A DNA stretch of 64,000 bases from positions 1 through 64,000 of the forward strand of contig NIVC01002507.1 in assembly GCA_002269645.1 (NCBI GenBank). Reading direction: 5' to 3'. Shown piece after piece: positions 1 to 64,000 of this stretch (within the stretch, counting starts at the first letter, position 1; each line of letters starts with the position of its first letter). Position numbers and translations under genes: made by a program. The notes beneath the pieces were generated by a model. That model had not been told where the DNA came from. It saw only the letters and a list, made by a program, of their open reading frames with translations, and did no database searches. This DNA is from Macrostomum lignano. Taxonomy: Eukaryota.

Positions 1-1056
1 ATTAAAAATGCATTTTTATAAGAATTTTCGTGTTGTAAATTCGTTTTGTAAGAAGTGTGACCGCCTTGTAAGGGTAAGGGTTTAATTGTAAAGGGGTGAC
101 CACCTAACTACTGCCCCCCCCCCCCCAACCAGAGATACTGCGCTACCACTGCTTAAGCTTTCAATGTTCTAAAATTTCAACCCTGTAAAGTTTCGACCTA
201 TAGTGAGATAATTTACTTTTCGACGTTGTGAAATTTCGACGTTGTGAAATTTCGACCTTGTGAAAGCACCCCCCCTTACAGTGCACGTCTGGCACAAACG
301 CCCGCGTAAACAGCCTAGGCTCGTTCTCTTGAGGTTTTCTTTCGTGCAACAGAACAATATAACAGTATGCATGTATAATTACGAGTATATAAAAAATCTA
401 TTTTGAAACGTCATCTGATTTCCAAATGTGTTTGTTCGATTATATTGCATGTATCATCGAAGATGCTGCCGCAACGCAATAATGGTTTGCTGACATCGGT
501 CTGACGCTCGTAGTTCGTCACATTGCTGTACGACGAACTCCATCGATTGTTTTTAAATTAAAAAACAAAAAAAAATTTTTTACGATAACGAGTAAATTTA
601 AAAAAATAAAACCAACTTATAAATGTATTTATTGCGCAAAAACCTAGCTCATATAAGTTTTCTAAGTTAAGCGCAGATACCGCTACCAGGTTTTCCACGA
701 AAATTCCAAACAGGGATTTTAATATATTTATTTGACTTAAAATGAAATGTACGAGTAGCAGCTAGCAAGTAATCATGGTTCACTCGACCATAATTATACT
801 TGAATGCTTGCTATACTCTAATGACCCGAGTAGTTACATGAATGAGCATGATATATCATATATTACAGTGAAAATCCATCCGCGCATCCATCGAATTCAG
901 CAATACGATATATGTACGAGCATGTACTGTATATAGCCCAATATGCAAGGCCTCGCGAACAAAAAACTGTTAGTTTAATTACGTAAAATATAAAATCTAG
1001 GAGCTTAGAAAAACTTTTGACATTCTTTACTCATACTGTAGCTATCTTATCTAGCT

Positions 1057-1236
1057 CAGTTGCGGATCCAGAAATTTTTGTACGGGGGGCGCAGACTACT
1101 AAGGTGCATGTTTGTGCATATCATTTACACGTATATGTAGCTACCTGAAAATGTGTACTTTTCATATAAAAAAATAAAAAATCAAACTCGACGGGAGGGC
1201 CGCGCGCCCTGTAAATCCCCTCTAAATCCGCTACTG
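1057..1236. mobile_element. MITE-like element with imperfect 15-bp terminal inverted repeats
   Basis: Left end CAGTTGCGGATCCAG; the reverse complement of the right end (CTAAATCCGCTACTG) is CAGTAGCGGATTTAG. No clean TSD seen. Confidence 0.45.
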
Positions 1237-1239
1237 ATT

Positions 1240-2750
1240 CTAACTTAACAAAAAAGGACTCTTTAACATGGCCATCAAATTATGCTCAAATTTCTTGAAA
1301 ACTATGGTAACCAAATGTGCTCACTCACTGTCCATGTGGACACATACTCACCAAGAGATGTTGGCCAATTTACAACTTCTTGTAGACTTTATGAGAAATC
1401 TTATGAAGGGAGCACCGCGGAAAAGCCATGATTTTACAGGCGAAGCTGAGGTAACTCTGTGGCAGATCCAAGTAAAACCCAAGTAAAACCCACGGCTTTT
1501 CCGCGGCAAATTTTCTCTTAAGCAGTTGGAGTTTGCCCTTTTTTCAAGTACAACTAAAAGGCAATTCCATGGCTCTTCCATGGAAATTCAGTGAGTAGAA
1601 TTGTTTAAATAGGGTTGGAGTATGGGTGTATGCGTGCGTTGTTGCCGCCCTTTACATCACCATTGTACGTAGCATGCGAGGAAAGAGAAGCAGAGGACGC
1701 ACGCTTGATCTGTACTGTGCATGCGCTTCCAGACCAAACATGCACTGTTCTCTGTACGCCGCCCAACGCTGTACAAAAAAGGAACTTCAGTTTTTCTGTG
1801 AACTTTAGAGTTCTTTATTTATTGTTCAAAGCCCAAAGGCAAAGCAGTCAATTGCAGAGAATGATTACAAGCATGTGACATGCATAGGGTCCGGCGGATG
1901 TCACTGTCGTCGAAGTTAAGAGACTAAAATTGTCTTTATGGACTCTGTCCGGATTTACAACGGTTTTCAGAATGTATTTATGAATTATTTTTTAGTTCAG
2001 TTCAACAAATGCGATCAGTGCGAGCTAAAAGTACTAAGGTGCAGAAACAGCATGAATATAAGTTTCGTCGCTCTCATTTGGTCTTTTTGGTGGAAAACTT
2101 TAGCTAGAACTTTAGGGTAGGTTTTACATTTTCTCGATTCTACATTCCCCAGATTTCATATCTCCCAGATTTCACATTCCCCCAGATTTTACATTCCCTC
2201 AGATTTCACATTCCCCAGGTTTTGCTTTCCTCCATGTTTCACGTTCCTAAGATTTCACATTCCCCAGATTTTACATTTCCCAGATTTCACAATTCCAAAT
2301 TATAAATTCCCAGATTTCCTCGGCGTCGCAAGGAAAACAGCAAGATACGCTGACAGTCCTTTGACATTAGCGGCACAAGTCGCAAAGGAAGGCCACGTCG
2401 CCGACCGAATTCAGGGCGCCAGCGTCAGCCAGCAGGCTGGAGACAAGGCGCAAACCCGCGATGCGTGGCCTGCCTGCTTGTGCGAGCTGGACGCCGCCCT
2501 CACCCAGAAGCTATTTTTAGCAACACATCTGTAGAGAGCCATCTGCATGTGCAAGTACAAGGGGATTCTCTGTTCTGTGCTGAACGCTCCTTTATTTCTA
2601 AAAGTCATTACTCTCATTTACAAGTTTTATTTTTCTCGTATCTTCTGCTTGCATGGCAGAAAGACTTTCAAACACACTGGCCTGTAAAGGCCCTATTATG
2701 AGTGCGAGGCTCACATCTCAGAATTTGCAGTACCGAATATTTTTAAGGCA
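1240..2750. repeat. Non-coding spacer block of the tandem unit
   Basis: The same ordered motifs recur at ~8760-10560, ~18000-18790, ~23940-24600, ~31060-31500 plus 37177-38640, ~44060-45940 and ~47790-49170. Motifs include ccatcaaattatgctcaaatttctt, an inverted pair ccgcggaaaagcc/ggcttttccgcgg, aggcaattccatgg, and a cacattccccagat low-complexity tract. Confidence 0.9.
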
Positions 2751-4957
2751 GTGTATTTGATCTAGTCAACAAGAACGCATAGGTTCATGTACGAGTACAT
2801 GTATAATGCAAAAAATGTATAGTTTTAGCGGGGTAGGTTTAGCGCTCACGCAGTTTCTCTCTGTGCCGTCGTTAGGAAACGGTCAACCCCCAAACCCAAC
2901 GCATTTTCCTGCAAGTTTTCTGAATCACACGTTCGCAGGCTGCTGGGTGGCTTGCGGAAACCTAAGCGCTTCTCCAGTGCTCGCTTTTCCAGTGCTTACA
3001 ATTATTAAAAATTAACAAACCTGAAAATGATATCGCAAACAAGGTTTGAAACGAGGTACTTAGTTAATTTTCTCTTACTAATCTGAGGGTTAAATGATCA
3101 GGCCGTGGCTAGGGAGGGGGCCAAGGGGACCCGGCCCTCCAAAAAGGCTGTAAAAAATAATGGCCGATTTCCCGTTGACTTGGCGCCCCTTCAAAGCAGG
3201 TTTGACGCCTCTGATCTCAATTCTAGCAGTTCTCCAACAGCCACTTTGGCTACTTTGGCCTCATCAGCAGCCCCTTGGCGCCACTTGGTGCTGGCGCGTC
3301 TCCATGGCGCTGGCGCCTCTTGCTATGGCGCCACTTGCCAAGACGCAGCCCCCAATAAAAGCCTCAGCTGCAAACCCTGTTATGATAAACTCCATACCAG
3401 GTGTGGTAATTCTAAGATTGAACGATAAAATATTGCTAATTTTGCTAATATTGCTAATCGCACGTCGGATTTTGACTCGCACTGGGTAGAGAGACAACTT
3501 CAAGACACTTGTACAAAGAATTGAAGCGTGAACAAGAACTAGCTCGTACAGCTATATTTAATACTCTATCGTCTAAATGTTAAAAAGGTTAAAATGGTAA
3601 AACGTTACCGCTCGTTGTGGGACGATGTCGTCAAAAGCGTTGCGCCGGTAGGCTACTCGTACCTTAGAAGAATGCAATTAGCACTAAACAATAGTTAGAC
3701 AATTCCGAATTAAGAAAATGAATTTAGTAACCACTGTCTTCATTTGAGATGCTTCAAGAACTGTGCCACAACTAAAGTAGACCAGGTTTTTCTTAAATAT
3801 GACGGAGCTTATATTCATGCAAAAAAGCAGTTCGTTTTCACCATCAGCTTTTTCAATCTTATAGCTGGATGTAAAATGAGACATGAAATCTGGCTGGCTT
3901 CGGGAACGCAACTATTTCTCTTTGATTACCTTAATCCTCGGTCACTTAAAATATACATGTAGTTTTCCTATTGCATACTTTCTAGATTATTAACGTTCAA
4001 CTCTCTGATTACCTTAGCCATGCATGATCACGTAGCCATTTGATTGCTTAATTCCAGAATTACTTCATTTTTTGCAGGTGTTTTCAGGATGCCTGTACAC
4101 TCGTGTAAAGCAGTCTACCACTATTCCACACTTATTTCACGGTAGTGCAAGGATAGTGACGGGTAGATAAGATAACCCACGTGACAAAACACTCACTCCG
4201 GGATGAAATTTGCACATAGGATGAAAGCACAAGTGAGAGCAACTGTGGAATAATGGACTAAAGTAATTGCTACTGGGCCTGGAAGACAGTATGAAATTCT
4301 GATCGGGCAACACTGTGCCCCGCAGAAGCTCAGGCAGCCGTCTCTATGTACCAACGACGTAAATGAAAGTAACAAAGCAGTAAATGAATTGTAAATAACT
4401 AAAATGTACAGAAAGTTTATATATGAAATAGACATTACAATTCCGATATTTGCAGTGATTTCCGTATATATGCTACAGAAGCAGCATATTTATGCAGTAA
4501 TTGTACCAACAACAATGATCCACCCACTAAGCAACTATATTTTATTCACATTTTACTGTATGTTGTAAATGAAGTTTTCTATCTAACCACACGTGATTTG
4601 TACAGGTGAAACTTTTTCTGTTCTTGATTATACTCGCGTATTTAGCAGCATTTCTCTCTCTATATTCGGATTCAAATGAGAGATTTAAGGCAGCGAACTC
4701 GCATTCTTAATAAAGCCGTTTAAGAGGCAATTATAAATATTGTACTTATAGTTTATATATCAGGTAGTTAACAACAGCAGCAAAAATCCAAGGTACAGTG
4801 TCTGTTGGATCTTCCGATGAGGAATTGAAACTGAATTTCGAGCTATCAGACTCCGGAATCATGGATAATTTAGTCTCTGTTGCTAGCTCTGTTATTGGCT
4901 GTTCAGACTGAGATGATTAGAGAGACAAAATGTGAGTTCGAAGGCTTTCAAGCTGTT

Positions 4958-7900
4958 TTATGTGTGCGCTGTAGCCTTGGTCAGGTTGCCAGGGATGGGT
5001 GCTGCAGGGTGTTGCGTCACCCCATCCACATTAGGCCATTCAGCTGTGACGTCTAAGGCGCAGTCCCCATTGCGAACGAGAGGTTTTTCAGAGTCGGATT
5101 GGCAAACCGCCTCAAACCTTCCTTCATTTTCAACCGGGCTTGGGACCGGATTTGGCGAAATTGCTGCTGTATATTGAAGGCTGTGCCGTCGTCTCCTATA
5201 AATTAGCGTTAAAGTAGAGAGAACTGCCAATATAATCGCACCAGAAACCACAAGTAGAACCAAAATCAGCCTCATCCTTTTAGGATTGGGACTTGTCTGT
5301 TCTTCCGCAGCCGACTGGGCAGCCGCATGCATCCAGCTGAGCACAGGTTGGCTCGAGTCTCCGCATCTGTTTCCGGCCGCATCCGGGAAGCTGATCAGAG
5401 CCGAAAGCTGCTCACTGCAATCCGTGAAGCTCACCAGCCCGAGTACGTCACCATCAATGGTAAGATTGACAGCTCTGAGTGAACCACAGGAGACTGAGGA
5501 GTTCGTACTCTGGACGGTATGGTTTCTGGAATCCAAATGTCAAGAGTTGTGAAATTTGATTTAATAAGCCAGCCTATTGTTCTGACAGCAGATAAACTGC
5601 TATTCTCAAGTTCAAGAAACTCACAGCTTATCAGCATCCTCGAACTCAGCTATTTTGCAGTCTTCTGCCCCGCAGTTCAGGTAGAAGACCTTCTTGGTCC
5701 TGTGCTCATAGAACAGTCCGATGCGAAGCCTCTGTGCGAGATTCAGCGGCTCCTTGCTGCGGGTGCTCAGGCCGGAGCCGACGCGAGTTCGCTGGCCTGA
5801 AGCCGGTGTTCAAGGAGAGTGAAATTGTGCAAGAGTTAAGCTGTGCTGCCTAAAGCTAAAACTGATGTGCATTTATTGCTTAACAATGATATTGTTCATG
5901 TTAGTCCTCACTACTGCGAGTAAGATTAGCTCATGAGAGTAGCCATGCGATATTTTATGGCAGATCCTGCCTCTACTGTGTTTAATTTTCACTAGTCTAA
6001 AAAGCCACCGGTTCACTCCAGCTTACTCTCTGTAACGAAGTTCTTCAGAGTCGTGGAGCTGTTGAAGCTGGCGAGCCTCATGACTCCGCTGTCAGCGCTC
6101 ATCGCAGCCGCCAGCTCAGCAGTCAGGTTCCGACGAACCGATCCTTTGGTGTAGCAGTTGCTCTCAAAATTAGTCATGCTTCTGCAGCAGAATCCCGGCT
6201 CCATCAGCCGAATATGTAGACCCGGAATATTCACTGAGCTTCTCCGATTCAGCCGGAATGAGACAGTCAGGTAGCTCCTACAGTTTGATGTAATGTATTG
6301 TGATTGAATTTTAAGTAAGAAATTGATTTAATAAAATTGTGTCCAGCATCGGGGCAGCTCTATCGTACCCTTTCGTCAGTTGCAGCACGCGAAGCATCTC
6401 CAGCTCCACGGGCTTTGGCTCGCTTGTTGAAGGCGACGAGCAAGTCGCTGGAAATGCATTGGGGTTCGCATTGCCAGGGTAAGAATCGAAGTGTTTGACT
6501 GGTTTTATCGAGTTCCAGCTGGCAGTCAGCAGCGTGGGTAAAAACCCACTGACTGCTTGTTCACAGATGCCATTCGACAACTGCTTACTTTAATAATAAT
6601 AATATAATAATTGATTACACCTGCCCAATGGGCAGATGTGCAACCGACAGCTCAGCCGCAGCTATTGCGCGGCGCGTCTGAAGTCTGCGTACGGCTGTTC
6701 AGTCCAAAGACTGCGGGGTCGACACACACCCTCACTTATCCCAGCTAATGCTGGCACCCATTTTACAGCTGGGTGAACTGAAGCAATGCAGAGTAAAGTG
6801 TCTTGCTCAAGGACACAAATTGTTCCAGTGGGATCGGGAATCGAAACTGCGACCTTCACGTTGTGCGTCCGACGCTCTAACCACTAGGCTACAACCCCTA
6901 GACCATTACAACTGCCTTGAGTCAGCTATACTAGGCATTTATGCAAAGGCGTGAAGTTTGATTTCATAATCACTATTTATCAACTCTCTTCGTTGGCGAC
7001 CAGACGGCTAAAATTGATGCTCTAAAGGCCTGCTGTCTTCTTCAACAATTAACATTATTGCACAGCTTATAGAATATTCTCTAATTGTGATCAAAGCGCT
7101 GCTTACCGTCCGAAGCCTTCGAGTGCAGTTCGTATCGCATCGGTTGTTGCTGTGCAGCTGAATCCACAGATTTTGTCCGCCTCCACTCGTTTACGCAAGC
7201 CTCCGTGTCAAAGCCAGTCAGAACCACAACGGAATTGTCAAGGTGGTCAGTCAGAATCTTCCATTTGCAGTTGAGCCCTTCTCAGGCACAGGGTCCGCGT
7301 CAGCTTTGGGAATGATTCGATCTTCAATGAACTCGAGTTTTTTGCTGAGCTGGAACTCATTGGTGTTGCCACGCGGATAGCAGTACTGGTTGCCTGCCAG
7401 AGCTCTAAAGAAAAAAGGGCGGGAAAGTAGATTTATTGTAAATGGACACTCAAAAGTTACTGGAAGGCCCACTTAAGATTTGGTCTACTAAAAACGTTAT
7501 TTTCTGAGCTATTATTGGCAAAATGTGTTGTTGATTATATGATTAATTGGCTTTTCGGTCGGTACTTCAGTTATTTCTCCCATACCGACCTGTAAAAAGA
7601 AAACGTTTTATATTTTAATAATGTATAGAATGTATAGTAATATATTATTATCATTAGCTATGCTCTATACGCATGTACGTGTAGAAATGCCATCCATCGA
7701 TTTTGGGGCAACATTCTAGCGGAATTCAATACGATAAAATGGGTGAGTATCTACTTACCATCCTACTGATAAGTAGAAAGACAAGAAAATATCGCGTGTA
7801 GAACAAGTTCTGTTTATCCAGCTACAGCACTATGATATAATCCAATTAACTTTCGTACATTAATGTACATTGACAGCGCAAGCCTCGCAAGGACAGGTCC

Positions 7901-8134
7901 CCAAAGAACAATCCCACAGCGGGCAGCCCCACAAAGGACAGCCCCAATTAGTATGGCGCCCCCAGAGTAGCATCCCAAAACATTCTGCCTACCTTTAAGC
8001 AAATGTTAATCCGCAAAAAAATCCCAGTTGGTTTAATGAATGAAGCGTCGCATCACTCACATTTGAAATGTGGCAGACAGCAGCAGAAGAGTCGCCAGGC
8101 TTCTGCCCATCACTATCTGCAGATTCAGTCGCAT
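4958..8134 (-). pseudogene. Receptor-like type-I membrane protein gene, copy A (frameshifted)
   Basis: GT-AG exons with consistent phases: E1 8134-8061 (MRLNLQIVMGRSLATLLLLSATFQ, signal peptide), E2 7404-7107, E3 6552-6369, E4 6277-6027, E5 5796-5625, E6 5525-4958 (TM RLILVLLVVSGAIILAVLSTLTLIY then RRRRH). E2 is 298 nt versus 299 in full-length paralogs: a 1-bp deletion at ~7281 (cccttctcagg vs cccttcctcagg). Confidence 0.85.
6590..6898 (-). mobile_element. tRNA-derived SINE in intron 2 of copy A
   Basis: Minus strand begins GGGGTTGTAGCCTAGTGGTTAGAGCG (A box) ... GTTTCGATTCCC (B box). Central GTGTCCTTGAGCAAGACACTT motif typical of conserved-domain SINEs; (TTA)n tail at ~6591-6610. Confidence 0.85.
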
Positions 8135-10823
8135 GTCGGACGCTTCCGGCACCTAAAAATCCCGATGTGAGGTGGACGCTGCATGCAGGAGATTCTGTGT
8201 CCGCTCAGCATTTATAGGTAAAGACGTGAAACTGCCGAACAAGCTGGATATTCGTAGATGCCATCAAAACTTCTTGTACACGTACGAGCGTACTTCTAAT
8301 CACTTCTAATCGCTTAGCAATCCGATTTCTGTTTTAGTACCCGGATGTAGTGACAGTTAACTTGGCTTTTTGTTAACCCAACCCTGAGACCAAGGAATTT
8401 CACATGCAATAAGCGTCTTGATTTGACTTTTTATTTGATTTTAAATATAATATTGCATCTGGTGAGACAGGCTCAGTCTTTGCTCTGACTTACATGAGCA
8501 AAATTACATTCTAGTGACTCTAATGAACCCCTGTAGCTATGATACTACATGCAAAGAAAGTAATCAGGTACGTTGAATTCAAAAATAATTTTGCAACAGA
8601 AGTACAATACACACAGCCCCTAAGGACTCGAGAACGGGAATGCCTGTTAATCGAACGATGGTAGAAAATTCTGCGGTAACAAAAAATATTTTGTTTAACA
8701 TTCTTAACCATTTTTGCTTCCTTCTATCTGATCTTTCCTTAAACAAATCTCATTTGACAAAAAAGGACTCTTAACATTGCCATCAAATTATGCTCAAATT
8801 TCTTAAAAATTATGGCAACTAAGTGTGCACGAAACTAAACTCACTGTCCATGTGGACTCACACTCACCAAGAGATGTTGGCCAACTCCAACTTCTTGCAG
8901 ACTTTATAAGAGAAAATTTAGGAGGGGAGCACCGTGGAAAACCCATGATTTTATAGGCCAAGCCGCGGTAACTCTCAGGAAGATCCAAGTGAAACCCACG
9001 GCTTATCCGCGGTGAATTTTCTCTAAAGCAGCGAGTTTTCCCTCCTTTCAAGTACAACTAAAAGGCAATTCCATGTCTCTCCCATGGATAGTCAGTAGAA
9101 TTGTTAAAGTAGAGGGTTGAATTATAGGAGTGCAGGTGTATGCGTGCGCACAGTTGCCGCCCTGTACCATACTATTGTACGTAGCATGCGAGGAAAGAGA
9201 AGCAGAGGACGCACGCTCGATCTGTATCGTGCATGCGCTTTCAGACCAAGCGTGCACTGTTCATTATATGCCGCATAATGTCAGTGCTGTGCAAAAAAGG
9301 GGACTTTAGTTTACCGAGAACTTGGAGTTCTTTATTTTTTGTTCTTTCTAAAGGTGGTGAAATAAAAAAATTACATGCATACAGATCCCACAAATAGTTC
9401 GTAAATAATAATAGCCTGCCGTTCAGCTCAAAGCAGTCAACTGCAGGGAATAAAATAAAAATTACAAGCAAGTGACATTGGGTCTGGCGGATGTCCTTAT
9501 TGTCGAAGTTAAGAGACTAAAATTTTCTTTATGGGTTCTATCGGGATTCACAAGGTTTTTCAAAATGTATTTATGATTTCTTCTTTTAGTTTATTTCAAC
9601 AACGAGCAGTGCGAGCTAAAAGTACTGTGGTGCAGAAACAGCTTGAGTATTAGTTTCATAGCTCTCATTTAGTCTTTTTTGGTGGAAAACTTTAGCTAGA
9701 ACTTTAGGATATGTTCCACATTATCTCGATTCTGCATTCCCCAGATTTTAGCTCGTACATTCCCCCAGATTTTACGTTCCCGCAGCTTTCACATTCCTAA
9801 GATTTGCATCTCCCAGATTTCACATTCCTTAAATTTTACATTCCTCCAATTCTACATTTCTTAGATTTCACTTTCTCCAACTTTTACATTCCACGAATTT
9901 TGCACCCCCAGCTTTCACATTTCGCAGATTTTGCTTTTCTCCATGTTTCACATTCCCAGATTTTGCATTCCTCCATATTTTACATTCCTAAGATTTCAAA
10001 TTCCTAAGATTTCAAATTCCTATGATTTCAAATTCCTAAGATTTCAAATTCCTAAGATTTTACATTCCACAGATCTTACATTCCCCAAATTATACATTCC
10101 CAGATTTCCCGGCGTCGCAAGGAAACAACAAGATACGCTGTCAGAGTCCTTTGACGGTAGCAGCACAAGTCGCAAAGAAAAGCCACGTCGCCGATTGAAT
10201 CCGGGGCGCCGGCGTCAGACAGCAGGCTGGAGACAAGGCGCGAACCCGCGATACGTGCATGGGACAGCTTGATTTTGCCAGCCGCTCTCACCCCATGTAC
10301 GCAAGGCGAACCCCAGAGCTATTTTTAGCAACACATCTGTATAGTGCCATTTGAATGTGAAAGTGCAAGAGGATTCTCTGGTCTGTGTTGAACGCTCTTT
10401 AATTTTTAAACGTTTGCGTTATTAACAAGTTTTTTCTGTTATCTTCTGCTTGCATGGCAGAAAGACTTTCAAACACTCTGGCCTGTAAAGGCTCTATTAT
10501 GAGTGAGGCCCAAATCTCAGAATTCGCAGCACAGAATATTCAAAGCAGGGTATTTGATAGTCAACAGGAACGCATAGGCACAATGCAAAAATGCATAGTT
10601 TGAGTGTAGCGTTACAGCTCAACGAAGTTTCTCTCTGTGCCCTGCCCTCAACGCATTTTGTTGGGAGTCTTCTGTGTCACGCGTTCGCAGGCTGCTGGCT
10701 GCTGCAGCCTCTAATCTCGGAAACAGTTATTAAAAAAATAAACAATGCTGAAAATGAAACGGAATGAAATGAAATTTCATTGCCATGTGCATGCTATATG
10801 CGCTAGTAAATTTATTACATTTT

Positions 10824-12799
10824 TGATGGGTTTCGACCTTTGGGCTCCTTGTTAGGGAAGCCTTCGGGCCTCAGGCTCAGAAATAAATCAATTAGAGCCC
10901 TGGCCCCCCACTCCTGTCAGATGGTCAGCCCCATGGTAGCTTGATCGTGTGGCGAGCAGTCTTGGTCCTATAGCTAAGAGAGGGACAGCGAGAGACAAGC
11001 AGGGAGAATTTTGAAGGTAGAAATTAGTTAATCCGCAGATTAGCTAACTCGCTGCCACCAGCCCGTACGTCCTGGCTCACCACACCGGGACTCTCGAAAT
11101 CGGGCTTCCGACTAGAAGGGGCTTTGCACTTACCTTGCAACTAGTGTCTTTTTGCTGTCAATCTCGAAGTCATAGCCGATGATAAGGGACACTGCTGGGA
11201 CTAGATCGCATTGGCCATGCAGGTACAGGGGGACTTGTGCAGGGGATTCTTGCAGTGGCGAGTCTATGGGGTAGCTACATGTACTATTACATTGCTAAAT
11301 ACGAAGATATGTACTTTTGGCCTTCAACGCGCCAACTAGCCTATCATAGCGCTGATGATAGGCTAACTCGAACTTCAGAGACCTCGCATGATTCATTTAC
11401 CCGAGCCGCTTGGCTACCCTAGAGTGCACAAAGTACATCTCTGGCGCCGATTCTGCACTTCTGGCAGTTTTGCTCACTGATTTGATAGATTGGTCGACTG
11501 AGAACCGCCTTGCCATTGGTCCACTGTGACCGGCGCCTACTAGCTTAGCTACTCATCTGAGCCATCGGCGAACAAAGAAATAAAGCCGATAAAAATAACT
11601 GTTAGATTTAACCTTCTCCTTAGATCACTTCACACCTCAGATTGAATTGGAGTTTTAGACTACTAGCAGTATTATTGAATGATTTCTGCCTCAGCAACAG
11701 CACTTATTGAACAAAATGAGCAAAAGTGTGCGCCTAATTCAGCTACTGAAAAAGGGGACAGATAAGGGATCACCCAATCAAGCAAGTCTAGGTAGCCTCT
11801 CACCCAACCAATCAGAAACTCAACAGCCGGAGACCAGGTAATCCACAGTGACCGAATCGGCTTGATGCTCTGCAGCTGTAGACTCGGGATGATGCTGTCA
11901 CAATCTTCGCTGTTAGCTAGCAGGTGATGCTCTTCACTTGATGTTCGCTGCTGATGACCGGGGGACTCGTCCTTGATGATGATGGGGGGGAAGTCGCAAT
12001 CCGGGGATCAAGAAACGACGGTCAGGCTCCGGGAGGTCTCAAGCTAGGCCAAGGTCCCAGGAGGTTGAGGTCCGAGCGGGCCAAAAACACCGGTTTAAAT
12101 AGCCGCCAACTGGACCGCAGTTTGTTATAATGGAACACGTTGATTCTGATTGGCTGAGCCGTTTTGTTAAAATGAGCGCCGAATTTTCTGATTGGCTAAG
12201 CTTGTTGCTACCCATAATCACGTGACCGAGAGATCCTATCAGTTCCCACAGGGTCGTAAAAAGATGACAGATGCGGCCATAAATCAATCAAAATCGCAAC
12301 AAAATGATTTATGACTTTTCGCGTAGGATTGACAGAAATTGATGAAAAAATATACATTAGCAAGCTCTTATTAAATAGAAAGTGAAGATAATGAAGAGAA
12401 ATTGCTAATCGCTAATCCCAAGGTACTTTTATGGGTAAAACGCATAGCTGTCAAAGCTGTCACACGCTTGAGTGAACACGAACAATAGGCTCTGACCTCA
12501 TAAATCTTGATGGCCTGTCAAAATGATGAGAAAAAAGCTACCGCCCGCATCCTCTCAGACCATCTGGCACCCGCCTAAACACTGAGTGAGGCGCAGGTGG
12601 CTGTCAGACCAGCTTCGAAAGCGATGATTTATGACCCAAAAAGCTGCGCCTATGTTATTATGACTACTAGTATGACCAAACATTATATCTAGTATAGATT
12701 CTATGACAATTAACAAAAAAGGATAAAATGCCCACTGCCCACTGTTAGTAGGCTGGTAAAGTTAGAGCCCATGTGCTAGCGCGGGATTTGGATTCATCA
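10824..12799. mobile_element. Probable ~2-kb solo LTR
   Basis: Insertion begins TGATG and ends CATCA, flanked by a 4-bp TTTT duplication. The empty site ca-tttt-cat is present in the paralogous unit at ~38905-38915. No ORF inside. Confidence 0.7.
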
Positions 12800-13544
12800 T
12801 TTTCATGACAAAACGTAAATTTCGCAAAAGGGTTACAGTTAAAATGGTTAGATTAGTAGGTACAATAATTTTGTTAAAATAATTTTGCAGGCTTTGAATT
12901 TACCTACTAATACTATTAATACCCAAAATTGTCCATGCGCTCGTTTTTTCACCACTGTTTAATTCAGCAACAAACCAAGCAGTCAATCCTTATTGCACAC
13001 ATCTTTCGCGTTAGTGCAGTGAAAACATCAGATGTGTGGAAGGATAGGGTAAAGTAGTAAATGAATTATAAACAAATGAAATATTTATAATATTTACAGC
13101 GATTACAGCATTTATAAAGCAGAAAAATTGTTGCATAATAGTGACAGCATAAGTGTACAGTGATCACTCGCATATAACAGCTAGCGAACTTCTCACTCAA
13201 TCCTCGTAGTTCATTCTTAGTAAAGCTGCTAACACTTATTTAACACCAGCAACAAAATCATAAAATATTGTCTGTTGAATCTTCAAACCAGTCATTTACC
13301 GGATGCATCCGATGAGGAAGTGAAACTGGATTTCGAGCAAACAGACTCCATAATTATTAATGATTTTGTCTCTTTTGCAAGCGCGGATATTGGCTGATCA
13401 AAGCGAGATGATTGGCGTGACTAAATGAGAGCTGGTAGGCTTTCAAGCTGTTTTATGTGCGTGCTGTAGCCTTTGTCAGGCTACCAGGGAAAGGTGATGG
13501 GTGTTGCGTAACTCCATCCACATTTTAGCATTCAGCTGCGACGT

Positions 13545-16318
13545 CTAAGGCGCAGAATGAACCAGAGGTTTTTGGGCGTCGGATTGACAGGCCCCCTCAG
13601 GCCCTCCTCCTTTTTCAACGGGGCTTGGGACCGTCTTTGGCGAAGCTGCTGCTTCACGTTGAAGGCATTGCAGTTGTTTCATAAAAATTAGCGTTAAAGT
13701 AGAGAGAAATAACAATAGAATCAAACCAGCAGCCACAAATTGAACCATAATCAGCCTCATCCGTTCAGGACTGGGACTTGTTTGCTCTTCTTCCGCAGCC
13801 GGCTGGGCAGCCGCAAGCATCCAGTTGAGCACAGGTTGGCTCCAGTCTCCGCATCTGTTTCTGGCCGCATCCGGGAAGCTGATCAGAGCCGGCAGCTGCT
13901 CACTGCAGTCCGTAAAGCTCACCAGCCCGAGTACCTCACCATCAATGGTAAGATTGACAGCTCTGAGTGAACCACAGAAGACTGAGGAGTTCGTACTCTG
14001 GACGGTATGGTTTCTGGAATCCAAATGTCAAGAGTTGTGAAATTTGATTTAAGTAGCGAGCCAATTGTTCTGACAGCAGATAAACTGCTATTCTCAAGTT
14101 AAGAAACTCACAGCTTATCAGCATCCTCGAACTCAGCCATTTTGCAGCCTTCTGCCCCGCAGTTCAGGTAGAAGACCTTCTTGGTCCTGTGCTCATAGAA
14201 CAGTCCGATGCGAAGCCTCTGTGCGAGATTCAGCGGCTCCTTGCTGCGGGTGCTCAGGCCGGAGCCGATGCGAGTTCGCCGGCCTGAAGCCGGTGTTCAA
14301 GTGGAGTGAAATTGTGCAAGAGTTAAGCTGTGCGGTCTACAGCTAAAATTGATGTGCATTTATCGCTAAACAGTGATATTGTTCCTGTTAATTCTTACTA
14401 CTGCCAGTAGGATAAACTCAACGAGTAGCATTGCGATGCTTTATTTCTGATTCTATCTTACTGGCTTGAAGTTTTGTTAAGTGTTCAGAAACCAACCGCT
14501 TCATTTCAGCTTACTCTCTGTTACGAAGCTCTGCAGAGCCGCGGAGCTGTTGAAGCTGGCGAGCCTCATGACTCCGCTGTCAGCGCTCATCGCAGCCAGC
14601 TCAGCAGTCAGGGACCGACGAACCGATCCTGTGGTGTAGCAGTTGCTCTCAAAATTAGTCATGTTTCTGTCGCAGAATCCCGGCTCCATCAGGCGAATTT
14701 GTAGACCCGGGATATTCGCTGAGCTGCTCCGATTCAACCGAAATGAGACAGTCAGGTAGCTCCTACAGTTTCGTGTAGAGCACAGTGATTAGTTTGGAGT
14801 AAGGAAAAGATTTTTTAAAAATAGTTCAGCATCGGGCCAGCTCTATCGTACCCTTTCGTCAGTTGCAGCACCCACAACATCTCCAATTCAACTGGCTTTG
14901 GCTCGCTTGTGGAAGAGCAAGTCGCTGGAAAGTTCAAGTTTCATTGGGAGTTGACTGCTTTTATCGAGTACCGGCTAGAAGTCTGTATCTGTAGTGTGGC
15001 ACTAAAACCTACAGACTTCTCGCACACACTTGCCATTAAACAAGTACAGACTTCACTACTGCACTATGCATTTATGCGTCGCGTGAAGTTCGTTTTTGTC
15101 ATCTCTACTATTTGTTTTCAACTTCCTTAAACTGTATAAAGCCTTCTGTTGGTAATTAACTGAATGAACGTCAATAAACCGCTTTTAGATGTTCTGTTTC
15201 TAGCTCGTAGCAAAAGACTAACTGCATGCGAACAGGAAATACAAGTTAGAACTGGACAAAATTAAATATTATAATATATCTGTAATTGTGCTCGAAGCTT
15301 GCTCTACTTACAATCCGAATCATTCGAGTGCAGTTGGTATCGCATCGGTTGATGTTGTACAGGTGAATCCACAGATCTTTTCCACCTCCGCTTGCTTAGG
15401 TACGCCTTCGTGTCAAAGCCAGTCAGAACCACAACGGCTTTGTCAAGATGGTCAGTCAGAATTTTCCATTTGCAGTTGAGGCCTTCCTCAGGCACGGGCT
15501 CTCCGTAAGTTTTAGGTATGATTCGATCCTCAATTAAATCCAGTTTTAAGCTGAGCTGCAACACAGTGATGCCACGCGGATAGCAGTAATGGTAGCCTGC
15601 CTGAGCTCTGAAGAGAAGAGTAAAAGGGTGGGACTGTAGATTTATTGTAAATGGACACTTAGAAGTTACTGGAAGGCCCACTTAAGATTTGGTCTACTAA
15701 AAACGTTTTTTTCTGAGCTATTACTGGCAACATGTGTTGTTGATTGTGTGATTATTTGGCTTTTCGGTCGGCACTTCAGTTTTTCTCGCATATCGACCTC
15801 TTAAGTAATACGAGTATGTTTTATATTTTTTAATAATGTATAGAATGTATAGTAATAGATTATTATCATTAGCTATGCTCTATACACATGAACGTGTAGA
15901 AATGCCATCGATTTTGGGGCAACATTCTAGGCGAATTCAATACGATAAAATGGGTATGTACTTTACCATCCTACTGATAGTAAAAAGACAAGAAAATATC
16001 GCGTGAAGAACAAGTGCTGTTTATCCAGCTACAGTACTATGATATAATCCAATTAACTTTCGTACATTAATGTCGTACATTGACAGCGCCAGCCTCGCAA
16101 GGACAGGCCCCCAAAGAACAGCCCCAATCAGTAGGGGGCGCCACTCTGGCGCCCCCAGAGTGGCATCACAAAACATTCAGCCCACCTTTATGGAAATACG
16201 AATCCGCTATATCCCTGTTGGTTTAATAAATGAAGCATCGCATCACTCACATTTGAAGTGCAGCAGACAGCAGCAGAAGAGTCGTCAGGCTTCTGCCAAT
16301 CACAATCTGCAAATTCAT
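13545..16318 (-). pseudogene. Receptor-like gene, copy B (nonsense in exon 3)
   Basis: E1 16318-16251, E2 15607-15312, E3 15008-14852, E4 14762-14515, E5 14283-14112, E6 from 14013. In-frame TGA at 14941-14943 where copy D has TGG; cytoplasmic tail frameshifted (..LVHSAP*). Confidence 0.8.
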
Positions 16319-18788
16319 CCGTATGTCGCTCACTTCCGGCATCTAAAAATCGTGGTGAGCGGTGGGCGCAGCATGGAGTTTCTGAGTCTGCGCCAGCATT
16401 TATAGGCAAGACGTGAAGCTGCCGAACAAGGATATTCGTCAATACTTCTTGTACGCTTAATATACGAAATTTCTGATTTTAGCAATCTGATTTCTGTTTT
16501 AGTACCCGGAAGTAGAGACACAATTAACTTGGCTTTTAGTTAACCCCAACCCTCCTACCATGGAATTTTAGATGCAAAATCGTGTAGATTTATCTTATTT
16601 TATTTTAAACTAAATGTAGCATCTGGTGAGACAGACTCAGCCTTTGCTTTGACTTACCTGAGTAGTATAATTATATTTGAGTGACTCTAGTGAACCCAGT
16701 AGCTATAATACTAGATATACGAGCGTATTACAAAGAAAGTCATCAGGTCCACAAAAATTAAAATAATAAATAACGCTCTCCATAAAAGTTCCTATCAAAG
16801 GCTCTATAAAGGGTGTCTATAAACTTTCCCAACGATGTGGTCTACGTGCCAAAGGCTCCCTAGGAAGTGGGACAGAAGTTTTATTTTGTCCATGGCCAAA
16901 CTGTACCCTGAACAGTCGAGGCAGTAAACATAAAGACAACCATTTCAGACTAGTCAGACTTCAAATCCGTCTTTCTGACTACTTGGCTGCCTTAAGCGTT
17001 GTCAGTTCACCATGGCAGAGGTTCAACCTCCACAAAGTCAAAATGCAAGAATAACCGACTAAACGCGGAGACTCATCATCCAGGGCCACAAACGAGGAGA
17101 ATCAATGCACAGTACAAAACAGTATAGCTGTACAGGAGTTTCGCGGGGAGAGGATATACTGTACAGCAGTCATCATCCGCACTGTCAATAGAAATATATA
17201 AAACACCGCTTCAACACAGTCCTGCATTTGGGGTCAGACTTGGGGAGAGACATGGATGATGCAACCTCCACCCCATCGCTTGGCGAGAGTTTGTACAGGC
17301 CTACCTCTAAGGTATGTGTATTTTATAAGTGATTTCGAATAAACTATTCAGCATATTCAAACCTGTAGTCTCCAAGGGCGAAAATGTACATACATAATTT
17401 TTGGGTATGTTGCGGATATGAGTATAGAGGCTATCGATGTACATATAGACTCCGGCCAGTATTGTTCAAATCTGTCTCTGCATGTACATTGGAAATATAC
17501 ATATACGATGTGAGCTATACAATTTTAGGCGATGGTGACTCAATTGGCAGTAGGCGACGCTCCCGACGCTGATGGGATTGTACAGCGCGCACGCGTACAC
17601 CCCACCTCTGCGCATAACTGTACACATAGTGGGGTTTCGAATTGTACATGTAACCTTGGTGATTCATACGCGCGGGTCGTCTGGGGAAGACACTGTACAT
17701 GTAGAAGTAGATTAATGTAGAAGTATGTACAGTGTACATATGCAATTGGGGATAGACATGTACAGATACAATTTGGGATAGGGATTAATGTACATATATG
17801 AGTACATGGATTAATGTACATGTGATTAATGTACATGGATTAATGTACATATACGAGTATATATCGAAGTATTTATATCCCGCTTAGGATAGCGTTTTCA
17901 TACACTACTTACTTCATTTTCAGATAGTAGTATAATTTGCGTTTTTGCATCAAATCTGCCTCAAAACCCTGCAGTTTCTGCACGATACATAGTAACTGAG
18001 GTAACTAAATGTGCACGAAACTCAAGTACTCAACTCGCTTTTCATGTGTACTCACCAAGAGAAGTAGCTGAGCTTCTTACAGCAGATTTTGAAAGAAATT
18101 TTGTCCAATTTTTACTAAGGGAGAACCGTGGAAAACCCATGACTTTACACTGGTGAAGCCACGGCAAATCTATGGCCAGTCCAAGTGAAACCCACGGTTT
18201 TGCCGTGAAATCTTGTTAAGTGTAGTGGAGCAAGTTTCAAGTACAAATGAAAGGCAATTCCATGGCTCTCCCATGGAATCTCCCATGGAGTGCGATTCAG
18301 TCAGTAGAATTGGTTAAATAGCCAATAGGGTTGAATTAGGAGTGTGGGTGTATGCGTGCGTACAGTTGCCGCCCTTCACCACACTATTGTACGTAGCATG
18401 CCAGGAAAGAGAAGCAGAGGACGCACCCTCGATCTGTATCGTGCATATTCTGCCAGACCAAGCATGTACTGTTCTGTAATGTCAGTGCTGTCAGTGCTGT
18501 ACAAAAAAGGGAAATTCGTTTTACAGAGAACTTTAGAGTGAAATAGATGGTTTTAGGTGGTGAAATATAAAAAAATTATGCATACAGATCCCACAAATAG
18601 TTCGTAAATAATAATATGCCTGCCGTTCAGCTCAAAGCAGTCAACTGCAGGGAATGATTGGAACAAGCATGTGACATTGGGTCTGGCGGATGTCTCTTGT
18701 CGTCTAGGTTAAAAGACTAAAATTTTCTTTAGGGGTTCGCAAGGGTTTTCAAAATGCATTTATGAATTCTTATTTTAGTTTAGTTCAG

Positions 18789-18918
18789 CTAAAGCCCCTT
18801 GGTGCTAAAGCACCTTGCTGCTAAAGCCCCTTGGTGCTAAAGCCCCTTGGTGCTAAAGCCCCTTGGTGCTAAAGCCCCTTGGTGCTAAAGCCCCTTGGTG
18901 CTAAAGCCCCTTGGTGCT
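18789..18918 (+). repeat. 16-bp minisatellite (GCTAAAGCCCCTTGGT)~8
   Basis: Direct tandem repeats. The same array occurs at 49671-49861; seed-like motifs occur at ~3268 and ~46563. Confidence 0.95.
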
Positions 18919-20367
18919 GACGCCTCATGGTGCTAAGCCCGTTGGTCCTGGCGCCTCTCATTGCAGTCGCCCCTGAAAGACACAGCCCCAACAAAAACCA
19001 TAGCTGCAAACCTGATATGATGAACTCCAAACCAGGTCCGGGAATTCTAGGACTTAACGACAATAAAACATTTCCGTCGAATTCTGACTCCCACTGGGTA
19101 GAGAGACAGCTGAGCTTCATGCCACTTGTACAAAGAAATGAATCGAGAACATGAACTACATCTGACATGTAGATTTAATACTCTGTTTTCTGTTGTCGCA
19201 TCATTCTAATTAACCCGTACAGAAATCCGACACACGGGACGCCGCTGGCAAATGCAGGTGCTTTTACAATGCAGCGACGTTCAGCCAACGTCGTTCACTG
19301 GTGCAATGCGCCTATTTGTCGGATTCTATGGGAACCGCTCATGGTGGGACGATGTCGACGAAAGTCCACAGCTTTCCGGAAATTGCTATTATAAGCTAAC
19401 CTTAGAGGAATGCAATTAACAATAAACAATAGGACAATTATGATATTGTAAATGCGCTCGGTTATGATATTCCAAATAGTGAAATGCATTCGGACATTGC
19501 AAATCAAGTATCCCCCACTTGCCCCGGGCAGTTGTCTATGTTTTTAAGCTTTTAATTTATTTGCACTAGTGCAATAAATTACAATATTTATTTCACTTTG
19601 CATCGATGCAAATAAATTAACTATAACAGAACTATAACACAACCATAGACAAACAGAATTAGTGAGTGAGACCCAAAGGCATCAGTGTGGAAGAGGTTAA
19701 TTAAAATTAAACGAGCGAACAAATAAATAATCAGTAATGTAGTTAGTAGTTAGTAAGATGCTTCTACTTTTAAGTGTTGGATACATATCATATTCTCAAC
19801 TCATTTAGTTGTCTAGACAACAAAATAAATGGGGAATATTATACATTTATTGCCCTAGCACTGGTATAAATTGGGAATATATACCATTTCTTCTTCCTCC
19901 TAATTTTCTTTCTTCTTATTTAACTCTCAGGGATTAATACTTACAGGCAGTTTTTCAATTGCCTACTCATCAAGATTATTCTTGAAAGCAGCTCTCTGAC
20001 TACGTAATCACCGATAACTCTTAGATATCAGATTGCTTAATTTTCCAATTATTTCTGCTGGATCCTTCAAGTGACAGGTTACTAAATTTTGTTTATTTTA
20101 CGTAGTACAGTGGTCCTTAGTTACACTTTTATTACAAACATAAATTTTGCAAAATTTTGTGGATACAATGGCTACGAGTAGATTGGTGCGAAACACTCAG
20201 TCTCAATGCGCTCGTTTTTCATTCACTATTTTGTCTCTGTTTCATTCATAATTCTGTCTCTGTTGCTAGCTCTGCTATTGGCTGATCAAGCAAACATAAT
20301 AAGCGGGGCAAAGTGCGAACTGAAAGGACATCCGACCACAGTAGCGACGCTTAACGCGCAGCACCCT

Positions 20368-23300
20368 TTACACCAGATGATTTTCAGAGTCGGATTGGCA
20401 GACCTCCTCAAACCCTCCTCCTTTTTTAACCGGGCTCTGGGTCGGCTTTTGCATAGTTGTCGCTTTTAATTGAAGGCTGAGCTGTCGTCTCAGAAAAATA
20501 AGCGTTAAAGTAGAGAGAAGTGTAGCATTAGCCATAAGTACAACCATAATCAGCCCCATTCCTCCAGTACTGGGACTTGTCTGTTCTTCTTCTGCAGTCG
20601 GCTGGGCAGCCGCAAGCATCCAGCTGAGCACAGGTTGGCTCGTGTCTCTGCATCTGTTCCCGGCCGCATCCGGGAAGCTGATCAGAGCCGGAAGCTGCTC
20701 AGTGCAGTCCGTAAAGCTCACCTGCCAAAGTACCTCACCATTACCTCCCAGATTAGCAGCCCTTAGCGAGCCGCAGGAGACAGATGAGTTCGTAGTCTCG
20801 ACAGCATTGTACCTGGAATTCAAATGCCAGGAGTTGTGAAGGTATAAACTAATTAGAGAGCCAATTGCTGTGCATGAAAATTAACTTTTGTCAATAAGTT
20901 AAGAAACTCACAGCTTATCAGCATCCTCGAACTCAGCTATTTTGCAGCCAGCTTCTGCCTCGCAGTTCAGGTAGAAGACCTTCTTGGTCCTGTGCTCATA
21001 GAACAGTCCGACGCGAAGCCTCTGTGCGAGATTCAGCGGCTCCTTGCTGCGAGTGCTCAGGCCGGAGCCGACGCGAGTTCGCTGGCCTGAAGCCGGTGTT
21101 CAAGTGGAGTGAAATTGTGCAAGAGTTAAGCTGTGCTGCCTACAACCCGACCCGAGATACTCGTAAACAGCGATGTTTAGCAGAGGACACTGTGCATGAT
21201 AAGCTAGCAACGAAAGCCATTTCTAAGTTATTGCAGGCGTGGGATGAACATCTCTAGTGCGTACTGCTCCTATTATGGTTTTTGAAATGGTTTAAAAATA
21301 ACGGCTGTGCGGCTTTGAACTTGTGCATATTGATCGATAAAATATGAAAACTATAGGTGTAGAATTAAAGGGGTACGACAATTTTGTTTCAATTTTTTGT
21401 TGTGTTGTCTAAATTGTGCTGTCATAGTGGTAGCATGATCCAGCATGCAATATTGCAAAAATATGCTAGTTAGGGCATAAGACCTTAACGTATAGGATAC
21501 AAAAGCAGACGTACAAATTGGAAAAAACGTCGCCTTTAAACTTGAAAACTTGCCTTGAGCAAACCGGCTTTAGTGCCCAAGCGCGCTGCGTCTGTGCGCC
21601 CCCCCCCCGCCGCGTGTGTACGTTCTGTTGTGTGTTCTTAGGTGGGCGCCCACCCTTCCGCCGGCGGGGGGTATTTTATTCCAGCCGCGCTGCTGAGCTG
21701 GTAGTGTTTTCGCGCAGTTCTTGTTTTTCTTCTTTTATCCTTATTCTTTTAATCAACTATAATTCTTTTAATTCTTATCCTTATTCTTTTAATGCTTCCT
21801 CTTTCGCCAACATCGCGTCTTCGTGTATTGCTTTGGGGCAACTAAATGGAAAGATGTGGAAATGCGGCTTGCACTAAAACATGCAATGCACGTTATAACT
21901 CGGATTTATCAAAAGCCGATGCAGATTTTTTGCATGATAAAAATTTTTTCGTCCTGGCAACGAAAACGAACAGCGATACGCTCGTACATGGAGCTGCCAA
22001 GGGACCTGGCCCGATTAATTTGACTTTTTAAGAGTCTATGTTTTGATCTAGGTAAACTGATAAAAAACGTTTTTTTCGAGAGGCAAAACTAAAATTTTTA
22101 AGCATTTGGTTAAATCTGAAAAGAAAATGGTTCACTCCAGCTTACTCTCTTTGACGAAGTTCTGCAGAGCTGCGGAGCTGTTGAAGCTGGCGAGCCTCAT
22201 GACTCCGCTGTCAGCCCTCATCGCAGCCAGCTCAGCAGTCAGGTTCCGACGAACCGATCCAGTGGTGTAGCAGCTGCTCTCAAAATTAGTCATGCTTCTG
22301 CCGCAGAATCCCGGCTCCATCAGGCGAATTTGCAGACCTGGGATATTTGCAGAGCTTCTCCGATTCAGCCGGAATGAGACCGTCAGTTAGCTCCTACAGT
22401 TTCGTGTAGAGCACAGTGGTTGTGTTTCAATTGAGGAATAGATATAAAAGAATTGGTCCAGCATCGGGCCAGCTCTATCGTACCCTTTCGTCAGTTGCAG
22501 CACGCGCAACATCTCCAGTTTTACGGGATTTGGCTCGCTTGTTGAAGGCGACGAGCAAGTCGCTGGAAATGCATTGGGATTTGTATTGGAACGATAAGAA
22601 TGAAAGCATTTGCCTTTTTTTATCGAGTACCTGCTACCAGTCAGCAGTAGGAGTAAAAAACCACTGACTGCTTGTTCTCGGTAATGGTTAGAACTTGAGG
22701 TCGAAACCAATATCACATGTATAATACCATGTTTAATTGTGCTCAAAGCGCTGCTTACAGTCCGAAACATTCGAGTGCAGTTCGTATCGCATCGGTTGTT
22801 GCTGTGCAGCTGAGTCCACAGATCTTGTCCACCTCCGCTCGCTTGCGTGAGCCTCCGTGTCAAAGCCAGTCAGAACCACAACGGCATTGTCAAGATAGTC
22901 AGTCAGAATCTTCCATTTGCAGTTGAGGCCTTCCTCAGGCACAGGCTCTCCGTAAGTTTTAGGAATGATTCGATCCTCAATGAACTCGATTTTTACGCTG
23001 AGCTGGAACTCATTGGTGTTGCCACGCGGATAGCAGTACTGGTTGCCTGCCAGAGTTCTGTGGAGAAGAATAATATTCTTTTGTTGCTGTGAATTGATAG
23101 TTATAAGTTACTGGAGGGCTCACTCAAACGTTGACCCTCTTTAAAGTCTTCCGTTAGAACATTAAATATTTTGTTTCTTGCCACATTTCCACCTATTTGT
23201 GCAGAGATGGATCGCAACGAAAATTAAAGAAATCGATTTTTTGGGTAATTTGAAGGTTATAATCAAACTAAATTGATGTCCATCGCTGAATTAAAGCAAA

Positions 23301-23570
23301 AATTCAATTAAAATGACAGCATCATCCCTGAAAGTACAGACTTTCCCTATAAGCCGCCCAGGTAGGACAGTCCCATAAAGGACAGAACCATAATCAGTAT
23401 GACGCATTCCAAGCATTCAACCCACCCCGAGCAAAAACCAGAATCTGCTACAGAAATCCCAGTTTGGTGCAAGAAATTGAGCATCGCATCACTCACAGTT
23501 GAAGTGCAGCAGACAGCAGCAGAAAAGTCGCCAGGCTTCTGCCAATCGTTATCTGCAGATTCAGCCGCAT
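20368..23570 (-). pseudogene. Receptor-like gene, copy C (nonsense at start of exon 4)
   Basis: E1 23570-23497 (MRLNLQITIGRSLATFLLLSAALQ), short intron 2, E4 from 22393 with TAA at 22387-22389 where paralogs have TAC (Tyr). Enlarged intron 4; E6 ORF 20368-20823 with TM. Confidence 0.8.
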
Positions 23571-26134
23571 GCCGCACTTCCTGCACCTAAAAATCACGAT
23601 GAGGGTTGAGCGCAGCATGCTGATAATATGTCAATAATTAGCATTTATAGGTGGACGTGAGATTGCCAACAAGGAAATTCGAAATGACATCAAACTTTGC
23701 AATACGAGCGTACTTTTAGGTGATCTGATTTCTTTTTTCGTATCCGGAAGTAGTGACAATTACCTTTTCTGAACCCAACCCTGCTAACCAGGAAATTTTG
23801 TAAGCGATTCGAGAACTAGAATGGCTGTTCTTTGAACAAAAGCAGGAGATTTTCTGGGAACAGAGAAATATTTTGTTAAAATAATGCAGCTAATACCTAA
23901 GCAAATACCCTTTCTCTCCTACGTCCTTCCCCAGATAAATATGATTTGGTAAATAGCATTGTTTAGCATAGCCATCAAGTAGTGCTCAAATTTCTTAAAA
24001 ACTAACGTGCACGAAACTCAACTCTCTGTCCATGTGTACTCACCAAGAGAAGTTGACCAGCTTCGCGCAGACTTTACAGCAGAATTTTAATGAGAAAAAG
24101 TAGCGTAGAACACATTTGATTGTACAGGCGAAGGCGTAACTGTGGAAAATGGCAACTCCAATTCCAATCCACGGCTATTCCGCGGATATTCTTTCTTCTA
24201 TTCTCAGTGAAGCACAAATTTAAGTACAACCCAAAGGCAATTCCATGGCTTTTCCATGGAAATTCAGTCAGTAGAATTGTTTGAGTAGTGTTGAATTAAA
24301 GCAGTGCGAGCCTGTGCGCACTCACATTGTGACCGCTCAGTACGAGGTACGAGCTAGCTAATTAATAGACTACCTGGCCCTTCAGCTCAAAGCACTCGAC
24401 TGCAAGGAATAAGATTACGCTCGTACAAGCGTGTAACATTGGGTCTGGCTGATGTCCCTGCTGTCTGAGCCAAAGGATTAAACGTTTATTTATTTTCTTA
24501 ATACTACTGTGGTGCACAAACAACATTAATTTCGCCGCTCTTTTTTTGTCTCTGTGGTGAAAAATTTAGCTAAAAGTTTGGGCCACGTTTCACATTCCCC
24601 AGACTTCCAATTTCTTCAGATTCTACAATCCCAAGATTTTAAGTTCCCTAAATTTTTCATTCCCAAAATTTCCCACTCTCAAGATTCACTTTCTTCTGAT
24701 TTTACATTCCCCGAGAGTTCACATTCCCCAGATTTCCCATTCCTTGTCTTTCACATTTCTCAGATTTCTCCAGCCTCATGTATGTATCGCGGGTTTGCAC
24801 CTAGCCTGGATTGCCTGGATTGCCCAGCAAGATTTTTCAAACTTTATATGCATTTTCCCAGCAGGAGAACACTAATAATTTGGCTGCGGTCGTGGGGAGT
24901 CACTCAGACGGAATTTGTCGCACTCTCGAAAATGCCCGTCGTGCAGGTAAAAGCCTTTGGTTTTCTATTCCTTAAAAACATAAATTAATACTCGCAGCTT
25001 TTCTTGCCAGCTTGATGCTGCCTTCAGGACATGTACAGTACATAAGTATACAATATTACAATTATGACATGGTAATTTCAGTCGGTTGGTTATGACATTC
25101 CGAATTCGTAAGATCAATGCAGCAGCTACAGCCTTAATTTGAGATGCTTTAGCAACTGCGTCACATCTTAAATGTTTTTACTATTACAACGCGGCTCGTA
25201 TTTATGCAAATAATCAATTTTCCCTACAGAATTTTTACAATCTTACAGCTGCATCATTATTAAATTCCATAATTATTCTTCTTTCTCATTTTTGTTGTAT
25301 TTATTTTTATTTAATTTAGGTATTAATTAAAGGAAGTTTTTCGATTGCCTACTTTCTAGATTATTCTTGGAAGTACGACGTATCTCTCTGACTACCTTAA
25401 TCATCATTCACTTAGTTATCAGCTTGCATAATTCTTGAATAACTTCATTTCTGCTGGATTCTTAAAGTGACAGGTTAATCAACATTTTTTATTAAATTTT
25501 ATTGCTATGTTCATCAATATACGCTCGTAAATTTACACTTTCGTAACAAACGTAAACTTCGCAGATCTGTCACAGATAGAATGGCTAGGTTAGTAGGTAA
25601 AATGTTAAACAATGGCCAAAATTGTCCATGCGCTCGTTTTTTCACCACTGTTTAATTCAGCTACAAACTAAACAGTCAACCCTTATTCCACACATCTTTC
25701 GCGTTAGTGCAGTGAAAAAAATCAAAAGATGTGTGGAAGGATAAGGTAAAGCAGTAAATGAATTTTAAACAAATAAAATATTTATAGTATTTACAGGGAT
25801 TACAGCATTTATAGAGCATAATAGTGACAGCATAAGTATACAGTAGTCACTCGCATATAACAGCCAGCGGATTTCTCACTCAATCCTCGTAGTTCATTCT
25901 TAGTAAAGCTTCTAACACTTAGTTAACACCAGCAACAAAAACACAAAATATTGTCTGTTAAATCTTCAAACCAGTAATTTCCGGATGCGTCCGATGAGGA
26001 AGTGAAGCTGGATTTCGAGCAAACAGACTCCACAATTGTTAAAGATTTTGTCTCTTTTGCAAGCGTGGATATTGGCTGATCAAACCGAGATGATTGGCGT
26101 GACTAAATGAGAGCTGGTAGCCTTTCAAGCTGTT

Positions 26135-29100
26135 TTATGTGCGTGCTGTAGCCTTTGTCAGGGTGATGGGTGTCACTACGTCCATAATGGGCACATGGGT
26201 TGACTTTGTGGAGCATTCAGCTACGACGTCTGAGGCGCGACGAACCAAAGATTTTTGAGAGTCGGATTGGCAGACCTTCTCAAACCCTCCCCCTTTTTCA
26301 ACCGGGCTTGAGACCGTTGCTGCTGTATATTGAAGGTACTGCCTTCTTCTCACAAAAAGTCGCGTCGTAGTAAAAATAAATGCTAACAGAGTCGTAGCAA
26401 AAGCTCCAAGCAGAACCATACCCACCACATTCATCTCTTCAAGACTGGGACTTAGTCTGTTCTTAGACTTAGACTTAGTCCCTTCAGTCTGTTCTTCTTC
26501 CGCAGCCGGCTGGGCAGCCGCAAGCATCCAGCTGAGCACAGGTTGACTTGAGTTTCCGCATCTGTTTCCTGCCGCATCCGGGAAGCTGATCAGAGCCGGA
26601 AGCTGCTCACTGCAGTCCGTGAAGCTCACCAGCCCGAGTACGTCACCATCAATGGTAAGATTGACAGCTCTGAGCGAGCCGCAGGAGACTGAGGAGTTCT
26701 TAGTCTCGACAACATGGTAACTGGAATTCAAGTGTCAGGAGTTTGGATTTGTATGTGACTTGACTAGCAAGCAAGGTTAACAAAATTTTGAGACTGCTGA
26801 TTCTCAAGTCAAGAAACTCACAGCTTATCAGCATCCTCGAACTCAGCCATTTTGCAGCCAGCTTCTGCCCCGCAGTTCAGGTAGAAGACCTTCTTGGTCC
26901 TGTGCTCATAGAACAGTCCGATGCGAAGCCAATGTGCGAGACTCAGCGGCTCCTTGCTGCGGGTGCTCAGGCCGGAGCCGACGCGAGTTCGCTGGCCTGG
27001 AGACGGTGTTCAAGTGGAGTGAAATTGTGCAACATTTAAAATGTGCTTCCTATCCCAAACCCATGTGCATTTGTGCAAATATGTGCAAAAGCAACCTCTT
27101 CACTCAGCTTACTCTCTGTGACGAAGTTCTGCAGAGCCGCGGAGCTGCTGAAGCTGGCCAGCCTCATGACTCCGCTGTCAGCCCTCATCGCAGCCAGCTC
27201 AGCAGTCAGGTTCCGACGAACCGATCCTGTGGTGTAGCAGTTGCTCTCAAAATTTGTAATGTTTCTGCAGCAGAATCCCGGCTCCATCAGCCGAATTTGT
27301 AGACCTGGGATATTCGCTGAGCTTCTCGGATTCAGCCGGAATGAGACAGTCAGGTAGCTCCTACAGTTTTTATGTAGAGTGCAGTGGTTGAGTTCAATTA
27401 CAGAATTATTGATTTCAAAGAATTGGTCCAGAATTGGGCCAGCTCTATCGTACCCTTTCGTTAGTTGCAGCACGCGCAACATCTCCAGCTCCACGGGCTT
27501 TGGCTCGCTTGTTGAAGGCGACGAGCAAGTCGCTGAAAAGTTCAAGTTCCATTGGGAGTTGACTGCGTTTATCGAGTACCGGCTAGAAGTCAGTAGTGGG
27601 GCATTAAAACAAAATTCTCGCTCACAGTTGCCATTCAACAAGTGCAGACTTCACTACTGCACAAAGCATTTATGAGTAGGCGTGAAGTTCAATTTTATCA
27701 TCTCCACTATTTGGTTTTAACTTCCTCAAACTATATAACTTCTGTTTCGCCAGGGGCCGCCTTAGTTATTAACTCTCTTCGTTTGGCTACCAGACGGCTA
27801 ATTAGATCTGTATTGAGCCTTTTGTTAGTAATTAACTGAGTGAACACTATTGAACAGCTTTTAGAACAGCAAAAGAGTAACTGCATTGTAACTTTTATTA
27901 GGAAATAAAAGTTAGAACTGGACAAAATTATTATTTATTCTCTAACTGTGCTTAAAGCGCTGCTTACAGGTTGAAGAAGCCTTTGAGTGCAGTTCGTATC
28001 GCATCGGTTGTTGCTGTGCAGCTGAGTCCACAGCTCTTTTCCACCTCCGCTCGCTTAGGTGAGCCTCCGTGTCAAAGCCAGTCAGAACCACAACGGAATT
28101 GTCAAGATGGTCAGTCAGAATCTTCCATTTGCAGTTGAGCCCTTCCTCAGGCACAGGGTCCGCGTCTGTTTCAGGAATAATTCGATCTTCAGTGAACTCA
28201 AGGCTGAGCTGGAACTCATTGGTGTTGCCACGCGGATAGCAGTACTGGTTGCCTGCCAGAGCGCTGTGGATAAGAATGGGCGGGACAGTAGATTTGGTGT
28301 GGTAAATTTAGTGTTGAAAGTTAATGCAGACGCACCCTATTTATGATCTTAGGTTAGATAAACGCAAAATATTAAATACTTAGTTTTGTGGCATTGTGGT
28401 GAGTAGCTAAGAGATTTTAGAAATGAAAGAAATGACATCGAAACTTTGGTAAAATTGTTTTTTTTGCTTTTACCCTTAGCAATCAGTATGATGACCCAAT
28501 CAGTATGATGACCCAATCAGTATGATGACCCAATCAGTATGATGACCCAATCAGTATGATGACCCAATCAGTATGATGACCCAATCAGTATGATGACCCA
28601 ATCAGTATGATGACCCAATCAGTATGATGACCCAATCAGTATGATGACCCAATCAGTATGATGACCCAATCAGTATGATGACCCAATCAGTATGATGACC
28701 CAATCAGTATGATGACCCAATCAGTATGATGACCCAATCAGTATGATGACCCAATCAGTATGATGACCCAATCAGTATGATGACCCAATCAGTATGATGA
28801 CCCAATCAGTATGATGACCCAATCAGTATGATGACCCAATCAGTATGATGACCCAATCAGCATGATGACCCAATCAGCATGATGACCCAATCAGTATGAT
28901 GACCCAATCAGTATGATGACCCAATCAGCATGATGACCCAATCAGTATGATGACCCAATCAGTATGATGACCCAATCAGTATGATGACCCAATCATTATG
29001 ATGACCCAATCAGTATGATGACCCAATCAGTATGATGACCCAATCAGTATGATGACCCAATCAGTATGATGACCCAATCAGTATGATGACCCAATCAGCA

Positions 29101-30449
29101 TGATGACCCAATCAGCATGATGACCCAATCAGTATGATGACCCAATCAGTATGATGACCCAATCAGCATGATGACCCAATCAGTATGATGACCCAATCAG
29201 CATGATGACCCAATCAGTATGATGACCCAATCAGTATGATGACCCAATCAGTATGATGACCCAATCAGTATGATGACCCAATCAGTATGATGACCAAATC
29301 AGTGACGCCCAAATCAGTATGATGACCCAATCAGTATGATGACCCAATCGGTATGATGACCCAATCAGTTACGCCCCAATCAGTGACGCCCCAATCAGTG
29401 ACGCCCCAATCAGTGACGCCCCAATCAGTATGATGACCCAATCAGTATGATGACCCAATCAGTATGATGACCCAATCAGTATGATGACCCAATCAGTATG
29501 ATGACCCAATCAGTATGATGACCCAATCAGTATGATGACCCAATCAGTATGATGACCCAATCAGTATGATGACCCAATCAGTATGATGACCCAATCAGTA
29601 TGATGACCCAATCAGTATGATGACCCAATCAGTATGATGACTCAATCAGTATGATGACCCAATCAGTATGATGACCCAATCAGTATGATGACCCAATCAG
29701 TATGATGACCCAATCAGTATGATGACCCAATCAGTATGATGACCCAATCAGTATGATGACCCAATCAGTATGATGACCCAATCAGTATGATGACCCAATC
29801 AGTATGATGACCCAATCAGTATGATGACCCAATCAGTATGATGACCCAATCAGTATGATGACCCAATCAGTATGATGACCCAATCAGTATGATGACCCAA
29901 TCAGTATGATGACCCAATCAGTATGATGACCCAATCAGTATGATGACCCAATCAGTATGATGACCCAATCAGTATGATGACCCAATCAGTATGATGACCC
30001 AATCAGTATGATGACCCAATCAGTATGATGACCCAATCAGTATGATGACCCAATCAGTATGATGACCCAATCAGTATGATGACCCAATCAGTATGATGAC
30101 CCAATCAGTATGATGACCCAATCAGTATGATGACCCAATCAGTATGATGACCCAATCAGTATGATGACCCAATCAGTATGATGACCCAATCAGTATGATG
30201 ACCCAATCAGTATGATGACCCAATCAGTATGATGACCCAATCAGTATGATGACCCAATCAGTATGATGACCCAATCAGTATGATGACCCAATCAGTATGA
30301 TTCACCCCAAGCAAAAACCGGATTCCGCAACAGAAATTCCAGCTGGTGCAAGAAATTAAGCGTCGCATCACTCACATTTGAAATGTGGCAGACAGCAGCA
30401 GAAGAGTCGCCAGGCTTCTGCCAATCGCCATCTGCAGATTCAGTCGCAT
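26135..30449 (-). CDS. Receptor-like type-I membrane protein gene, copy D (best candidate for an intact copy)
   Basis: E1 30449-30376, E2 28263-27968 (contains RRWKR), E3 ending 27454, E4 27360-27113, E5 26996-26822, E6 26720-26135 are all stop-free. I could not find an in-phase acceptor for E3, so functionality is unproven. Confidence 0.6.
28480..30300 (+). repeat. 17-bp satellite (CCAATCAGTATGATGAC)~107 in intron 1 of copy D
   Basis: Near-perfect tandem 17-mer with occasional AGCATG and TGACGCCC variants. Confidence 0.98.
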
Positions 30450-32048
30450 GTCGCTCACTTCCGGCACCTAAAAATCGCGATGTGAGGTGGACGCTGCATG
30501 CAGGAGATTGTGTGTCCGCTCAGCATTTATAGGTAAAGACGTGAAACTGCCGAACAAGCTGGATATTCGTAAATGCCATCAAACTTCTAGTACACGTACG
30601 AGCCTTCTTCTAATTTAAGTATTTTAGTGTTTTAGTACCCGGATGTAGTGACACAATTAACTTGGCTTTTTGTTAACCCAACCCTGAGACCAAGGAATTT
30701 CACATGCAATATGCGTCTTGATTTGACTTTTATTTGATTTTAAATATAAAATTGCATCTGGTGAGACAGACTCATCCTTTGCTCTGACTTTCATGAGCAA
30801 AATTATATTCTAGTGCCTCTAATGAACCCCTATAGCTATGATACTACATGCATTACAAAGAAATCAAATTAATCAATCAATCAATCAATCAATCAAATCA
30901 ATCAGTTGAATACGAAAATCATTTAGCAATCGAAGTACAATACACAATACACAGCCCCTAATCGAACGACAGTAGAAAGTTCCGTGGGAACAAAAAATAT
31001 TTTGTTTGACATTCTTAACTTCTATTTTTTCTTCATTCTATCTTTCCTTAAACAAATATCATTTGACAAAAGCACTCTTAACATTGCCATCAAATTATGC
31101 TAAAATTTCTTAAAAATTATGGTAACTAAGTGGTAACCCAACTCACTGTCCATGTGGACTCACTCACCAAGAGATGTTGGCCAACTCCAGCTTCTTGCAG
31201 ACTTTTTACAAGAAAAGTTAGGAAGGGAGCACCACGGATAACCCATGATTTTACAGGCGAAGCCGCGATAACTCTGTGGCGAATCTAAGTAAAATCCAAG
31301 TAAAACCCACGGCTTTTCCGTTCGAATTTGCTCTAAAGCAGTTGGAGCTTGCCCTTTTTTTCCAAGTACAACTAAAAGGCAATTCCATGGAAATTCAGTC
31401 AGTAGAATTATTTAAATAGGGTTGGAGTATGGGGTGTGCAAGCGCAGTTGCCGTCCTTTACCCCACTTCTGTACATAGCATGCCAGGTAAGAGAAGCAGA
31501 GGCAGTTTATGGCCGCCCGTTAGCGGAGCCCATCCGACGCTAAAAATAGCCCGTTAGCGGGGTCCGCCCCACGGTGGGGTGGGCTCCCTTAGCGTGGGCC
31601 AGCCCTAACTTAGGATATGCCATTGCGGGGCTGTGGAGAAGCAGACGCCAGAACTTGACTCGCATTGGTTGTCAAGATACATGGCACTAATTCAAAAAAG
31701 AAAAAAACATTTTTTCGGCTCCATTGCGTGAGAACTAAATGCATTGACCTTGCCAGGCCGCTAAAATGGGCGTCCAAAGGCTGAAATTGGCGCCGGTATA
31801 TTAAAATTGGTGCCCAGAAGTAGCAAGCTGATATATGCTGCCACTTCTACGCCCGTTGGCACATTCCAGCGCTGATTTAGGGATCCTGGCGCCGATTTGG
31901 TGATCCTGGCGCCAAATTTGACTTTCGGCGCCAATTCCAGCTTTCCCGCGTTATTTTGAGCTTTTCTGCGCCGATTTGAGCTTTCTAGCTCTGTTTTAGG
32001 TTTTATCGAGCTGATTTCAGCATTCTGGCGCCAAATTTGACTTCCGGC

Positions 32049-33690
32049 CATAGAAATCATAGAAGCGCCATGTAAAAATCATAGAAGCGTCATGTAAAAA
32101 TCATAGAAGCGTCATGTAAAAATCATAGAAGCGTCATGTAAACAATCATAGAAGCGTCATGTAAAAATCATAGAAGCGTCATGTAAAAATCATAGAAGCG
32201 TCATGTAAACAATCATTGAAGCGTCATGTAAACAATCATAGAAGCGCCATGTAAACAATCATTGAAGCGTCATGTAAAAATCATAAAAGCGTCATGTATA
32301 AAATCATAGAAGCGTCATGTAAAAATCATAGAAGCGTCATGTAAAAATCATAGAAGCGTCATGTAAAAAATCATAGAAGCGTCATGTAAAAAATCGTAGA
32401 AGCGTCATGTAAAAATCATAGAAGCGTCATGTAAACAATCATAGAAGCGTTATTTAAAAATCATAGAAGCATCATGTAAACAATCATAGAAGCGTCATGT
32501 AAAAATCATAGAAGCGTCATGTAAAAAATCATAGAAGCGTCATGTAAAAAATCGTAGAAGCGTCATGTAAAAATCATAGAAGCGTCATGTAAAAATCATA
32601 AAAGCGTCATGTAAAAATCATATAAGCCTCAGGTAAAAATCAAATAAGCGTCATGTAAAAATCATAGAAGCGTCATGAAAAAATCATAGAAGCATCATGT
32701 AAAAAATCATAGAAGCGTCATGTAAAGATCATAGAAGCGTCATGTAAAAATCATAGAAGCGTCATGTAAGAAATCATAGAAGCGTCATGTAAAAATCATA
32801 GAAGCGTCATGAAAAAATCATAGAAGCATCATGTAAAAAATCATAGAAGCGTCATGTAAAGATCATAGAAGCGTCATGTAAAAATCATAGAAGCGTCATG
32901 TAAGAAATCATAGAAGCGTCATGTAAAAAATCGTAGAAGCGTCATGTAAAAATCATAGAAGCGTCATGTAAAAATCATAAAAGCGTCATGTAAAAATCAT
33001 ATAAGCCTCAGGTAAAAATCAAATAAGCGTCATGTAAAAATCATAGAAGCGTCATGAAAAAATCATAGAAGCATCATGTAAAAAATCATAGAAGCGTCAT
33101 GTAAAGATCATAGAAGCGTCATGTAAAAATCATAGAAGCGTCATGTAAGAAATCATAGAAGCGTCATGTAAAAATCATAGAAGCGTCATGAAAAAATCAT
33201 AGAAGCATCATGTAAAAAATCATAGAAGCGTCATGTAAAGATCATAGAAGCGTCATGTAAAAATCATAGAAGCGTCATGTAAGAAATCATAGAAGCGTCA
33301 TGTAAAAAATCGTAGAAGCGTCATGTAAAAATCATAGAAGCGTCATGTAAAAATCATAAAAGCGTCATGTAAAAATCATATAAGCCTCAGGTAAAAATCA
33401 AATAAGCGTCATGTAAAAATCATAGAAGCGTCATGAAAAAATCATAGAAGCATCATGTAAAAAATCATAGAAGCGTCATGTAAAGATCATAGAAGCGTCA
33501 TGTAAAAATCATAGAAGCGTCATGTAAGAAATCATAGAAGCGTCATGTAAAAATCATAGAAGCGTCATGAAAAAATCATAGAAGCATCATGTAAAAAATC
33601 ATAGAAGCGTCATGTAAAGATCATAGAAGCGTCATGTAAAAATCATAGAAGCGTCATGTAAGAAATCATAGAAGCGTCATGAAAAAATAA
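32049..33690 (+). repeat. 22-bp satellite (TCATAGAAGCGTCATGTAAAAA)n with 379-bp higher-order period
   Basis: Tandem 22/23-mers. The variant marker GCCTCAGG recurs at 32626, 33005 and 33384. Degenerate monomers continue to ~34100. Confidence 0.95.
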
Positions 33691-34457
33691 CAGAGGCGTC
33701 ATGTAGAAAAGAAAGTAAGCTTTATGTAAAAATGAAAAAATGAAAAAATGTAAAAAAAAATAGAAGCATTATGTAAAAATCAATAAGCATCATGTAAAAA
33801 GAAGGGTCATGTCAAAAAGGAGCGTCATTTCAAAACTTAAAAAGCGTCATGTAAAATAAAAAAGCTTACTGTTGAAAATAAAACAAGCCTTCCGTAAACT
33901 CTGCTGTGACTCTTTGGAAGAATTTCTTAGATTTTAAGGTTTACGGGGGGGTTTTGAGATGTCAAGCCTTTTTGCTTTTTTTCAAGTCTTGTAAAAAATA
34001 ATAGGAGCATCATGTAAAAACACAAAAGAAACGTCATGCAAAACATAAAGGAAGCGTTATGTAAAAATAAAATGAAGCGTCATGTCAAAATAAAAGAAGA
34101 GTCACGTGAAACTGTGCTGTGACTCTTGAGGAGAATTACTGAGATGTTAAGGCTCACGGAGAATAACTGAGATGTACTCGTAATATGCTTATGAGGGATT
34201 TCTGAGATGTCTAGGTAAAATTCAGAAGCTACATCTAGTTTATTCACTTTTTTATTACATTCTTTGTTGGTTCCCCACGAGGGGCGCCAATAGAAGAAGC
34301 GTCATTTTAAACAGATGAAAGTAGATATAAAAGAAGAGTCATGTCGAAGTTAGGAGATTCATTTGGGAATCGCTACGATGTCAAGGCTTGGAGGGAATTG
34401 CTATAATGCTGTAATGTTATAATGACTCTTGGGGAGAATTACTGAAATGGCAATGCT

Positions 34458-34508
34458 TTAGGGTTAGTTAGGGCTAGGGTTAGGGTTAGGGTTAGGCTTA
34501 GGGTTAGG
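34458..34508 (+). repeat. Interstitial telomeric-type (TTAGGG)n tract
   Basis: About 8 perfect or imperfect TTAGGG units. Confidence 0.85.
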
Positions 34509-37500
34509 TTTGACAGATTTTTTAAGATTTCAAGGCTTATGGGATCATCGCTCAGATGTCAAGGGGGGGGTTTGATATGTTAAGACTTGTGGGGGGAGGA
34601 ATTGCTGAGATGTCAACGCTTACAAGCGATTGCTGAGGTTATTGCAAAGAGACACTACAATCTACATGTAGTTTATTAAAAGAACTTTTACTGGATTTTT
34701 TTGGCTCCCCAAGGGGGGGGGGCGCTGATTGCTAGTTAAATTCTGAAAATATGAACCACGAAAAGACAGGAGCAGTTAAAACTGAAAAATGACAACACTT
34801 GGGTTCGTATCATATCGGCCATCGGGTGTTTCATAGTCTAAACCAGTGATAACAATAATCAAACTGGTTTTAAAGAAACATTCATCTGCTTCTCATTTTC
34901 TATTAATGTTGCTATGGTGACCAAAGTATCCAGGTATCCAGGCGATATCCAAGTGCAGGTTTGTGGTGCCCCTATGACATCGCAGCGGCCAGGCCATAGG
35001 CGTTGTACATCCTGGGCTCCGCGTTCCGGCTGGACAAAGAATGCCGGCAGCCGAGTGGCCAGGCGGAAATCTCGCCCGCTGCACTCCGGCAACGGCAGAG
35101 CGCGCTGGAGCGATGGAGCCCTCGTAGCGATCGGGCAGAATCTGAATGAGAGAGCAAAATGTGTTTTTGACTGCATGGTTAGTTTCGTTGCTTCGATACA
35201 TGTCGGCTGTTTTGTGATATTAATTTACAGTTTATAAGGTTGCAACTTGTTTCATCAATGATTTAACGGCCCAGCGTAAAAAACTGTAGAATTTTAGCAA
35301 AGTAAATCACAGTATGTTGATTACTAGCCAAGGTAAATTCTAGTACCTAGGAAGAAGTACCTAGGTATCCAGGTAATAAAAGTTCCTAGGGAGCGCTGGG
35401 AGGAGTGCATGGCGCTCCCACCGGACCCCTAAATCCGCGCCCCTGGCTACAGCTGTTGCGAAAGATTTTAAAAGTGTCATTTTTAGTCAGTTACTTCAGT
35501 ATTTCTGTTTTACTGAACTTTTATACTCGAAGTACCTCGTAATTCAATTTACGAGGGGTGTTAATTCAGAAGTACAATTCATAAGTACAATTCAGAATTT
35601 ACGTTACAGTTGTAATCAGAAAAGGATTTATGGATTCCGACTGGGGGTATTTGCTTTAGACGAGTCAATTATGGATGGAATGTGCTCATCTGTTGTGGAA
35701 GGATGCAATAACTCGCTAGGCGGCACCGCCAAGCATCAGAACGTGGCCGCCGGCCGGCCATCGTCGCGGAACGCCATCTCAGCGGACAAAATCAGCGATG
35801 GCCTCGTTCAGTCGGGGAGGTGAACAGCGTCCCGAGTAGCCAAACCACGGCTAGCCAGCCATGAGGTCTGCTGGCAGCGGATTCTGTCACCTGCGGGTTG
35901 ATTGCGGCGGATTGCGTTTAGTGCAACCTGAGCAACTGTAAATTAAAATCACAAAACAGCCGATATGTATCGAAGGGCGATTCTGCTCTAGTGTAAACAG
36001 AATTCCAAACAATATTATCGCTTTGCTTAAAATGCTAACATTCAGTATCTCATTGTACTCCAGCATAAGATCAATTTATTTGACTACTCTACTCTTTATT
36101 TGACTTCCTAAACTAGAAAAGGAAATAAGATCATACAGCAACCACAATTCAAGTATTTCAGGGCCAATGAAGTGCCAAAGGGGGCGCCGGATTGCCAGAA
36201 TTTAACGAACGTGAGATTTTGAATATCCGCGTGAATTTAGATTTTGTTCAAATTCCTAATTTGTTTTAACTTTGCGCGGAAATTCAAAATTTATTTTTCT
36301 GCCTTTTTTGACATAATATTTACAAACGGATGCAGTATACGAGTATTCTGAAAATAAAAACAACTTCTAAAGGACAAGTCCAATCTATAGAAATTAGAAA
36401 ACTGGGACTCAGCGATTCTGCGAATTAGGAAATTAGCCTGTCTATCAATTTTAGAATAACTCGCTTGGTACCTTACTTTGCTAAGTTTGTTTTTCAAAAT
36501 CTTTTACGTTTAAAACGAAAATGGATGGCTAGTCGTCCTCACTTCTTGCGCCTGTACTATTTTTCTTTGACCAAATTTCCACCTTTAACATTATAGAAGA
36601 ATATAAGATTCCTAGCATATTGCAATTATAAGCTAGACATAAAAGAAAATACAATGAGTACAATGCAAATTAAGAACCAACGTACGTTTGCTTACCTTTG
36701 GAATAAAGAAATAACGAAAGCCTTACGAGCGTATTAAGAATAAATCTCAAGATCTTAAAGATTTAACTGGGTCAAATAAGTTAATAAATGATATGTATTA
36801 AAAAGTAGAAACTATACGTTGAATGAAACGCGTTTATTTAAAGAATACAATTCCTTGCAGCTTAAAACGAAATGCGTTCTGGGAGTTTTTTTTGGAAGAG
36901 TTGGGAAAGACAAAGAGCCGTCTTCATCCAGTATATATTAATATACGAGAATGAGTCACGGATGTGCAGTCTTTTCAGCTAGCTTCATTGCTAGTACAGT
37001 GCTAGTACGCTAGTGCGCACTAGCGTTCCACACTCACCCCACACCCACCCCACCTCTCCCTCTCCGCTCGTGGGCTGGCCCCCGCTAAGGGAGCCCATCC
37101 CACCGTGGGCTGGGTCCCGTTAACGGGCTATTTTTAGCGTGGGATGGGCTCCGCTAGGGGCGGGCCGTTAGGTGCCACTTCTGTACGTAGCATGCCAGGA
37201 AAGAGAAGAAAGAGAAGCAGAGGAGGCACGCTCGATCTGTATCGTGCAAATGCTTCCCGACCAAGCATGCACTGTTCTCTGTACACTCTGTTCCCTAACG
37301 CCAGTGCTGTACAAAAAAGAGAACTTCAGTTGTACAGAGAACTTTAGAGTTCTTTATTTATTGTTTTTTCGAAAGGTGGTGAAGTAGACAAATTCGCATG
37401 CATACAGATCCCACAAATAGCTCGTAAATAATAAGCCTACCGTTCGTTTCTAAAGCAGTCAACTGCAGGGAATGATTACAAGCATGTGACATTGGGTCTG

Positions 37501-37626
37501 GCGGATGTCACTGTTGTCTAGGTTAAGAGACAAAAATTTTCTTTGGGGTTCACAGGGGCTTCAAAATGTGTTTATGAATTCTTATTTTAGTTAAGTTCAA
37601 CAACTGCGAGCAGTGCGAGCTAAAAG

Positions 37627-37888
37627 GGCTTCCACAATGTCGAAATTTCACAACGTCGAAAACCTCATATAACAAAAAACAAGCAGTAGTTTTCTACGTT
37701 GTGAAATTTCAACCTTATAAAGTCCTTTGCTAAAGTTTTCGATGTTGTAAAATTTCCACCTTGTGAAGTTTCGACTTTGTGAAAGTGGCTGCTATTTGAG
37801 TTTTCTACGTTATGAAATTTCGACCTTTTGAAAAAATGTGCTTTCGACGTTGTGAAATTTCAAGTTTGTGAACCCCCCGCCCCCAGCG
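37627..37888. mobile_element. MITE-like insertion built from TTTCGACGTTGTGAAAT repeats
   Basis: Absent from paralogs (gcgagctaaaagtactg). AAAAG is present on both sides; inverted copies of the motif at ~37640-37661 and ~37842-37860. The same motif occurs at ~218-262. Confidence 0.6.
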
Positions 37889-39530
37889 AAAAGTACTGTG
37901 GTGCAGAAACAGCATGGCTGCATGAGTACTAGTTTCGTCACTCTCATTTTGTATTTTTGGTGGAAAACTTTAGCTAGAACTTTAGGGTATGTCTTACATT
38001 ATCCCGATTTCACATTTCTAAGATTTCAGATTCCCCAAATTTTACATTCCCCCAAGATTTTACATTGCCCCGGATTTTAAATTTTCCCAGATTTCACATT
38101 CCCCAGATTTTGCATTCCCCAAATTTCTAATTCCCCAAATTTTACATCCCGAAACTTTTCATGCTCCAAATTTTACATTCCCCAGATTTCCTTGGCGTCG
38201 CAAGTAAACAAAAAGGATACGCTGTCAGAGTCCTTTGACGGTAGCGGCACAAGTCGCAAAGGAATGCCACATTGCCGACCGAAACCGGGTCGCCAGCGTC
38301 AGCCAGAAAACTGGAGACAAGGCGCAAACCCGTGATACGTACGACTGCCTGATTGTGCCAGCCGCTCTCACCCCATGTACGCAAGGCGAACCCCAGAGCT
38401 ATTTTTAGCAACACATCTGTATAGTGCCATCTGAATGTGAAAGTGCAAGAGGATTCTCTGGTCTGTGTTGAACGCTCTTTAATTTTTAAACGTTTGCGTT
38501 ATTAACAAGTTTTTTCTGTTATCTTCTGCTTGCATGGCAGAAAGACTTTCAAACACACTGGCCTGTAAAGACCCTATGAGTGAGGCCCAAATCTCAGAAT
38601 TCGCAGCACAGAATATTCAAAGCAGGGTATTTGATCTAGTCAAAAAGAACGCATAGGCACAATGCAAAAAATGCATAGTTTGAGTTGGGTAGTGTTACAG
38701 CTCAACGAAGTTTCTCTCTGTGCCATTTTTAGGCAACCATCAACCCCAACGCATTTTGTTGGGAGTCTTCTGTGTCACGCGTTCGCAGGCTGCTGGCTGC
38801 TGCAGCCTCTAATCTCGGAAACAGTTATTAAAAAAATAAACAATGCTGAAAATGTGTCATTATGTGTCATTGCTATGTGCATGCTATATGCGCTAGTAAA
38901 CTTCTTACATTTTCATTACAAAACGTAAATTTGCAAAAGGGTTACAGTTAAAATGGTTAGATTAGTAGGTACAATAATTTTGTTAAAATAAATTTGCAGG
39001 CTTTGAATTTACCTACTAATACTATTAATACCCAAAATTGTCCATGCACTCGTTTTTTTACCACTGTTTAATTCATCAACAAACTAAACAGTCAATTCTT
39101 ATTCCACACATCTTTCGCGTTAGTGCAGTGAAAACATCAAAAGATGTGTGGATGGATAAGGTAAAGCAGTAAATGAATTCTAAGTAAATGAAATATTTAT
39201 AATATTTACAGCGATTACCGCATTTATAAAGCAGAAAAATTGTTGCATATTAGTGACAGCATAAGTGTACAGTGATCACTCGCATATAACAGCTAGCGAA
39301 CTTCTCACTCAATCCTCGTAGTTCATTCTTAGTAAAGCTGCTAACACTTAGTTAACACCAGCAACAAAATCATAAAATATTGTCTGTTGAATCTTCAAAC
39401 CAGTCATTACCGGATGCGTCCGATGAGGAAGTGAAGCTGGATTTCGAGCAAACAGACTCCATAACTATTAATGATTTTGTCTCTTTTGCAAGCGCGGATA
39501 TTGCTGATCAAAGCGAGATGATTAGCGTGA

Positions 39531-42500
39531 CTAAATGAGAGCTGGTAGGCTTTCAAGCTGTTTTATGTGCGTGCTGTAGCCAGAATGAACCAGAGGTTTT
39601 TGGGCGTCGGATTGGCAGGCCCCCTCAGGCCCTCCTCCCTTTTCAACGGGGCTTGGGACCGTCTTTGGCGAAGCTGCTGCTTCACGTTGAAGGCATTGCC
39701 GTCGACTCACAAAAATTAGCGTTAAAGTAGAGAGAAATAACAATAGAATCAAACCAGCAGCCACAAATTGAACCATAATCAGCCTCATCCGTTCAGGACT
39801 GGGACTTGTTTGCTCTTCTTCCGCAGCCGGCTGGGCAGCCGCAAGCATCCAGTTGAGCACAGGTTGGCTCGAGTCTCCGCATCTGTTTCTGGCCGCATCC
39901 GGGAAGCTGATCAGAGCCGGAAGCTGCTCACTGCAGTCCGTAAAGCTCACCAGCCCGAGTACCTCACCATCAATGTTAAGATTGACAGCTCTGAGTGAAC
40001 CACAGGAAACTGAGGAGTTCGTACTCTGGACGGTATGGTTTCTGGAATTAAAGTGTAAAGAGTTGTGAAATTTGATTTAATTAGCCAGCCAATTGTTCCG
40101 ACAGCAGATAAACTGTTATTCTCAAGTTAAGAAACTCACAGCTTATCAGCATCCTCGAACTCAGCCATTTTGCAGCCTTCTGCCCCGCAGTTCAGGTAGA
40201 AGACTTTCTTGGTCCTGTGCTCATAGAACAGTCCGATGCGAAGCCTCTGTGCAAGACTCAGCGGCTCCTTGCTGCGGGTGCTCAGGCCGGAGCCGACGCG
40301 AGTTCGCTGGCCTGGAGCCGGTGTTCAAGGGGAGTGAAATTGTGCAAAAGTTAAGGTGTGCGGTCTACAACCCAAGGTAAACAGCGATGTTCAGTAAAGG
40401 ACACTGCATGCGTTCAATAAGCTGGCGCTGAAAACCATTTCTAAGTTACTGCAGGCGAGGAATTTACATCTCTCGTGCGTACTGCTCCTATTGTGGGTTT
40501 TGCGGCGGTTTAACATAACGGCTTTGTCGGCCTGAAACTTGTGAATATTATTCGATAATAATATGAAAACTATCGATGTAAAAGTAAGTGCAGGACAACT
40601 TTATGTTTCTGATTATGGCGCTATCTGGTATCATGGGTTATATTATTGATGCTGTGTGAAGCATGCATATTGCAAAAATAATGTAACTTAGGCCATAGGA
40701 GCTTGGGGTATGAGATGCAACAGCAAATAAAACGAAGGTTTGTAACTTGAAAACTTTATTGAAATAAGAGCGTATTTGGAAATGCAGTTTTTAATTTGCA
40801 TTAATTATTATTAATTAATTTGAAAATTCGCCAATTAATTCGGCTTAAATTACCTACAGAGTGTGATTAAACCTTTTAATCACTGTCTTGTTTATGATTG
40901 GTAATCTGGTGAAAAATGTTTTTTTCAGTGGCGAAAAGGAGCATTTTTGAGCAATTGTTCAAATTTGATGCATACGCTCGTACACCGCAGCACAATTATC
41001 AAGGCAAAACTTCTGGCTACGCATGCATTCTTTCTTTACCTGCGCTGTTACGTTGTAATAAGCTTTAAATATTGATTTAGTACTGACATGGCGGGTACAA
41101 GACCTGAATTTACCAGTTTTCTTGACCCGAAATGTTACTGTACTCTAAAATTTGGTGATAGACTTCAAGTTGATTCAATGCAAGCTGCACGCCACAGACA
41201 TTAACCGTAGGAATACCTCAGGGAATTTCTCAGTTAAAATTTCTCAGGGAAAGGCTCATTCGCACTCATTCTCAGGAGCCATTAAATTCAATAGCTAATG
41301 TGCAATGGAATATAGAATTTTACTTCATTTGATTGCAATTTAAATAAGCTTTTGTAGTGTAATTTAAGGTGCTATTTCTAAGATGGCTTTGTTTTTATCC
41401 CTAATCCATTCCTGACATACATGTAGTATATTGAGGGAAGTTCACTAACACAGCAGCACTCAGCCCTGTTTTAAGATATATAGTCTTCATGCACTAGTAA
41501 TTCGTACATTATTGTTTCATTTCGCTAAGTGTTTGTAAAGCCACCGGTTCACTCCAGCTTACTCTCTGTGACGAAGTTCTGCAGAGCCGCGGAGCTGTTG
41601 AAGCTGGCGAGCCTCATGACTCCGCTGTCAGCGCTCATCGCAGCGAGCTCAGCAGTCAGGTTCCGACGAACCGATCCTGTGGTGTAGCAGTTGCTCTCAA
41701 AATTTGTAATGTTTCTGCAGCAGAATCCCGGCTCCATCAGCCGAATTTGTAGACCCGGGATATTCGCTGAGCTTTTCCGATTCAGCCGGAATGAGACCGT
41801 CAGGTAGCTCCTACAGTTTTTATGTAGAGTGCAGTGGTTGAGTTCAATTACAGAATTATAGATTTCAGAGAATTGGCCAGCTCTATCGTACCCTTTGGTC
41901 AGTTGCAGCACGCGCAGCATCTCCAGTTCCACTGGCTTTGGCTCGCTTGTTGAAGGCGACGAGCAAGTGGCTGGAAATGCATTGGGATTTTTATTAGCAG
42001 GGTGAGAATGAAAGCATTTGGCCGGTTTTATTAAGTACCAGCTAGCATGGGTCAAAAACTACTGACTGCTTGTTTACGGTAATGGTTAGAACTGGAAATC
42101 GAAACCAATATCACCTGTATGACAGCAAGTTTAACGGTGCTCAAAGCAGCTTACAGTCCGAAGCCTTCGAGTGCAGTTCGTATCGCATCGGTTGCTGCTG
42201 TGCAGCTGAATCCAAAGATCTTGCCCACCTCCGCTGGCTTAAGTGCGCCTCCGTGTCAAAGCCAGTCAGAACCACAACGGCATTGTCAAGATGGTCAGTC
42301 AGAATCTTCCATTTGCAGTTGAGTCCTTCCTCAGGCACAGGGTCCGCGTCAGCTTTCGGAATGATTCGATCCTCAATGAACTCGAGTTTTTTGCTGAGCT
42401 GGAACTCATTGGTGATGCCACGCGGATAGCAGTACTCGTTGCCTGCAAGAGCTCTGTGGAGAAGAAGAATGAGGAGGAGTATATTTTTTTGTAAATGGAC

Positions 42501-43434
42501 AGTTAAAAGTTGTCGGAAGGCTCAGCTCACTTAAAATTTGGTCTCTTAAACGTTATTTTCTGAGCTATTATTGGCAAAATGGGTTGTTGATTATGCGACT
42601 AATTGGCTTTTCGGCCGGTATTTCAGTTATTTCTTGCATACAGATCTGTTAAATAATATTTTATATTTTACGAGTAATAATATATAGAATGTATGATCAC
42701 AACCTACTATTATTATTAGCTACGCCCATGAACATGAAGAAATGCCATCGATTTTGTGACAACATTCTAGCTGAAATCAATACGATAAAATAGTTATGTA
42801 CTTACTATCCTACTGATTGTAAAAAGACAAGAAAATCTTGTGTGAAAAACAAGTGCTGTTTAACCCACAGAACTGTTCTGCGGTTTAACCAGCTACAGTT
42901 GTTCAATGGTATAATTCAATTAACTTTCGTACAATAATGTACGACATTAACAGCGCCAGCCTCGCAAGGACAAGTCCCCAAATAACAGCCCCACCAAGGG
43001 GCAGTCCCCAAAAAAGACAGCACCAAAAAGGACAGTGCCCCAAGCAGTATGACACCCCAATCATTATGATGACCCAATCAGTATGATGACCCAATCAGTA
43101 TGATGAGCCAATCAGTATGATGAGCCAATCAGTATGATGAGCCAATCAGTATGATGACCCAATCAGTATGATGACCCAATCAGTATGATGACCCAATCAG
43201 TATGACGCCCCAATCAGTGACGCCCCAATCAGTGACGCCCCAATCAGTATGACGCACCCAAAGTGTGGCATCCAAAAGCATTTAAACCACACCAATCAAA
43301 AACTTAAATCCGCTACAGAAATCCCCGCTGGTGCAAGAAATTAAGCTTCGCATGACTCACATTTGAAATGTGGCAGACAGCAGCAGAAGAGTCGACAGTC
43401 TTCTGCCTATCACAATCTGCAAATTCAGTCGCAT
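39531..43434 (-). pseudogene. Receptor-like gene, copy E
   Basis: E1 43434-43361, E2 42453-42155, E3 from ~42065 with TGA at 42052-42054 plus a small deletion, E4 from 41810, E5 40311-40140, E6 from 40041 with an internal tail deletion. Confidence 0.75.
43056..43252 (+). repeat. 17-bp satellite (CCAATCAGTATGATGAC)~12 in intron 1 of copy E
   Basis: Same unit as 28480-30300, at the paralogous intron position. Confidence 0.95.
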
Positions 43435-44949
43435 GTCGCTCACTTCCGGCACCTAAAATTCGCGATGAGATGTGGGTGCAGCATGGAGTTTCTGTGTCTG
43501 CGCCAGCTTTTACACGTAAGACGTGAAACTGCTAAACAAAGATATTCGTAAATTGCATCAAACTTCTTGTACGCGTACTATACGAAATTTCTAATTTAGC
43601 AATCTGATTTCTGTTTTAGTACCCGGATGTAGTGACACATTTCTTGGCTTTTAGCTCGTGCTCGTAGTTTATCCAACCCTGCTGCCAAGAAATTTTAGAT
43701 GCAAAATCGTGTAGATTTAGTTTTTATTTGATTTTATATACAATGAAGCATCTGGCGAGCCAGACTCAGCCTTTGCTCTGACTTACCTGAGCATACGAGC
43801 GTAATTGCATGTATATTTGAGTGGCTCTAATGACCTCAATAGCTATAATACTATACATGTGTTGCAGATTTAGTCATCTTTTCAGATTGAATTTAAAAAT
43901 AATTTAGCAGTAGAAGTACAATACACACACAACCCCAAAGGACTCGCGAACGAGAATGTCTGTTAATCGAACGATGGTAGAAAATTCTGTGGTAACACAA
44001 AATATTTTGTTAACGATTCTAACTATTTTGCTTCCTATCTTTCCTTAAACAAATATCATTTGACAAAAGAGGACACTTTAACATGGCCATCAAATTATGC
44101 TCAAATTTCTTAAAAACTATGGTAACTAAATGTGCACGAAACTCAACTCACTGTCCATGTGGACTCACTCACCAAGAGATGTTGGCCAACTCCAGCTTCC
44201 TGCAGACTTTATGCAAGAAAATTTAAGAAGGGAGCACCACGGAAAACGCATGATTTTACAGGCGAAGCCGCGGTAACTCTGTGGCAGATCCAAGTAAAAT
44301 CCAAGTAAAAACCCACGGCTTTTCCGCGGCGAATGTTTCTCTTAAAGCAGTTGGAATTTGCCCCTCCTTTCAAGTACAACTAAAAGGCAATTCCATGGCT
44401 CTCCCATGGAAATTCAGTCAGTAGAATTGTTTAAATAGGGTTGGAGTGTGGGTGTATGCGTGCGCACAGTTGCCGCCCTATTGTACGAGTACGTAGCATG
44501 CCAGGAAAGAGAGACAGAAGAGATCTGTATCGTTCATGCGCTTTCAGACCAAGCATGCACTGTTCTCTGTACGCCGCCTAACGCTGTACGTTCGTACAAA
44601 AAAGAAAACTTCAATTTTTCTGTGAACTTAAGAGTTCTTTATTTATTGTTCAAAGCTCAAGGCCCAAAGGCAAAGCAGTTAACTGCAGGGAATGATTACA
44701 AGCATGTGACATACGTAGGGTCTGGTGGATGTCACTGTCGTCAAAAGTTAAGAGACTAAAATTTTCTTTAGGGTTTCACAAGGGTCTTCAGAATGTGTTT
44801 ATGAATTCTTCTTTTAGTTCAGTTCAACAACTGCGAGCAGTGCGAGCTTACGAGCTAAAAGTACTGAGGTGCAGAAACAGCATGAGTATTAGTTTCTTCG
44901 CTCTCATTTTTTTTCTGGTGGAAAACTTTAGCTAGAACTTTAGGGTATG

Positions 44950-45490
44950 TTTCACATTCCCCAGAGTTCACATTCCCCAGATTTCACATTCCCCAGAGTT
45001 CACATTCCCCAGAGTTCACATTCCCCAGAGTTCACATTCCCCAGATTTCACATTCCCCAGAGTTCACATTCCCCAGAGTTCACATTCCCCAGAGTTCACA
45101 TTCCCCAGATTTTACATTCCCCAGAGTTCACATTCCCCAGAGTTTACATTCCCCAGAGTTCACATTCACCAGAATTCCCATTTCCCAGATTTTGCATAAC
45201 CAGTTTTCACATTCCCCAGATTTCAAATTCCGCAGATTTCAAATTTCCCAGATCAAATTCCGCATATTTCACATTCCCCAGATTTCACATTCCGCAGATT
45301 TCAAATTCCGCAGATTTCACATTCACCAGATTTCACATTCCCCCAGTGTTCACATTCACCAGAATTCCCATTCCCCAGATTTTGCATCAACAGATTTCAC
45401 ATTTCCCAGATTTAACATTCCTTGCATTTCACACTCACCATATTTCACATTCCCAAGATTTTACGTTCCCAAAATTTTACATTCCCCATA
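44950..45490 (+). repeat. Expanded CACATTCCCCAGA(G/T)TT ~16-bp low-complexity repeat
   Basis: Tandem units. Degenerate versions occur at ~2130-2310, 9740-10110, 24590-24780, 37990-38190 and 48590-48700. Confidence 0.9.
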
Positions 45491-46769
45491 TTTCTCCGGC
45501 GTCGCAATAAACAACAATACAGCAGCACAGGGCGCGCCTCTGGGTCAGGTCGCAAAGGAGGGCCACGTCGACGACTGAATCCAGGGCGCAGGCGTCAGAC
45601 AGCAGGCAGGAGACAAGGCGCGAACCCGCGATACGCGGCCTGCCTGCCTGCTTGTGCCAGCTGGACGCCACCCTCACCCATGTACGTAGGAAAAACCCAG
45701 AGCTATTTTTAGCAACACATCTATAGAGAGCCATCTGCATGTGCAAGTACAAGGGATTCTCTGGCCTGTGCGGAACGCTCCTTGATTTTTAAACGTTATT
45801 AACAGGTTTTTTCCCTATTATCTTCTGCTTCCATGGCAGAAAGACTTCAAACACACCGGCCTCTAAGGCCCTATTATGAGTGCGAGGCTCACAGCTCAGA
45901 ATTCGCAGTAATGAACACTTCAAGGCAGTGTATCTTATAATCAACTAAAACTAATCAACTAATGAATAGTTTGAGCGGGGTAGGGTTAGCGCTCACGCAG
46001 TTTCTCTCTGTGCTGTTTTTATGGCAATTATCAACCCCCGCCTCTCAACACATTTTGCTGCGAGTCTTCTGTGTCACGCGTTCGCAGGCTGCTGGCTTGG
46101 CCCTCAAATCTCAGATTCGTTATTGTCATTTGGGCATTGAGATCGGCTTTCATAAGCTGGTCTGTTTGAATAGGTTTGATCAAGATGAGTAGAGGTTGTT
46201 GTTTTTTCCACTTCGATGCAAGCGCTTTTCCGGTGCTTACAGACAGGTATTAAAAGAATGAAAGAAACTGCAAATGATAACACGAACAAGTTTTGTAACT
46301 TAGATACTTACTGAATGTTATCTTACTTTTTATTTTCTTTCTTTCTAATCTCTTTCCACTTTCTTACTAATCTCTTCTTTGATTAAAAAGATCAGGAGCG
46401 TGGCCACGGAAGGGCCAAAGGGCGATCCGACCCTCCAAATAGGCTGGCAAAGCTAATGGCTGAGTACCTACTGACTTGGCGCCTCTTCAGCAGGTTTGGC
46501 GCTTCTTTTCCCAATTCTAGCAGTTCCCCCGACCACCACTTTGGCTACTTTGGCCCCAACAACAGCCCTTGGTGCTGGCGCCCCTTGGTGCTGACTCTCA
46601 TTGGCCCAAAAGTACCGGGGTGATAACGGAATGCTTGAGATACCAGCTGAGGATGTCCAGCAGCTTGCCTACTGGATCTCGCTTGATCATCGAAACTAGA
46701 TAAATTTGCAACAGCGTGTCTATAGTCACCTGGTGCCACCTGTGGAAGGTCCAGAAGCTCCGCCTGGGC

Positions 46770-47110
46770 GATGAGGAAGTGAAGCTGGATTTCGAGTAAT
46801 CAGACTCCATAATTATGGATAGTTTGGTCTCTTTTGCAAGCGCGGCTATTGGCTGATCAAATACGAGCTAGAGTTGACTGGCGAACCAAAATCAGACTCA
46901 TTCTTTTAGGACTGCGACTTGCTTGTTCTTAGCTCGTATTCTGCAGTTGGCTGGGCAGCCGCAAGCATCCAGCTGAGCACAGGTTGGCTCGAGTTTTCTC
47001 TCTTAATTATCATCTCTTGTTGGCTCTTATCATCAATGATAAGATTGACAGTTCTGAGTGAGTCACAGAAGACTGAGGAGTTTGTACTCAAAGCAGTATG
47101 GTTTCTATGG
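46770..47110 (-). pseudogene. Relic of receptor-like gene exon 6 (copy F), TM segment deleted
   Basis: Translates as STNSSVFCDSLRTVNLIIDD..SSQPVLSWMLAAAQPTAE, homologous to E6 with internal deletions. Upstream exons are absent. Confidence 0.75.
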
Positions 47111-47126
47111 TACGTTTGGTACTTTT

Positions 47127-47778
47127 GGCAGTCAAATTGTGGCAGTCAAATTGTGGCAGTCAAATTGTGGCAGTCAAATTGTGGCAGTCAAATTGTGGCA
47201 GTCAAATTGTGGCAGTCAAATTGTGGCAGTCAAATTGTGGCAGTCAAATTGTGGCAGTCAAATTGTGGCAGTCAAATTGTGGCAGTCAAATTGTGGCAGT
47301 CAAATTGTGGCAGTCAAATTGTGGCAGTCAAATTGTGGCAGTCAAATTGTGGCAGTCAAATTGTGGCAGTCAAATTGTGGCAGTCAAATTGTGGCAGTCA
47401 AATTGTGGCAGTCAAATTGTGGCAGTCAAATTGTGGCAGTCAAATTGTGGCAGTCAAATTGTGGCAGTCAAATTGTGGCAGTCAAATTGTGGCAGTCAAA
47501 TTGTGGCAGTCAAATTGTGGCAGTCAAATTGTGGCAGTCAAATTGTGGCAGTCAAATTGTGGCAGTCAAATTGTGGCAGTCAAATTGTGGCAGTCAAATT
47601 GTGGCAGTCAAATTGTGGCAGTCAAATTGTGGCAGTCAAATTGTGGCAGTCAAATTGTGGCAGTCAAATTGTGGCAGTCAAATTGTGGCAGTCAAATTGT
47701 GGCAGTCAAATTGTGGCAGTCAAATTGTGGCAGTCAAATTGTGGCAGTCAAATTGTGGCAGTCAAATTGTGGCAGTCA
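47127..47778 (+). repeat. 14-bp satellite (GGCAGTCAAATTGT)~46
   Basis: Perfect tandem 14-mer; accounts for the 14-aa periodic ORFs in all three plus frames. Confidence 0.98.
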
Positions 47779-50700
47779 ACTGCCACAGACTCAACTAAAT
47801 GTGCACGAAACTTAACTCATTGTCTCTGTGTACTAACCAAGAGAAGTTTCTCTGCTTCTTGCAATATTTGCAAATTTTGATGGGGGGTAGCAACCGTGGC
47901 AAACGCATGATTTTATTTACAGGTGAAGCTGCGGTAACTCTGTGGCAAGTCCAAGTGAAACCCACGGCTTTTCCGCGGATTTTTCTTCTGTGAATAAGTC
48001 TCCAAGTACTTTTAAAAGGTCATTCCATGGCTTTTCCATGGAAATTTAGCCGATACAATACAGGAATGCGGATCTATGCCGCCGAGTACTATGCGAGGAA
48101 AGAGAAGCAGAAGGACGCACGCTTCTTGTACCAAAGCAGTTTCCAAAGCAGCATGTACTGTTCGCTGTACGCCTCCCCCCCCCCAAAGTCAAGTGCTGTA
48201 CAAAAAAGGAACTTCAGTTTTGTTCCAAGTTACTTTAGATTTTTTTGTTGTTATTTTGAAAGGTTGCGAAATAAATGAATACGCAATATATGGTACAGTT
48301 CCCACAAAAAGTTCGTAGTTAATAGACTCATCTCACGGCTCAAAGCACTCAACTGCAAGGAATAAGATTATAAGCATGTGAAATTACGTCTGAGTCCGGC
48401 GGATGTCCCTCTCGTCTAAACTAAGGGATTAAAAGTTTATTTTTGTAATCTTTCTTTTAGTTTAGTTTCACAACTGCGAGCTCAAGGTACTGTACGTGTG
48501 GTGCACAAACAGCATTAATTTCGCTGCTCTCATTTTGTACCTTAGGCGGACATCTTAAGCTAGAATTTTCGGGCACTGGGTATGTTTCAAATTACCCCAT
48601 ATTTCATATTTTCCAGATTTCACATCCCTGAATTTTACATTTCTTACATTTTACATTCCCCAAATATTACGTTCCCAAATTCTACATTTCTTTGATTTCC
48701 CTGGCTTCGTAAAGAAGCATCAATAAGATTACGCTGTCAGATTACTTAGACGGCAGCGGCACAGGGCGCGCCTCTGGACCAGGTCGTGAAGGAATGTCAC
48801 GTCGCCGACCGAATCCGGTACATTGGCGTCAGCCAGCAGGCTGCAAACAAGGCGCGAAGCCATGATACGCGGCCTGCCTGCTTGTGCCAGCTGGACGCCG
48901 CCCTCACCCCATGTACGCAGGGGCGAACCCCAGAGCTATTTTTAGCAACACATCTGTAGAGTACAACTTGGGGATTCTCTGGTCTTTTCTGAACGCTCCT
49001 TGATTTTTAAAACGTTATTAACAAATTTTTTTCCTGTTATCTTATTATTGCATCGCTGAAGGACTTTCAAACACACTGGCCTCCAAAAGCCCTATTATGA
49101 GCGCGAGGCTCACAGCTCAGAATTCGCAGTACCGAATATTATTCAAAGCAGTGTATCTTATAGTCAACAAGAACGCATAGGCACAATGCAGAAAATGAAT
49201 ATTTTGAGTTGGATAGAGTTAGCGCTCCTGCAGTTTCTCTCTGTGCTGTTGTTAAGGCAACCATCAACCCCTGCATTTTGCTGGGAGTCTGTGTCACGCG
49301 TTCGTAGGCTGCTAGCTTGGCCCTCAAATCTCAGCTTCGTTATTGTCCTTTGGGAATTGAGGTCGGCTTTCTTAAGCTGGTCTGTTTGGATAGCTTCATG
49401 GTCAAGACGAGTAGAGGTCGTTGTTTTTCCACTTCGATGCAAGCTCTTCTCACCACCAAGCTCTTTTTCGGTGCTTACAGCTATTAAAAGAATAAAAGAA
49501 ACTGCAGATGACAAAATAAACATATTTTGTAACTTATATACTAATTTTAATTATCTTACCTTCTATTTTCCTTCTATCTAATTTCTTTCCACTTTCTTAT
49601 CAATCTCTTCTTTGATTAAAAAAGATCAGAAGCGTGGCCAGGGAAGGGCCCTCCAAAAAGGCTGGCAAAACTAAAGCCCCTTGGTGCTAAAGCCCCTTGG
49701 TGCTAAAGCCCCTTGGTGCTAAAGCCCCTTGGTGCTAAAGCCCCTTGGTGCTAAAGCCCCTTGGTGCTAAAGCCCCTTGGTGCTAAAGCCCCTTGGTGCT
49801 AAAGCCCCTTGGTGCTAAAGCCCCTTGGTGCTAAAGCCCCTTGGTGCTAAAGCCCCTTGGTCCTGGCGCCTCTCATTGCAGTCGTCCCTGAAAGGCACAG
49901 CCCCAATAAAAACCCTAGCTGAAAACCCTGATACGATAAACTCCAAACCAGGTCCGGGAATTTTAGAACTTGACGATAAAACATTTCCGTCGAATTCTGA
50001 CTCCCACCCACTGGGTAGAGATGCAGCTTCAAGACACTTTGTACAAAGAAATGAAGCCCGAACACTAACTACATCTAGATTTAATACTCTGTTGTCTAAA
50101 GAATAAAAAAGGTTAAATTCGATTCATTCTAATAATCCCGTACAGAAATCCGACACACGTGACGCCGCAGGTAAACGCAGGTACTTTTACAATACAGGGA
50201 CGTTCAGCCAACGTCGTTATTCGTCGGTGCAATGCGCCCATTTGTCGGATTCTATGGGCACTCGGTTATGATCTTTTCATAATGAAATGCATTCAATACA
50301 TTCAATTATTCTTCCCTGTTATTCTACTTACCTTTATTCTTATTCAACTCAGGGATGACTTACAGGCAGTTTTTCGATGCCTACTCATCAAGAATATTCT
50401 TGAAAGCAGCTCTCTGACTACCGTAATCACCGATAATTGAGATATTAGATTGCACAATTCTTGAATTACTGCGTTTCTGCTGGATTGTTCAAATGACAGG
50501 TAAATCAGTTTTTTATTATACGCTCGTAAATTCACACTAATTCAGGTACACTTGCATTAAAATCATAAATTTTGCAAAATGTTAAGTATACAACTGCTAC
50601 GAGTAGATTAGTGCGAAACACTCAGTCTCAATGCACTCGTTTATCAGCCACTATTTAATTAACTCAGCTAAAATGCATTCTAAACAGTCTACCATCATTT

Positions 50701-53700
50701 CAAACTTCGTTAACGGTAGTGAATAGATAAAGAGTGACAAACATTAGTAAATATGCTTTAGGGAGCAACTTTGGGAAGCAATGAATGCCAAATAATAAAA
50801 TGTACAGAAAGTTTACACATAAAATAAACATTACAATGCCCGATGCGAGCGTACGAGCGTATTTGCAGTGCGTTCCATATTTATACAGCAAAGTTATTAT
50901 TCTGCAACAAAAGCGGCATATTTACAAAGCAATTAACTGTTATATATAGCAGCATGTTTCTCACTCAGTGGGCTGTGTTGAAGCTCTTCATTGAACTTCC
51001 GAAGACTTTCTTTTTGCTGCTCAGGAGGCAATTAAAAGATTTTACTTTTTAGTTCACAAGTTAACAGCAGCAGCAACATCCCCAAAATACGGTTTTGTTG
51101 GATCTTCCGATGAGTAAGTGAAACTTGATTTCGGCTGATCAGACTCAACTTAGTCTGAGTTATGGATAATTCTGTATCTGTTGCTAGCTCTGTTATTGGC
51201 TGCTATTTTTCAAACTTTATATGCATTTTTCAAGCAGGAGAACACTAATAATTTTGCTCCGGTCATGGGGAGTCACTCAGACGGAATTCGTCGCACTCTC
51301 GAAAATGCCCGTCGTGCAGGTAAAAGCCTTTGGTTTTCTATTCCTTAAAAACATAAATTAATACTCGCAGCTTTTCTTGCCGGCTTGATGCTGCCGTCAG
51401 GACATGTACAGTACATAAGTATACAATATTACAATTATGACATGGTAATTTCAGTCGGTTGGTTATGACATTCCGAATTTGTAAAATCAATGCAGCAGCT
51501 ACAGCCTATTTAATTAAGCTACAGCATATTTATGCAAATAATCAATTTTCCCTACAGAATTTTTACAATCTTACAGCTGCATCATTATTAAGTTTCATAA
51601 TTATTCTTCTTCCTCATTTTTGTTGTATTTATTTTTATTTAATTTAGGCATTAATTTAAGGAAGTTTTTCGATTGCCTACTTTCTAGATTATTCTTGGAA
51701 GTACGACGTATCTCTCTGACTACCTTAATCATCATTCACTTAGTTATCAGCTTGCATAATTCTTGAATAGCTTCATTTCTGCTGGATTCTTAAAGTGACA
51801 GGTTAATCAATATTTTTTTTATAAAATTTCGTTGGCATTTGCAGCAATATACGCTTGTAAATTCACACCAATTACAAACTTGAGTTTCGCAGACAGATAA
51901 AAAGATAAACTACAGATAAGATGAGATACAGATAAAATGGTTAGGTTAGTAGGTCAAATGTTAAACAATGCCCAAAATTGTTCATGCACTCGTTTTTTCA
52001 CCACTGTTTAATTCAGCAACAAACTAAGCAGTCAATCCTTATTCCACACATCTTTCGCGTTATAGTGCAGTGAAAAAATCAGATGTGTGGAAGGATAAGG
52101 TAAAGCAGTAAATGAATTGTAAGTAAATGAAATATTTATAATTTGTTGCATAATAGTGACAGCATAAGTATACAGTGATCACTCGCAGCTGGCAGGCCAC
52201 GTCATCTGCGCCGAGGCCTACTGTCCGGAGCCGGTGCAGGAGGTGCTGCTACTTACGTTGCAGGCACCCTACCGGCGGGACAGCGAGGACTCGGCGCTAC
52301 GTCGACTTTCTGCGTTCCCTTCGAAGTCTGCGTTCGCTAAGCTTCGAAGAGCGCCATCTGACGCTGCTTTTTGCGAACCGGCAGCGTACTCTGTTGTTGT
52401 TGTTGTTGTAGCCTTTGTCAGGTTGATGGGTGTCACTACGTCCGTAATGGGCACATGGGTTGACTTTGAATTTTACCCCGGGATTCAGCTACGACGTCTG
52501 AGGCGCGACGAACCAAAGATTTTTCAGAGTCGGATTGGCAGACCTCAAACCTTCCTCCTTTTTCAACCGGGCTTAAGAGCGTTGCTGCTGTATATTGAAG
52601 GTTCTTCTTGTGCCTTCTTCTCACAAAAAGTAGCGTCGCAGTAAAGATAAGTGCTAACAGAGTCGTAGCAAAAGCTCCAAGCAGAACCATGCTCAGCACA
52701 CTCATCTCTTCAAGACTGGGACTTAGTCTCTTCTTAGACTTAGACTTAGTCCCTTCAGTCTGTTCTTCTTCCGCAGCCGGCTGGGCAGCCGCAAGCATCC
52801 AGCTGAGCACAGGTTGACTTGAGTTTCCGCATCTGTTTCCTGCCGCATCCGGGAAGCTGATCAGAGCCGTAAGCTGCTCACTGCAGTCCGTGAAGCTCAC
52901 CAGCCCGAGTACGTCACCATCAATGGTAAGATTGACAGCTCTGAGCGAGCCGCAGGAGACTGAGGAGTTCTTAGTCTCGACAACATGGTACCTGGAATTC
53001 AAGTGTCAGGAGTTTGTGATTTGTATGTGACTTGACTAGCAAGCAAGGTTAACAAAATTTTGAGACTGCTGATTCTCAAGTCAAGAAACTCACAGCTTAT
53101 CAGCATCCTCGAACTCAGCTATTTTGCAGCCAGCTTCTGCCCCGCAGTTCAGGTAGAATACCTTCTTGGTCCTGTGCTCATAGAACAGTCCGATGCGAAG
53201 CCTCTGAGCGAGATTCAGCGGCTCCTTGCTGCGGGTGCTCAGGCCGGAGCCGACGCGAGTTCGCTGGCCTGGAGCCGGTGTTCAAGGGGAGTGAAATTGT
53301 GCAAAAGTTAAGGTGTGCGGTCTACAACCCAAGGTAAACAGCGATGTTCAGTAAAGGACACTGCATGCGTTCAATAAGCTGGCAACGAAAGCCATTTCTA
53401 AGTTACTGCAGGCGTGGAATTTACCGGTACATCTCTCGTGCGTTACTGCTCCTATTGTGGGTTTTGCGGCGGTTTAACATAACGGCTTTGTGGGCCTGAA
53501 ACTTGTGAATATTATTCGATAATAATATGAAAACTATCGATATAAAAGTAAGTGCAGGACAACTTTATGTTTCTGATTATAGCGCTATCTGGTATCATGG
53601 GCCATATTATTGATGCTGTGTGAAGCATGCATATTGCAAAAATTATGTAGCTTAGGCCATAGGAGCTTGGGGTATGAGATGCAACAGCAAATAAAACGAC

Positions 53701-55436
53701 GGTTTGTAACTTGAAAACTTTATTGAAATAAGAGCGTATTTGGAAATGCAGTTTTTAATTTGCATTAATTATTATTAATTAATTTGAAAATTCGCCAATT
53801 AATTCGGCTTAAATTACCTACAGAGTGTGATTAAACCTTTTAATCATTGTCTTGATTATGATTGGCAATCTGGTGAAAAATGTTTTTTTCAGTGGCGAAA
53901 ATGAGCATTTTTGAGCAATTGTTCAAATTTGATGCATACGCTCGTACACCGCAGCACAATTATCAAGGCAAAACTTCTGGCTACGCATGCATTCTTTCTT
54001 TACCTGCGCTGTTACGTTGTAATAAGCTTTAAATATTGATTTGGTACTGACATGGCGGGTACAAGACCTGAATTTACCAGTTTTCTTGACCCGAAATGTT
54101 ACTGTACTCTAAAATTTGGTGATAGACTTCAAGTTGATTCAATGCAAGCTGCACGCCACAGACATTAACGGTAAGGAATACCTCAGGGAATTTCTCAGTT
54201 AAAATTTCTCAGGGAAAGGCTCATTCGCACTCATTCTCAGGAGCCATTAAATTCAATAGCTAATGTGCAATGGAATATAGAATTTTACTTCATTTGATTG
54301 CAATTTAAATAAGCTTTTGTAGTGTAATTTAAGGTGCTATTTCTAAGATGGCTTTGTTTTTATCCCTAATCCATTCCTGACATGCATGTAGTATATTGAG
54401 GGAAGTTCACTAACACAGCAGCACTCAGCCCTGTTTTAAGATATATAGTCTTCATGTACTAGTAATTCGTACATTATTGTTTCATTTCGCTAAGTGTTTG
54501 TAAAGCCACCGGCTCACTCAGCTTACTCTCTGTGACGAAGTTCTGCAGAGCCTCCGAGCTGTTGAAGCTGGCGAGCCTCATGACTCCGCTGTCAGCGCTC
54601 ATCGCAGCCAGCTCAGCAGTCAGGTTCCGACGAACCGATCCAATGGTGTAGCAGTTGCTCTCAAAATTAGTCATGCTTCTGCAGCAGAATCTTGGCTCCA
54701 TCAGGCGAATTTGCAGAGCTGGGATATTTGCAGAGCTTCTCCGACTCAACCGGAATGAGACCGTCAGGTAGCTCCTACAGTTTGATGTAGAGTACAGTGG
54801 TTGAGTTCAATTACAGAATTATAGATTTCAAAGAATTGGTCCAGCATCGGGCCAGCTCTGTCGTACCCTTTCGTCAGTTGCAGCACGTGCAGCATCTCCA
54901 GCTCCACTGGCTTTGGCTCGCTTGTTGAAGGCGACGAGCAAGTCGCTGGAAATGCATTGGGATTTGTATTGCCAGGGTTAGAATTGAAGTGTTTGACTGG
55001 TTTTATCGAGTTCCAGCTGGCAGTCAGCAGCATGGGTAAAAACCCACTGACTGCTTGCTCACAGATGCCATTCGACTTTATCCCCGCCAACACTGATGGC
55101 ATGCCATGGGTCTCATTTAACCATACACTGAGAATACGTGTCTGTGGCCTAGATGGTTTAGCATTAATATGACTTTCTCGACATCCCCATAAGTCACGGA
55201 TGGCACGCTGTGCGTACCATGTTATTTTTTCGTAATTTTTCAACTACATGTATATATTTGACTGCAAGTACTGGATAGAAAACAAAAACTATAAAAAAGG
55301 ACAACAACAGAACAAAAAACAATTAGGTAAACAATATTTAATGCATCGATGAGGCATTTAGGAGGAGCGTATTCTGAATTTATTTGAATTTCGTATTCTG
55401 AACGTAATTAAGTTTTGCACCGTACCACCAGTGCAA

Positions 55437-57150
55437 CTACTGTGCTGCTGCAGTGTGCCAATTCTGAAAGCATGGGACAGCACACAGCCCGGGCTCTCCT
55501 GGGCAACCAGCGCATACGAACACCGTTCTCTTGGCCGCACCATTGGTGTAGCAGACTCTGCATCGCTTTGTCGGCCTCGCATTAGCATCTGTCGGCGGCA
55601 GCTTCGATGGTGCGTGCTGTGAGACGGCCCTGCGCTTCGATGTATTTAGACGTTTGCCCCCGCTTGTCTGCTCCATGAGAGTGTGTAGATCGCAGCTTAC
55701 AAAAATTCAACGAATTTGATATCGCTTCCTCCTTGGCAGTTGCAGATCCAGGCATTACGGACCAACTGCAGTAAAATGTGGGACCCGAGCTTCTGGTGCC
55801 ATCTGTAGGTTCTTCTCCCCGCACTGTAAGGCTGCAGTGCTGCATCAAGGCAATGAACGCCTCCCATGTACTTATTGTACTGCAGCACCTAATTCGGCTT
55901 TAAAACTGACTCCTCCGCTCCGCCTCGGATCACTCGCCTCACTTCCGTGCTTTCAGCAACACCGTGCGTGTCCAAAAAGTACACAGTTTTGCGACCGCTT
56001 GCCTTCCTGTCTACCAGCTTGACTGCGAGAACATCGCCGCGGCGCATCTGGGAATGACTGACGGGTTGCAGGGGCAGCACTTTCAGCTCATTCGGCACAC
56101 CTCGATTGGGCCTCACCGTCCCAGTCAGTAAGGTACTGCGTTCCAGCAGAAACTGCGCCAGACGGAGCGATGTGAACCAGCTGTCACAGAAGACCTTGTA
56201 CCCTAGGTCCAGCAAATTTTTACTCAATTCAACGACGATCTTCTCGCTCATCGACAAATTCCCGCAGTTTAATCCATCTCCAAACTTGTCGTTATCCTGC
56301 TTAGCAGCATGTACATGAAAGTTCCACAGCAAACCTGTCGAAGCTTCCGTCAAGCAGTAGACCTTGCTGCCGAGTCTGACACGCTTGTTGGGCATGAACT
56401 GCCGGAAAATGAGCCTGCCCTTGTGCATGACCAGTTCCTCATCGACAGACGCCTCTTGACTTGGGCTGTAATTTGCTTGGCAAATATGGCGGGCAATGTT
56501 AAGAAAACGTCGAATCTTTTTCAAGGAGTCCTGGCGGTTGACGGTGGTGCAGTCGTAAAATCGAAGGACTGATAATATCTGCACAAACCGATCCCTTCCG
56601 GAAGTATTCGCCGCCGTAGAAGTCTCCCATGGACCAGTACATGTGCGTTTCGGGCTTCTTCACAAGACCCATGTACAGAACGATTGCTAGAGACTTCTTC
56701 ACCTCATTGTCGGTACACGGTCTCCAAGTTGATAGCAAATTGGGAAGAGCTCCGTCCTGATCTTCAGCTGTCAAATGTTGAAGCTCCATTTCAGCTCGGG
56801 CGTTGGTCCGAATGGCAGACACCAGATCAGCGGTGAGAAAGTGCTGCAGATAGAATTGCACCTGGGCCATTTTACCTTCAGGAGCTTGTGCTTGGATGTC
56901 TGGGTTCAGGCCAGGTACAGCGAGGAATTCGGGCAGATCGCTGAGACGCGAATCTTCACAATCGCGAATCTTGAGCAGCTGTCCATTCATTCTCGTTGGC
57001 GAACTCGACTCCATGCTCAGCTACTTCCACATTACTCTCATCATCTTCCTCGTCCAGCAACTCTCCATCGACACTCATATTCGCTGTCGCTGCCATCGCT
57101 GGTGAAAACAGGGGAACCTTCCATAATTGCAATTGCAGCCTCGTCAATGT
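55437..57150 (-). mobile_element. Decayed piggyBac transposase (PGBD/DDE_Tnp_1_7-like)
   Basis: Split minus-strand ORFs: acidic N-terminus; LAIVLYMGLVKKPETHMYWS; SVDEELVMHKGRLIFRQFMPNKRVRLGSKVYCL; VFCDSWFTS; TGTVRPNRG; YNKYMGGVHCLD (third Asp region altered); C-terminal RCRVC..VCAGCPGEPGLCAVPCFQNWH Cys-rich domain. Multiple frameshifts. Confidence 0.92.
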
Positions 57151-57550
57151 TATTAGCCATTTTGAGTCTCGCGTAAGGTGAATTAATTATACAGTAAAGT
57201 TCGACAAGTTGTTGGTATGAGGAAAATTGTACTGCATGATTCTGGATTGCTTTTACCATAGAAAGTTTTAAAATAAACTGTAGTATCAGTCAAGTGCAAG
57301 TTTTAGGACAGTTGGAAGCTAGTCAGTATAGTTAAGTAAGCTAGTCAGTATAGTTAAGTAAGCTAGGCAGTATTATCTGTGGGAATTTGTTGAGCCGTAA
57401 ATTGACACAGTGCTCTGTGGTAGTGGGAAAGAGATTGAAGCCCCATGGTACGCGTGGCATGCCATCCGTCAATAGTGACTGTGTGCGGAAAAAAGCTCAG
57501 TGCGCTACTGCATTTATGCTGATTTTACAACTGCAGTGAGTCAGCTATAC

Positions 57551-57918
57551 GCAGGGCCGTAGCCCAGCGGTAGCGCAGCTGCTCTGGTGTGCCAGCGACC
57601 CAGGCCCGATTCCAAGTGCAGTCACATTAATTTGGGGCTGAATTGGAATCTCGGCTTGGCTCTGCTCGTGCAATTAACGGCCTTGAGAGCCAACCCCCCA
57701 AGGCGCAGTGAAGTGTACATGCCTAACGATAAAATAAAGTTAGGGCCGCTGTACACTCCTGTGTGAGTGTGTGCCTGCGTACGTATCCGCGCGCTTGTGT
57801 GCCTGCTCAGGGGAGTCGGTGGAACGGGCAGTAATGCCTCTCGCCGGTTGTGTGCCTATGTCACTTAAAGTGCACCAGGGTGCACACAACCCTCTGCCTA
57901 TAATAAAAAAATAAAAAA
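57551..57918 (+). mobile_element. tRNA-derived SINE with 13-bp TSD
   Basis: A box TAGCCCAGCGG, degenerate B box GGCCCGATTCC, A-rich tail. TSD GAGTCAGCTATAC at 57538-57550 and 57919-57931; the single-copy empty site is in copy A at ~6919-6931. Confidence 0.9.
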
Positions 57919-58886
57919 GAGTCAGCTATACTATTTATGCAAAGGCGTCAAGTTTGATTTCATAATCCCTACTACTCGTATTATCAACTCTCTTTTCGTT
58001 TGCGACCAGACAGCTAAAATTGATGCTCAAAGGGTCTGCTGCCTTCTTTAACAATTAACATTATTTCACAGCTTATAGAAGATTCTCTAACTGTGCTCAA
58101 AGTTTTGCTTACAGTCCGAAGCCTTCGAGTGCAGTTTGTATTGCATCGGTTGTTGCTGTACAGCTGAAAATACAGATCTTTTCCACCTCCGCTTGCTTAG
58201 GTGAGCCTCCATGTCAAAGCCAGTCAGAACCACAACGGCATTGTCAAGATGGTCAGTCAGAATCTTCCATTTGCAGTTGAGCCCTTCCTCAGGCACAGGC
58301 TCTCCGTAAGTTTTAGGAATGATTCGATCTTCAATGAACTCGAGTTTTAGGCTGAGCTGGAACTCATTGGTGTTGCCACGCGGATAGCAGTACTGGTTGC
58401 CTGCCAGAGCTCTGAAGAAGAATGGGCGGGACAGTAGATTTATTGAAAATGGACAGTTAAAAGTTACTGGCCTACTTAATATTTGGTCTCCTAAACGTTT
58501 TTTCTAAGCTATTTTTGGCATAATGTGTTGTTGATTATGCGATTAATTGGCTTTTCGGTCGGTACTTCAGGTATTTCTTGCATATAGACCTGTTAAGTAA
58601 TATTTTTTATATTTTAATAATATATGGAATGTATTATTATCATTAGCTATGCTCTATACGCATGAACGTGTAGAAATGCCATCGATTTTGGGGGCACCAT
58701 TCTAGCCGAACTCAATACGATAAAATGGGTGAGTATCTACTTACTGTCCTACTGATAGTAAAAAAGACAAGAAAATTTCGTGTAAAGAACAAGTGCTTTT
58801 TAACCAGCTACAGTACTATGATATAATGTAATTGTCTTTAGTACAATAATGTACGTTGACAGTGCCAGACTCACAAGGACAGGCCC

Positions 58887-59462
58887 CATATTCGAAATCC
58901 ATCAGTAAAATCTACTCCCTTATTCGAAATCCATCAGTAAAAGCTACTCCCATATTCGAAATCCATCAGTAAAATCTACTCCCATATCCGAAATCCATCA
59001 GTAAAAGCTACTCCCATATTCGAAATCCATCAGTAAAAGCTACTCCCATATTCGAAATCCATCAGTAAAAGCTACTCCCTTATTTGAAATCCATCAGTAA
59101 AAGCTACTCCCATATCCGAAATCCATCAGTAAAATCTACTCCCTTATTCGAAATCCATCAGTAAAAGCTACTCCCATATTCGAAATCCATCAGTAAAAGC
59201 TACTCCCATATTCGAAATCCATCAGTAAAAGCTACTCCCATATTCGAAATCCATCAGTAAAAGCTACTCCCATATTCGAAATCCATCAGTAAAATCTACT
59301 CCCTTATTCGAAATCCATCAGTAAAATCTACTCCCATATTCGAAATCCATCAGTAAAAGCTACTCCCATATTCGAAATCCATCAGTAAAATCTACTCCCT
59401 TATTCGAAATCCATCAGTAAAAGCTACTCCCATATTCGAAATCCATCAGTAAAAGCTACTCC
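58887..59462 (+). repeat. 32-bp tandem array (CCATATTCGAAATCCATCAGTAAAAGCTACTC)~18
   Basis: Direct repeats with no unique spacers; abuts the AGTAGT terminus-like sequence. Confidence 0.97.
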
Positions 59463-59562
59463 AGTAGTAGTATGTTATAAGGGGCTGCGCCACACTTAAT
59501 TGCTCGGGCGCATTGCGCGCCAGCTCGCTGGATGACTCAGCCCCTTATAACATACTACTACT
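59463..59562. mobile_element. Maverick/Polinton-type terminus in a 25-bp perfect inverted repeat
   Basis: AGTAGTAGTATGTTATAAGGGGCTG ... CAGCCCCTTATAACATACTACTACT. (AGT)n ends are characteristic of Polintons. A degenerate second copy of the loop plus right arm lies at ~60402-60479. Confidence 0.7.
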
Positions 59563-59977
59563 ACCAGGAGGTCATGGATTCAAGTGGGGGTGTGATAAAT
59601 ATAAAAATACATATATCTGTGACTGAGGGTGTTGAGGGTGAGGGCATGTGGGGGCATTGGCCTGTGGTATATTTCACAGAACACAGAATTTCCGGAATTT
59701 TTATACTTTTAAAAAGGGGGGGTGCCCTCGCCCTCATGCCCTCACTCATTTTGAAAATCACTAAAAACAGGTGAAAAATGACTAAAAACAGGTGAAAATG
59801 GTCTGAAAACAGCGATTTTTTGTGATTTTCTAATTTTTTTAAAAAGTGCAATTTTCACGATTCCAGCTCTAAAACCATGAGAAAAGTTGGATCCTCGGGT
59901 CAATTTAATGCAATTTCAGGTATATACAATATGAAAGTGTCATCCAATTCAACGATAGTAAATTATATATATATAAA

Positions 59978-60109
59978 ATGGCCTTCAGTAAACCAATATT
60001 TCTAGGAAATGCTTTAGATATTCAGTCAGCTATAACAAAACTGCCACTTGTCAACTCTGCAACAATGAAAAGCAGCACTCAACATTTCTATTGGCTTGCT
60101 GAAACATGA
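59978..60109 (+). pseudogene. Truncated paralog of the PLA2-integrase N-terminal leader
   Basis: MAFSKPIFLGNALDIQSAITKLP matches MAFNKPLFLGSALDIQSAMTKLP at 61372, including the upstream TATAAAATG; homology ends at ~60047. Confidence 0.8.
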
Positions 60110-61371
60110 ATAAATTCTGATGCAGATTTTGCACAATAGAATTACTTCTGAATTGCAAAATAAAATTCTCCTTCACCCTGTGGGACTGAATGTATTCGAA
60201 TTGTAGACAGCATTGTTATCACGATGACTAAGAATCATGGCTTCTTCCATATCTTCATCACCTCTGTCTTCTATTCTCTCTGACTCACTCAAAAACCCTC
60301 CAGCATCATGCAAAGAATTAAAGGTTTAGATTAGCTGCGAACAGCCATTCATCAACTCCCCTCCAAGCTGCTACAGCATGCATTTGCAACCCACTTCAAT
60401 GCCACACTTATTGCTCGGGCGCATTGCGCGCCAGCTCGCTGCCGCTGGATGACTCAGCCCCGTATAACACACTGCTACTCACTCACTCTAGAGAGAAAAA
60501 ATCTGTCACTGCCACAGGGCAGTGGCAAGGCAGTGGCAGGGCAGTGGCAGGGCAGTGGCAGGGCAGTGGCAACCAATTAGCGGCTGGCATAAGACATTTT
60601 AGACAGCATTTAAGGGCATACCCAAAATAAAGTATCCGCAACAAGTGTCCTCTGCTTAAATTATCAGTTTTCATTCCGAACGAACAGAATGCCCGGAAAT
60701 CCAACTAGGCGTGCTAGAATACTTGTGAACACACAAGAGAGAAACAATTTGAGAGGTTTGATTCACACACAATACCCCAATACTAGCTTCGTCACGTCTA
60801 CAAATGAGAATCAATTCCTTGAGCATTATCGCGTATACTTCGACAAAATTGAGAACGACATTGCGATGCTTAGGCTAGTTAAAAAACCATTGCGAAGGAT
60901 CGTTCTATCTTAGAAAATCAACGCCAACTAGAAATCGAGCGCTCGCTAGATGTAGACGTTCCAGAGGCACCTCCGACATACGAGGATGCTCAACAACAAG
61001 CTGCTCAAAACCAAGCTGCTCAAGACCAAGCTGCTCAAGACCAAGCTGCTCAAAACCAAGCTGCTCAAGACCAAGCTGCTCAAGACCAAGACATGAGTGA
61101 CTAAGGACTATCACTGTGACTGTGACTAAGGAGGACTGTAAGGACTGTGACTAAGGATTGTCATTGTGACTGTGACTAAGGATTGTTATGCATCGTCTTA
61201 TAAGTTTCTTTTAAAATATACCAAGATCTTTTATCAGCCATCTGTTTTGTGTAACATGTCGCTTTGGATTATTGTCTCGACTTGTCTTAAAATTCAGTCT
61301 ATTAAGTACTCAATGGAATGTATACAAACACTTTACAAGTAAAAATAAAGAAATAAAAAAATCTCTATAAA

Positions 61372-61503
61372 ATGGCCTTCAATAAACCACTATTTCTTGG
61401 TTCTGCATTAGACATTCAGTCAGCTATGACAAAACTGCCACCCATCTTCTCTACTGGAAAATATCCTGGAGAATTTCATATTCCAGGGTATTCTTTTGCA
61501 GGT
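61372..61503 (+). CDS. Exon 1 of Maverick PLA2-integrase fusion (44 codons)
   Basis: MAFNKPLFLGSALDIQSAMTKLPPIFSTGKYPGEFHIPGYSFAG, the N-terminal half of a parvovirus-type PLA2 Ca2+ loop. It joins in frame to CCC GGT (PG) at 62395. Confidence 0.9.
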
Positions 61504-62394
61504 TACCTTGTGGCCTGAGTGAGGAAAGTCAATGTCCTTGCTAGTCATCGAGCAGAGCTCGCGTCCCTTCAGGGCGATCGATAAGCACTTGTTAAATTTT
61601 TTAAAGTAAAAATGGAGCAAAAAATTCGAGAAATTCTCTTGAAACCAATTGACGACAAGGTGGGGTATGACCAAATTCTTTGCGATTTATTTCAAGAAGA
61701 GCTAATAATTTCACACAAGATTAAAGTTATTCAAATGAGACTAGGTAGACTATATGAAGTTTTAGCAGAAAAATATTTTGGATTCGAAAAGGTAAAAAAG
61801 ATTGACCTGGTTCACGTTGAGCGAAAGATTGCATTAGAGCTTAAATCTTCTGATAACACAGACAATTCCTCAAGTCGTGAAAGTAACTATCGGAAACTAT
61901 TAGACTATAAAAAGTCTAATCCCACCTACCAGTTGTTTTATGTATGCATCAATAAAACTGCAAACGAACCTAAGAATATTTTACTAGACAATGGAATCAC
62001 CCTTAAAACAGGAGAATTTGCATTGAAATTTCTTTATCGGGATAAATACACAAACATTATAACCAAGGTTAAACAAGTGCTTAGTGAATGGCGACACCTT
62101 CAAATTGCGGGAACTCCTTCAATAGCCTCAAGTACCACTTCAGCTGAGAAATCTTCTGAAGGAACACAGGTAATTCCTGTTCCCAACGGTAACAAGCTTG
62201 AGGACATGGTGGAAATCCGCAGCCAAGCTCCTAAGTCCGATCTTTGATCGAGTACCTATGGTACGTCCATTAAAGTTGACAAGGATATGGAGAAGGTTCA
62301 GAGACTTTATGGAGGTGGGGCTGAAGGATCTGGTCAATCCTGATGATGCCTTAAGATAAAGTCCAGCCTCTTTCGAAAGACTGAGGATCAACTG
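61504..62394 (+). ncRNA. Group I self-splicing intron, subgroup IC1-like (891 nt)
   Basis: The 5' exon ends in U and the intron ends in G. P AAATTGCGGGAA 62102-62113; Q AATCCGCAGC 62214-62223; R GTTCAGAGACTTTATG 62296-62311; S AAGATAAAGTC 62353-62363. P1 CAGGU/GCCUG (61499-61503/61513-61517) with U.G at the splice site; P3 CACCTTC/GGAGGTG; P7 with bulged A62302. Confidence 0.93.
61612..62247 (+). CDS. Intron-encoded PD-(D/E)XK restriction-endonuclease-like protein (candidate homing endonuclease), 211 aa
   Basis: Motifs MRLGRLYEVL ... KIDL ... IALELKSSDNTDNSSS fit the E..D..(E)xK catalytic pattern. The ORF starts in a peripheral intron loop and reads into the ribozyme core. Family assignment is from recalled motifs only. 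Confidence 0.7.
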   Translation: MEQKIREILLKPIDDKVGYDQILCDLFQEELIISHKIKVIQMRLGRLYEVLAEKYFGFEKVKKIDLVHVERKIALELKSSDNTDNSSSRESNYRKLLDYKKSNPTYQLFYVCINKTANEPKNILLDNGITLKTGEFALKFLYRDKYTNIITKVKQVLSEWRHLQIAGTPSIASSTTSAEKSSEGTQVIPVPNGNKLEDMVEIRSQAPKSDL

Positions 62395-63621
62395 CCCGGT
62401 ACAAATTTAGACAAGAGACTCAATCCAATTACAGACCGGCCTCGGTATGACAGTCTACCAATTAACCCAATCGATTGGACTGCTTACTATCATGACAAAA
62501 ACTATAGAGATGCTGAAAACACTTCTTCAAATCCAGAGGAAGCTCTAGCAAAGAAGCATATAGCTGATGAAAAAATGATAGCTGATTTAGATGCTATTCC
62601 AACCAGTGACTTGTCTGTGAAAGAGAGACTCATTCGAAATCTAGTAAAGCGTATTATCAAGGCTAAAGTTCGGTTTGGATTAGGCATTCATACTCACAAC
62701 CCCAACAATTGTATAGACTGTCTAACAATTTATGGTAAGGGTCTTAGCTATGAAGATGCAGTAAAATTGCATAAAGAATATCGAAAGCCAAGAGTATTTA
62801 GAAAAATGATTCACTATGCAAAAGACACAATTTGGCATGCAGATATCATTATCCTACCGCCCGAAAGAGGTTACAAATATGCTCTAACTATCATAGATGG
62901 TTTTACACGTTACGCCTGGGCAGTTCCTTTGAAAACAAAGACGGGAGCGGAAGTTGCAGAAGCTTTCCAAAAAGTATTTAAGGAATCAGGAAGACGATCA
63001 GAGAGACTTTGTGTAGATGAAGGCAAGGAGTTTTATAATCAGCATATGTACAAGCTATACTCGTTTTCAAAAGACAACATTAGAAAGAAGGATGAAAGGG
63101 GTGAATATATAAACAAGATGTTTTCAATTTATGGCGAGTCCAAGAATGCAATGATTGAGAGGTTCAATCGTACTCTCACAAATAAACTCTGGTTTGAATT
63201 TGATCTACAGGGTAATCAGAAGTGGCTCCACACATTGCCAGCTATTGTTGAAAAATACAACAACACAATCCATTCTGAGATTCTGATAACTTCTTCAGAA
63301 GCATCTAAACATCCTGAGCGAGTACCAAAGCCAACTTTCGAGTATTCAAATGAGAAACCAAACTTCAAAGTAGGTGACAAAGTTCATATCTATAGATATA
63401 AGGAGCACTTTGAAAAGGGTCGAAGAGGATATTGGAAAATTTCAGAAGTGTTTAGGATAAAGAAAATAGTTTACTCCAATCCCATAACCTACATTATTGA
63501 GGATGAGAATGGAGAAGAAATCATTGGATCATTTTACAAATCCCAGCTTCTACCAGCAAATTTTTCAACTAAAAATGAGCGCCTATCGAACAAACTGCAA
63601 ACGGGCGAAAGGTCAGATTGA
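62395..63621 (+). CDS. Exon 2 of PLA2-integrase fusion: PLA2 catalytic half plus Maverick/Polinton retroviral-like DDE integrase
   Basis: PGTNLDKRL..PINPIDWTAYYHDKNY (DxxAxxHDxxY), then WHADII / YALTIIDGFTRYAWAVPLKTKT / VDEGKEFYN / IERFNRTL / YNNTIHS / FKVGDKV / TYIIEDENGEEIIGSFY. The DDE triad appears intact. Spliced product is 452 aa. Confidence 0.93.
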   Translation, partial: PGTNLDKRLNPITDRPRYDSLPINPIDWTAYYHDKNYRDAENTSSNPEEALAKKHIADEKMIADLDAIPTSDLSVKERLIRNLVKRIIKAKVRFGLGIHTHNPNNCIDCLTIYGKGLSYEDAVKLHKEYRKPRVFRKMIHYAKDTIWHADIIILPPERGYKYALTIIDGFTRYAWAVPLKTKTGAEVAEAFQKVFKESGRRSERLCVDEGKEFYNQHMYKLYSFSKDNIRKKDERGEYINKMFSIYGESKNAMIERFNRTLTNKLWFEFDLQGNQKWLHTLPAIVEKYNNTIHSEILITSSEASKHPERVPKPTFEYSNEKPNFKVGDKVHIYRYKEHFEKGRRGYWKISEVFRIKKIVYSNPITYIIEDENGEEIIGSFYKSQLLPANFSTKNERLSNKLQTGERSD

Positions 63622-63997
63622 AACGTCTGATTCACAACTACTAGCTGATAAAGAGGGTGAAGGAATTGGTGATATGATCAGTGGTGTCACAAACTTTTTA
63701 TCAAATCATGGAAGTAAAATTGTTAGTGGAGCTGATGCAATAGGTAAAACAGCTACCACAGCGAAGAACATATTCGATGCGAAGAAATCATACAGTGACA
63801 TGTCTAAAGCAGGTGAGGAACTGGAATATATTAAAAAGAAACGTAGAGATAAAGAAGCAAAGAAAAGAATGGAAGAAGAGCAACAGATAGCTTCTCAATC
63901 AAATAAGGCTATTCAAGATATTGTTAAAAAGGCTCTAGGAACAGCAGAACAGTCTCAAGTGTCTTTGAGACAAGGCAATGGTTTGAAGAAATTCTGA
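63575..63997 (+). CDS. Small Maverick ORF, putative virion core/membrane-active protein (140 aa)
   Basis: TAAAAATG start, GEGIGD and C-terminal GNGLKKF GxG motifs, amphipathic-looking segment IGDMISGVTNFLSNHGSKIV, charged helix. Resemblance to Maverick/adintovirus core proteins is inferred. Confidence 0.55.
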   Translation: MSAYRTNCKRAKGQIETSDSQLLADKEGEGIGDMISGVTNFLSNHGSKIVSGADAIGKTATTAKNIFDAKKSYSDMSKAGEELEYIKKKRRDKEAKKRMEEEQQIASQSNKAIQDIVKKALGTAEQSQVSLRQGNGLKKF

Positions 63998-64000
63998 CCT

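Follow-up and report, generated by a model that had tools for sequence, protein, structure and literature searches.

The window, i.e., the whole stretch of 64,000 nucleotides that was analysed, ends inside a virus-like element with a PLA2-integrase gene, to judge from its sequence a Maverick/Polinton (adintovirus-type) provirus, in what looks like a flatworm chromosome; a single match in the flank, at 81%, points to Macrostomum lignano as the host. The element is seen for 4.5 kb only (59463-64000), where the window stops, and no protease or capsid gene was found within the window, which covers these first 4.5 kb of the element. Outside the PLA2-integrase gene itself, the following features were recognised in the element:

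59463..59562, + strand: Maverick/Polinton left end, AGTAGTAGT terminus, inverted repeat of 30 nt inside it (repeat search)
59978..60109, + strand: duplicated but truncated start of the PLA2 gene (direct repeat D4; 20/27 identical to exon 1)
60410..60479, + strand: partial second copy of the terminal segment (direct repeats D5 and D6 with 59499-59562)
60689..61098, + strand: element ORF with QAAQD/N repeats and a frameshift near 60910 (three-frame translation)
63577..63997, + strand: following ORF of the element (140 aa); motifs KEGEG and RQGNG, and a stretch that looks amphipathic (ORF list)

The terminal inverted repeat pairs 59463-59492 with 59533-59562 (complementarity 93%), and a 32-bp host satellite (58885-59462) directly abuts this end. 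The motif (AGT)2 is the most frequent Maverick end motif in the available text of PMC8097293, and such a motif stands at 59463; AGTAGTAG occurs once in the whole window, at the same position. A Polinton-type rve integrase is present (PF00665), and the nearest ESM clusters belong to Preplasmiviricota. The truncated PLA2 copy is similar over its first 27 codons, diverges after them and ends short of the intron site, while the partial copy at 60410..60479 may represent a rearranged or nested element end. The QAAQD/N-repeat ORF contains a 15-bp tandem array (60987-61090), and its first piece gave no Pfam match; the 140-aa ORF, for which a Pfam search gave no significant match, is a possible virion accessory protein. 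The AT-skewed region 32000-35000, considered as a second piece of an element, is satellite.

The PLA2-integrase gene is interrupted once, and its parts are as follows:

61372..61503, + strand: exon 1, 44 codons, the last residue being the first Gly of the GPG loop (39/44 identical to the N-terminus of the relative P0003)
61504..62394, + strand: group I intron, 891 nt, IC1-like, with terminal G (RF00028; ends by homology)
62395..63621, + strand: exon 2, 408 codons (ORF translation and comparison with relatives)
62395..62690, + strand: PLA2 part of exon 2, with PGT.., HD at 62491-62496 and the AD helix, ending KxxFGLG (PF08398; alignment)
62691..62750, + strand: variable linker with H..NNCxxC and a second GxG, lineage-specific (alignment)
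62751..63621, + strand: retroviral-type integrase of exon 2, without chromodomain (PF00665, E 5.6e-10)

The first-pass annotation had proposed that splicing joins a PLA2 and an integrase in one 452-aa frame, and the sequence bears out such a frame, with 44 + 408 codons and both domains matched; the unspliced frame from ATG 61372 does stop at ..FAGYLVA*, as it had stated. All motifs of a parvovirus-type PLA2 are present in the alignment (GPG loop, HDxxY helix, AD motif), with the catalytic HD at exon-2 residues 33-34. On exon 2, PF08398 covers residues 1-66 with E 0.0012 and 19.5 bits, below the cut-off of 23.9 because the PLA2 domain is split; the uninterrupted P0003 scores 40.5 bits. The integrase triad is D150/D208/E255 in exon-2 numbering (codons at 62842, 63016 and 63157), and the integrase of P0003 matches that of foamy virus (E 1.2e-4). 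The integrase had been called intact, which holds for the DDE triad, but not for one substitution at a position invariant among the aligned relatives, nor for a C-terminal extension.

The fusion of the two domains is, on comparison of relatives, a genuine family trait. When its conservation was checked, as had been suggested, PF08398 and PF00665 were found together in 60 of the 120 relatives among the matches listed, in agreement with ESM clusters that carry both domains (184, 111 and 72 members), which rules out a decay artefact. Relatives as distant as about 33-38% identity keep the fused frame, among them coral elements that also carry a chromodomain, and the two-domain architecture is already visible in database names given by automatic annotation.

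The linker reads as previously quoted (KAKVRFGLG ... LTIYGKGL). However, its HxH..CxxC cluster was rejected as a conserved zinc motif or a retroviral HHCC domain, being lineage-specific and too short in spacing: the CxxC is present in 4/32 aligned relatives and missing from the 74%-identical P0003, and the retroviral HHCC domain has a longer spacing. The first GxG, after the PLA2, is conserved in 30/32 relatives and also ends stand-alone PLA2s, which fits either a processing site or the mere end of a domain. The adenain consensus is (M/I/L)xGX/G or (M/I/L)xGG/X. At the first GxG, P4 is mostly K/R across relatives rather than M/I/L, whereas the second GxG (IYGKG) matches this consensus but is found in 4/32 relatives only.

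The insert itself separates Gly from Pro in the GPG loop of the PLA2, and its RNA elements are the following:

61499..61517, + strand: P1 helix, with the internal guide sequence at 61510-61517 (folding)
61518..61542, + strand: P2 hairpin, 8 bp (3/200 shuffles as good; stretch picked by eye)
62091..62385, + strand: ribozyme core with P3, P4-P6 with P5abc, P7 G-site, P8 and P9 (cmscan alignment)

The RF00028 match (62025-62385, cmscan against Rfam) reached 82.6 bits (gathering score 50; E 1.7e-19) and is the sole gathering-level Rfam match across the 64 kb; other RNA families in 58000-64000 gave chance-level matches only. The core alignment shows the P/Q/R/S motifs, with P3, P4, P6 and P7 paired, P3 fully, and P7 differs from the Rfam consensus on both strands of the helix, i.e., by a compensatory change. 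P1 is an 8-bp hairpin of -9.6 kcal/mol (1/200 shuffles as good for this stretch, picked by eye), which places a U61503.G61513 wobble at the 5' splice site, and G62394 is terminal at the 3' splice site. The entire 5' intron fold is no better than shuffles (z -0.79), whereas isolated P1 and P2 are. The P5abc region (62126-62203) adopts a predicted three-way fold with an A-rich bulge, and 0/200 shuffles were as good. The intron was scored with the general RF00028 model, and its assignment to IC1 rests on P5abc, the extension that defines this subgroup. Core, wobble and terminal G identify the insert, at the level of sequence, as a group I intron. The splice points were fixed independently, since residues 1-44 of the uninterrupted P0003 match exon 1 (39/44 identical) and its residues from 45 onward match exon 2 (74%); the ends so defined are U|U and G|C.

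Most listed relatives are, like P0003, uninterrupted at the GPG site. Seven of 120 relatives, among the matches listed, start with foreign sequence immediately before PGT, and P0002 and P0004 start SSLFRK.E.L, like the in-frame reading of the 3' end of the intron studied here. P0008 and P0009 are identical over 386/386 downstream residues, yet only P0009 reads through the site, and both lie on contigs of >34 kb. Presence and absence at one site are thus seen at the protein level (P0008 vs P0009; P0002/P0004 vs P0003), insertions in relatives being deduced from protein ends. By these comparisons, the intron is optional, and insertion at the same site varies among relatives.

Inside the intron lies an ORF that the first-pass annotation left out and that is the main point here:

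61612..62247, + strand: Eco47II-like PD-(D/E)XK nuclease, 211 aa, candidate homing endonuclease (PF09553, fold match)

The PF09553 match is marginal (E 3.1e-6, 27.3 bits vs a cut-off of 25.9), and 15/15 members of the nuclease family match the same model at E<=0.1. In the predicted structure, pLDDT is about 90 for residues 1-165 and <50 for 165-211, suggesting a folded domain followed by a disordered tail that overlaps the ribozyme core. EcoO109I ranked top in the VIA fold search (Z 9.7, next 6.6; rmsd 3.9, 166 aligned), and the Foldseek top 5 includes EcoO109I and AvaII. Identity at the fold level is 13%, and therefore GGNCC specificity need not be retained. The nuclease shares with the Eco47II family, EcoO109I and AvaII the motif E..D..ExK followed by an NTxNSS-like motif. 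Compared by profile, the nuclease matched a real Eco47II-family protein weakly (probability 18%, E 0.0013) and the TdeIII family with E 0.13. Against known structures, a sequence search gave none below E 0.14; NCBIfam gave nothing consistent and BFVD weak nuclease-like matches only, and I-Ssp6803I was not among the listed fold or structure matches.

Fourteen relatives of the nuclease were found at 45-63% identity, nine of which read on into the ribozyme core, using either of two frames, and two (P0122, P0131) lie on contigs equal in size to those of the PLA2-integrases P0002 (4853) and P0022 (14527). The optional intron, encoding its own endonuclease, thus bears the signature of a selfish homing intron. 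A phage origin of the intron or the nuclease was rejected on blastn and tblastn searches of 50,697 phage records, which gave no match, and plasmids gave none either. The nuclease was not filed as a restriction-modification system, because no adjoining cognate C5 methyltransferase is present in the visible 59463-64000. A GTDB scan narrowed 32 candidate stretches to one locus (L001), without a group I intron, where a free-standing relative, itself frameshift-split, adjoins a C5 methyltransferase. Of four plasmid relatives of this methyltransferase that were inspected, two adjoin an Eco47II-family nuclease, one a TdeIII-family nuclease and one none.

Every Gly-Pro codon pair spells GGNCC, and the intron insertion destroys this sequence at its Gly-Pro site. 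Some relatives carry Gly-Ala instead (3/32 aligned, plus 2 more). EcoO109I cuts RG^GNCCY (available text of PMC3089450), and an Eco47II homolog has been linked to GGNCC (available text of PMC10305163). GGNCC occurs 0 times in the 4.5 kb of element on which the count rests (59463-64000), against 6.4-6.6 expected, the lowest of 16 interrupted palindromes; 12/12 host blocks of element size contain 2-12, and the host part of the window is mildly depleted (90 vs 105.5 expected). Among all 256 patterns, GTNCA/TGNAC ranks above GGNCC in depletion, and CGNCG is likewise absent from the element (2.2 expected) and from locus L004 (3.1 expected). The L001 contig has 23 GGNCC against 83.75 expected, with CCNGG at 116 vs 84 and GCNGC at 114 vs 100. 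GGNCC is low in 4/4 plasmid loci as well, including the locus without a nuclease neighbour.

Taken together, the locus quite probably holds a homing intron that is mobile, spreads among Polintons of animals and encodes an endonuclease derived from a restriction enzyme. A group I intron would have invaded the most conserved spot of the gene, where the calcium-loop motif of the PLA2 passes from Gly to Pro, and its RNA would splice itself with a guanosine cofactor; the insertion would be nearly neutral, since splicing restores the 452-codon frame. Unspliced or excised RNA would yield the nuclease, the long frame that begins at ATG 61612 being the next one once translation has stopped after 48 codons. 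The ancestor of the nuclease would be a restriction enzyme of GGNCC type, probably passed on through restriction-modification genes of giant viruses, and the nuclease would cut the allele that lacks the intron, in which the Gly-Pro codons necessarily read GGNCC. Repair from an intron-bearing copy would then spread the intron, the site would disappear with the insertion, and elements with the intron would have lost their other GGNCC sites. On this reading the fusion protein would probably enter the particle and be cleaved by the element's own protease at the GxG that follows the PLA2 domain.

A bolder form of this explanation is put forward tentatively, with judgement leaning against it: animal Polintons may carry self-splicing introns with a domesticated short-site restriction enzyme, used for homing and for killing co-infecting intron-less Polintons (or host DNA), with their own other GGNCC sites purged. 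Rivals could not lose GGNCC without changing their enzyme, since any codons for the Gly-Pro that is essential to the PLA2 loop contain it. A 5-bp cutter would also attack host DNA, with 91 GGNCC sites in the window.

The strongest competitor, which falls just short of an even chance, takes the nuclease as an ordinary homing enzyme with a long site (as for I-Ssp6803I, which reads 23 bp) that has only the restriction fold in common with restriction enzymes; the GGNCC match and depletion would then be incidental or reflect the core of a longer sequence. Every homing enzyme characterised in the available texts of PMC3384342 and PMC3679873 recognises a long site, identity to restriction enzymes is low, and a short site, about one per 650 bp, would be toxic to the host genome. 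However, such an enzyme would not require the element to lose every GGNCC (0 vs 6.4), and the domain has only about 165 residues without an added DNA-binding module. The long-site proposal is compatible with the rest of the preferred explanation.

It is unlikely, although a real concern, that the intron and nuclease of this copy are decayed and inactive and that the 452-aa product is never made. The left end is rearranged with a truncated duplicate gene start, the upstream ORF is frameshifted, the integrase has its substitution at an otherwise invariant position and its C-terminal extension, and Mavericks in vertebrate genomes are mostly degraded (available text of PMC8097293). On the other hand, both exons and the nuclease ORF are open, the catalytic motifs are intact, and the ribozyme helices pair with compensatory change. 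Decay of this kind would concern this copy only, not the family.

The first-pass annotation had read splicing as a gate on membrane penetration and possibly on integrase supply. Its premise stands, as this copy makes no complete PLA2 without intron removal, and unspliced RNA would favour the nuclease, so that splicing switches products. A selected gate that times or limits PLA2 and integrase is nevertheless improbable: the intron is optional, most relatives being uninterrupted and identical proteins occurring with and without the insertion, and it bears its own nuclease and sits in the most conserved motif, like homing introns. The dependence on splicing would rather be a by-product of parasitism than a designed gate. 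Separate production of the integrase from ATG 62575, with the fusion incidental, has very little probability. Gene callers do start several database proteins at this Met, which had been given as the only downstream in-frame ATG and is the first of five (62575, 62806, 63046, 63118, 63151); however, it is an ordinary residue of the PLA2 ADxxM helix in most relatives by alignment, and the fused frame persists even in the distant coral chromodomain elements. Spliceosomal removal was rejected: a GT at 61502 and in-frame AGs ending at 62410 and 62434 do exist, but splicing there would remove the GPGT loop, the ends given by homology are not GT-AG, and a full group I core is present.

The preferred explanation, a homing intron with its own nuclease, has partial likenesses among known systems. 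Bulzu et al. (2025; PMC12220804, available text) described RF00028 introns in protein-coding genes of nuclear-integrated Polinton-related elements, i.e., protist polinton-like viruses. However, these are confined there to a few protists (Paulinella, Desmodesmus, Rhodomonas), measure 309-376 bp and lie in a short gene that precedes the capsid gene, without an annotated intron nuclease, whereas the intron here has an apparently animal host, 891 nt, a PLA2-integrase gene and a restriction-type nuclease. Nuclear rDNA IC1 introns share the P5abc core, an endonuclease gene in a peripheral loop near P2 and optionality among close relatives, but in the available text of PMC3679873 they occur only in rRNA genes of microbial eukaryotes and encode His-Cys box enzymes with 15-20 bp sites; here a provirus mRNA is interrupted and the enzyme is of the PD-(D/E)XK type. 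I-Ssp6803I (PD-(D/E)xK) and I-Bth0305I (EDxHD) are likewise encoded by group I introns and have restriction folds (PMC3384342, available text), but they are bacterial and phage enzymes, and I-Ssp6803I resembles PvuII and reads 23 bp, whereas the nuclease studied here matches the Eco47II family and EcoO109I in listings without I-Ssp6803I. The Eco47II family, EcoO109I and AvaII share its fold, its motifs and GGNCC-core sites that match the insertion point; in contrast to them, it is intron-borne, in a eukaryotic element and without a visible methyltransferase. The adintovirus PLA2X of Starrett et al. (2021; PMC8502044) is a parvovirus-VP1-like PLA2 in a Polinton virion module with a proposed membrane role, followed by a pX-like domain, whereas here the PLA2 is fused to an integrase; the words fused and fusion are absent from the main text of that paper. 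PhiPA3 gp210 is an intron nuclease that may attack co-infecting intron-less relatives (PMC11620839, available text), but it is a phage HNH nickase, and for the present intron interference is a hypothesis only. Supplements and subscription papers aside, no report of group I introns in animal Mavericks, Polintons or adintoviruses, or of a selfish intron with such a nuclease in nuclear DNA of animals, was found in the literature, nor, with the same exceptions (e.g., the supplements of Starrett 2021 and Bulzu 2025), any of a PLA2-integrase fusion.

According to the available texts, group I introns of the nucleus interrupt rRNA genes of microbial eukaryotes and no others (PMC3679873), animals have self-splicing introns in their mitochondria (PMC4676843), and Mavericks that are intact in vertebrates have no reported introns (PMC8097293). 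These boundaries would be broken if an mRNA gene of an animal Polinton does hold a homing group I intron, and the nuclease would then represent a new lineage of homing endonucleases, predicted to read a GGNCC core at the Gly-Pro junction. The conserved PLA2-integrase fusion suggests a route by which the integrase enters the particle. Since homing needs two elements per cell, with break and repair, the recent presence/absence pattern is indirect evidence for active animal Polinton replication, and the spliced junction would be a specific RNA marker of element activity. The bolder form, if true, would amount to restriction-style warfare between viruses and group I splicing of mRNA in bilaterian cells, and would imply that Polintons replicate side by side as real viruses, perhaps at a distance from host chromatin.

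The first-pass annotation had described 61372–63621 as a PLA2-integrase polyprotein requiring ribozyme splicing. Its spliced length of 452 codons (44 + 408) was reproduced, and the unspliced frame from the ATG at 61372 indeed ends ..FAGYLVA before a stop. Exon 2 matches PF08398 (partial) and PF00665, and both domains occur in one protein in 60 of the best 120 of 1113 matches, tallied from a listing in which many remaining entries are shorter pieces. Two-domain relatives reach down to about 33–38% identity, among them a chromodomain-bearing coral protein, and the three nearest ESM clusters (184, 111 and 72 members), mostly Preplasmiviricota, carry both domains. Thus, the fusion stands as a conserved arrangement rather than a decay artefact.

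The interruption of this frame is matched by the group I intron model RF00028 at 62025–62385 (82.6 bits, E 1.7e-19) in a cmscan of the whole window, which gave no other Rfam family at gathering level. Because a large insertion lies between P1/P2 and the core, the 5′ start given by the model is wrong, and the true ends were set by homology instead. The uninterrupted relative P0003 is identical to the first 44 codons at 39 of 44 residues and from residue 45 onward matches the frame starting at 62395 (245/330), placing the intron at 61504–62394 (891 nt). U61503 pairs with G61513 inside an 8-bp P1, a P2 hairpin follows, and the last intron base is G; z-scores of P1 and P2 are flattered, since these stretches were picked by eye. 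The homology-defined ends are those required of a group I intron. P3, P4, P6 and P7 are paired in the cmscan alignment of the core, P7 with a both-sided change relative to the Rfam consensus. The core also contains a P5abc domain (0/200 shuffles fold as well), a criterion of subgroup IC1, and so points to that subgroup. Spliceosomal removal was rejected, as joins near the intron ends would lose the GPGT loop.

The intron contains the following ORF:
61612–62247: 211-aa nuclease ORF

This ORF has 14 relatives (45–63% identity), and all 15 family members match the Pfam family RE_Eco47II, the window protein at 27.3 bits against a cut-off of 25.9. E76 and K78 are invariant in the alignment, and E49 and D65 nearly so. 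In the structural model residues 1–165 are confident and the remainder is disordered, a tail whose codons are those of the ribozyme core. Of the 14 relatives, nine have such a tail, four in the window frame and five in the DTFKLRE frame, so that these nine probably also lie within group I introns; two relatives pair with PLA2-integrase matches on contigs of equal size. The lineages P0126–P0129 with P0135 and P0122–P0125 enter the ribozyme core in different frames, and the two lineages match two intron 3′-end types among the PLA2-integrase hits. The top fold-search hit was EcoO109I (Z 9.7, rmsd 3.9, 166 aligned; following row 6.6), and the Foldseek top five include EcoO109I and AvaII. Atlas look-alikes, which are leads only, are for the most part viral proteins without names, with HinfI, ApaLI, Eco47II and EcoO109I sets at 0.90–0.92 and Nucleocytoviricota as the commonest taxon of the Eco47II set. 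The window protein is weakly similar to a bona fide member of the Eco47II family, and its similarity to a TdeIII-family one is insignificant.

Evidence for presence and absence of the intron in relatives consists of protein sequences. Foreign sequence stands directly ahead of PGT in 7 of the best 120 of 1113 matches. P0002 and P0004 start SSLFRK.E.L, which is the 3′ end of the window intron read in the exon-2 frame, and P0008, P0013, P0025, P0049 and P0090 have Met instead of Gly before Pro, as expected from a G-ending insertion before the Pro codon. P0008 and P0009, both on contigs >34 kb, are identical at 386/386 residues from Pro onward, and only P0009 reads through the site; P0003, on a 1.6-kb contig, may represent either an allele lacking the intron or a transcript from which it was spliced. 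Read from these proteins, the intron is apparently optional and mobile.

A GGNCC target was predicted from the Pfam match ahead of counting. EcoO109I cleaves RG^GNCCY (PMC3089450) and an Eco47II homolog is assigned GGNCC (PMC10305163). The intron sits between Gly and Pro codons, and GGN CCN always includes GGNCC; neither intron junction contains it. The visible element has 0 GGNCC versus 5.9–6.6 expected, the lowest among 16 interrupted palindromes and third of 256 patterns in depletion, although zero counts are also seen for CGNCG. All 12 host blocks of equal size contain 2–12, and the host part is mildly depleted too (90 vs 105.5). The one GTDB relative found (33% identity over 74 residues) has no intron around the nuclease at its locus, L001:
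L001 5741–7300: frameshifted nuclease relative with a C5 methyltransferase as its neighbour; the contig is assigned to a bacterial MAG

This contig, which carries XRN and GlmS genes and looks giant-virus-like from its gene content, has 23 GGNCC versus 83.75 expected, without depletion of CCNGG or GCNGC. Among plasmid relatives of the methyltransferase, three of the four inspected flank Eco47II- or TdeIII-family nucleases, and GGNCC is scarce in all four loci. The nuclease target probably contains GGNCC. That the recognition site is truly short is rather doubtful; a 5-bp cutter without a methylase would endanger host DNA. Gly-Ala replaces Gly-Pro at the insertion site in the PLA2 relatives P0010, P0017, P0021, P0144 and P0185, with loss of GGNCC; these variants might possibly be escapes from the nuclease.

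The element and its surroundings comprise the following features:
59463: element start, AGTAGTAGT plus a 30-nt inverted repeat
59978: shortened duplicate of the PLA2 start (20/27 identical)
60410–60479: second, partial terminus (repeat comparison)
63577–63997, + strand: next ORF, which overlaps the 3′ end of the integrase; contains KEGEG and RQGNG motifs plus a stretch that looks amphipathic
58885–59462: 32-bp satellite, at whose end the element is inserted
55889–57014, − strand: piggyBac-type transposase (PF13843) split across two frames, 2.5 kb left of the element
32050–33700, 47100–47800, 58885–59462: long host tandem repeats (units about 21–22 bp, 15 bp and 32 bp)
4958–5536, 13545–14024, 20368–20823, 26135–26731, 39531–39950, 52436–53002, − strand: tandem host gene family, six or more related exons

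Mavericks usually end in (AGT)2 (PMC8097293). The first 100 bp of the element make up a hairpin whose ends are AGT and ACT. One upstream ORF is broken by a frameshift, and the arrangement of 59463–60479 suggests that the insertion is nested or rearranged. Since the window stops 4.5 kb into the element, genes for polymerase, capsid and protease would fall outside the visible part. The next ORF had no match in a Pfam search, and its product may be an accessory protein of the virion that is processed by a protease. Among five matches, longer proteins only, the best for the transposase is from Macrostomum lignano (81%). Judged by this one indirect sign, the host is probably a flatworm. The host family exons have a transmembrane-like stretch, and a Pfam search of one gave no match.

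Protease cleavage at linker GxG motifs had been proposed. Among 32 relatives, selected out of the 120 with an eye to coverage and spread, the GxG at the close of the PLA2 domain occurs in 30, but the CxxC and second GxG occur in 4/32 and are absent from P0003. The closing GxG is present in 46 of 107 matches examined (of 108) from a PLA2-only search, by a crude pattern that missed many by mis-anchoring; at least six of the 46 finish soon after in a basic tail and are stand-alone PLA2s, so the motif marks PLA2 boundaries generally. That it serves as a processing site is quite plausible; similar K/R-x-G-x-G stretches also occur in the next ORF, but GxG is frequent by chance. Its P4 residue is basic, which departs from the adenain consensus, and a literature search on this boundary GxG as a processing site gave nothing useful. 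The ATG at 62575, taken to be the sole downstream in-frame start, is the first of five, and its Met is an ordinary PLA2-helix residue.

A selfish homing intron is the likeliest explanation of the insertion. Self-splicing would leave it nearly invisible, unspliced or excised RNA would supply the nuclease, which would cleave intron-less alleles at the PLA2 loop, and repair would copy the intron into the cleaved allele. PLA2 and the full-length integrase precursor need splicing in this copy, but this need is better read as a cost of parasitism than as the suggested splicing gate. The integrase has one substitution at a position invariant in aligned relatives; with the rearranged end and frameshifted neighbour, this puts the copy's present activity in question.

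In the PLA2 arrangement of Starrett et al. (PMC8502044), a pX-like domain follows PLA2, whereas here integrase does. Neither such a fusion nor a group I intron in an animal Polinton is mentioned in the available parts of PMC3671162 (Yutin 2013), PMC11131425 (Stephens 2024), PMC11296320 (Barth 2024), Jeong 2023 or two preprints of 2026. Earlier work describes nuclear group I introns in rRNA genes of microbes only, with His-Cys enzymes (PMC3679873), group I introns without annotated nuclease in protist PLVs (PMC12220804), intact vertebrate Mavericks without introns (PMC8097293), I-Ssp6803I, a bacterial homing enzyme of PD-(D/E)xK type whose site spans 23 bp (PMC3384342), and an intron nuclease serving phage competition (PMC11620839). 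No published report of a group I intron combined with a nuclease in an animal Polinton was found, subscription journals and supplements lying outside the search. The interest of this locus rests more on the intron and its nuclease than on the polyprotein.

Follow-up and report, generated by a model that had tools for sequence, protein, structure and literature searches.

A nuclease-encoding group I intron in Polintons of an animal genome and the depletion of its predicted target site

The window analyzed here, a stretch of 64,000 nt from Macrostomum lignano, contains a group I intron that interrupts the phospholipase-integrase gene of a Polinton, and we are almost certain that it represents a real, multi-copy group I intron of animal nuclear Polintons. 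The intron carries a gene for a nuclease of the Eco47II/EcoO109I kind, and the sequence GGNCC, the predicted target of this enzyme, is absent from a sister copy of the element that could be read end to end. The explanation that we prefer, and consider probable, is that of a mobile intron of giant-virus type whose nuclease was captured from an Eco47II-like restriction-modification system without the accompanying methylase, and which would combine homing into a short site with competition against other DNA.

A search with the Rfam covariance models returned a single match within the 64-kb window, to the group I intron model RF00028 (62025-62385; 82.6 bits, gathering score 50, E = 1.7e-19), in agreement with the initial annotation, which had proposed such an intron here. 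Two intron-less genomic copies, L042 and L043, are colinear with the window on both sides of the insertion point and run continuously across it, reading Y-S-F-T-G and then P-G-T-N; these natural alleles fix the ends exactly at 61504-62394 and reproduce the restored phospholipase loop that had been predicted. The junctions also follow the group I rule as anticipated, because the last letter of the exon is a U, which pairs with a G in P1, and the last letter of the intron is a G. The U.G pair and the terminal G occur in the five lineages compared, the exception being one family-2 copy (L077:478-487; the families are described below) with a final A in place of the G.

Helices P3 (62095-62101/62311-62317), P4 (62106-62111/62216-62221), P5a (62126-62132/62197-62203) and P7 (62303-62307/62359-62363) were checked pair by pair, and the P4-P6 domain (62104-62298) folds by itself, with a z of -3.41 and only one of 200 shuffles equally stable. 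With the pairs listed for P1, this upholds the P1, P3, P4, P7 and P5abc-like elements of the initial annotation, and our reading of P2.1 (61544-48/62088-92), the A-rich bulge and P9.0 coincides with it. Across the five lineages, the invariant G264-C311 pair of the guanosine site is always present together with the P3-P7 core and the bulge, and P7 shows compensatory changes on both sides at 266-309, 267-308, 268-307 and 262-312; we take these labels to follow the Tetrahymena numbering. The change to GACUU/AAGUC in P7, previously singled out in this copy, is indeed present but is not peculiar to it, because it is common to family 1 (its 5' strand occurs in 20 of 20 copies examined) and to L174, an intron from a viral contig. 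Family 1 has one base fewer than the other lineages on each side of J4/5.

P2.1, P5abc with an A-rich bulge, a GAAA loop and an 11-nt receptor are features of IC1 introns, and all of them are present. Conversely, the P9.1/P9.2 extension, which is typical of IC1, is absent from the five lineages examined, in which the 3' splice site comes within around 8 nt of P9. The earlier assignment to IC1 therefore holds for individual features and not for the subgroup: since P9.1/P9.2 is missing, we consider the intron IC1-like in parts, and the IC1 label putative.

TABLE 1. Features of the Polinton copy and of its intron in the window.
Feature	Positions	Strand	Evidence
Left terminal inverted repeat of the Polinton; starts with AGTAGT; its end duplicates the phospholipase gene's first ~75 nt	59463..60047	+	94% identity to both ends of the C2696 copy; host flanks of other copies differ
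Second, nested left end, from a related subfamily; short ORF with a 15-nt repeat, and leader of the phospholipase gene	60399..61371	+	91% identity to L048 over 1.3 kb; repeats D2, D5, D7, D8
First exon (44 codons) of the PLA2-integrase gene; the Gly codon of the G-P-G loop is its last, with the 5' splice-site U	61372..61503	+	Open frame; colinear with intron-less L043
P1 helix (61499-61503/61513-61517) with internal guide sequence and splice-site U.G pair	61499..61517	+	Pairs listed; pairs constant while loop letters differ among copies
Group I intron, 891 nt	61504..62394	+	RF00028, 82.6 bits; ends set by intron-less alleles
P2.1 (61544-48/62088-92) and inner 15-bp stem (61582-96/62069-83); the loop holds the nuclease domain	61544..62092	+	Inverted repeat I6; ORF-less family-2 introns have a short hairpin here
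PD-(D/E)XK nuclease of the Eco47II/EcoO109I kind, 211 aa; E49, D65, E76 and K78 present	61612..62247	+	PF09553, E 3e-6 (over cut-off); pLDDT 77; EcoO109I, Z 9.7; dN/dS 0.16-0.32
Ribozyme core: P3, P4, P5abc (A-rich bulge, GAAA loop), P6 with tetraloop receptor, P7, P8, P9, terminal G	62093..62394	+	RF00028, fold and pair listing
Second exon (408 codons) of the PLA2-integrase gene, opening with the Pro codon	62395..63621	+	PF08398, E 1e-4 (slightly short of the cut-off; exon alone); PF00665, E 4e-10
Next gene of the element	63497..63997	+	Element runs on into the capsid gene

The intron is not the bare ribozyme of the initial annotation, because 636 of its 891 nt are filled by an intact ORF for a restriction-type nuclease. 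This ORF occupies the loop of a 15-bp stem that prolongs P2.1, runs on into the core, and has the same start context, TAAAA-ATG, as most genes of the element. In the structure model, with a pLDDT of 77, residues 1-165 are folded, whereas residues 165-211 form a disordered tail that overlaps the ribozyme core. The Pfam Eco47II family was the sole match for 14 of 15 aligned homologs. Among 48,161 chains compared with the model, EcoO109I was the only one with a Z of at least 8 (Z 9.7, rmsd 3.9, 166 residues aligned), and Foldseek returned five matches under an E of 0.001, to the DdmD nuclease, EcoO109I and AvaII; a search by sequence of the solved structures gave no real match. The four catalytic residues are kept in all 10 intron-borne sequences aligned, and the stretch T-D-N-S-S-S following the catalytic lysine is identical in these 10 and in nine of nine free-standing enzymes. 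The low dN/dS among three copies indicates that the nuclease is under purifying selection. From 43 locus hits we obtained 22 distinct family-1 introns, with a full-length nuclease frame in 10 of them and a broken or shortened one in the other 12.

Free-standing homologs, with around 30-35% identity, were found in viral and metagenome contigs, and a C5 methylase gene adjoins them in 11 of the 12 loci examined; the annotation of these methylases gives no recognition site. Scanning of 15 ORFs from the C2696 copy of the element gave no methylase match. In a tree whose root was left untested, the intron-borne nucleases lie on one side of a branch with 100/98 support; one homolog outside this branch, P0033, also seems to read into an intron core. 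Several unnamed protein homologs end in translated P and Q elements and, therefore, also lie in such introns. The nuclease probably represents a new family of homing nucleases, taken directly from restriction enzymes.

The host gene encodes a parvovirus-type phospholipase domain fused to an rve integrase, according to Pfam. The element copy of the window is cut off by the end of the contig at 66,280, and has two nested left ends. The beginning of the PLA2 gene is part of the terminal repeat (59973-60047 and 61366-61441); the far end of the element therefore has an inverted copy of the first 25 codons of this gene. The terminal repeat opens with a 30-bp inverted repeat (93%) that could form a large hairpin (59463-59562), a candidate origin, and is directly abutted by a tandem array of around 18 units of 32 bp (58883-59462). 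The sister copy C2696 is also inside a tandem array and locus L039 lies beside repeats, so a preference of the element for satellite DNA as insertion site is possible. Read end to end in three pieces, the C2696 copy has terminal repeats of 582 nt with 98.8% identity, flanked on both sides by the 6-bp target duplication CGCAGG, and has Pfam matches to a double-jelly-roll capsid protein (PF21738), an A32 ATPase (PF04665) and a D5 primase-helicase. Additionally, it contains a polymerase-like region split over two ORFs without a PF03175 match, which we take to have B-family motifs, and a protease-like ORF of 141 aa without a Pfam match. The element thus combines a D5-type primase-helicase with a polymerase-like region that includes a domain resembling endonuclease VII (L073:7550-10000; L074:73-3137), and fiber-like F5/8 type C domains occur at L073:4452-5801.

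Wnt genes are specific to animals, and the 86 Wnt matches in the 764-Mb assembly therefore identify the genome as that of an animal. On contig C67, 128 kb separate a family-1 intron from a Wnt exon, and contigs C952 and C506 contain family-2 introns and Wnt genes. Together with the varied flanks and the 6-bp duplication, this substantiates the claim of the initial annotation that the intron lies in a Polinton gene integrated in an animal genome. From the paired Wnt hits, the assembly seems to hold both haplotypes, and copy numbers may be approximately doubled. It is exceedingly improbable that the stretch is a contaminant or a chimera, derived from a free virus or a protist. In favor of such an origin, the element runs off the end of the contig and the 22 ORFs scanned in the contig include no animal-specific gene; its host DNA shows remnants of PiggyBac-like transposases (PF13843; 55889-57014, minus strand) and a cysteine-rich repeat ORF with weak matches to galaxin and STIG1 (46919-47880, plus strand). 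Nevertheless, family-1 hits occur on 28 contigs and family 2 adds 113 matches, the copies have distinct flanks, introns and Wnt exons share three contigs, and the stretch is present in 20 sequencing runs from eight studies with the same organism label, none of them listed as RNA.

It is also very improbable that the intron, as a passenger, goes unspliced in the animal, with the integrated copies dead and only intron-less elements active. A contig from sequencing run X3 (a guess as to its RNA nature; depth 3.3) joins position 61503 exactly to exon 2, and this joint is missing from X1, X6 and X17. We rejected it as proof of splicing, since four intron-less places in the genome differ from it by one letter; no intron-bearing copy with the same start of exon 2 was found. 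The search for a spliced junction that had been proposed thus yielded one exact joint, which is accounted for by intron-less genomic alleles, and the sequencing runs contain no demonstrable splicing event. The shortened J4/5 and the 12 of 22 distinct family-1 introns with a defective nuclease frame also agree with a passenger. Conversely, compensatory changes preserve the core pairs, the core is 95-97% identical between subfamilies compared to 90-94% for the ORF part, and the occurrence of near-identical intron-bearing copies with an open exon 2 at many loci points to a recent spread, for which the integrase would have been needed.

Pattern searches and covariance models revealed that the intron is widespread. 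In family 1, 28 of 28 scored candidates from the genome, on 28 contigs, were over the RF00028 cut-off. Family 2 was traced from loose ends in the sequencing runs and amounts to 113 pattern matches in the genome; the three that were fetched are ORF-less, score 64-66 bits as group I introns and interrupt the gene at the same codon boundary. Among the family-2 matches listed, 27 of 100 have a nuclease match (around 60% identity) 210-330 nt upstream. Two unrelated public contigs have an intron at the same position: metagenome contig L062, with a nuclease (80.6 bits), and the IMG/VR Polinton L202, without it (52 bits). The latter was located by its integrase alone, and its intron was scored using a permissive Rfam search, because the fast filters missed it; a free-standing GIY-YIG gene lies just upstream of its intron-bearing PLA2 gene (L202:2804-3145), in a possible collaborative homing arrangement. 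The presence of the intron in at least two element families here, and in these two contigs, is at odds with the single entry event implied by the initial annotation. DNA-pattern scans of viral contigs gave no intron at the same site, although one of them gave introns in other genes; three same-site candidates were rejected as chance matches in phages, and single-protein scans of viral contigs gave no matches.

The closest relatives of the ribozyme that we found are in giant-virus-type genes, with 72-75% identity over around 150 nt of the P4-P5abc region (L123, L127 and L174). One of their host genes is that of the RNA polymerase Rpb1, according to Pfam, and by their motifs the remaining ones are presumably capsid-like and ubiquitin-like. 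In two of these IMG/VR loci, L123 and L174, there is an ORF at the matching place, reaching or entering the P element. These relationships fit an origin of the intron and its nuclease among giant viruses and their satellites. Several viral contigs (L090, L127, L130 and L155) contain clusters of group I P-element matches, as many as five in L130, and the first intron of L127 is located after the opening codons of a capsid-like gene.

Introns also appear to have been exchanged. Some family-1 and some family-2 introns, but not others, share the same insertion of around 30 nt in the P5c-P5a region of P5abc (L006 and L076/L077), which points to recombination between both families. Likewise, synonymous divergence between two subfamilies is 0.23 for the nuclease and 0.036 for the adjacent exon 2, as expected if introns swap between backgrounds; the greater divergence of the intron than of its flanks suggests an exchange between element backgrounds.

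Gly-Pro is always encoded by GGN-CCN, and EcoO109I and AvaII recognize RGGNCCY and GGWCC, respectively. In the G-P-G loop of the phospholipase, the intron separates the Gly codon from the Pro codon, splitting AGGT^CCN in five of five lineages examined. The recognition site of Eco47II is given as GGNCC (PMC12376442), and this 5-bp sequence is the specificity that we predict for the intron nuclease, although similarity of fold alone does not fix specificity. Between its terminal repeats, the C2696 copy has no GGNCC in 17,816 nt, compared to a mean of 20.2 and a minimum of 10 in 300 shuffles, and a count as low as this did not occur in any of 300 synonymous redraws (mean 6.8) or of 300 codon-order shuffles (mean 14.7). 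GGWCC and GGSCC are both absent, and GGNCC is the only one of the 256 XY-N-ZW patterns missing from this copy, the next lowest ratio being 0.66; two GGNCC counted at this locus fall outside the terminal repeat. The element of the window (59463-66280) has none either, and the host DNA of the window contains 90, with 110 expected. In the DNA homologous to the element from the 22 family-1 loci there were only three GGNCC besides the insertion sites of intron-less copies, two of them where the nuclease is truncated and the third in a copy lacking the intron. Family 2 has none over 3 x 701 nt. Likewise, L202 has none (shuffle mean 6.2, with two of 300 as low), a result that is not significant with synonymous redraws (54 of 300).

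Seventeen intron-less control loci bearing PLA2 totaled 242 GGNCC with 277 expected, and none was at zero, although controls L203-L210 are close relatives and thus not independent. Among the 61 integrase loci counted, only L202 and L220 were at zero (21 of the 82 loci, shorter than 3.5 kb and without a PLA2 or intron hit, were left uncounted). Some intron-less loci are also low (L220, 0 of 3.2 expected; L211, 3 of 11; L224, 2 of 11; L242, 1 of 6; L258, 14 of 42), and other pressures can therefore do part of the loss of GGNCC. The contigs with free-standing homologs show no common trend (L061, 36 of 130; L063, 67 of 38). L063, a 19 kb metagenome locus with adjoining genes for an Eco47II-like nuclease and a methylase, is enriched in GGNCC and has four CCNGG, with 73 expected.

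Gly-Pro was lost from four of the 24 fused PLA2-integrase relatives with a recognizable loop (P0184, P0187, P0188 and P0196); G-A-Q or G-T-G replaces G-P-G in these proteins, which in other respects closely resemble the exon that surrounds the intron of L062. An amino-acid change in the loop is a possible second way to lose the site, escaping cleavage. The depletion of Gly-Pro in integrase homologs (5 vs. 36 expected) was dropped as evidence, since other integrases showed likewise 10 vs. 39 and homologous sequences are not independent.

The survey for alleles lacking the intron, advised by the initial annotation, yielded 23 intron-less places with an intact GGNCC in a pattern search of the genome, compared to 4 for a control pattern. 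These alleles, which carry no nuclease of their own, are 98-99% identical from 10 to 300 nt downstream of the site, and 60% over the last 10 nt upstream of it, a pattern that also suggests exchange of introns. The core A-C-T-G-G-C-C-C-A is the same in 19 of the 23, indicating that they have multiplied and, therefore, that the enzyme is not inescapable. The middle position is C (GGCCC) in 21 of them; this excess could mean that the enzyme prefers GGWCC or that these alleles seldom meet it.

In the explanation we prefer, the nuclease would cut the 5-bp site GGNCC, and the element would survive its own enzyme through the loss of every GGNCC from its DNA. The last site, in the Gly-Pro loop, would be hard to lose because of the coding of this dipeptide, and would be split by the intron in the DNA and restored only in the RNA by self-splicing, allowing the integrase to be made. 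Site loss plus the intron would thus protect the element in place of a methylase. Intron-less relatives replicating in the same cell would receive a single cut, at the insertion point, with an intron-bearing copy as the repair template, resulting in homing, whereas unrelated Polintons and helper-virus or host DNA would be cut at many sites, giving the element a competitive edge. Because host DNA has a GGNCC around every 650 bp, expression of the nuclease must be restricted; it would be rare, late or outside the nucleus, probably initiated at a start signal of its own and confined to active replication. A subsequent loss of the nuclease and of the intron would correspond to the usual life cycle of introns. 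We lean toward the view that the intron behaves as a homing intron and probably also acts as a restriction system in which the intron itself is the immunity. We lean only slightly toward the fullest version of this, a new kind of restriction system in which the intron replaces the methylase, the 5-bp site is purged genome-wide and the last site hidden, the enzyme acts on rivals, helper viruses and host DNA, and the system has spread to animal chromosomes as active nuclear introns.

The purge might alternatively be due to an outside agent, a helper giant virus or a rival with an Eco47II-like system, with the intron being favored for hiding the last site and the nuclease arriving later and serving mainly for homing. 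This option, in which the intron masks the last site as it does in the preferred explanation, is unlikely in our opinion. In its favor, the nuclease adjoins a C5 methylase in viral contigs, several of which come from bins of giant viruses; the nearest relatives of the intron are in giant-virus-type genes; some relatives have lost Gly-Pro instead; and among the family-2 matches listed, 73 of 100 places have no nuclease match upstream. In particular, it is favored by the purge of L202, which has no intron nuclease, together with the low counts of some intron-less loci. However, intron-less Polintons are mostly unpurged, no helper virus has been identified for these elements, and an exceptionless 17.8 kb would better fit an enzyme that is always present than one met occasionally. 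An ordinary homing intron, with a long target around the insertion point as in I-Ssp6803I (such sites often exceed 20 bp), and with the purge as a relic or as the result of weak cutting at a core site, appears to us less likely still. All characterized homing endonucleases have long sites, which are considered their hallmark (PMC3943268), with around one site per 650 bp, a nucleus would not survive a 5-bp cutter, and the 60% identity over the 10 nt preceding the site in intron-less alleles is what escape from a longer site would produce. Against this, the model shows no additional DNA-binding domain, its sole extension being the disordered tail, which is seemingly missing in family 2; T-D-N-S-S-S is invariant between intron-borne and free-standing enzymes; and an enzyme with a long site would not hold all GGNCC at zero.

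Individual parts of this arrangement have precedents. Introns matching RF00028 also occur in protein genes of integrated Polinton-like viruses of protists, where they are described as restricted to Paulinella, Desmodesmus and Rhodomonas (PMC12220804); those are in a short gene upstream of the capsid gene and have no nuclease assigned, whereas here the host is an animal, the gene is that of the PLA2-integrase and the intron encodes a nuclease. The introns from L123, L127 and L174 resemble ours in the ribozyme, but their ORFs are not Eco47II-like. I-Ssp6803I, from a cyanobacterial intron, is likewise a PD-(D/E)XK homing endonuclease whose gene lies inside a group I intron (PMC3384342); it is a PvuII/resolvase-like tetramer with a 23-bp target, in contrast to an EcoO109I/Eco47II-like enzyme with a 5-bp site predicted from indirect evidence and an element-wide purge. 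The type II systems Eco47II, Sau96I and EcoO109I share the nuclease family and catalytic residues, and differ in having a methylase, which was not found in the element. The nuclease gp210, from a mobile intron of phage PhiPA3, damages a co-infecting virus (10.1101/2023.09.30.560319), although it acts in a bacterial phage on one specific target of a rival, and the site predicted here, for a eukaryotic element, is short and common. Group I introns of animals are reported from mitochondria of placozoans, corals and sponges, mostly as IB4 (PMC11835236), and ours is instead nuclear, multi-copy and in a viral protein gene. PLA2 genes are known from adintoviruses (PMC8502044), and the accessible text of this work and of PMC11131425 makes no mention of such introns. 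A literature search covering few subscription journals, and main texts rather than supplements, retrieved no description of a group I intron from animal nuclear DNA or from animal Polintons, nor of a site purge in Polintons. The system would be categorically new if the 5-bp specificity is confirmed.

If this explanation is true, group I introns would extend to animal nuclear DNA and to nuclear protein-coding genes, of which the accessible parts of reviews list none, and both the interconversion of restriction and homing enzymes and the need of the latter for long sites would become testable. A compact ribozyme of around 300 nt that evolved in animal cells would also be of interest for tools for RNA circularization and trans-splicing. 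Likewise, the results suggest that animal Polintons replicate as competing viruses, possibly beside giant viruses, which seem to be the source of both the intron and its nuclease.

Follow-up and report, generated by a model that had tools for sequence, protein, structure and literature searches.

A predicted GGNCC-specific restriction-type nuclease in a group I intron of Maverick elements from Macrostomum lignano

The interrupted Maverick gene and its group I intron

The window analysed in this study, a 64-kb (64,000-nucleotide) stretch of a Macrostomum lignano contig, contains only part of its copy of a Maverick element hosted by this animal. Matches to Wnt and collagen IV mark the 764-Mb host genome as that of an animal. 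Terminal inverted repeats, a packaging ATPase (Pox_A32), a DJR-like capsid protein, an rve integrase, PLA2 and a primase-helicase were found in the element, and matches to polymerase B (PF03175) adjoin copies of a second family (family 2), whose proteins share ~60% identity with those of family 1, the family of the window's copy. The element is assigned to the Mavericks/Polintons (adintovirus-like), and within these to the PLA2-bearing kind described in the accessible text of PMC8502044. The first-pass annotation had named the interrupted gene PLA2. The PLA2 domain is indeed present, but the predicted product is a PLA2-integrase fusion rather than PLA2 alone, and a natural intron-less allele (L071:2084-3439) bears both PF08398 and PF00665. 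The features of the locus are collected in Table 1.

Table 1. Positions of the features discussed in the text (window coordinates unless a locus is named)
Feature	Position	Strand	Basis
Terminal inverted repeat copy; left end of this element copy rearranged	59463..60047	+	94.5% over 596 nt to another copy's repeat
Exon 1 of the PLA2-integrase gene, 44 codons, ending at the Gly codon of the PLA2 G-P-G motif	61372..61503	+	Intron-less allele comparison
P1, exon end paired with internal guide; U.G at 5' splice site	61499..61517	+	MFE and centroid both paired
GGNCC site split by the intron, 5' part GGT	61501..61503	+	Intron-less allele comparison
Group I intron, 891 nt, phase 0, P5abc present, terminal G	61504..62394	+	RF00028, intron-less alleles, compensatory changes
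12-bp stem, 5' arm; extends P2.1, loops out the ORF	61582..61593	+	Exact reverse complement of 3' arm
T-A-run-TG start context, candidate internal promoter/start signal	61607..61614	+	Common to most genes of these elements; function predicted
Eco47II-family PD-(D/E)XK endonuclease ORF (predicted), 211 aa	61612..62247	+	Pfam, structure match
Codons of putative catalytic E49, D65, E76, K78	61756..61845	+	Conservation
12-bp stem, 3' arm; doubles as ORF coding sequence	62072..62083	+	Exact reverse complement of 5' arm
Ribozyme core	62096..62386	+	Rfam match, helix alignment
P3	62096/62311	+	Ribozyme core helix
P4	62105/62217	+	Ribozyme core helix
P5a	62126/62197	+	Ribozyme core helix
P5b	62138/62156	+	Ribozyme core helix
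P7	62303/62359	+	Ribozyme core helix
P9	62367/62383	+	Ribozyme core helix
GGNCC site split by the intron, 3' part CC	62395..62396	+	Intron-less allele comparison
Exon 2, remaining PLA2 domain and retroviral-type integrase	62395..63621	+	rve E=4e-10, allele comparison
Cysteine-pair ORF of nuclease-less family-2 copies	L102:1221-1793, L107:6907-7476, L108:2211-2783		

The borders of the intron were set by 16 natural intron-less alleles and fall between a Gly codon and a Pro codon, with exon 1 ending and exon 2 starting exactly where the first-pass annotation had drawn the intron-less junction. Rfam model RF00028 matched the core at 62025-62385 with 82.6 bits (gathering threshold 50), and the Rfam cut-off was not reached by any of the three family-2 introns tested. 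Across nine aligned copies, the core helices are paired in nearly all cells and the pairs of P7, P4, P5a and P9 are preserved despite two-sided changes, while the internal guide of P1 is conserved in both families. Judged by sequence, a ribozyme core with the P1 U.G, P3-P9 and a terminal G is present, a hallmark of mobile group I introns. By its features, we take the intron class to be IC1-like.

The two arms of the 12-bp stem are exact reverse complements, as first noted. A match of at least 12 bp between the shuffled 5' part of the intron and the rest of it arose in 12 of 2000 shuffles, and the pair probability of the stem in the full intron (0.33-0.39) gives it moderate thermodynamic support. 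The stem is retained in all five family-1 copies displayed, and a metagenomic relative (L130) was seen by eye to have a perfect 11-bp stem of other sequence at the same position. ORF-less cognate introns have merely a short hairpin there, indicating that the ORF sits in the P2.1 loop, in line with the earlier view that the stem extends P2.1 and loops out the ORF. The further claim that the ORF reads through P3-P6 also held: its frame continues through P3, P4, P5abc and P6 and stops at 62247, ahead of P7 (62303). The intron is presumably active in splicing, and a weak indication came from one contig (depth 3.3, from a different allele) with the exact junction of 61503, at the end of an exon 1 of the intron-bearing type, to exon 2, found in one of three probable RNA runs whose RNA status was guessed. 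The spliced junction was absent from the two other probable RNA runs and from a fourth, untyped run.

The site occurs in four states among 60 loci examined (the 20 best ORF matches, 20 taken from weaker matches and 20 from 40 exon-2 matches), drawn from a genome with at least 153 matches to the nuclease protein (150 of 273 candidates scored). Family 1 has the ORF within the intron at 23 loci and neither intron nor ORF at 16; family 2 has a free-standing ORF directly 5' of exon 1 together with an ORF-less intron of ~300 nt at 14 loci, and the intron only at five. The remaining two loci are fragments, and the counts are not independent, since many of the 60 loci are near-identical and some may be assembly duplicates.

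Several variants of this arrangement were observed. The window carries ~30 extra bases (61550-61581), with a small hairpin 5' of the 12-bp stem, that are missing from most family-1 copies; short inserts of this kind also occur in P5c and P6 of other copies. In family 2 (L021-L040), 13 of 19 introns have A instead of G as the last base ahead of the Pro codon; the P7 binding site keeps its G:C pair. Group I introns seldom end in A. At the same insertion site, L022, L025 and L028 have a different ribozyme core (other P1, P4/P6 and P7) that shares P5abc with the common intron, pointing to a chimeric or a second intron type. In L051 (oriented 600-1500), a decayed exon 1 and intron 5' end lie ~750 bases upstream of an intron-less gene. 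Nuclease-less family-2 copies have an ORF of 190-191 aa with cysteine pairs in the same slot 5' of PLA2; it gave no Pfam match above cut-off, and its atlas neighbours are unnamed viral proteins, the nearest named clusters being HNH at 0.87-0.89, which we take as a lead only.

The intron core motif was also found in at least 121 stretches of viral contigs, many of them in giant-virus bins (L205-L290). Of 86 viral loci, 71 match the intron core, with 66-79% identity in the best 15 matches, and no nuclease-domain match was found near the 86 viral intron loci. A search with the P1 pattern returned 58 loci, none with the core or the ORF, and searches of viral contigs with the PLA2-integrase N-terminus and with alignment A3 gave nothing useful.

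Elsewhere in the window, the terminal-repeat copy 5' of exon 1 (within 59463-61365) contains ~70 bases from the start of the PLA2 gene, and an inverted repeat (59463-59562), a partial repeat (60401-60479) and short tandem repeats lie in the same stretch. On the host side (55889-57014 and 1-59000) there are split transposase frames, presumably piggyBac-like, and a tandem array of related genes ending in a membrane segment, with simple repeats at 44947-45510 and 47036-47880.

The encoded nuclease

The 211-aa ORF reported earlier was confirmed. Its folded domain comprises residues 1-165 and its tail is a read-through of the ribozyme core; in the AlphaFold model, pLDDT is 70-97 per block up to residue 160 and below 50 from residue 165. 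The sole Pfam match was RE_Eco47II (PF09553, residues 17-120), whose score of 27.3 bits is barely above the cut-off of 25.9 and is not attained by all relatives, four of six close homologs scanned scoring below that cut-off. No Pfam match to LAGLIDADG, GIY-YIG, HNH or His-Cys was found at E≤1, and the PDB sequence search gave one chance-level match and no sequence match to solved homing enzymes. In a structure search of 48,161 chains, EcoO109I was the best match (Z 9.7, 166 aligned, rmsd 3.9) and the only one with Z≥8; Foldseek rows at E≤1e-3 include EcoO109I and AvaII, and the DdmD nuclease domain was also matched.

The motifs G45-x3-E49, D65, E76-L-K78 and N82-T-D-N-S-S-S are present in the protein. 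Among 15 homologs, there is no variation at E76 or K78 and conservation is at least 90% at E49 and D65, and the PD-(D/E)XK pattern points to a catalytic role for these four residues. By sequence and model together, the protein is a member of the Eco47II family with a restriction-type fold. The first-pass annotation fared well here, having named the PD-(D/E)XK fold, these motifs, a likeness to Eco47II, homologs in giant viruses and the lack of the classical homing motifs.

A profile search retrieved 298 relatives at E≤0.001. Ten homologs on viral contigs, four of which are in named giant-virus bins, are 30-35% identical to the Maverick protein, and a C5 methylase adjoins the viral homolog in all nine neighbours tested. 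No C5 methylase (PF00145) was found among 27 element proteins or on the contigs of the examined elements; the 12 genome-wide PF00145 matches all lie elsewhere, and the two that were inspected are both host-gene-like. Since no cognate methylase is linked to the nuclease, the Maverick gene does not belong to a type II restriction-modification system. The GTDB search yielded one locus, 33% identical across a short stretch. The closest environmental homologs (P0002-P0021) are probably located in introns, as judged from their read-through tails. A further homolog of 542 aa (P0031) appears by eye to have a C5-methylase-like N-terminus fused to the nuclease domain.

The dN/dS of the nuclease was 0.24-0.33 against diverged intact family-1 copies, 0.12-0.21 against intact family-2 copies and 0.13-0.40 in most family-2 pairs, with higher values for near-identical or damaged copies. 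Free-standing copies are as constrained as the others. The nuclease ORF is under purifying selection, and many of its genomic copies are broken. Between the two families, its dS of 1.4-2.4 is near saturation at silent sites.

GGNCC at the insertion point and in the rest of the element

According to the accessible parts of the sources, Eco47II homologs are assigned the site GGNCC (PMC10305163) and EcoO109I cuts RG^GNCCY (PMC3089450). Of 42 intron-bearing loci, 40 have a first exon that ends in GGT and a second that begins with CC. The gene region is free of GGNCC in 40 of the 42, the exceptions (L003 and L018) having stop-broken ORFs. In 15 of 16 intron-less alleles, an intact GGNCC stands at the junction and is the sole GGNCC of the 1-kb gene region. 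The site at the junction is forced, because the Gly-Pro codons of PLA2 (GGN CCN) always contain GGNCC.

The occurrence of GGNCC was compared with the expectation of an order-2 Markov model and ranked among 136 patterns. In family 1, a stretch of 17.2 kb has 0 sites where 17.7 are expected (P 2e-8, rank 1 of 136), and a second stretch of 15.8 kb has 0 where 14.3 are expected; the window's own copy has 0 in 5.4 kb against 6.3. In family 2, there were 0 in 17.2 kb against 17.2 expected (rank 1 of 136) and 1 in another stretch of 8.8 kb against 8.5, and the numbers seen and expected in three nuclease-bearing copies were 0/12.0, 1/14.4 and 0/12.4. GGNCC ranked first or second of the 136 patterns in all seven sets from the two families and first of 336 palindromic patterns in both, and its six one-letter neighbours show no comparable depletion. 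The loss covers sites with either W or S at the centre and extends to every flank class. In each of two intron-less family-1 copies, 12-14 kb contain a single GGNCC, located at the insertion point. At the protein level, no Gly-Pro dipeptide occurs in 22 long ORFs of both families against 11.2 expected (6.6 + 4.6), and Pro-Gly occurs 10 times in the same ORFs. As the families are near saturation at the silent sites of the nuclease, the purge appears to have been maintained in each. Gene-less copies (family-2 C1695 and intron-less family 1) avoid the site just as strongly, so that avoidance does not follow the gene in cis.

As controls, seven pieces of other Mavericks, 6-10 kb long rather than whole elements and mostly of higher GC, ranked 7-76 for GGNCC; one of them is mildly depleted (5 against 11.5 expected, rank 7). 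The host part of the window has 91 sites against 110.7 expected. Overall, these controls and the host DNA lie close to expectation. Base composition was rejected as the cause, as family 1 shows no depletion of CCNGG or GCNGC and a control stretch of 31% GC has 3 sites against 4.8. Several further Maverick-like families (PF03175) in the same genome have higher GC, normal GGNCC counts and no T-A-run-TG starts.

Since the intron-less alleles read T-GGCCC-A, narrower specificities were considered. A GGWCC-only (AvaII-like) site fails as the whole story because S-centre sites are also missing (0 against 6.6 and 5.4), and so does an RGGNCCY-only (EcoO109I-like) site because other flanks are also missing (0 against 13.5 and 14.4); the enzyme may still have a flank preference within GGNCC. 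Taken with the family label, the depletion makes GGNCC the likely specificity of the enzyme.

A second depletion was observed in family 2 and is absent in family 1: CCWGG was found 2 times against 13.5 expected in L108-L109, and 3/10.2, 4/11.4 and 5/11.0 times in L200-L202. No enzyme matching this loss in family 2 was identified, and outside nucleases may therefore shape these genomes.

Homing, interference and competing explanations

Between ten intron-bearing and ten intron-less family-1 copies, fixed differences were found only at -6, -4, -1 and +3. The backbones of the two classes interleave and are up to 99% identical, as for the intron-less copy L041 and the backbone of the window (99%), and copies with backbones only 93-95% alike have intron ORF blocks that agree at 95-100%. 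Because the fixed differences span only -6 to +3 and the backbones interleave, the pattern is as expected of homing with short co-conversion; the tract is short and co-conversion-like, and general Maverick recombination can mimic or add to such a signal. Intron-less alleles whose site is intact have survived in the genome (16 of 17 loci selected as lacking the ORF). At the independent metagenomic locus L130, an ORF encoding a 50% identical protein likewise lies in an intron placed between GGT and CC.

A phylogeny with the viral homologs, as the first-pass annotation had suggested, was built from 81 rows (none dropped, 58 without context) and midpoint-rooted. Thirteen intron-embedded or read-through proteins and two free-standing ones form one supported group, and eight methylase-linked viral proteins stand apart from it, but the direction of transfer is unsupported. 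In particular, a passage from free-standing to intronic genes finds no support because the free-standing pair is nested among the read-through forms, and the order may be reversed.

We propose that the ORF probably encodes an active, methylase-free type II restriction-type nuclease with the short site GGNCC, from which the element is protected by purge and intron. The nuclease would derive from restriction-modification systems of the giant-virus type and would have been kept by Mavericks without the methylase. Self-protection would be twofold: GGNCC would be purged from the element even at the cost of Gly-Pro dipeptides, and the group I intron would split the only site that cannot be dispensed with, which encodes Gly-Pro in the PLA2 motif. 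The predicted GGNCC target lies exactly at the insertion site, and the intron abolishes it. An intron-less relative would receive a single cut at the insertion point, where an EcoO109I-like cut would leave two nicks bracketing that point, and this would lead to homing; unrelated co-occurring viral DNA would be cut every few hundred bases, resulting in interference. The restriction role and the homing role would thus be one, because the short GGNCC site is also the insertion point and is missing elsewhere in the element. Host DNA retains GGNCC, so the enzyme must be kept from the chromosomes and would act away from them, for example in a virus factory.

The earlier claim that the target lies at the intron-less PLA2 junction accords with the GGNCC found there, but the long-site homing enzyme that it implied finds no support, the best reading being that the protein is probably not a classical enzyme of this kind. 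Neither does a short site speak against homing, as had been assumed, since here the short site is the insertion point and is missing elsewhere in the element. The wider proposition, which we regard as evenly balanced between true and false, is that animal Mavericks possess a restriction system that has no methylase and relies on a self-splicing intron in place of modification, its enzyme serving both homing in relatives and the shredding of competing or helper DNA viruses in the same cell.

If true, a type II restriction enzyme could become a homing endonuclease directly, with no gain in specificity, and one genome would display both the free-standing and the intron-embedded stage. A frequent cutter could serve as a homing enzyme, its target being unique through genome-wide avoidance and not through a long site. 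The reason for an intron at a given codon pair would be that Gly-Pro always spells GGNCC, with no recoding possible. Mobile group I introns would be placed in elements integrated in animal chromosomes. A further prediction, given the abundance of GGNCC in host DNA, is that gene expression and replication of these Mavericks take place apart from host chromatin, probably in company with a large DNA virus; this touches on how animal Mavericks live.

Three other explanations were weighed. In the first, which we consider unlikely, an outside enzyme, belonging to the restriction system of a giant virus that acts as helper or competitor, selected for both the GGNCC purge and the intron, and the Maverick later captured the nuclease gene, which would now mainly spread itself or be dispensable. 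The methylases that accompany the homologs on giant-virus contigs, the equal purge of gene-less copies, the avoidance of CCWGG by family 2, the other ORF in the nuclease slot of some family-2 copies and the relatives of the intron core at most viral loci examined, many in giant-virus bins, would all fit such a history. However, a helper methylase would be expected to protect factory-made DNA and render avoidance needless, and purifying selection acts on the Maverick gene, whose acidic and lysine residues are retained. This explanation and the methylase-free system proposed above are compatible, not exclusive.

Less probable again is a classical homing endonuclease with extended contacts and a long junction site like that of I-Ssp6803I, the purge being a relic of a short-site stage. 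The ORF does lie in a peripheral intron loop and read through into the core, the co-conversion-like tract is short, and PD-(D/E)XK homing enzymes exist (PMC3943268, from its accessible text). However, the folded part is modelled as a bare 165-aa nuclease domain with no extra DNA-binding module, every flank class of GGNCC is missing, and a complete purge in two families whose nucleases differ by a dS of 1.4-2.4 argues for continuing selection. That the ORF is an inactive or non-nuclease passenger (a relic or maturase) hitch-hiking with the intron, as its broken genomic copies might suggest, is very improbable given the dN/dS of 0.12-0.33 among intact copies, the equal constraint on free-standing copies and the identity of the word absent from the element with the site of the nuclease family.

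In the literature searched, in which subscription papers are thinly covered, we found no Maverick intron described as containing an ORF of a restriction family and no animal Maverick described as having a group I intron; each ingredient of the proposed system has precedent, and it is the combination for which no report was found. PacI is a solitary restriction enzyme with no known methylase, whose site is absent from its host genome. The Maverick nuclease would share with it restriction without modification, made safe through site absence, whereas PacI has an 8-bp site and an HNH fold and involves no intron. With the Eco47II-family (PF09553) restriction-modification systems, including those of giant viruses, the Maverick enzyme has in common the nuclease family, the fold and a short palindromic site, but it has no cognate methylase, self being marked by site absence and intron, and its gene lies in or beside a group I intron of an integrating element of 15-20 kb. 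The restriction systems of marseillevirus and chlorovirus are proposed, in the accessible text of PMC7253447, to exclude co-infecting viruses.

The restriction-fold homing enzyme of a cyanobacterial intron likewise has a restriction-like fold, is encoded within an intron loop and has its target where the intron is inserted; it differs in host, which here is an animal Maverick. Known homing enzymes read long sites, often >20 bp (PMC3943268) or 14 to >40 bp (PMC13565253) in the available parts of these papers, whereas the predicted Maverick site has 5 bp and would owe its uniqueness to the purge. Family 2 resembles phage collaborative homing, as outlined in the accessible part of PMC3984707, in having a free-standing nuclease directly upstream of a gene with an ORF-less intron at the target; unlike there, free-standing and in-intron states are both found here in one genome. 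Phage PhiPA3 gp210 (PMC11620839) and the introns of Bodo saltans virus (PMC5871332) follow, in the text available, the same logic, in which the intron masks the self target and the nuclease damages competitors. Their enzymes are HNH or GIY-YIG and aimed at one locus of close relatives, whereas a GGNCC cutter would hit any unprotected viral genome repeatedly. RF00028 introns in protein genes of Polinton-type elements are shared with protist Polinton-like viruses (PMC12220804), where, in the accessible text, they occur in few protist groups, measure 309-376 bp and have no annotated endonuclease, in contrast to the animal host and nuclease-bearing intron here. Nematode Polintons are described with HNH or VSR domains in the polymerase in the accessible part of PMC10748475.

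The nuclease ORF shares its start context with most genes of these elements. A T-A-run-TG start was found in 18 of 33 long ORFs of families 1 and 2 and in 3 of 33 control ORFs (p=1.4e-4); it may be a transcription signal of viral type. In form, it presumably resembles poxvirus late promoters.
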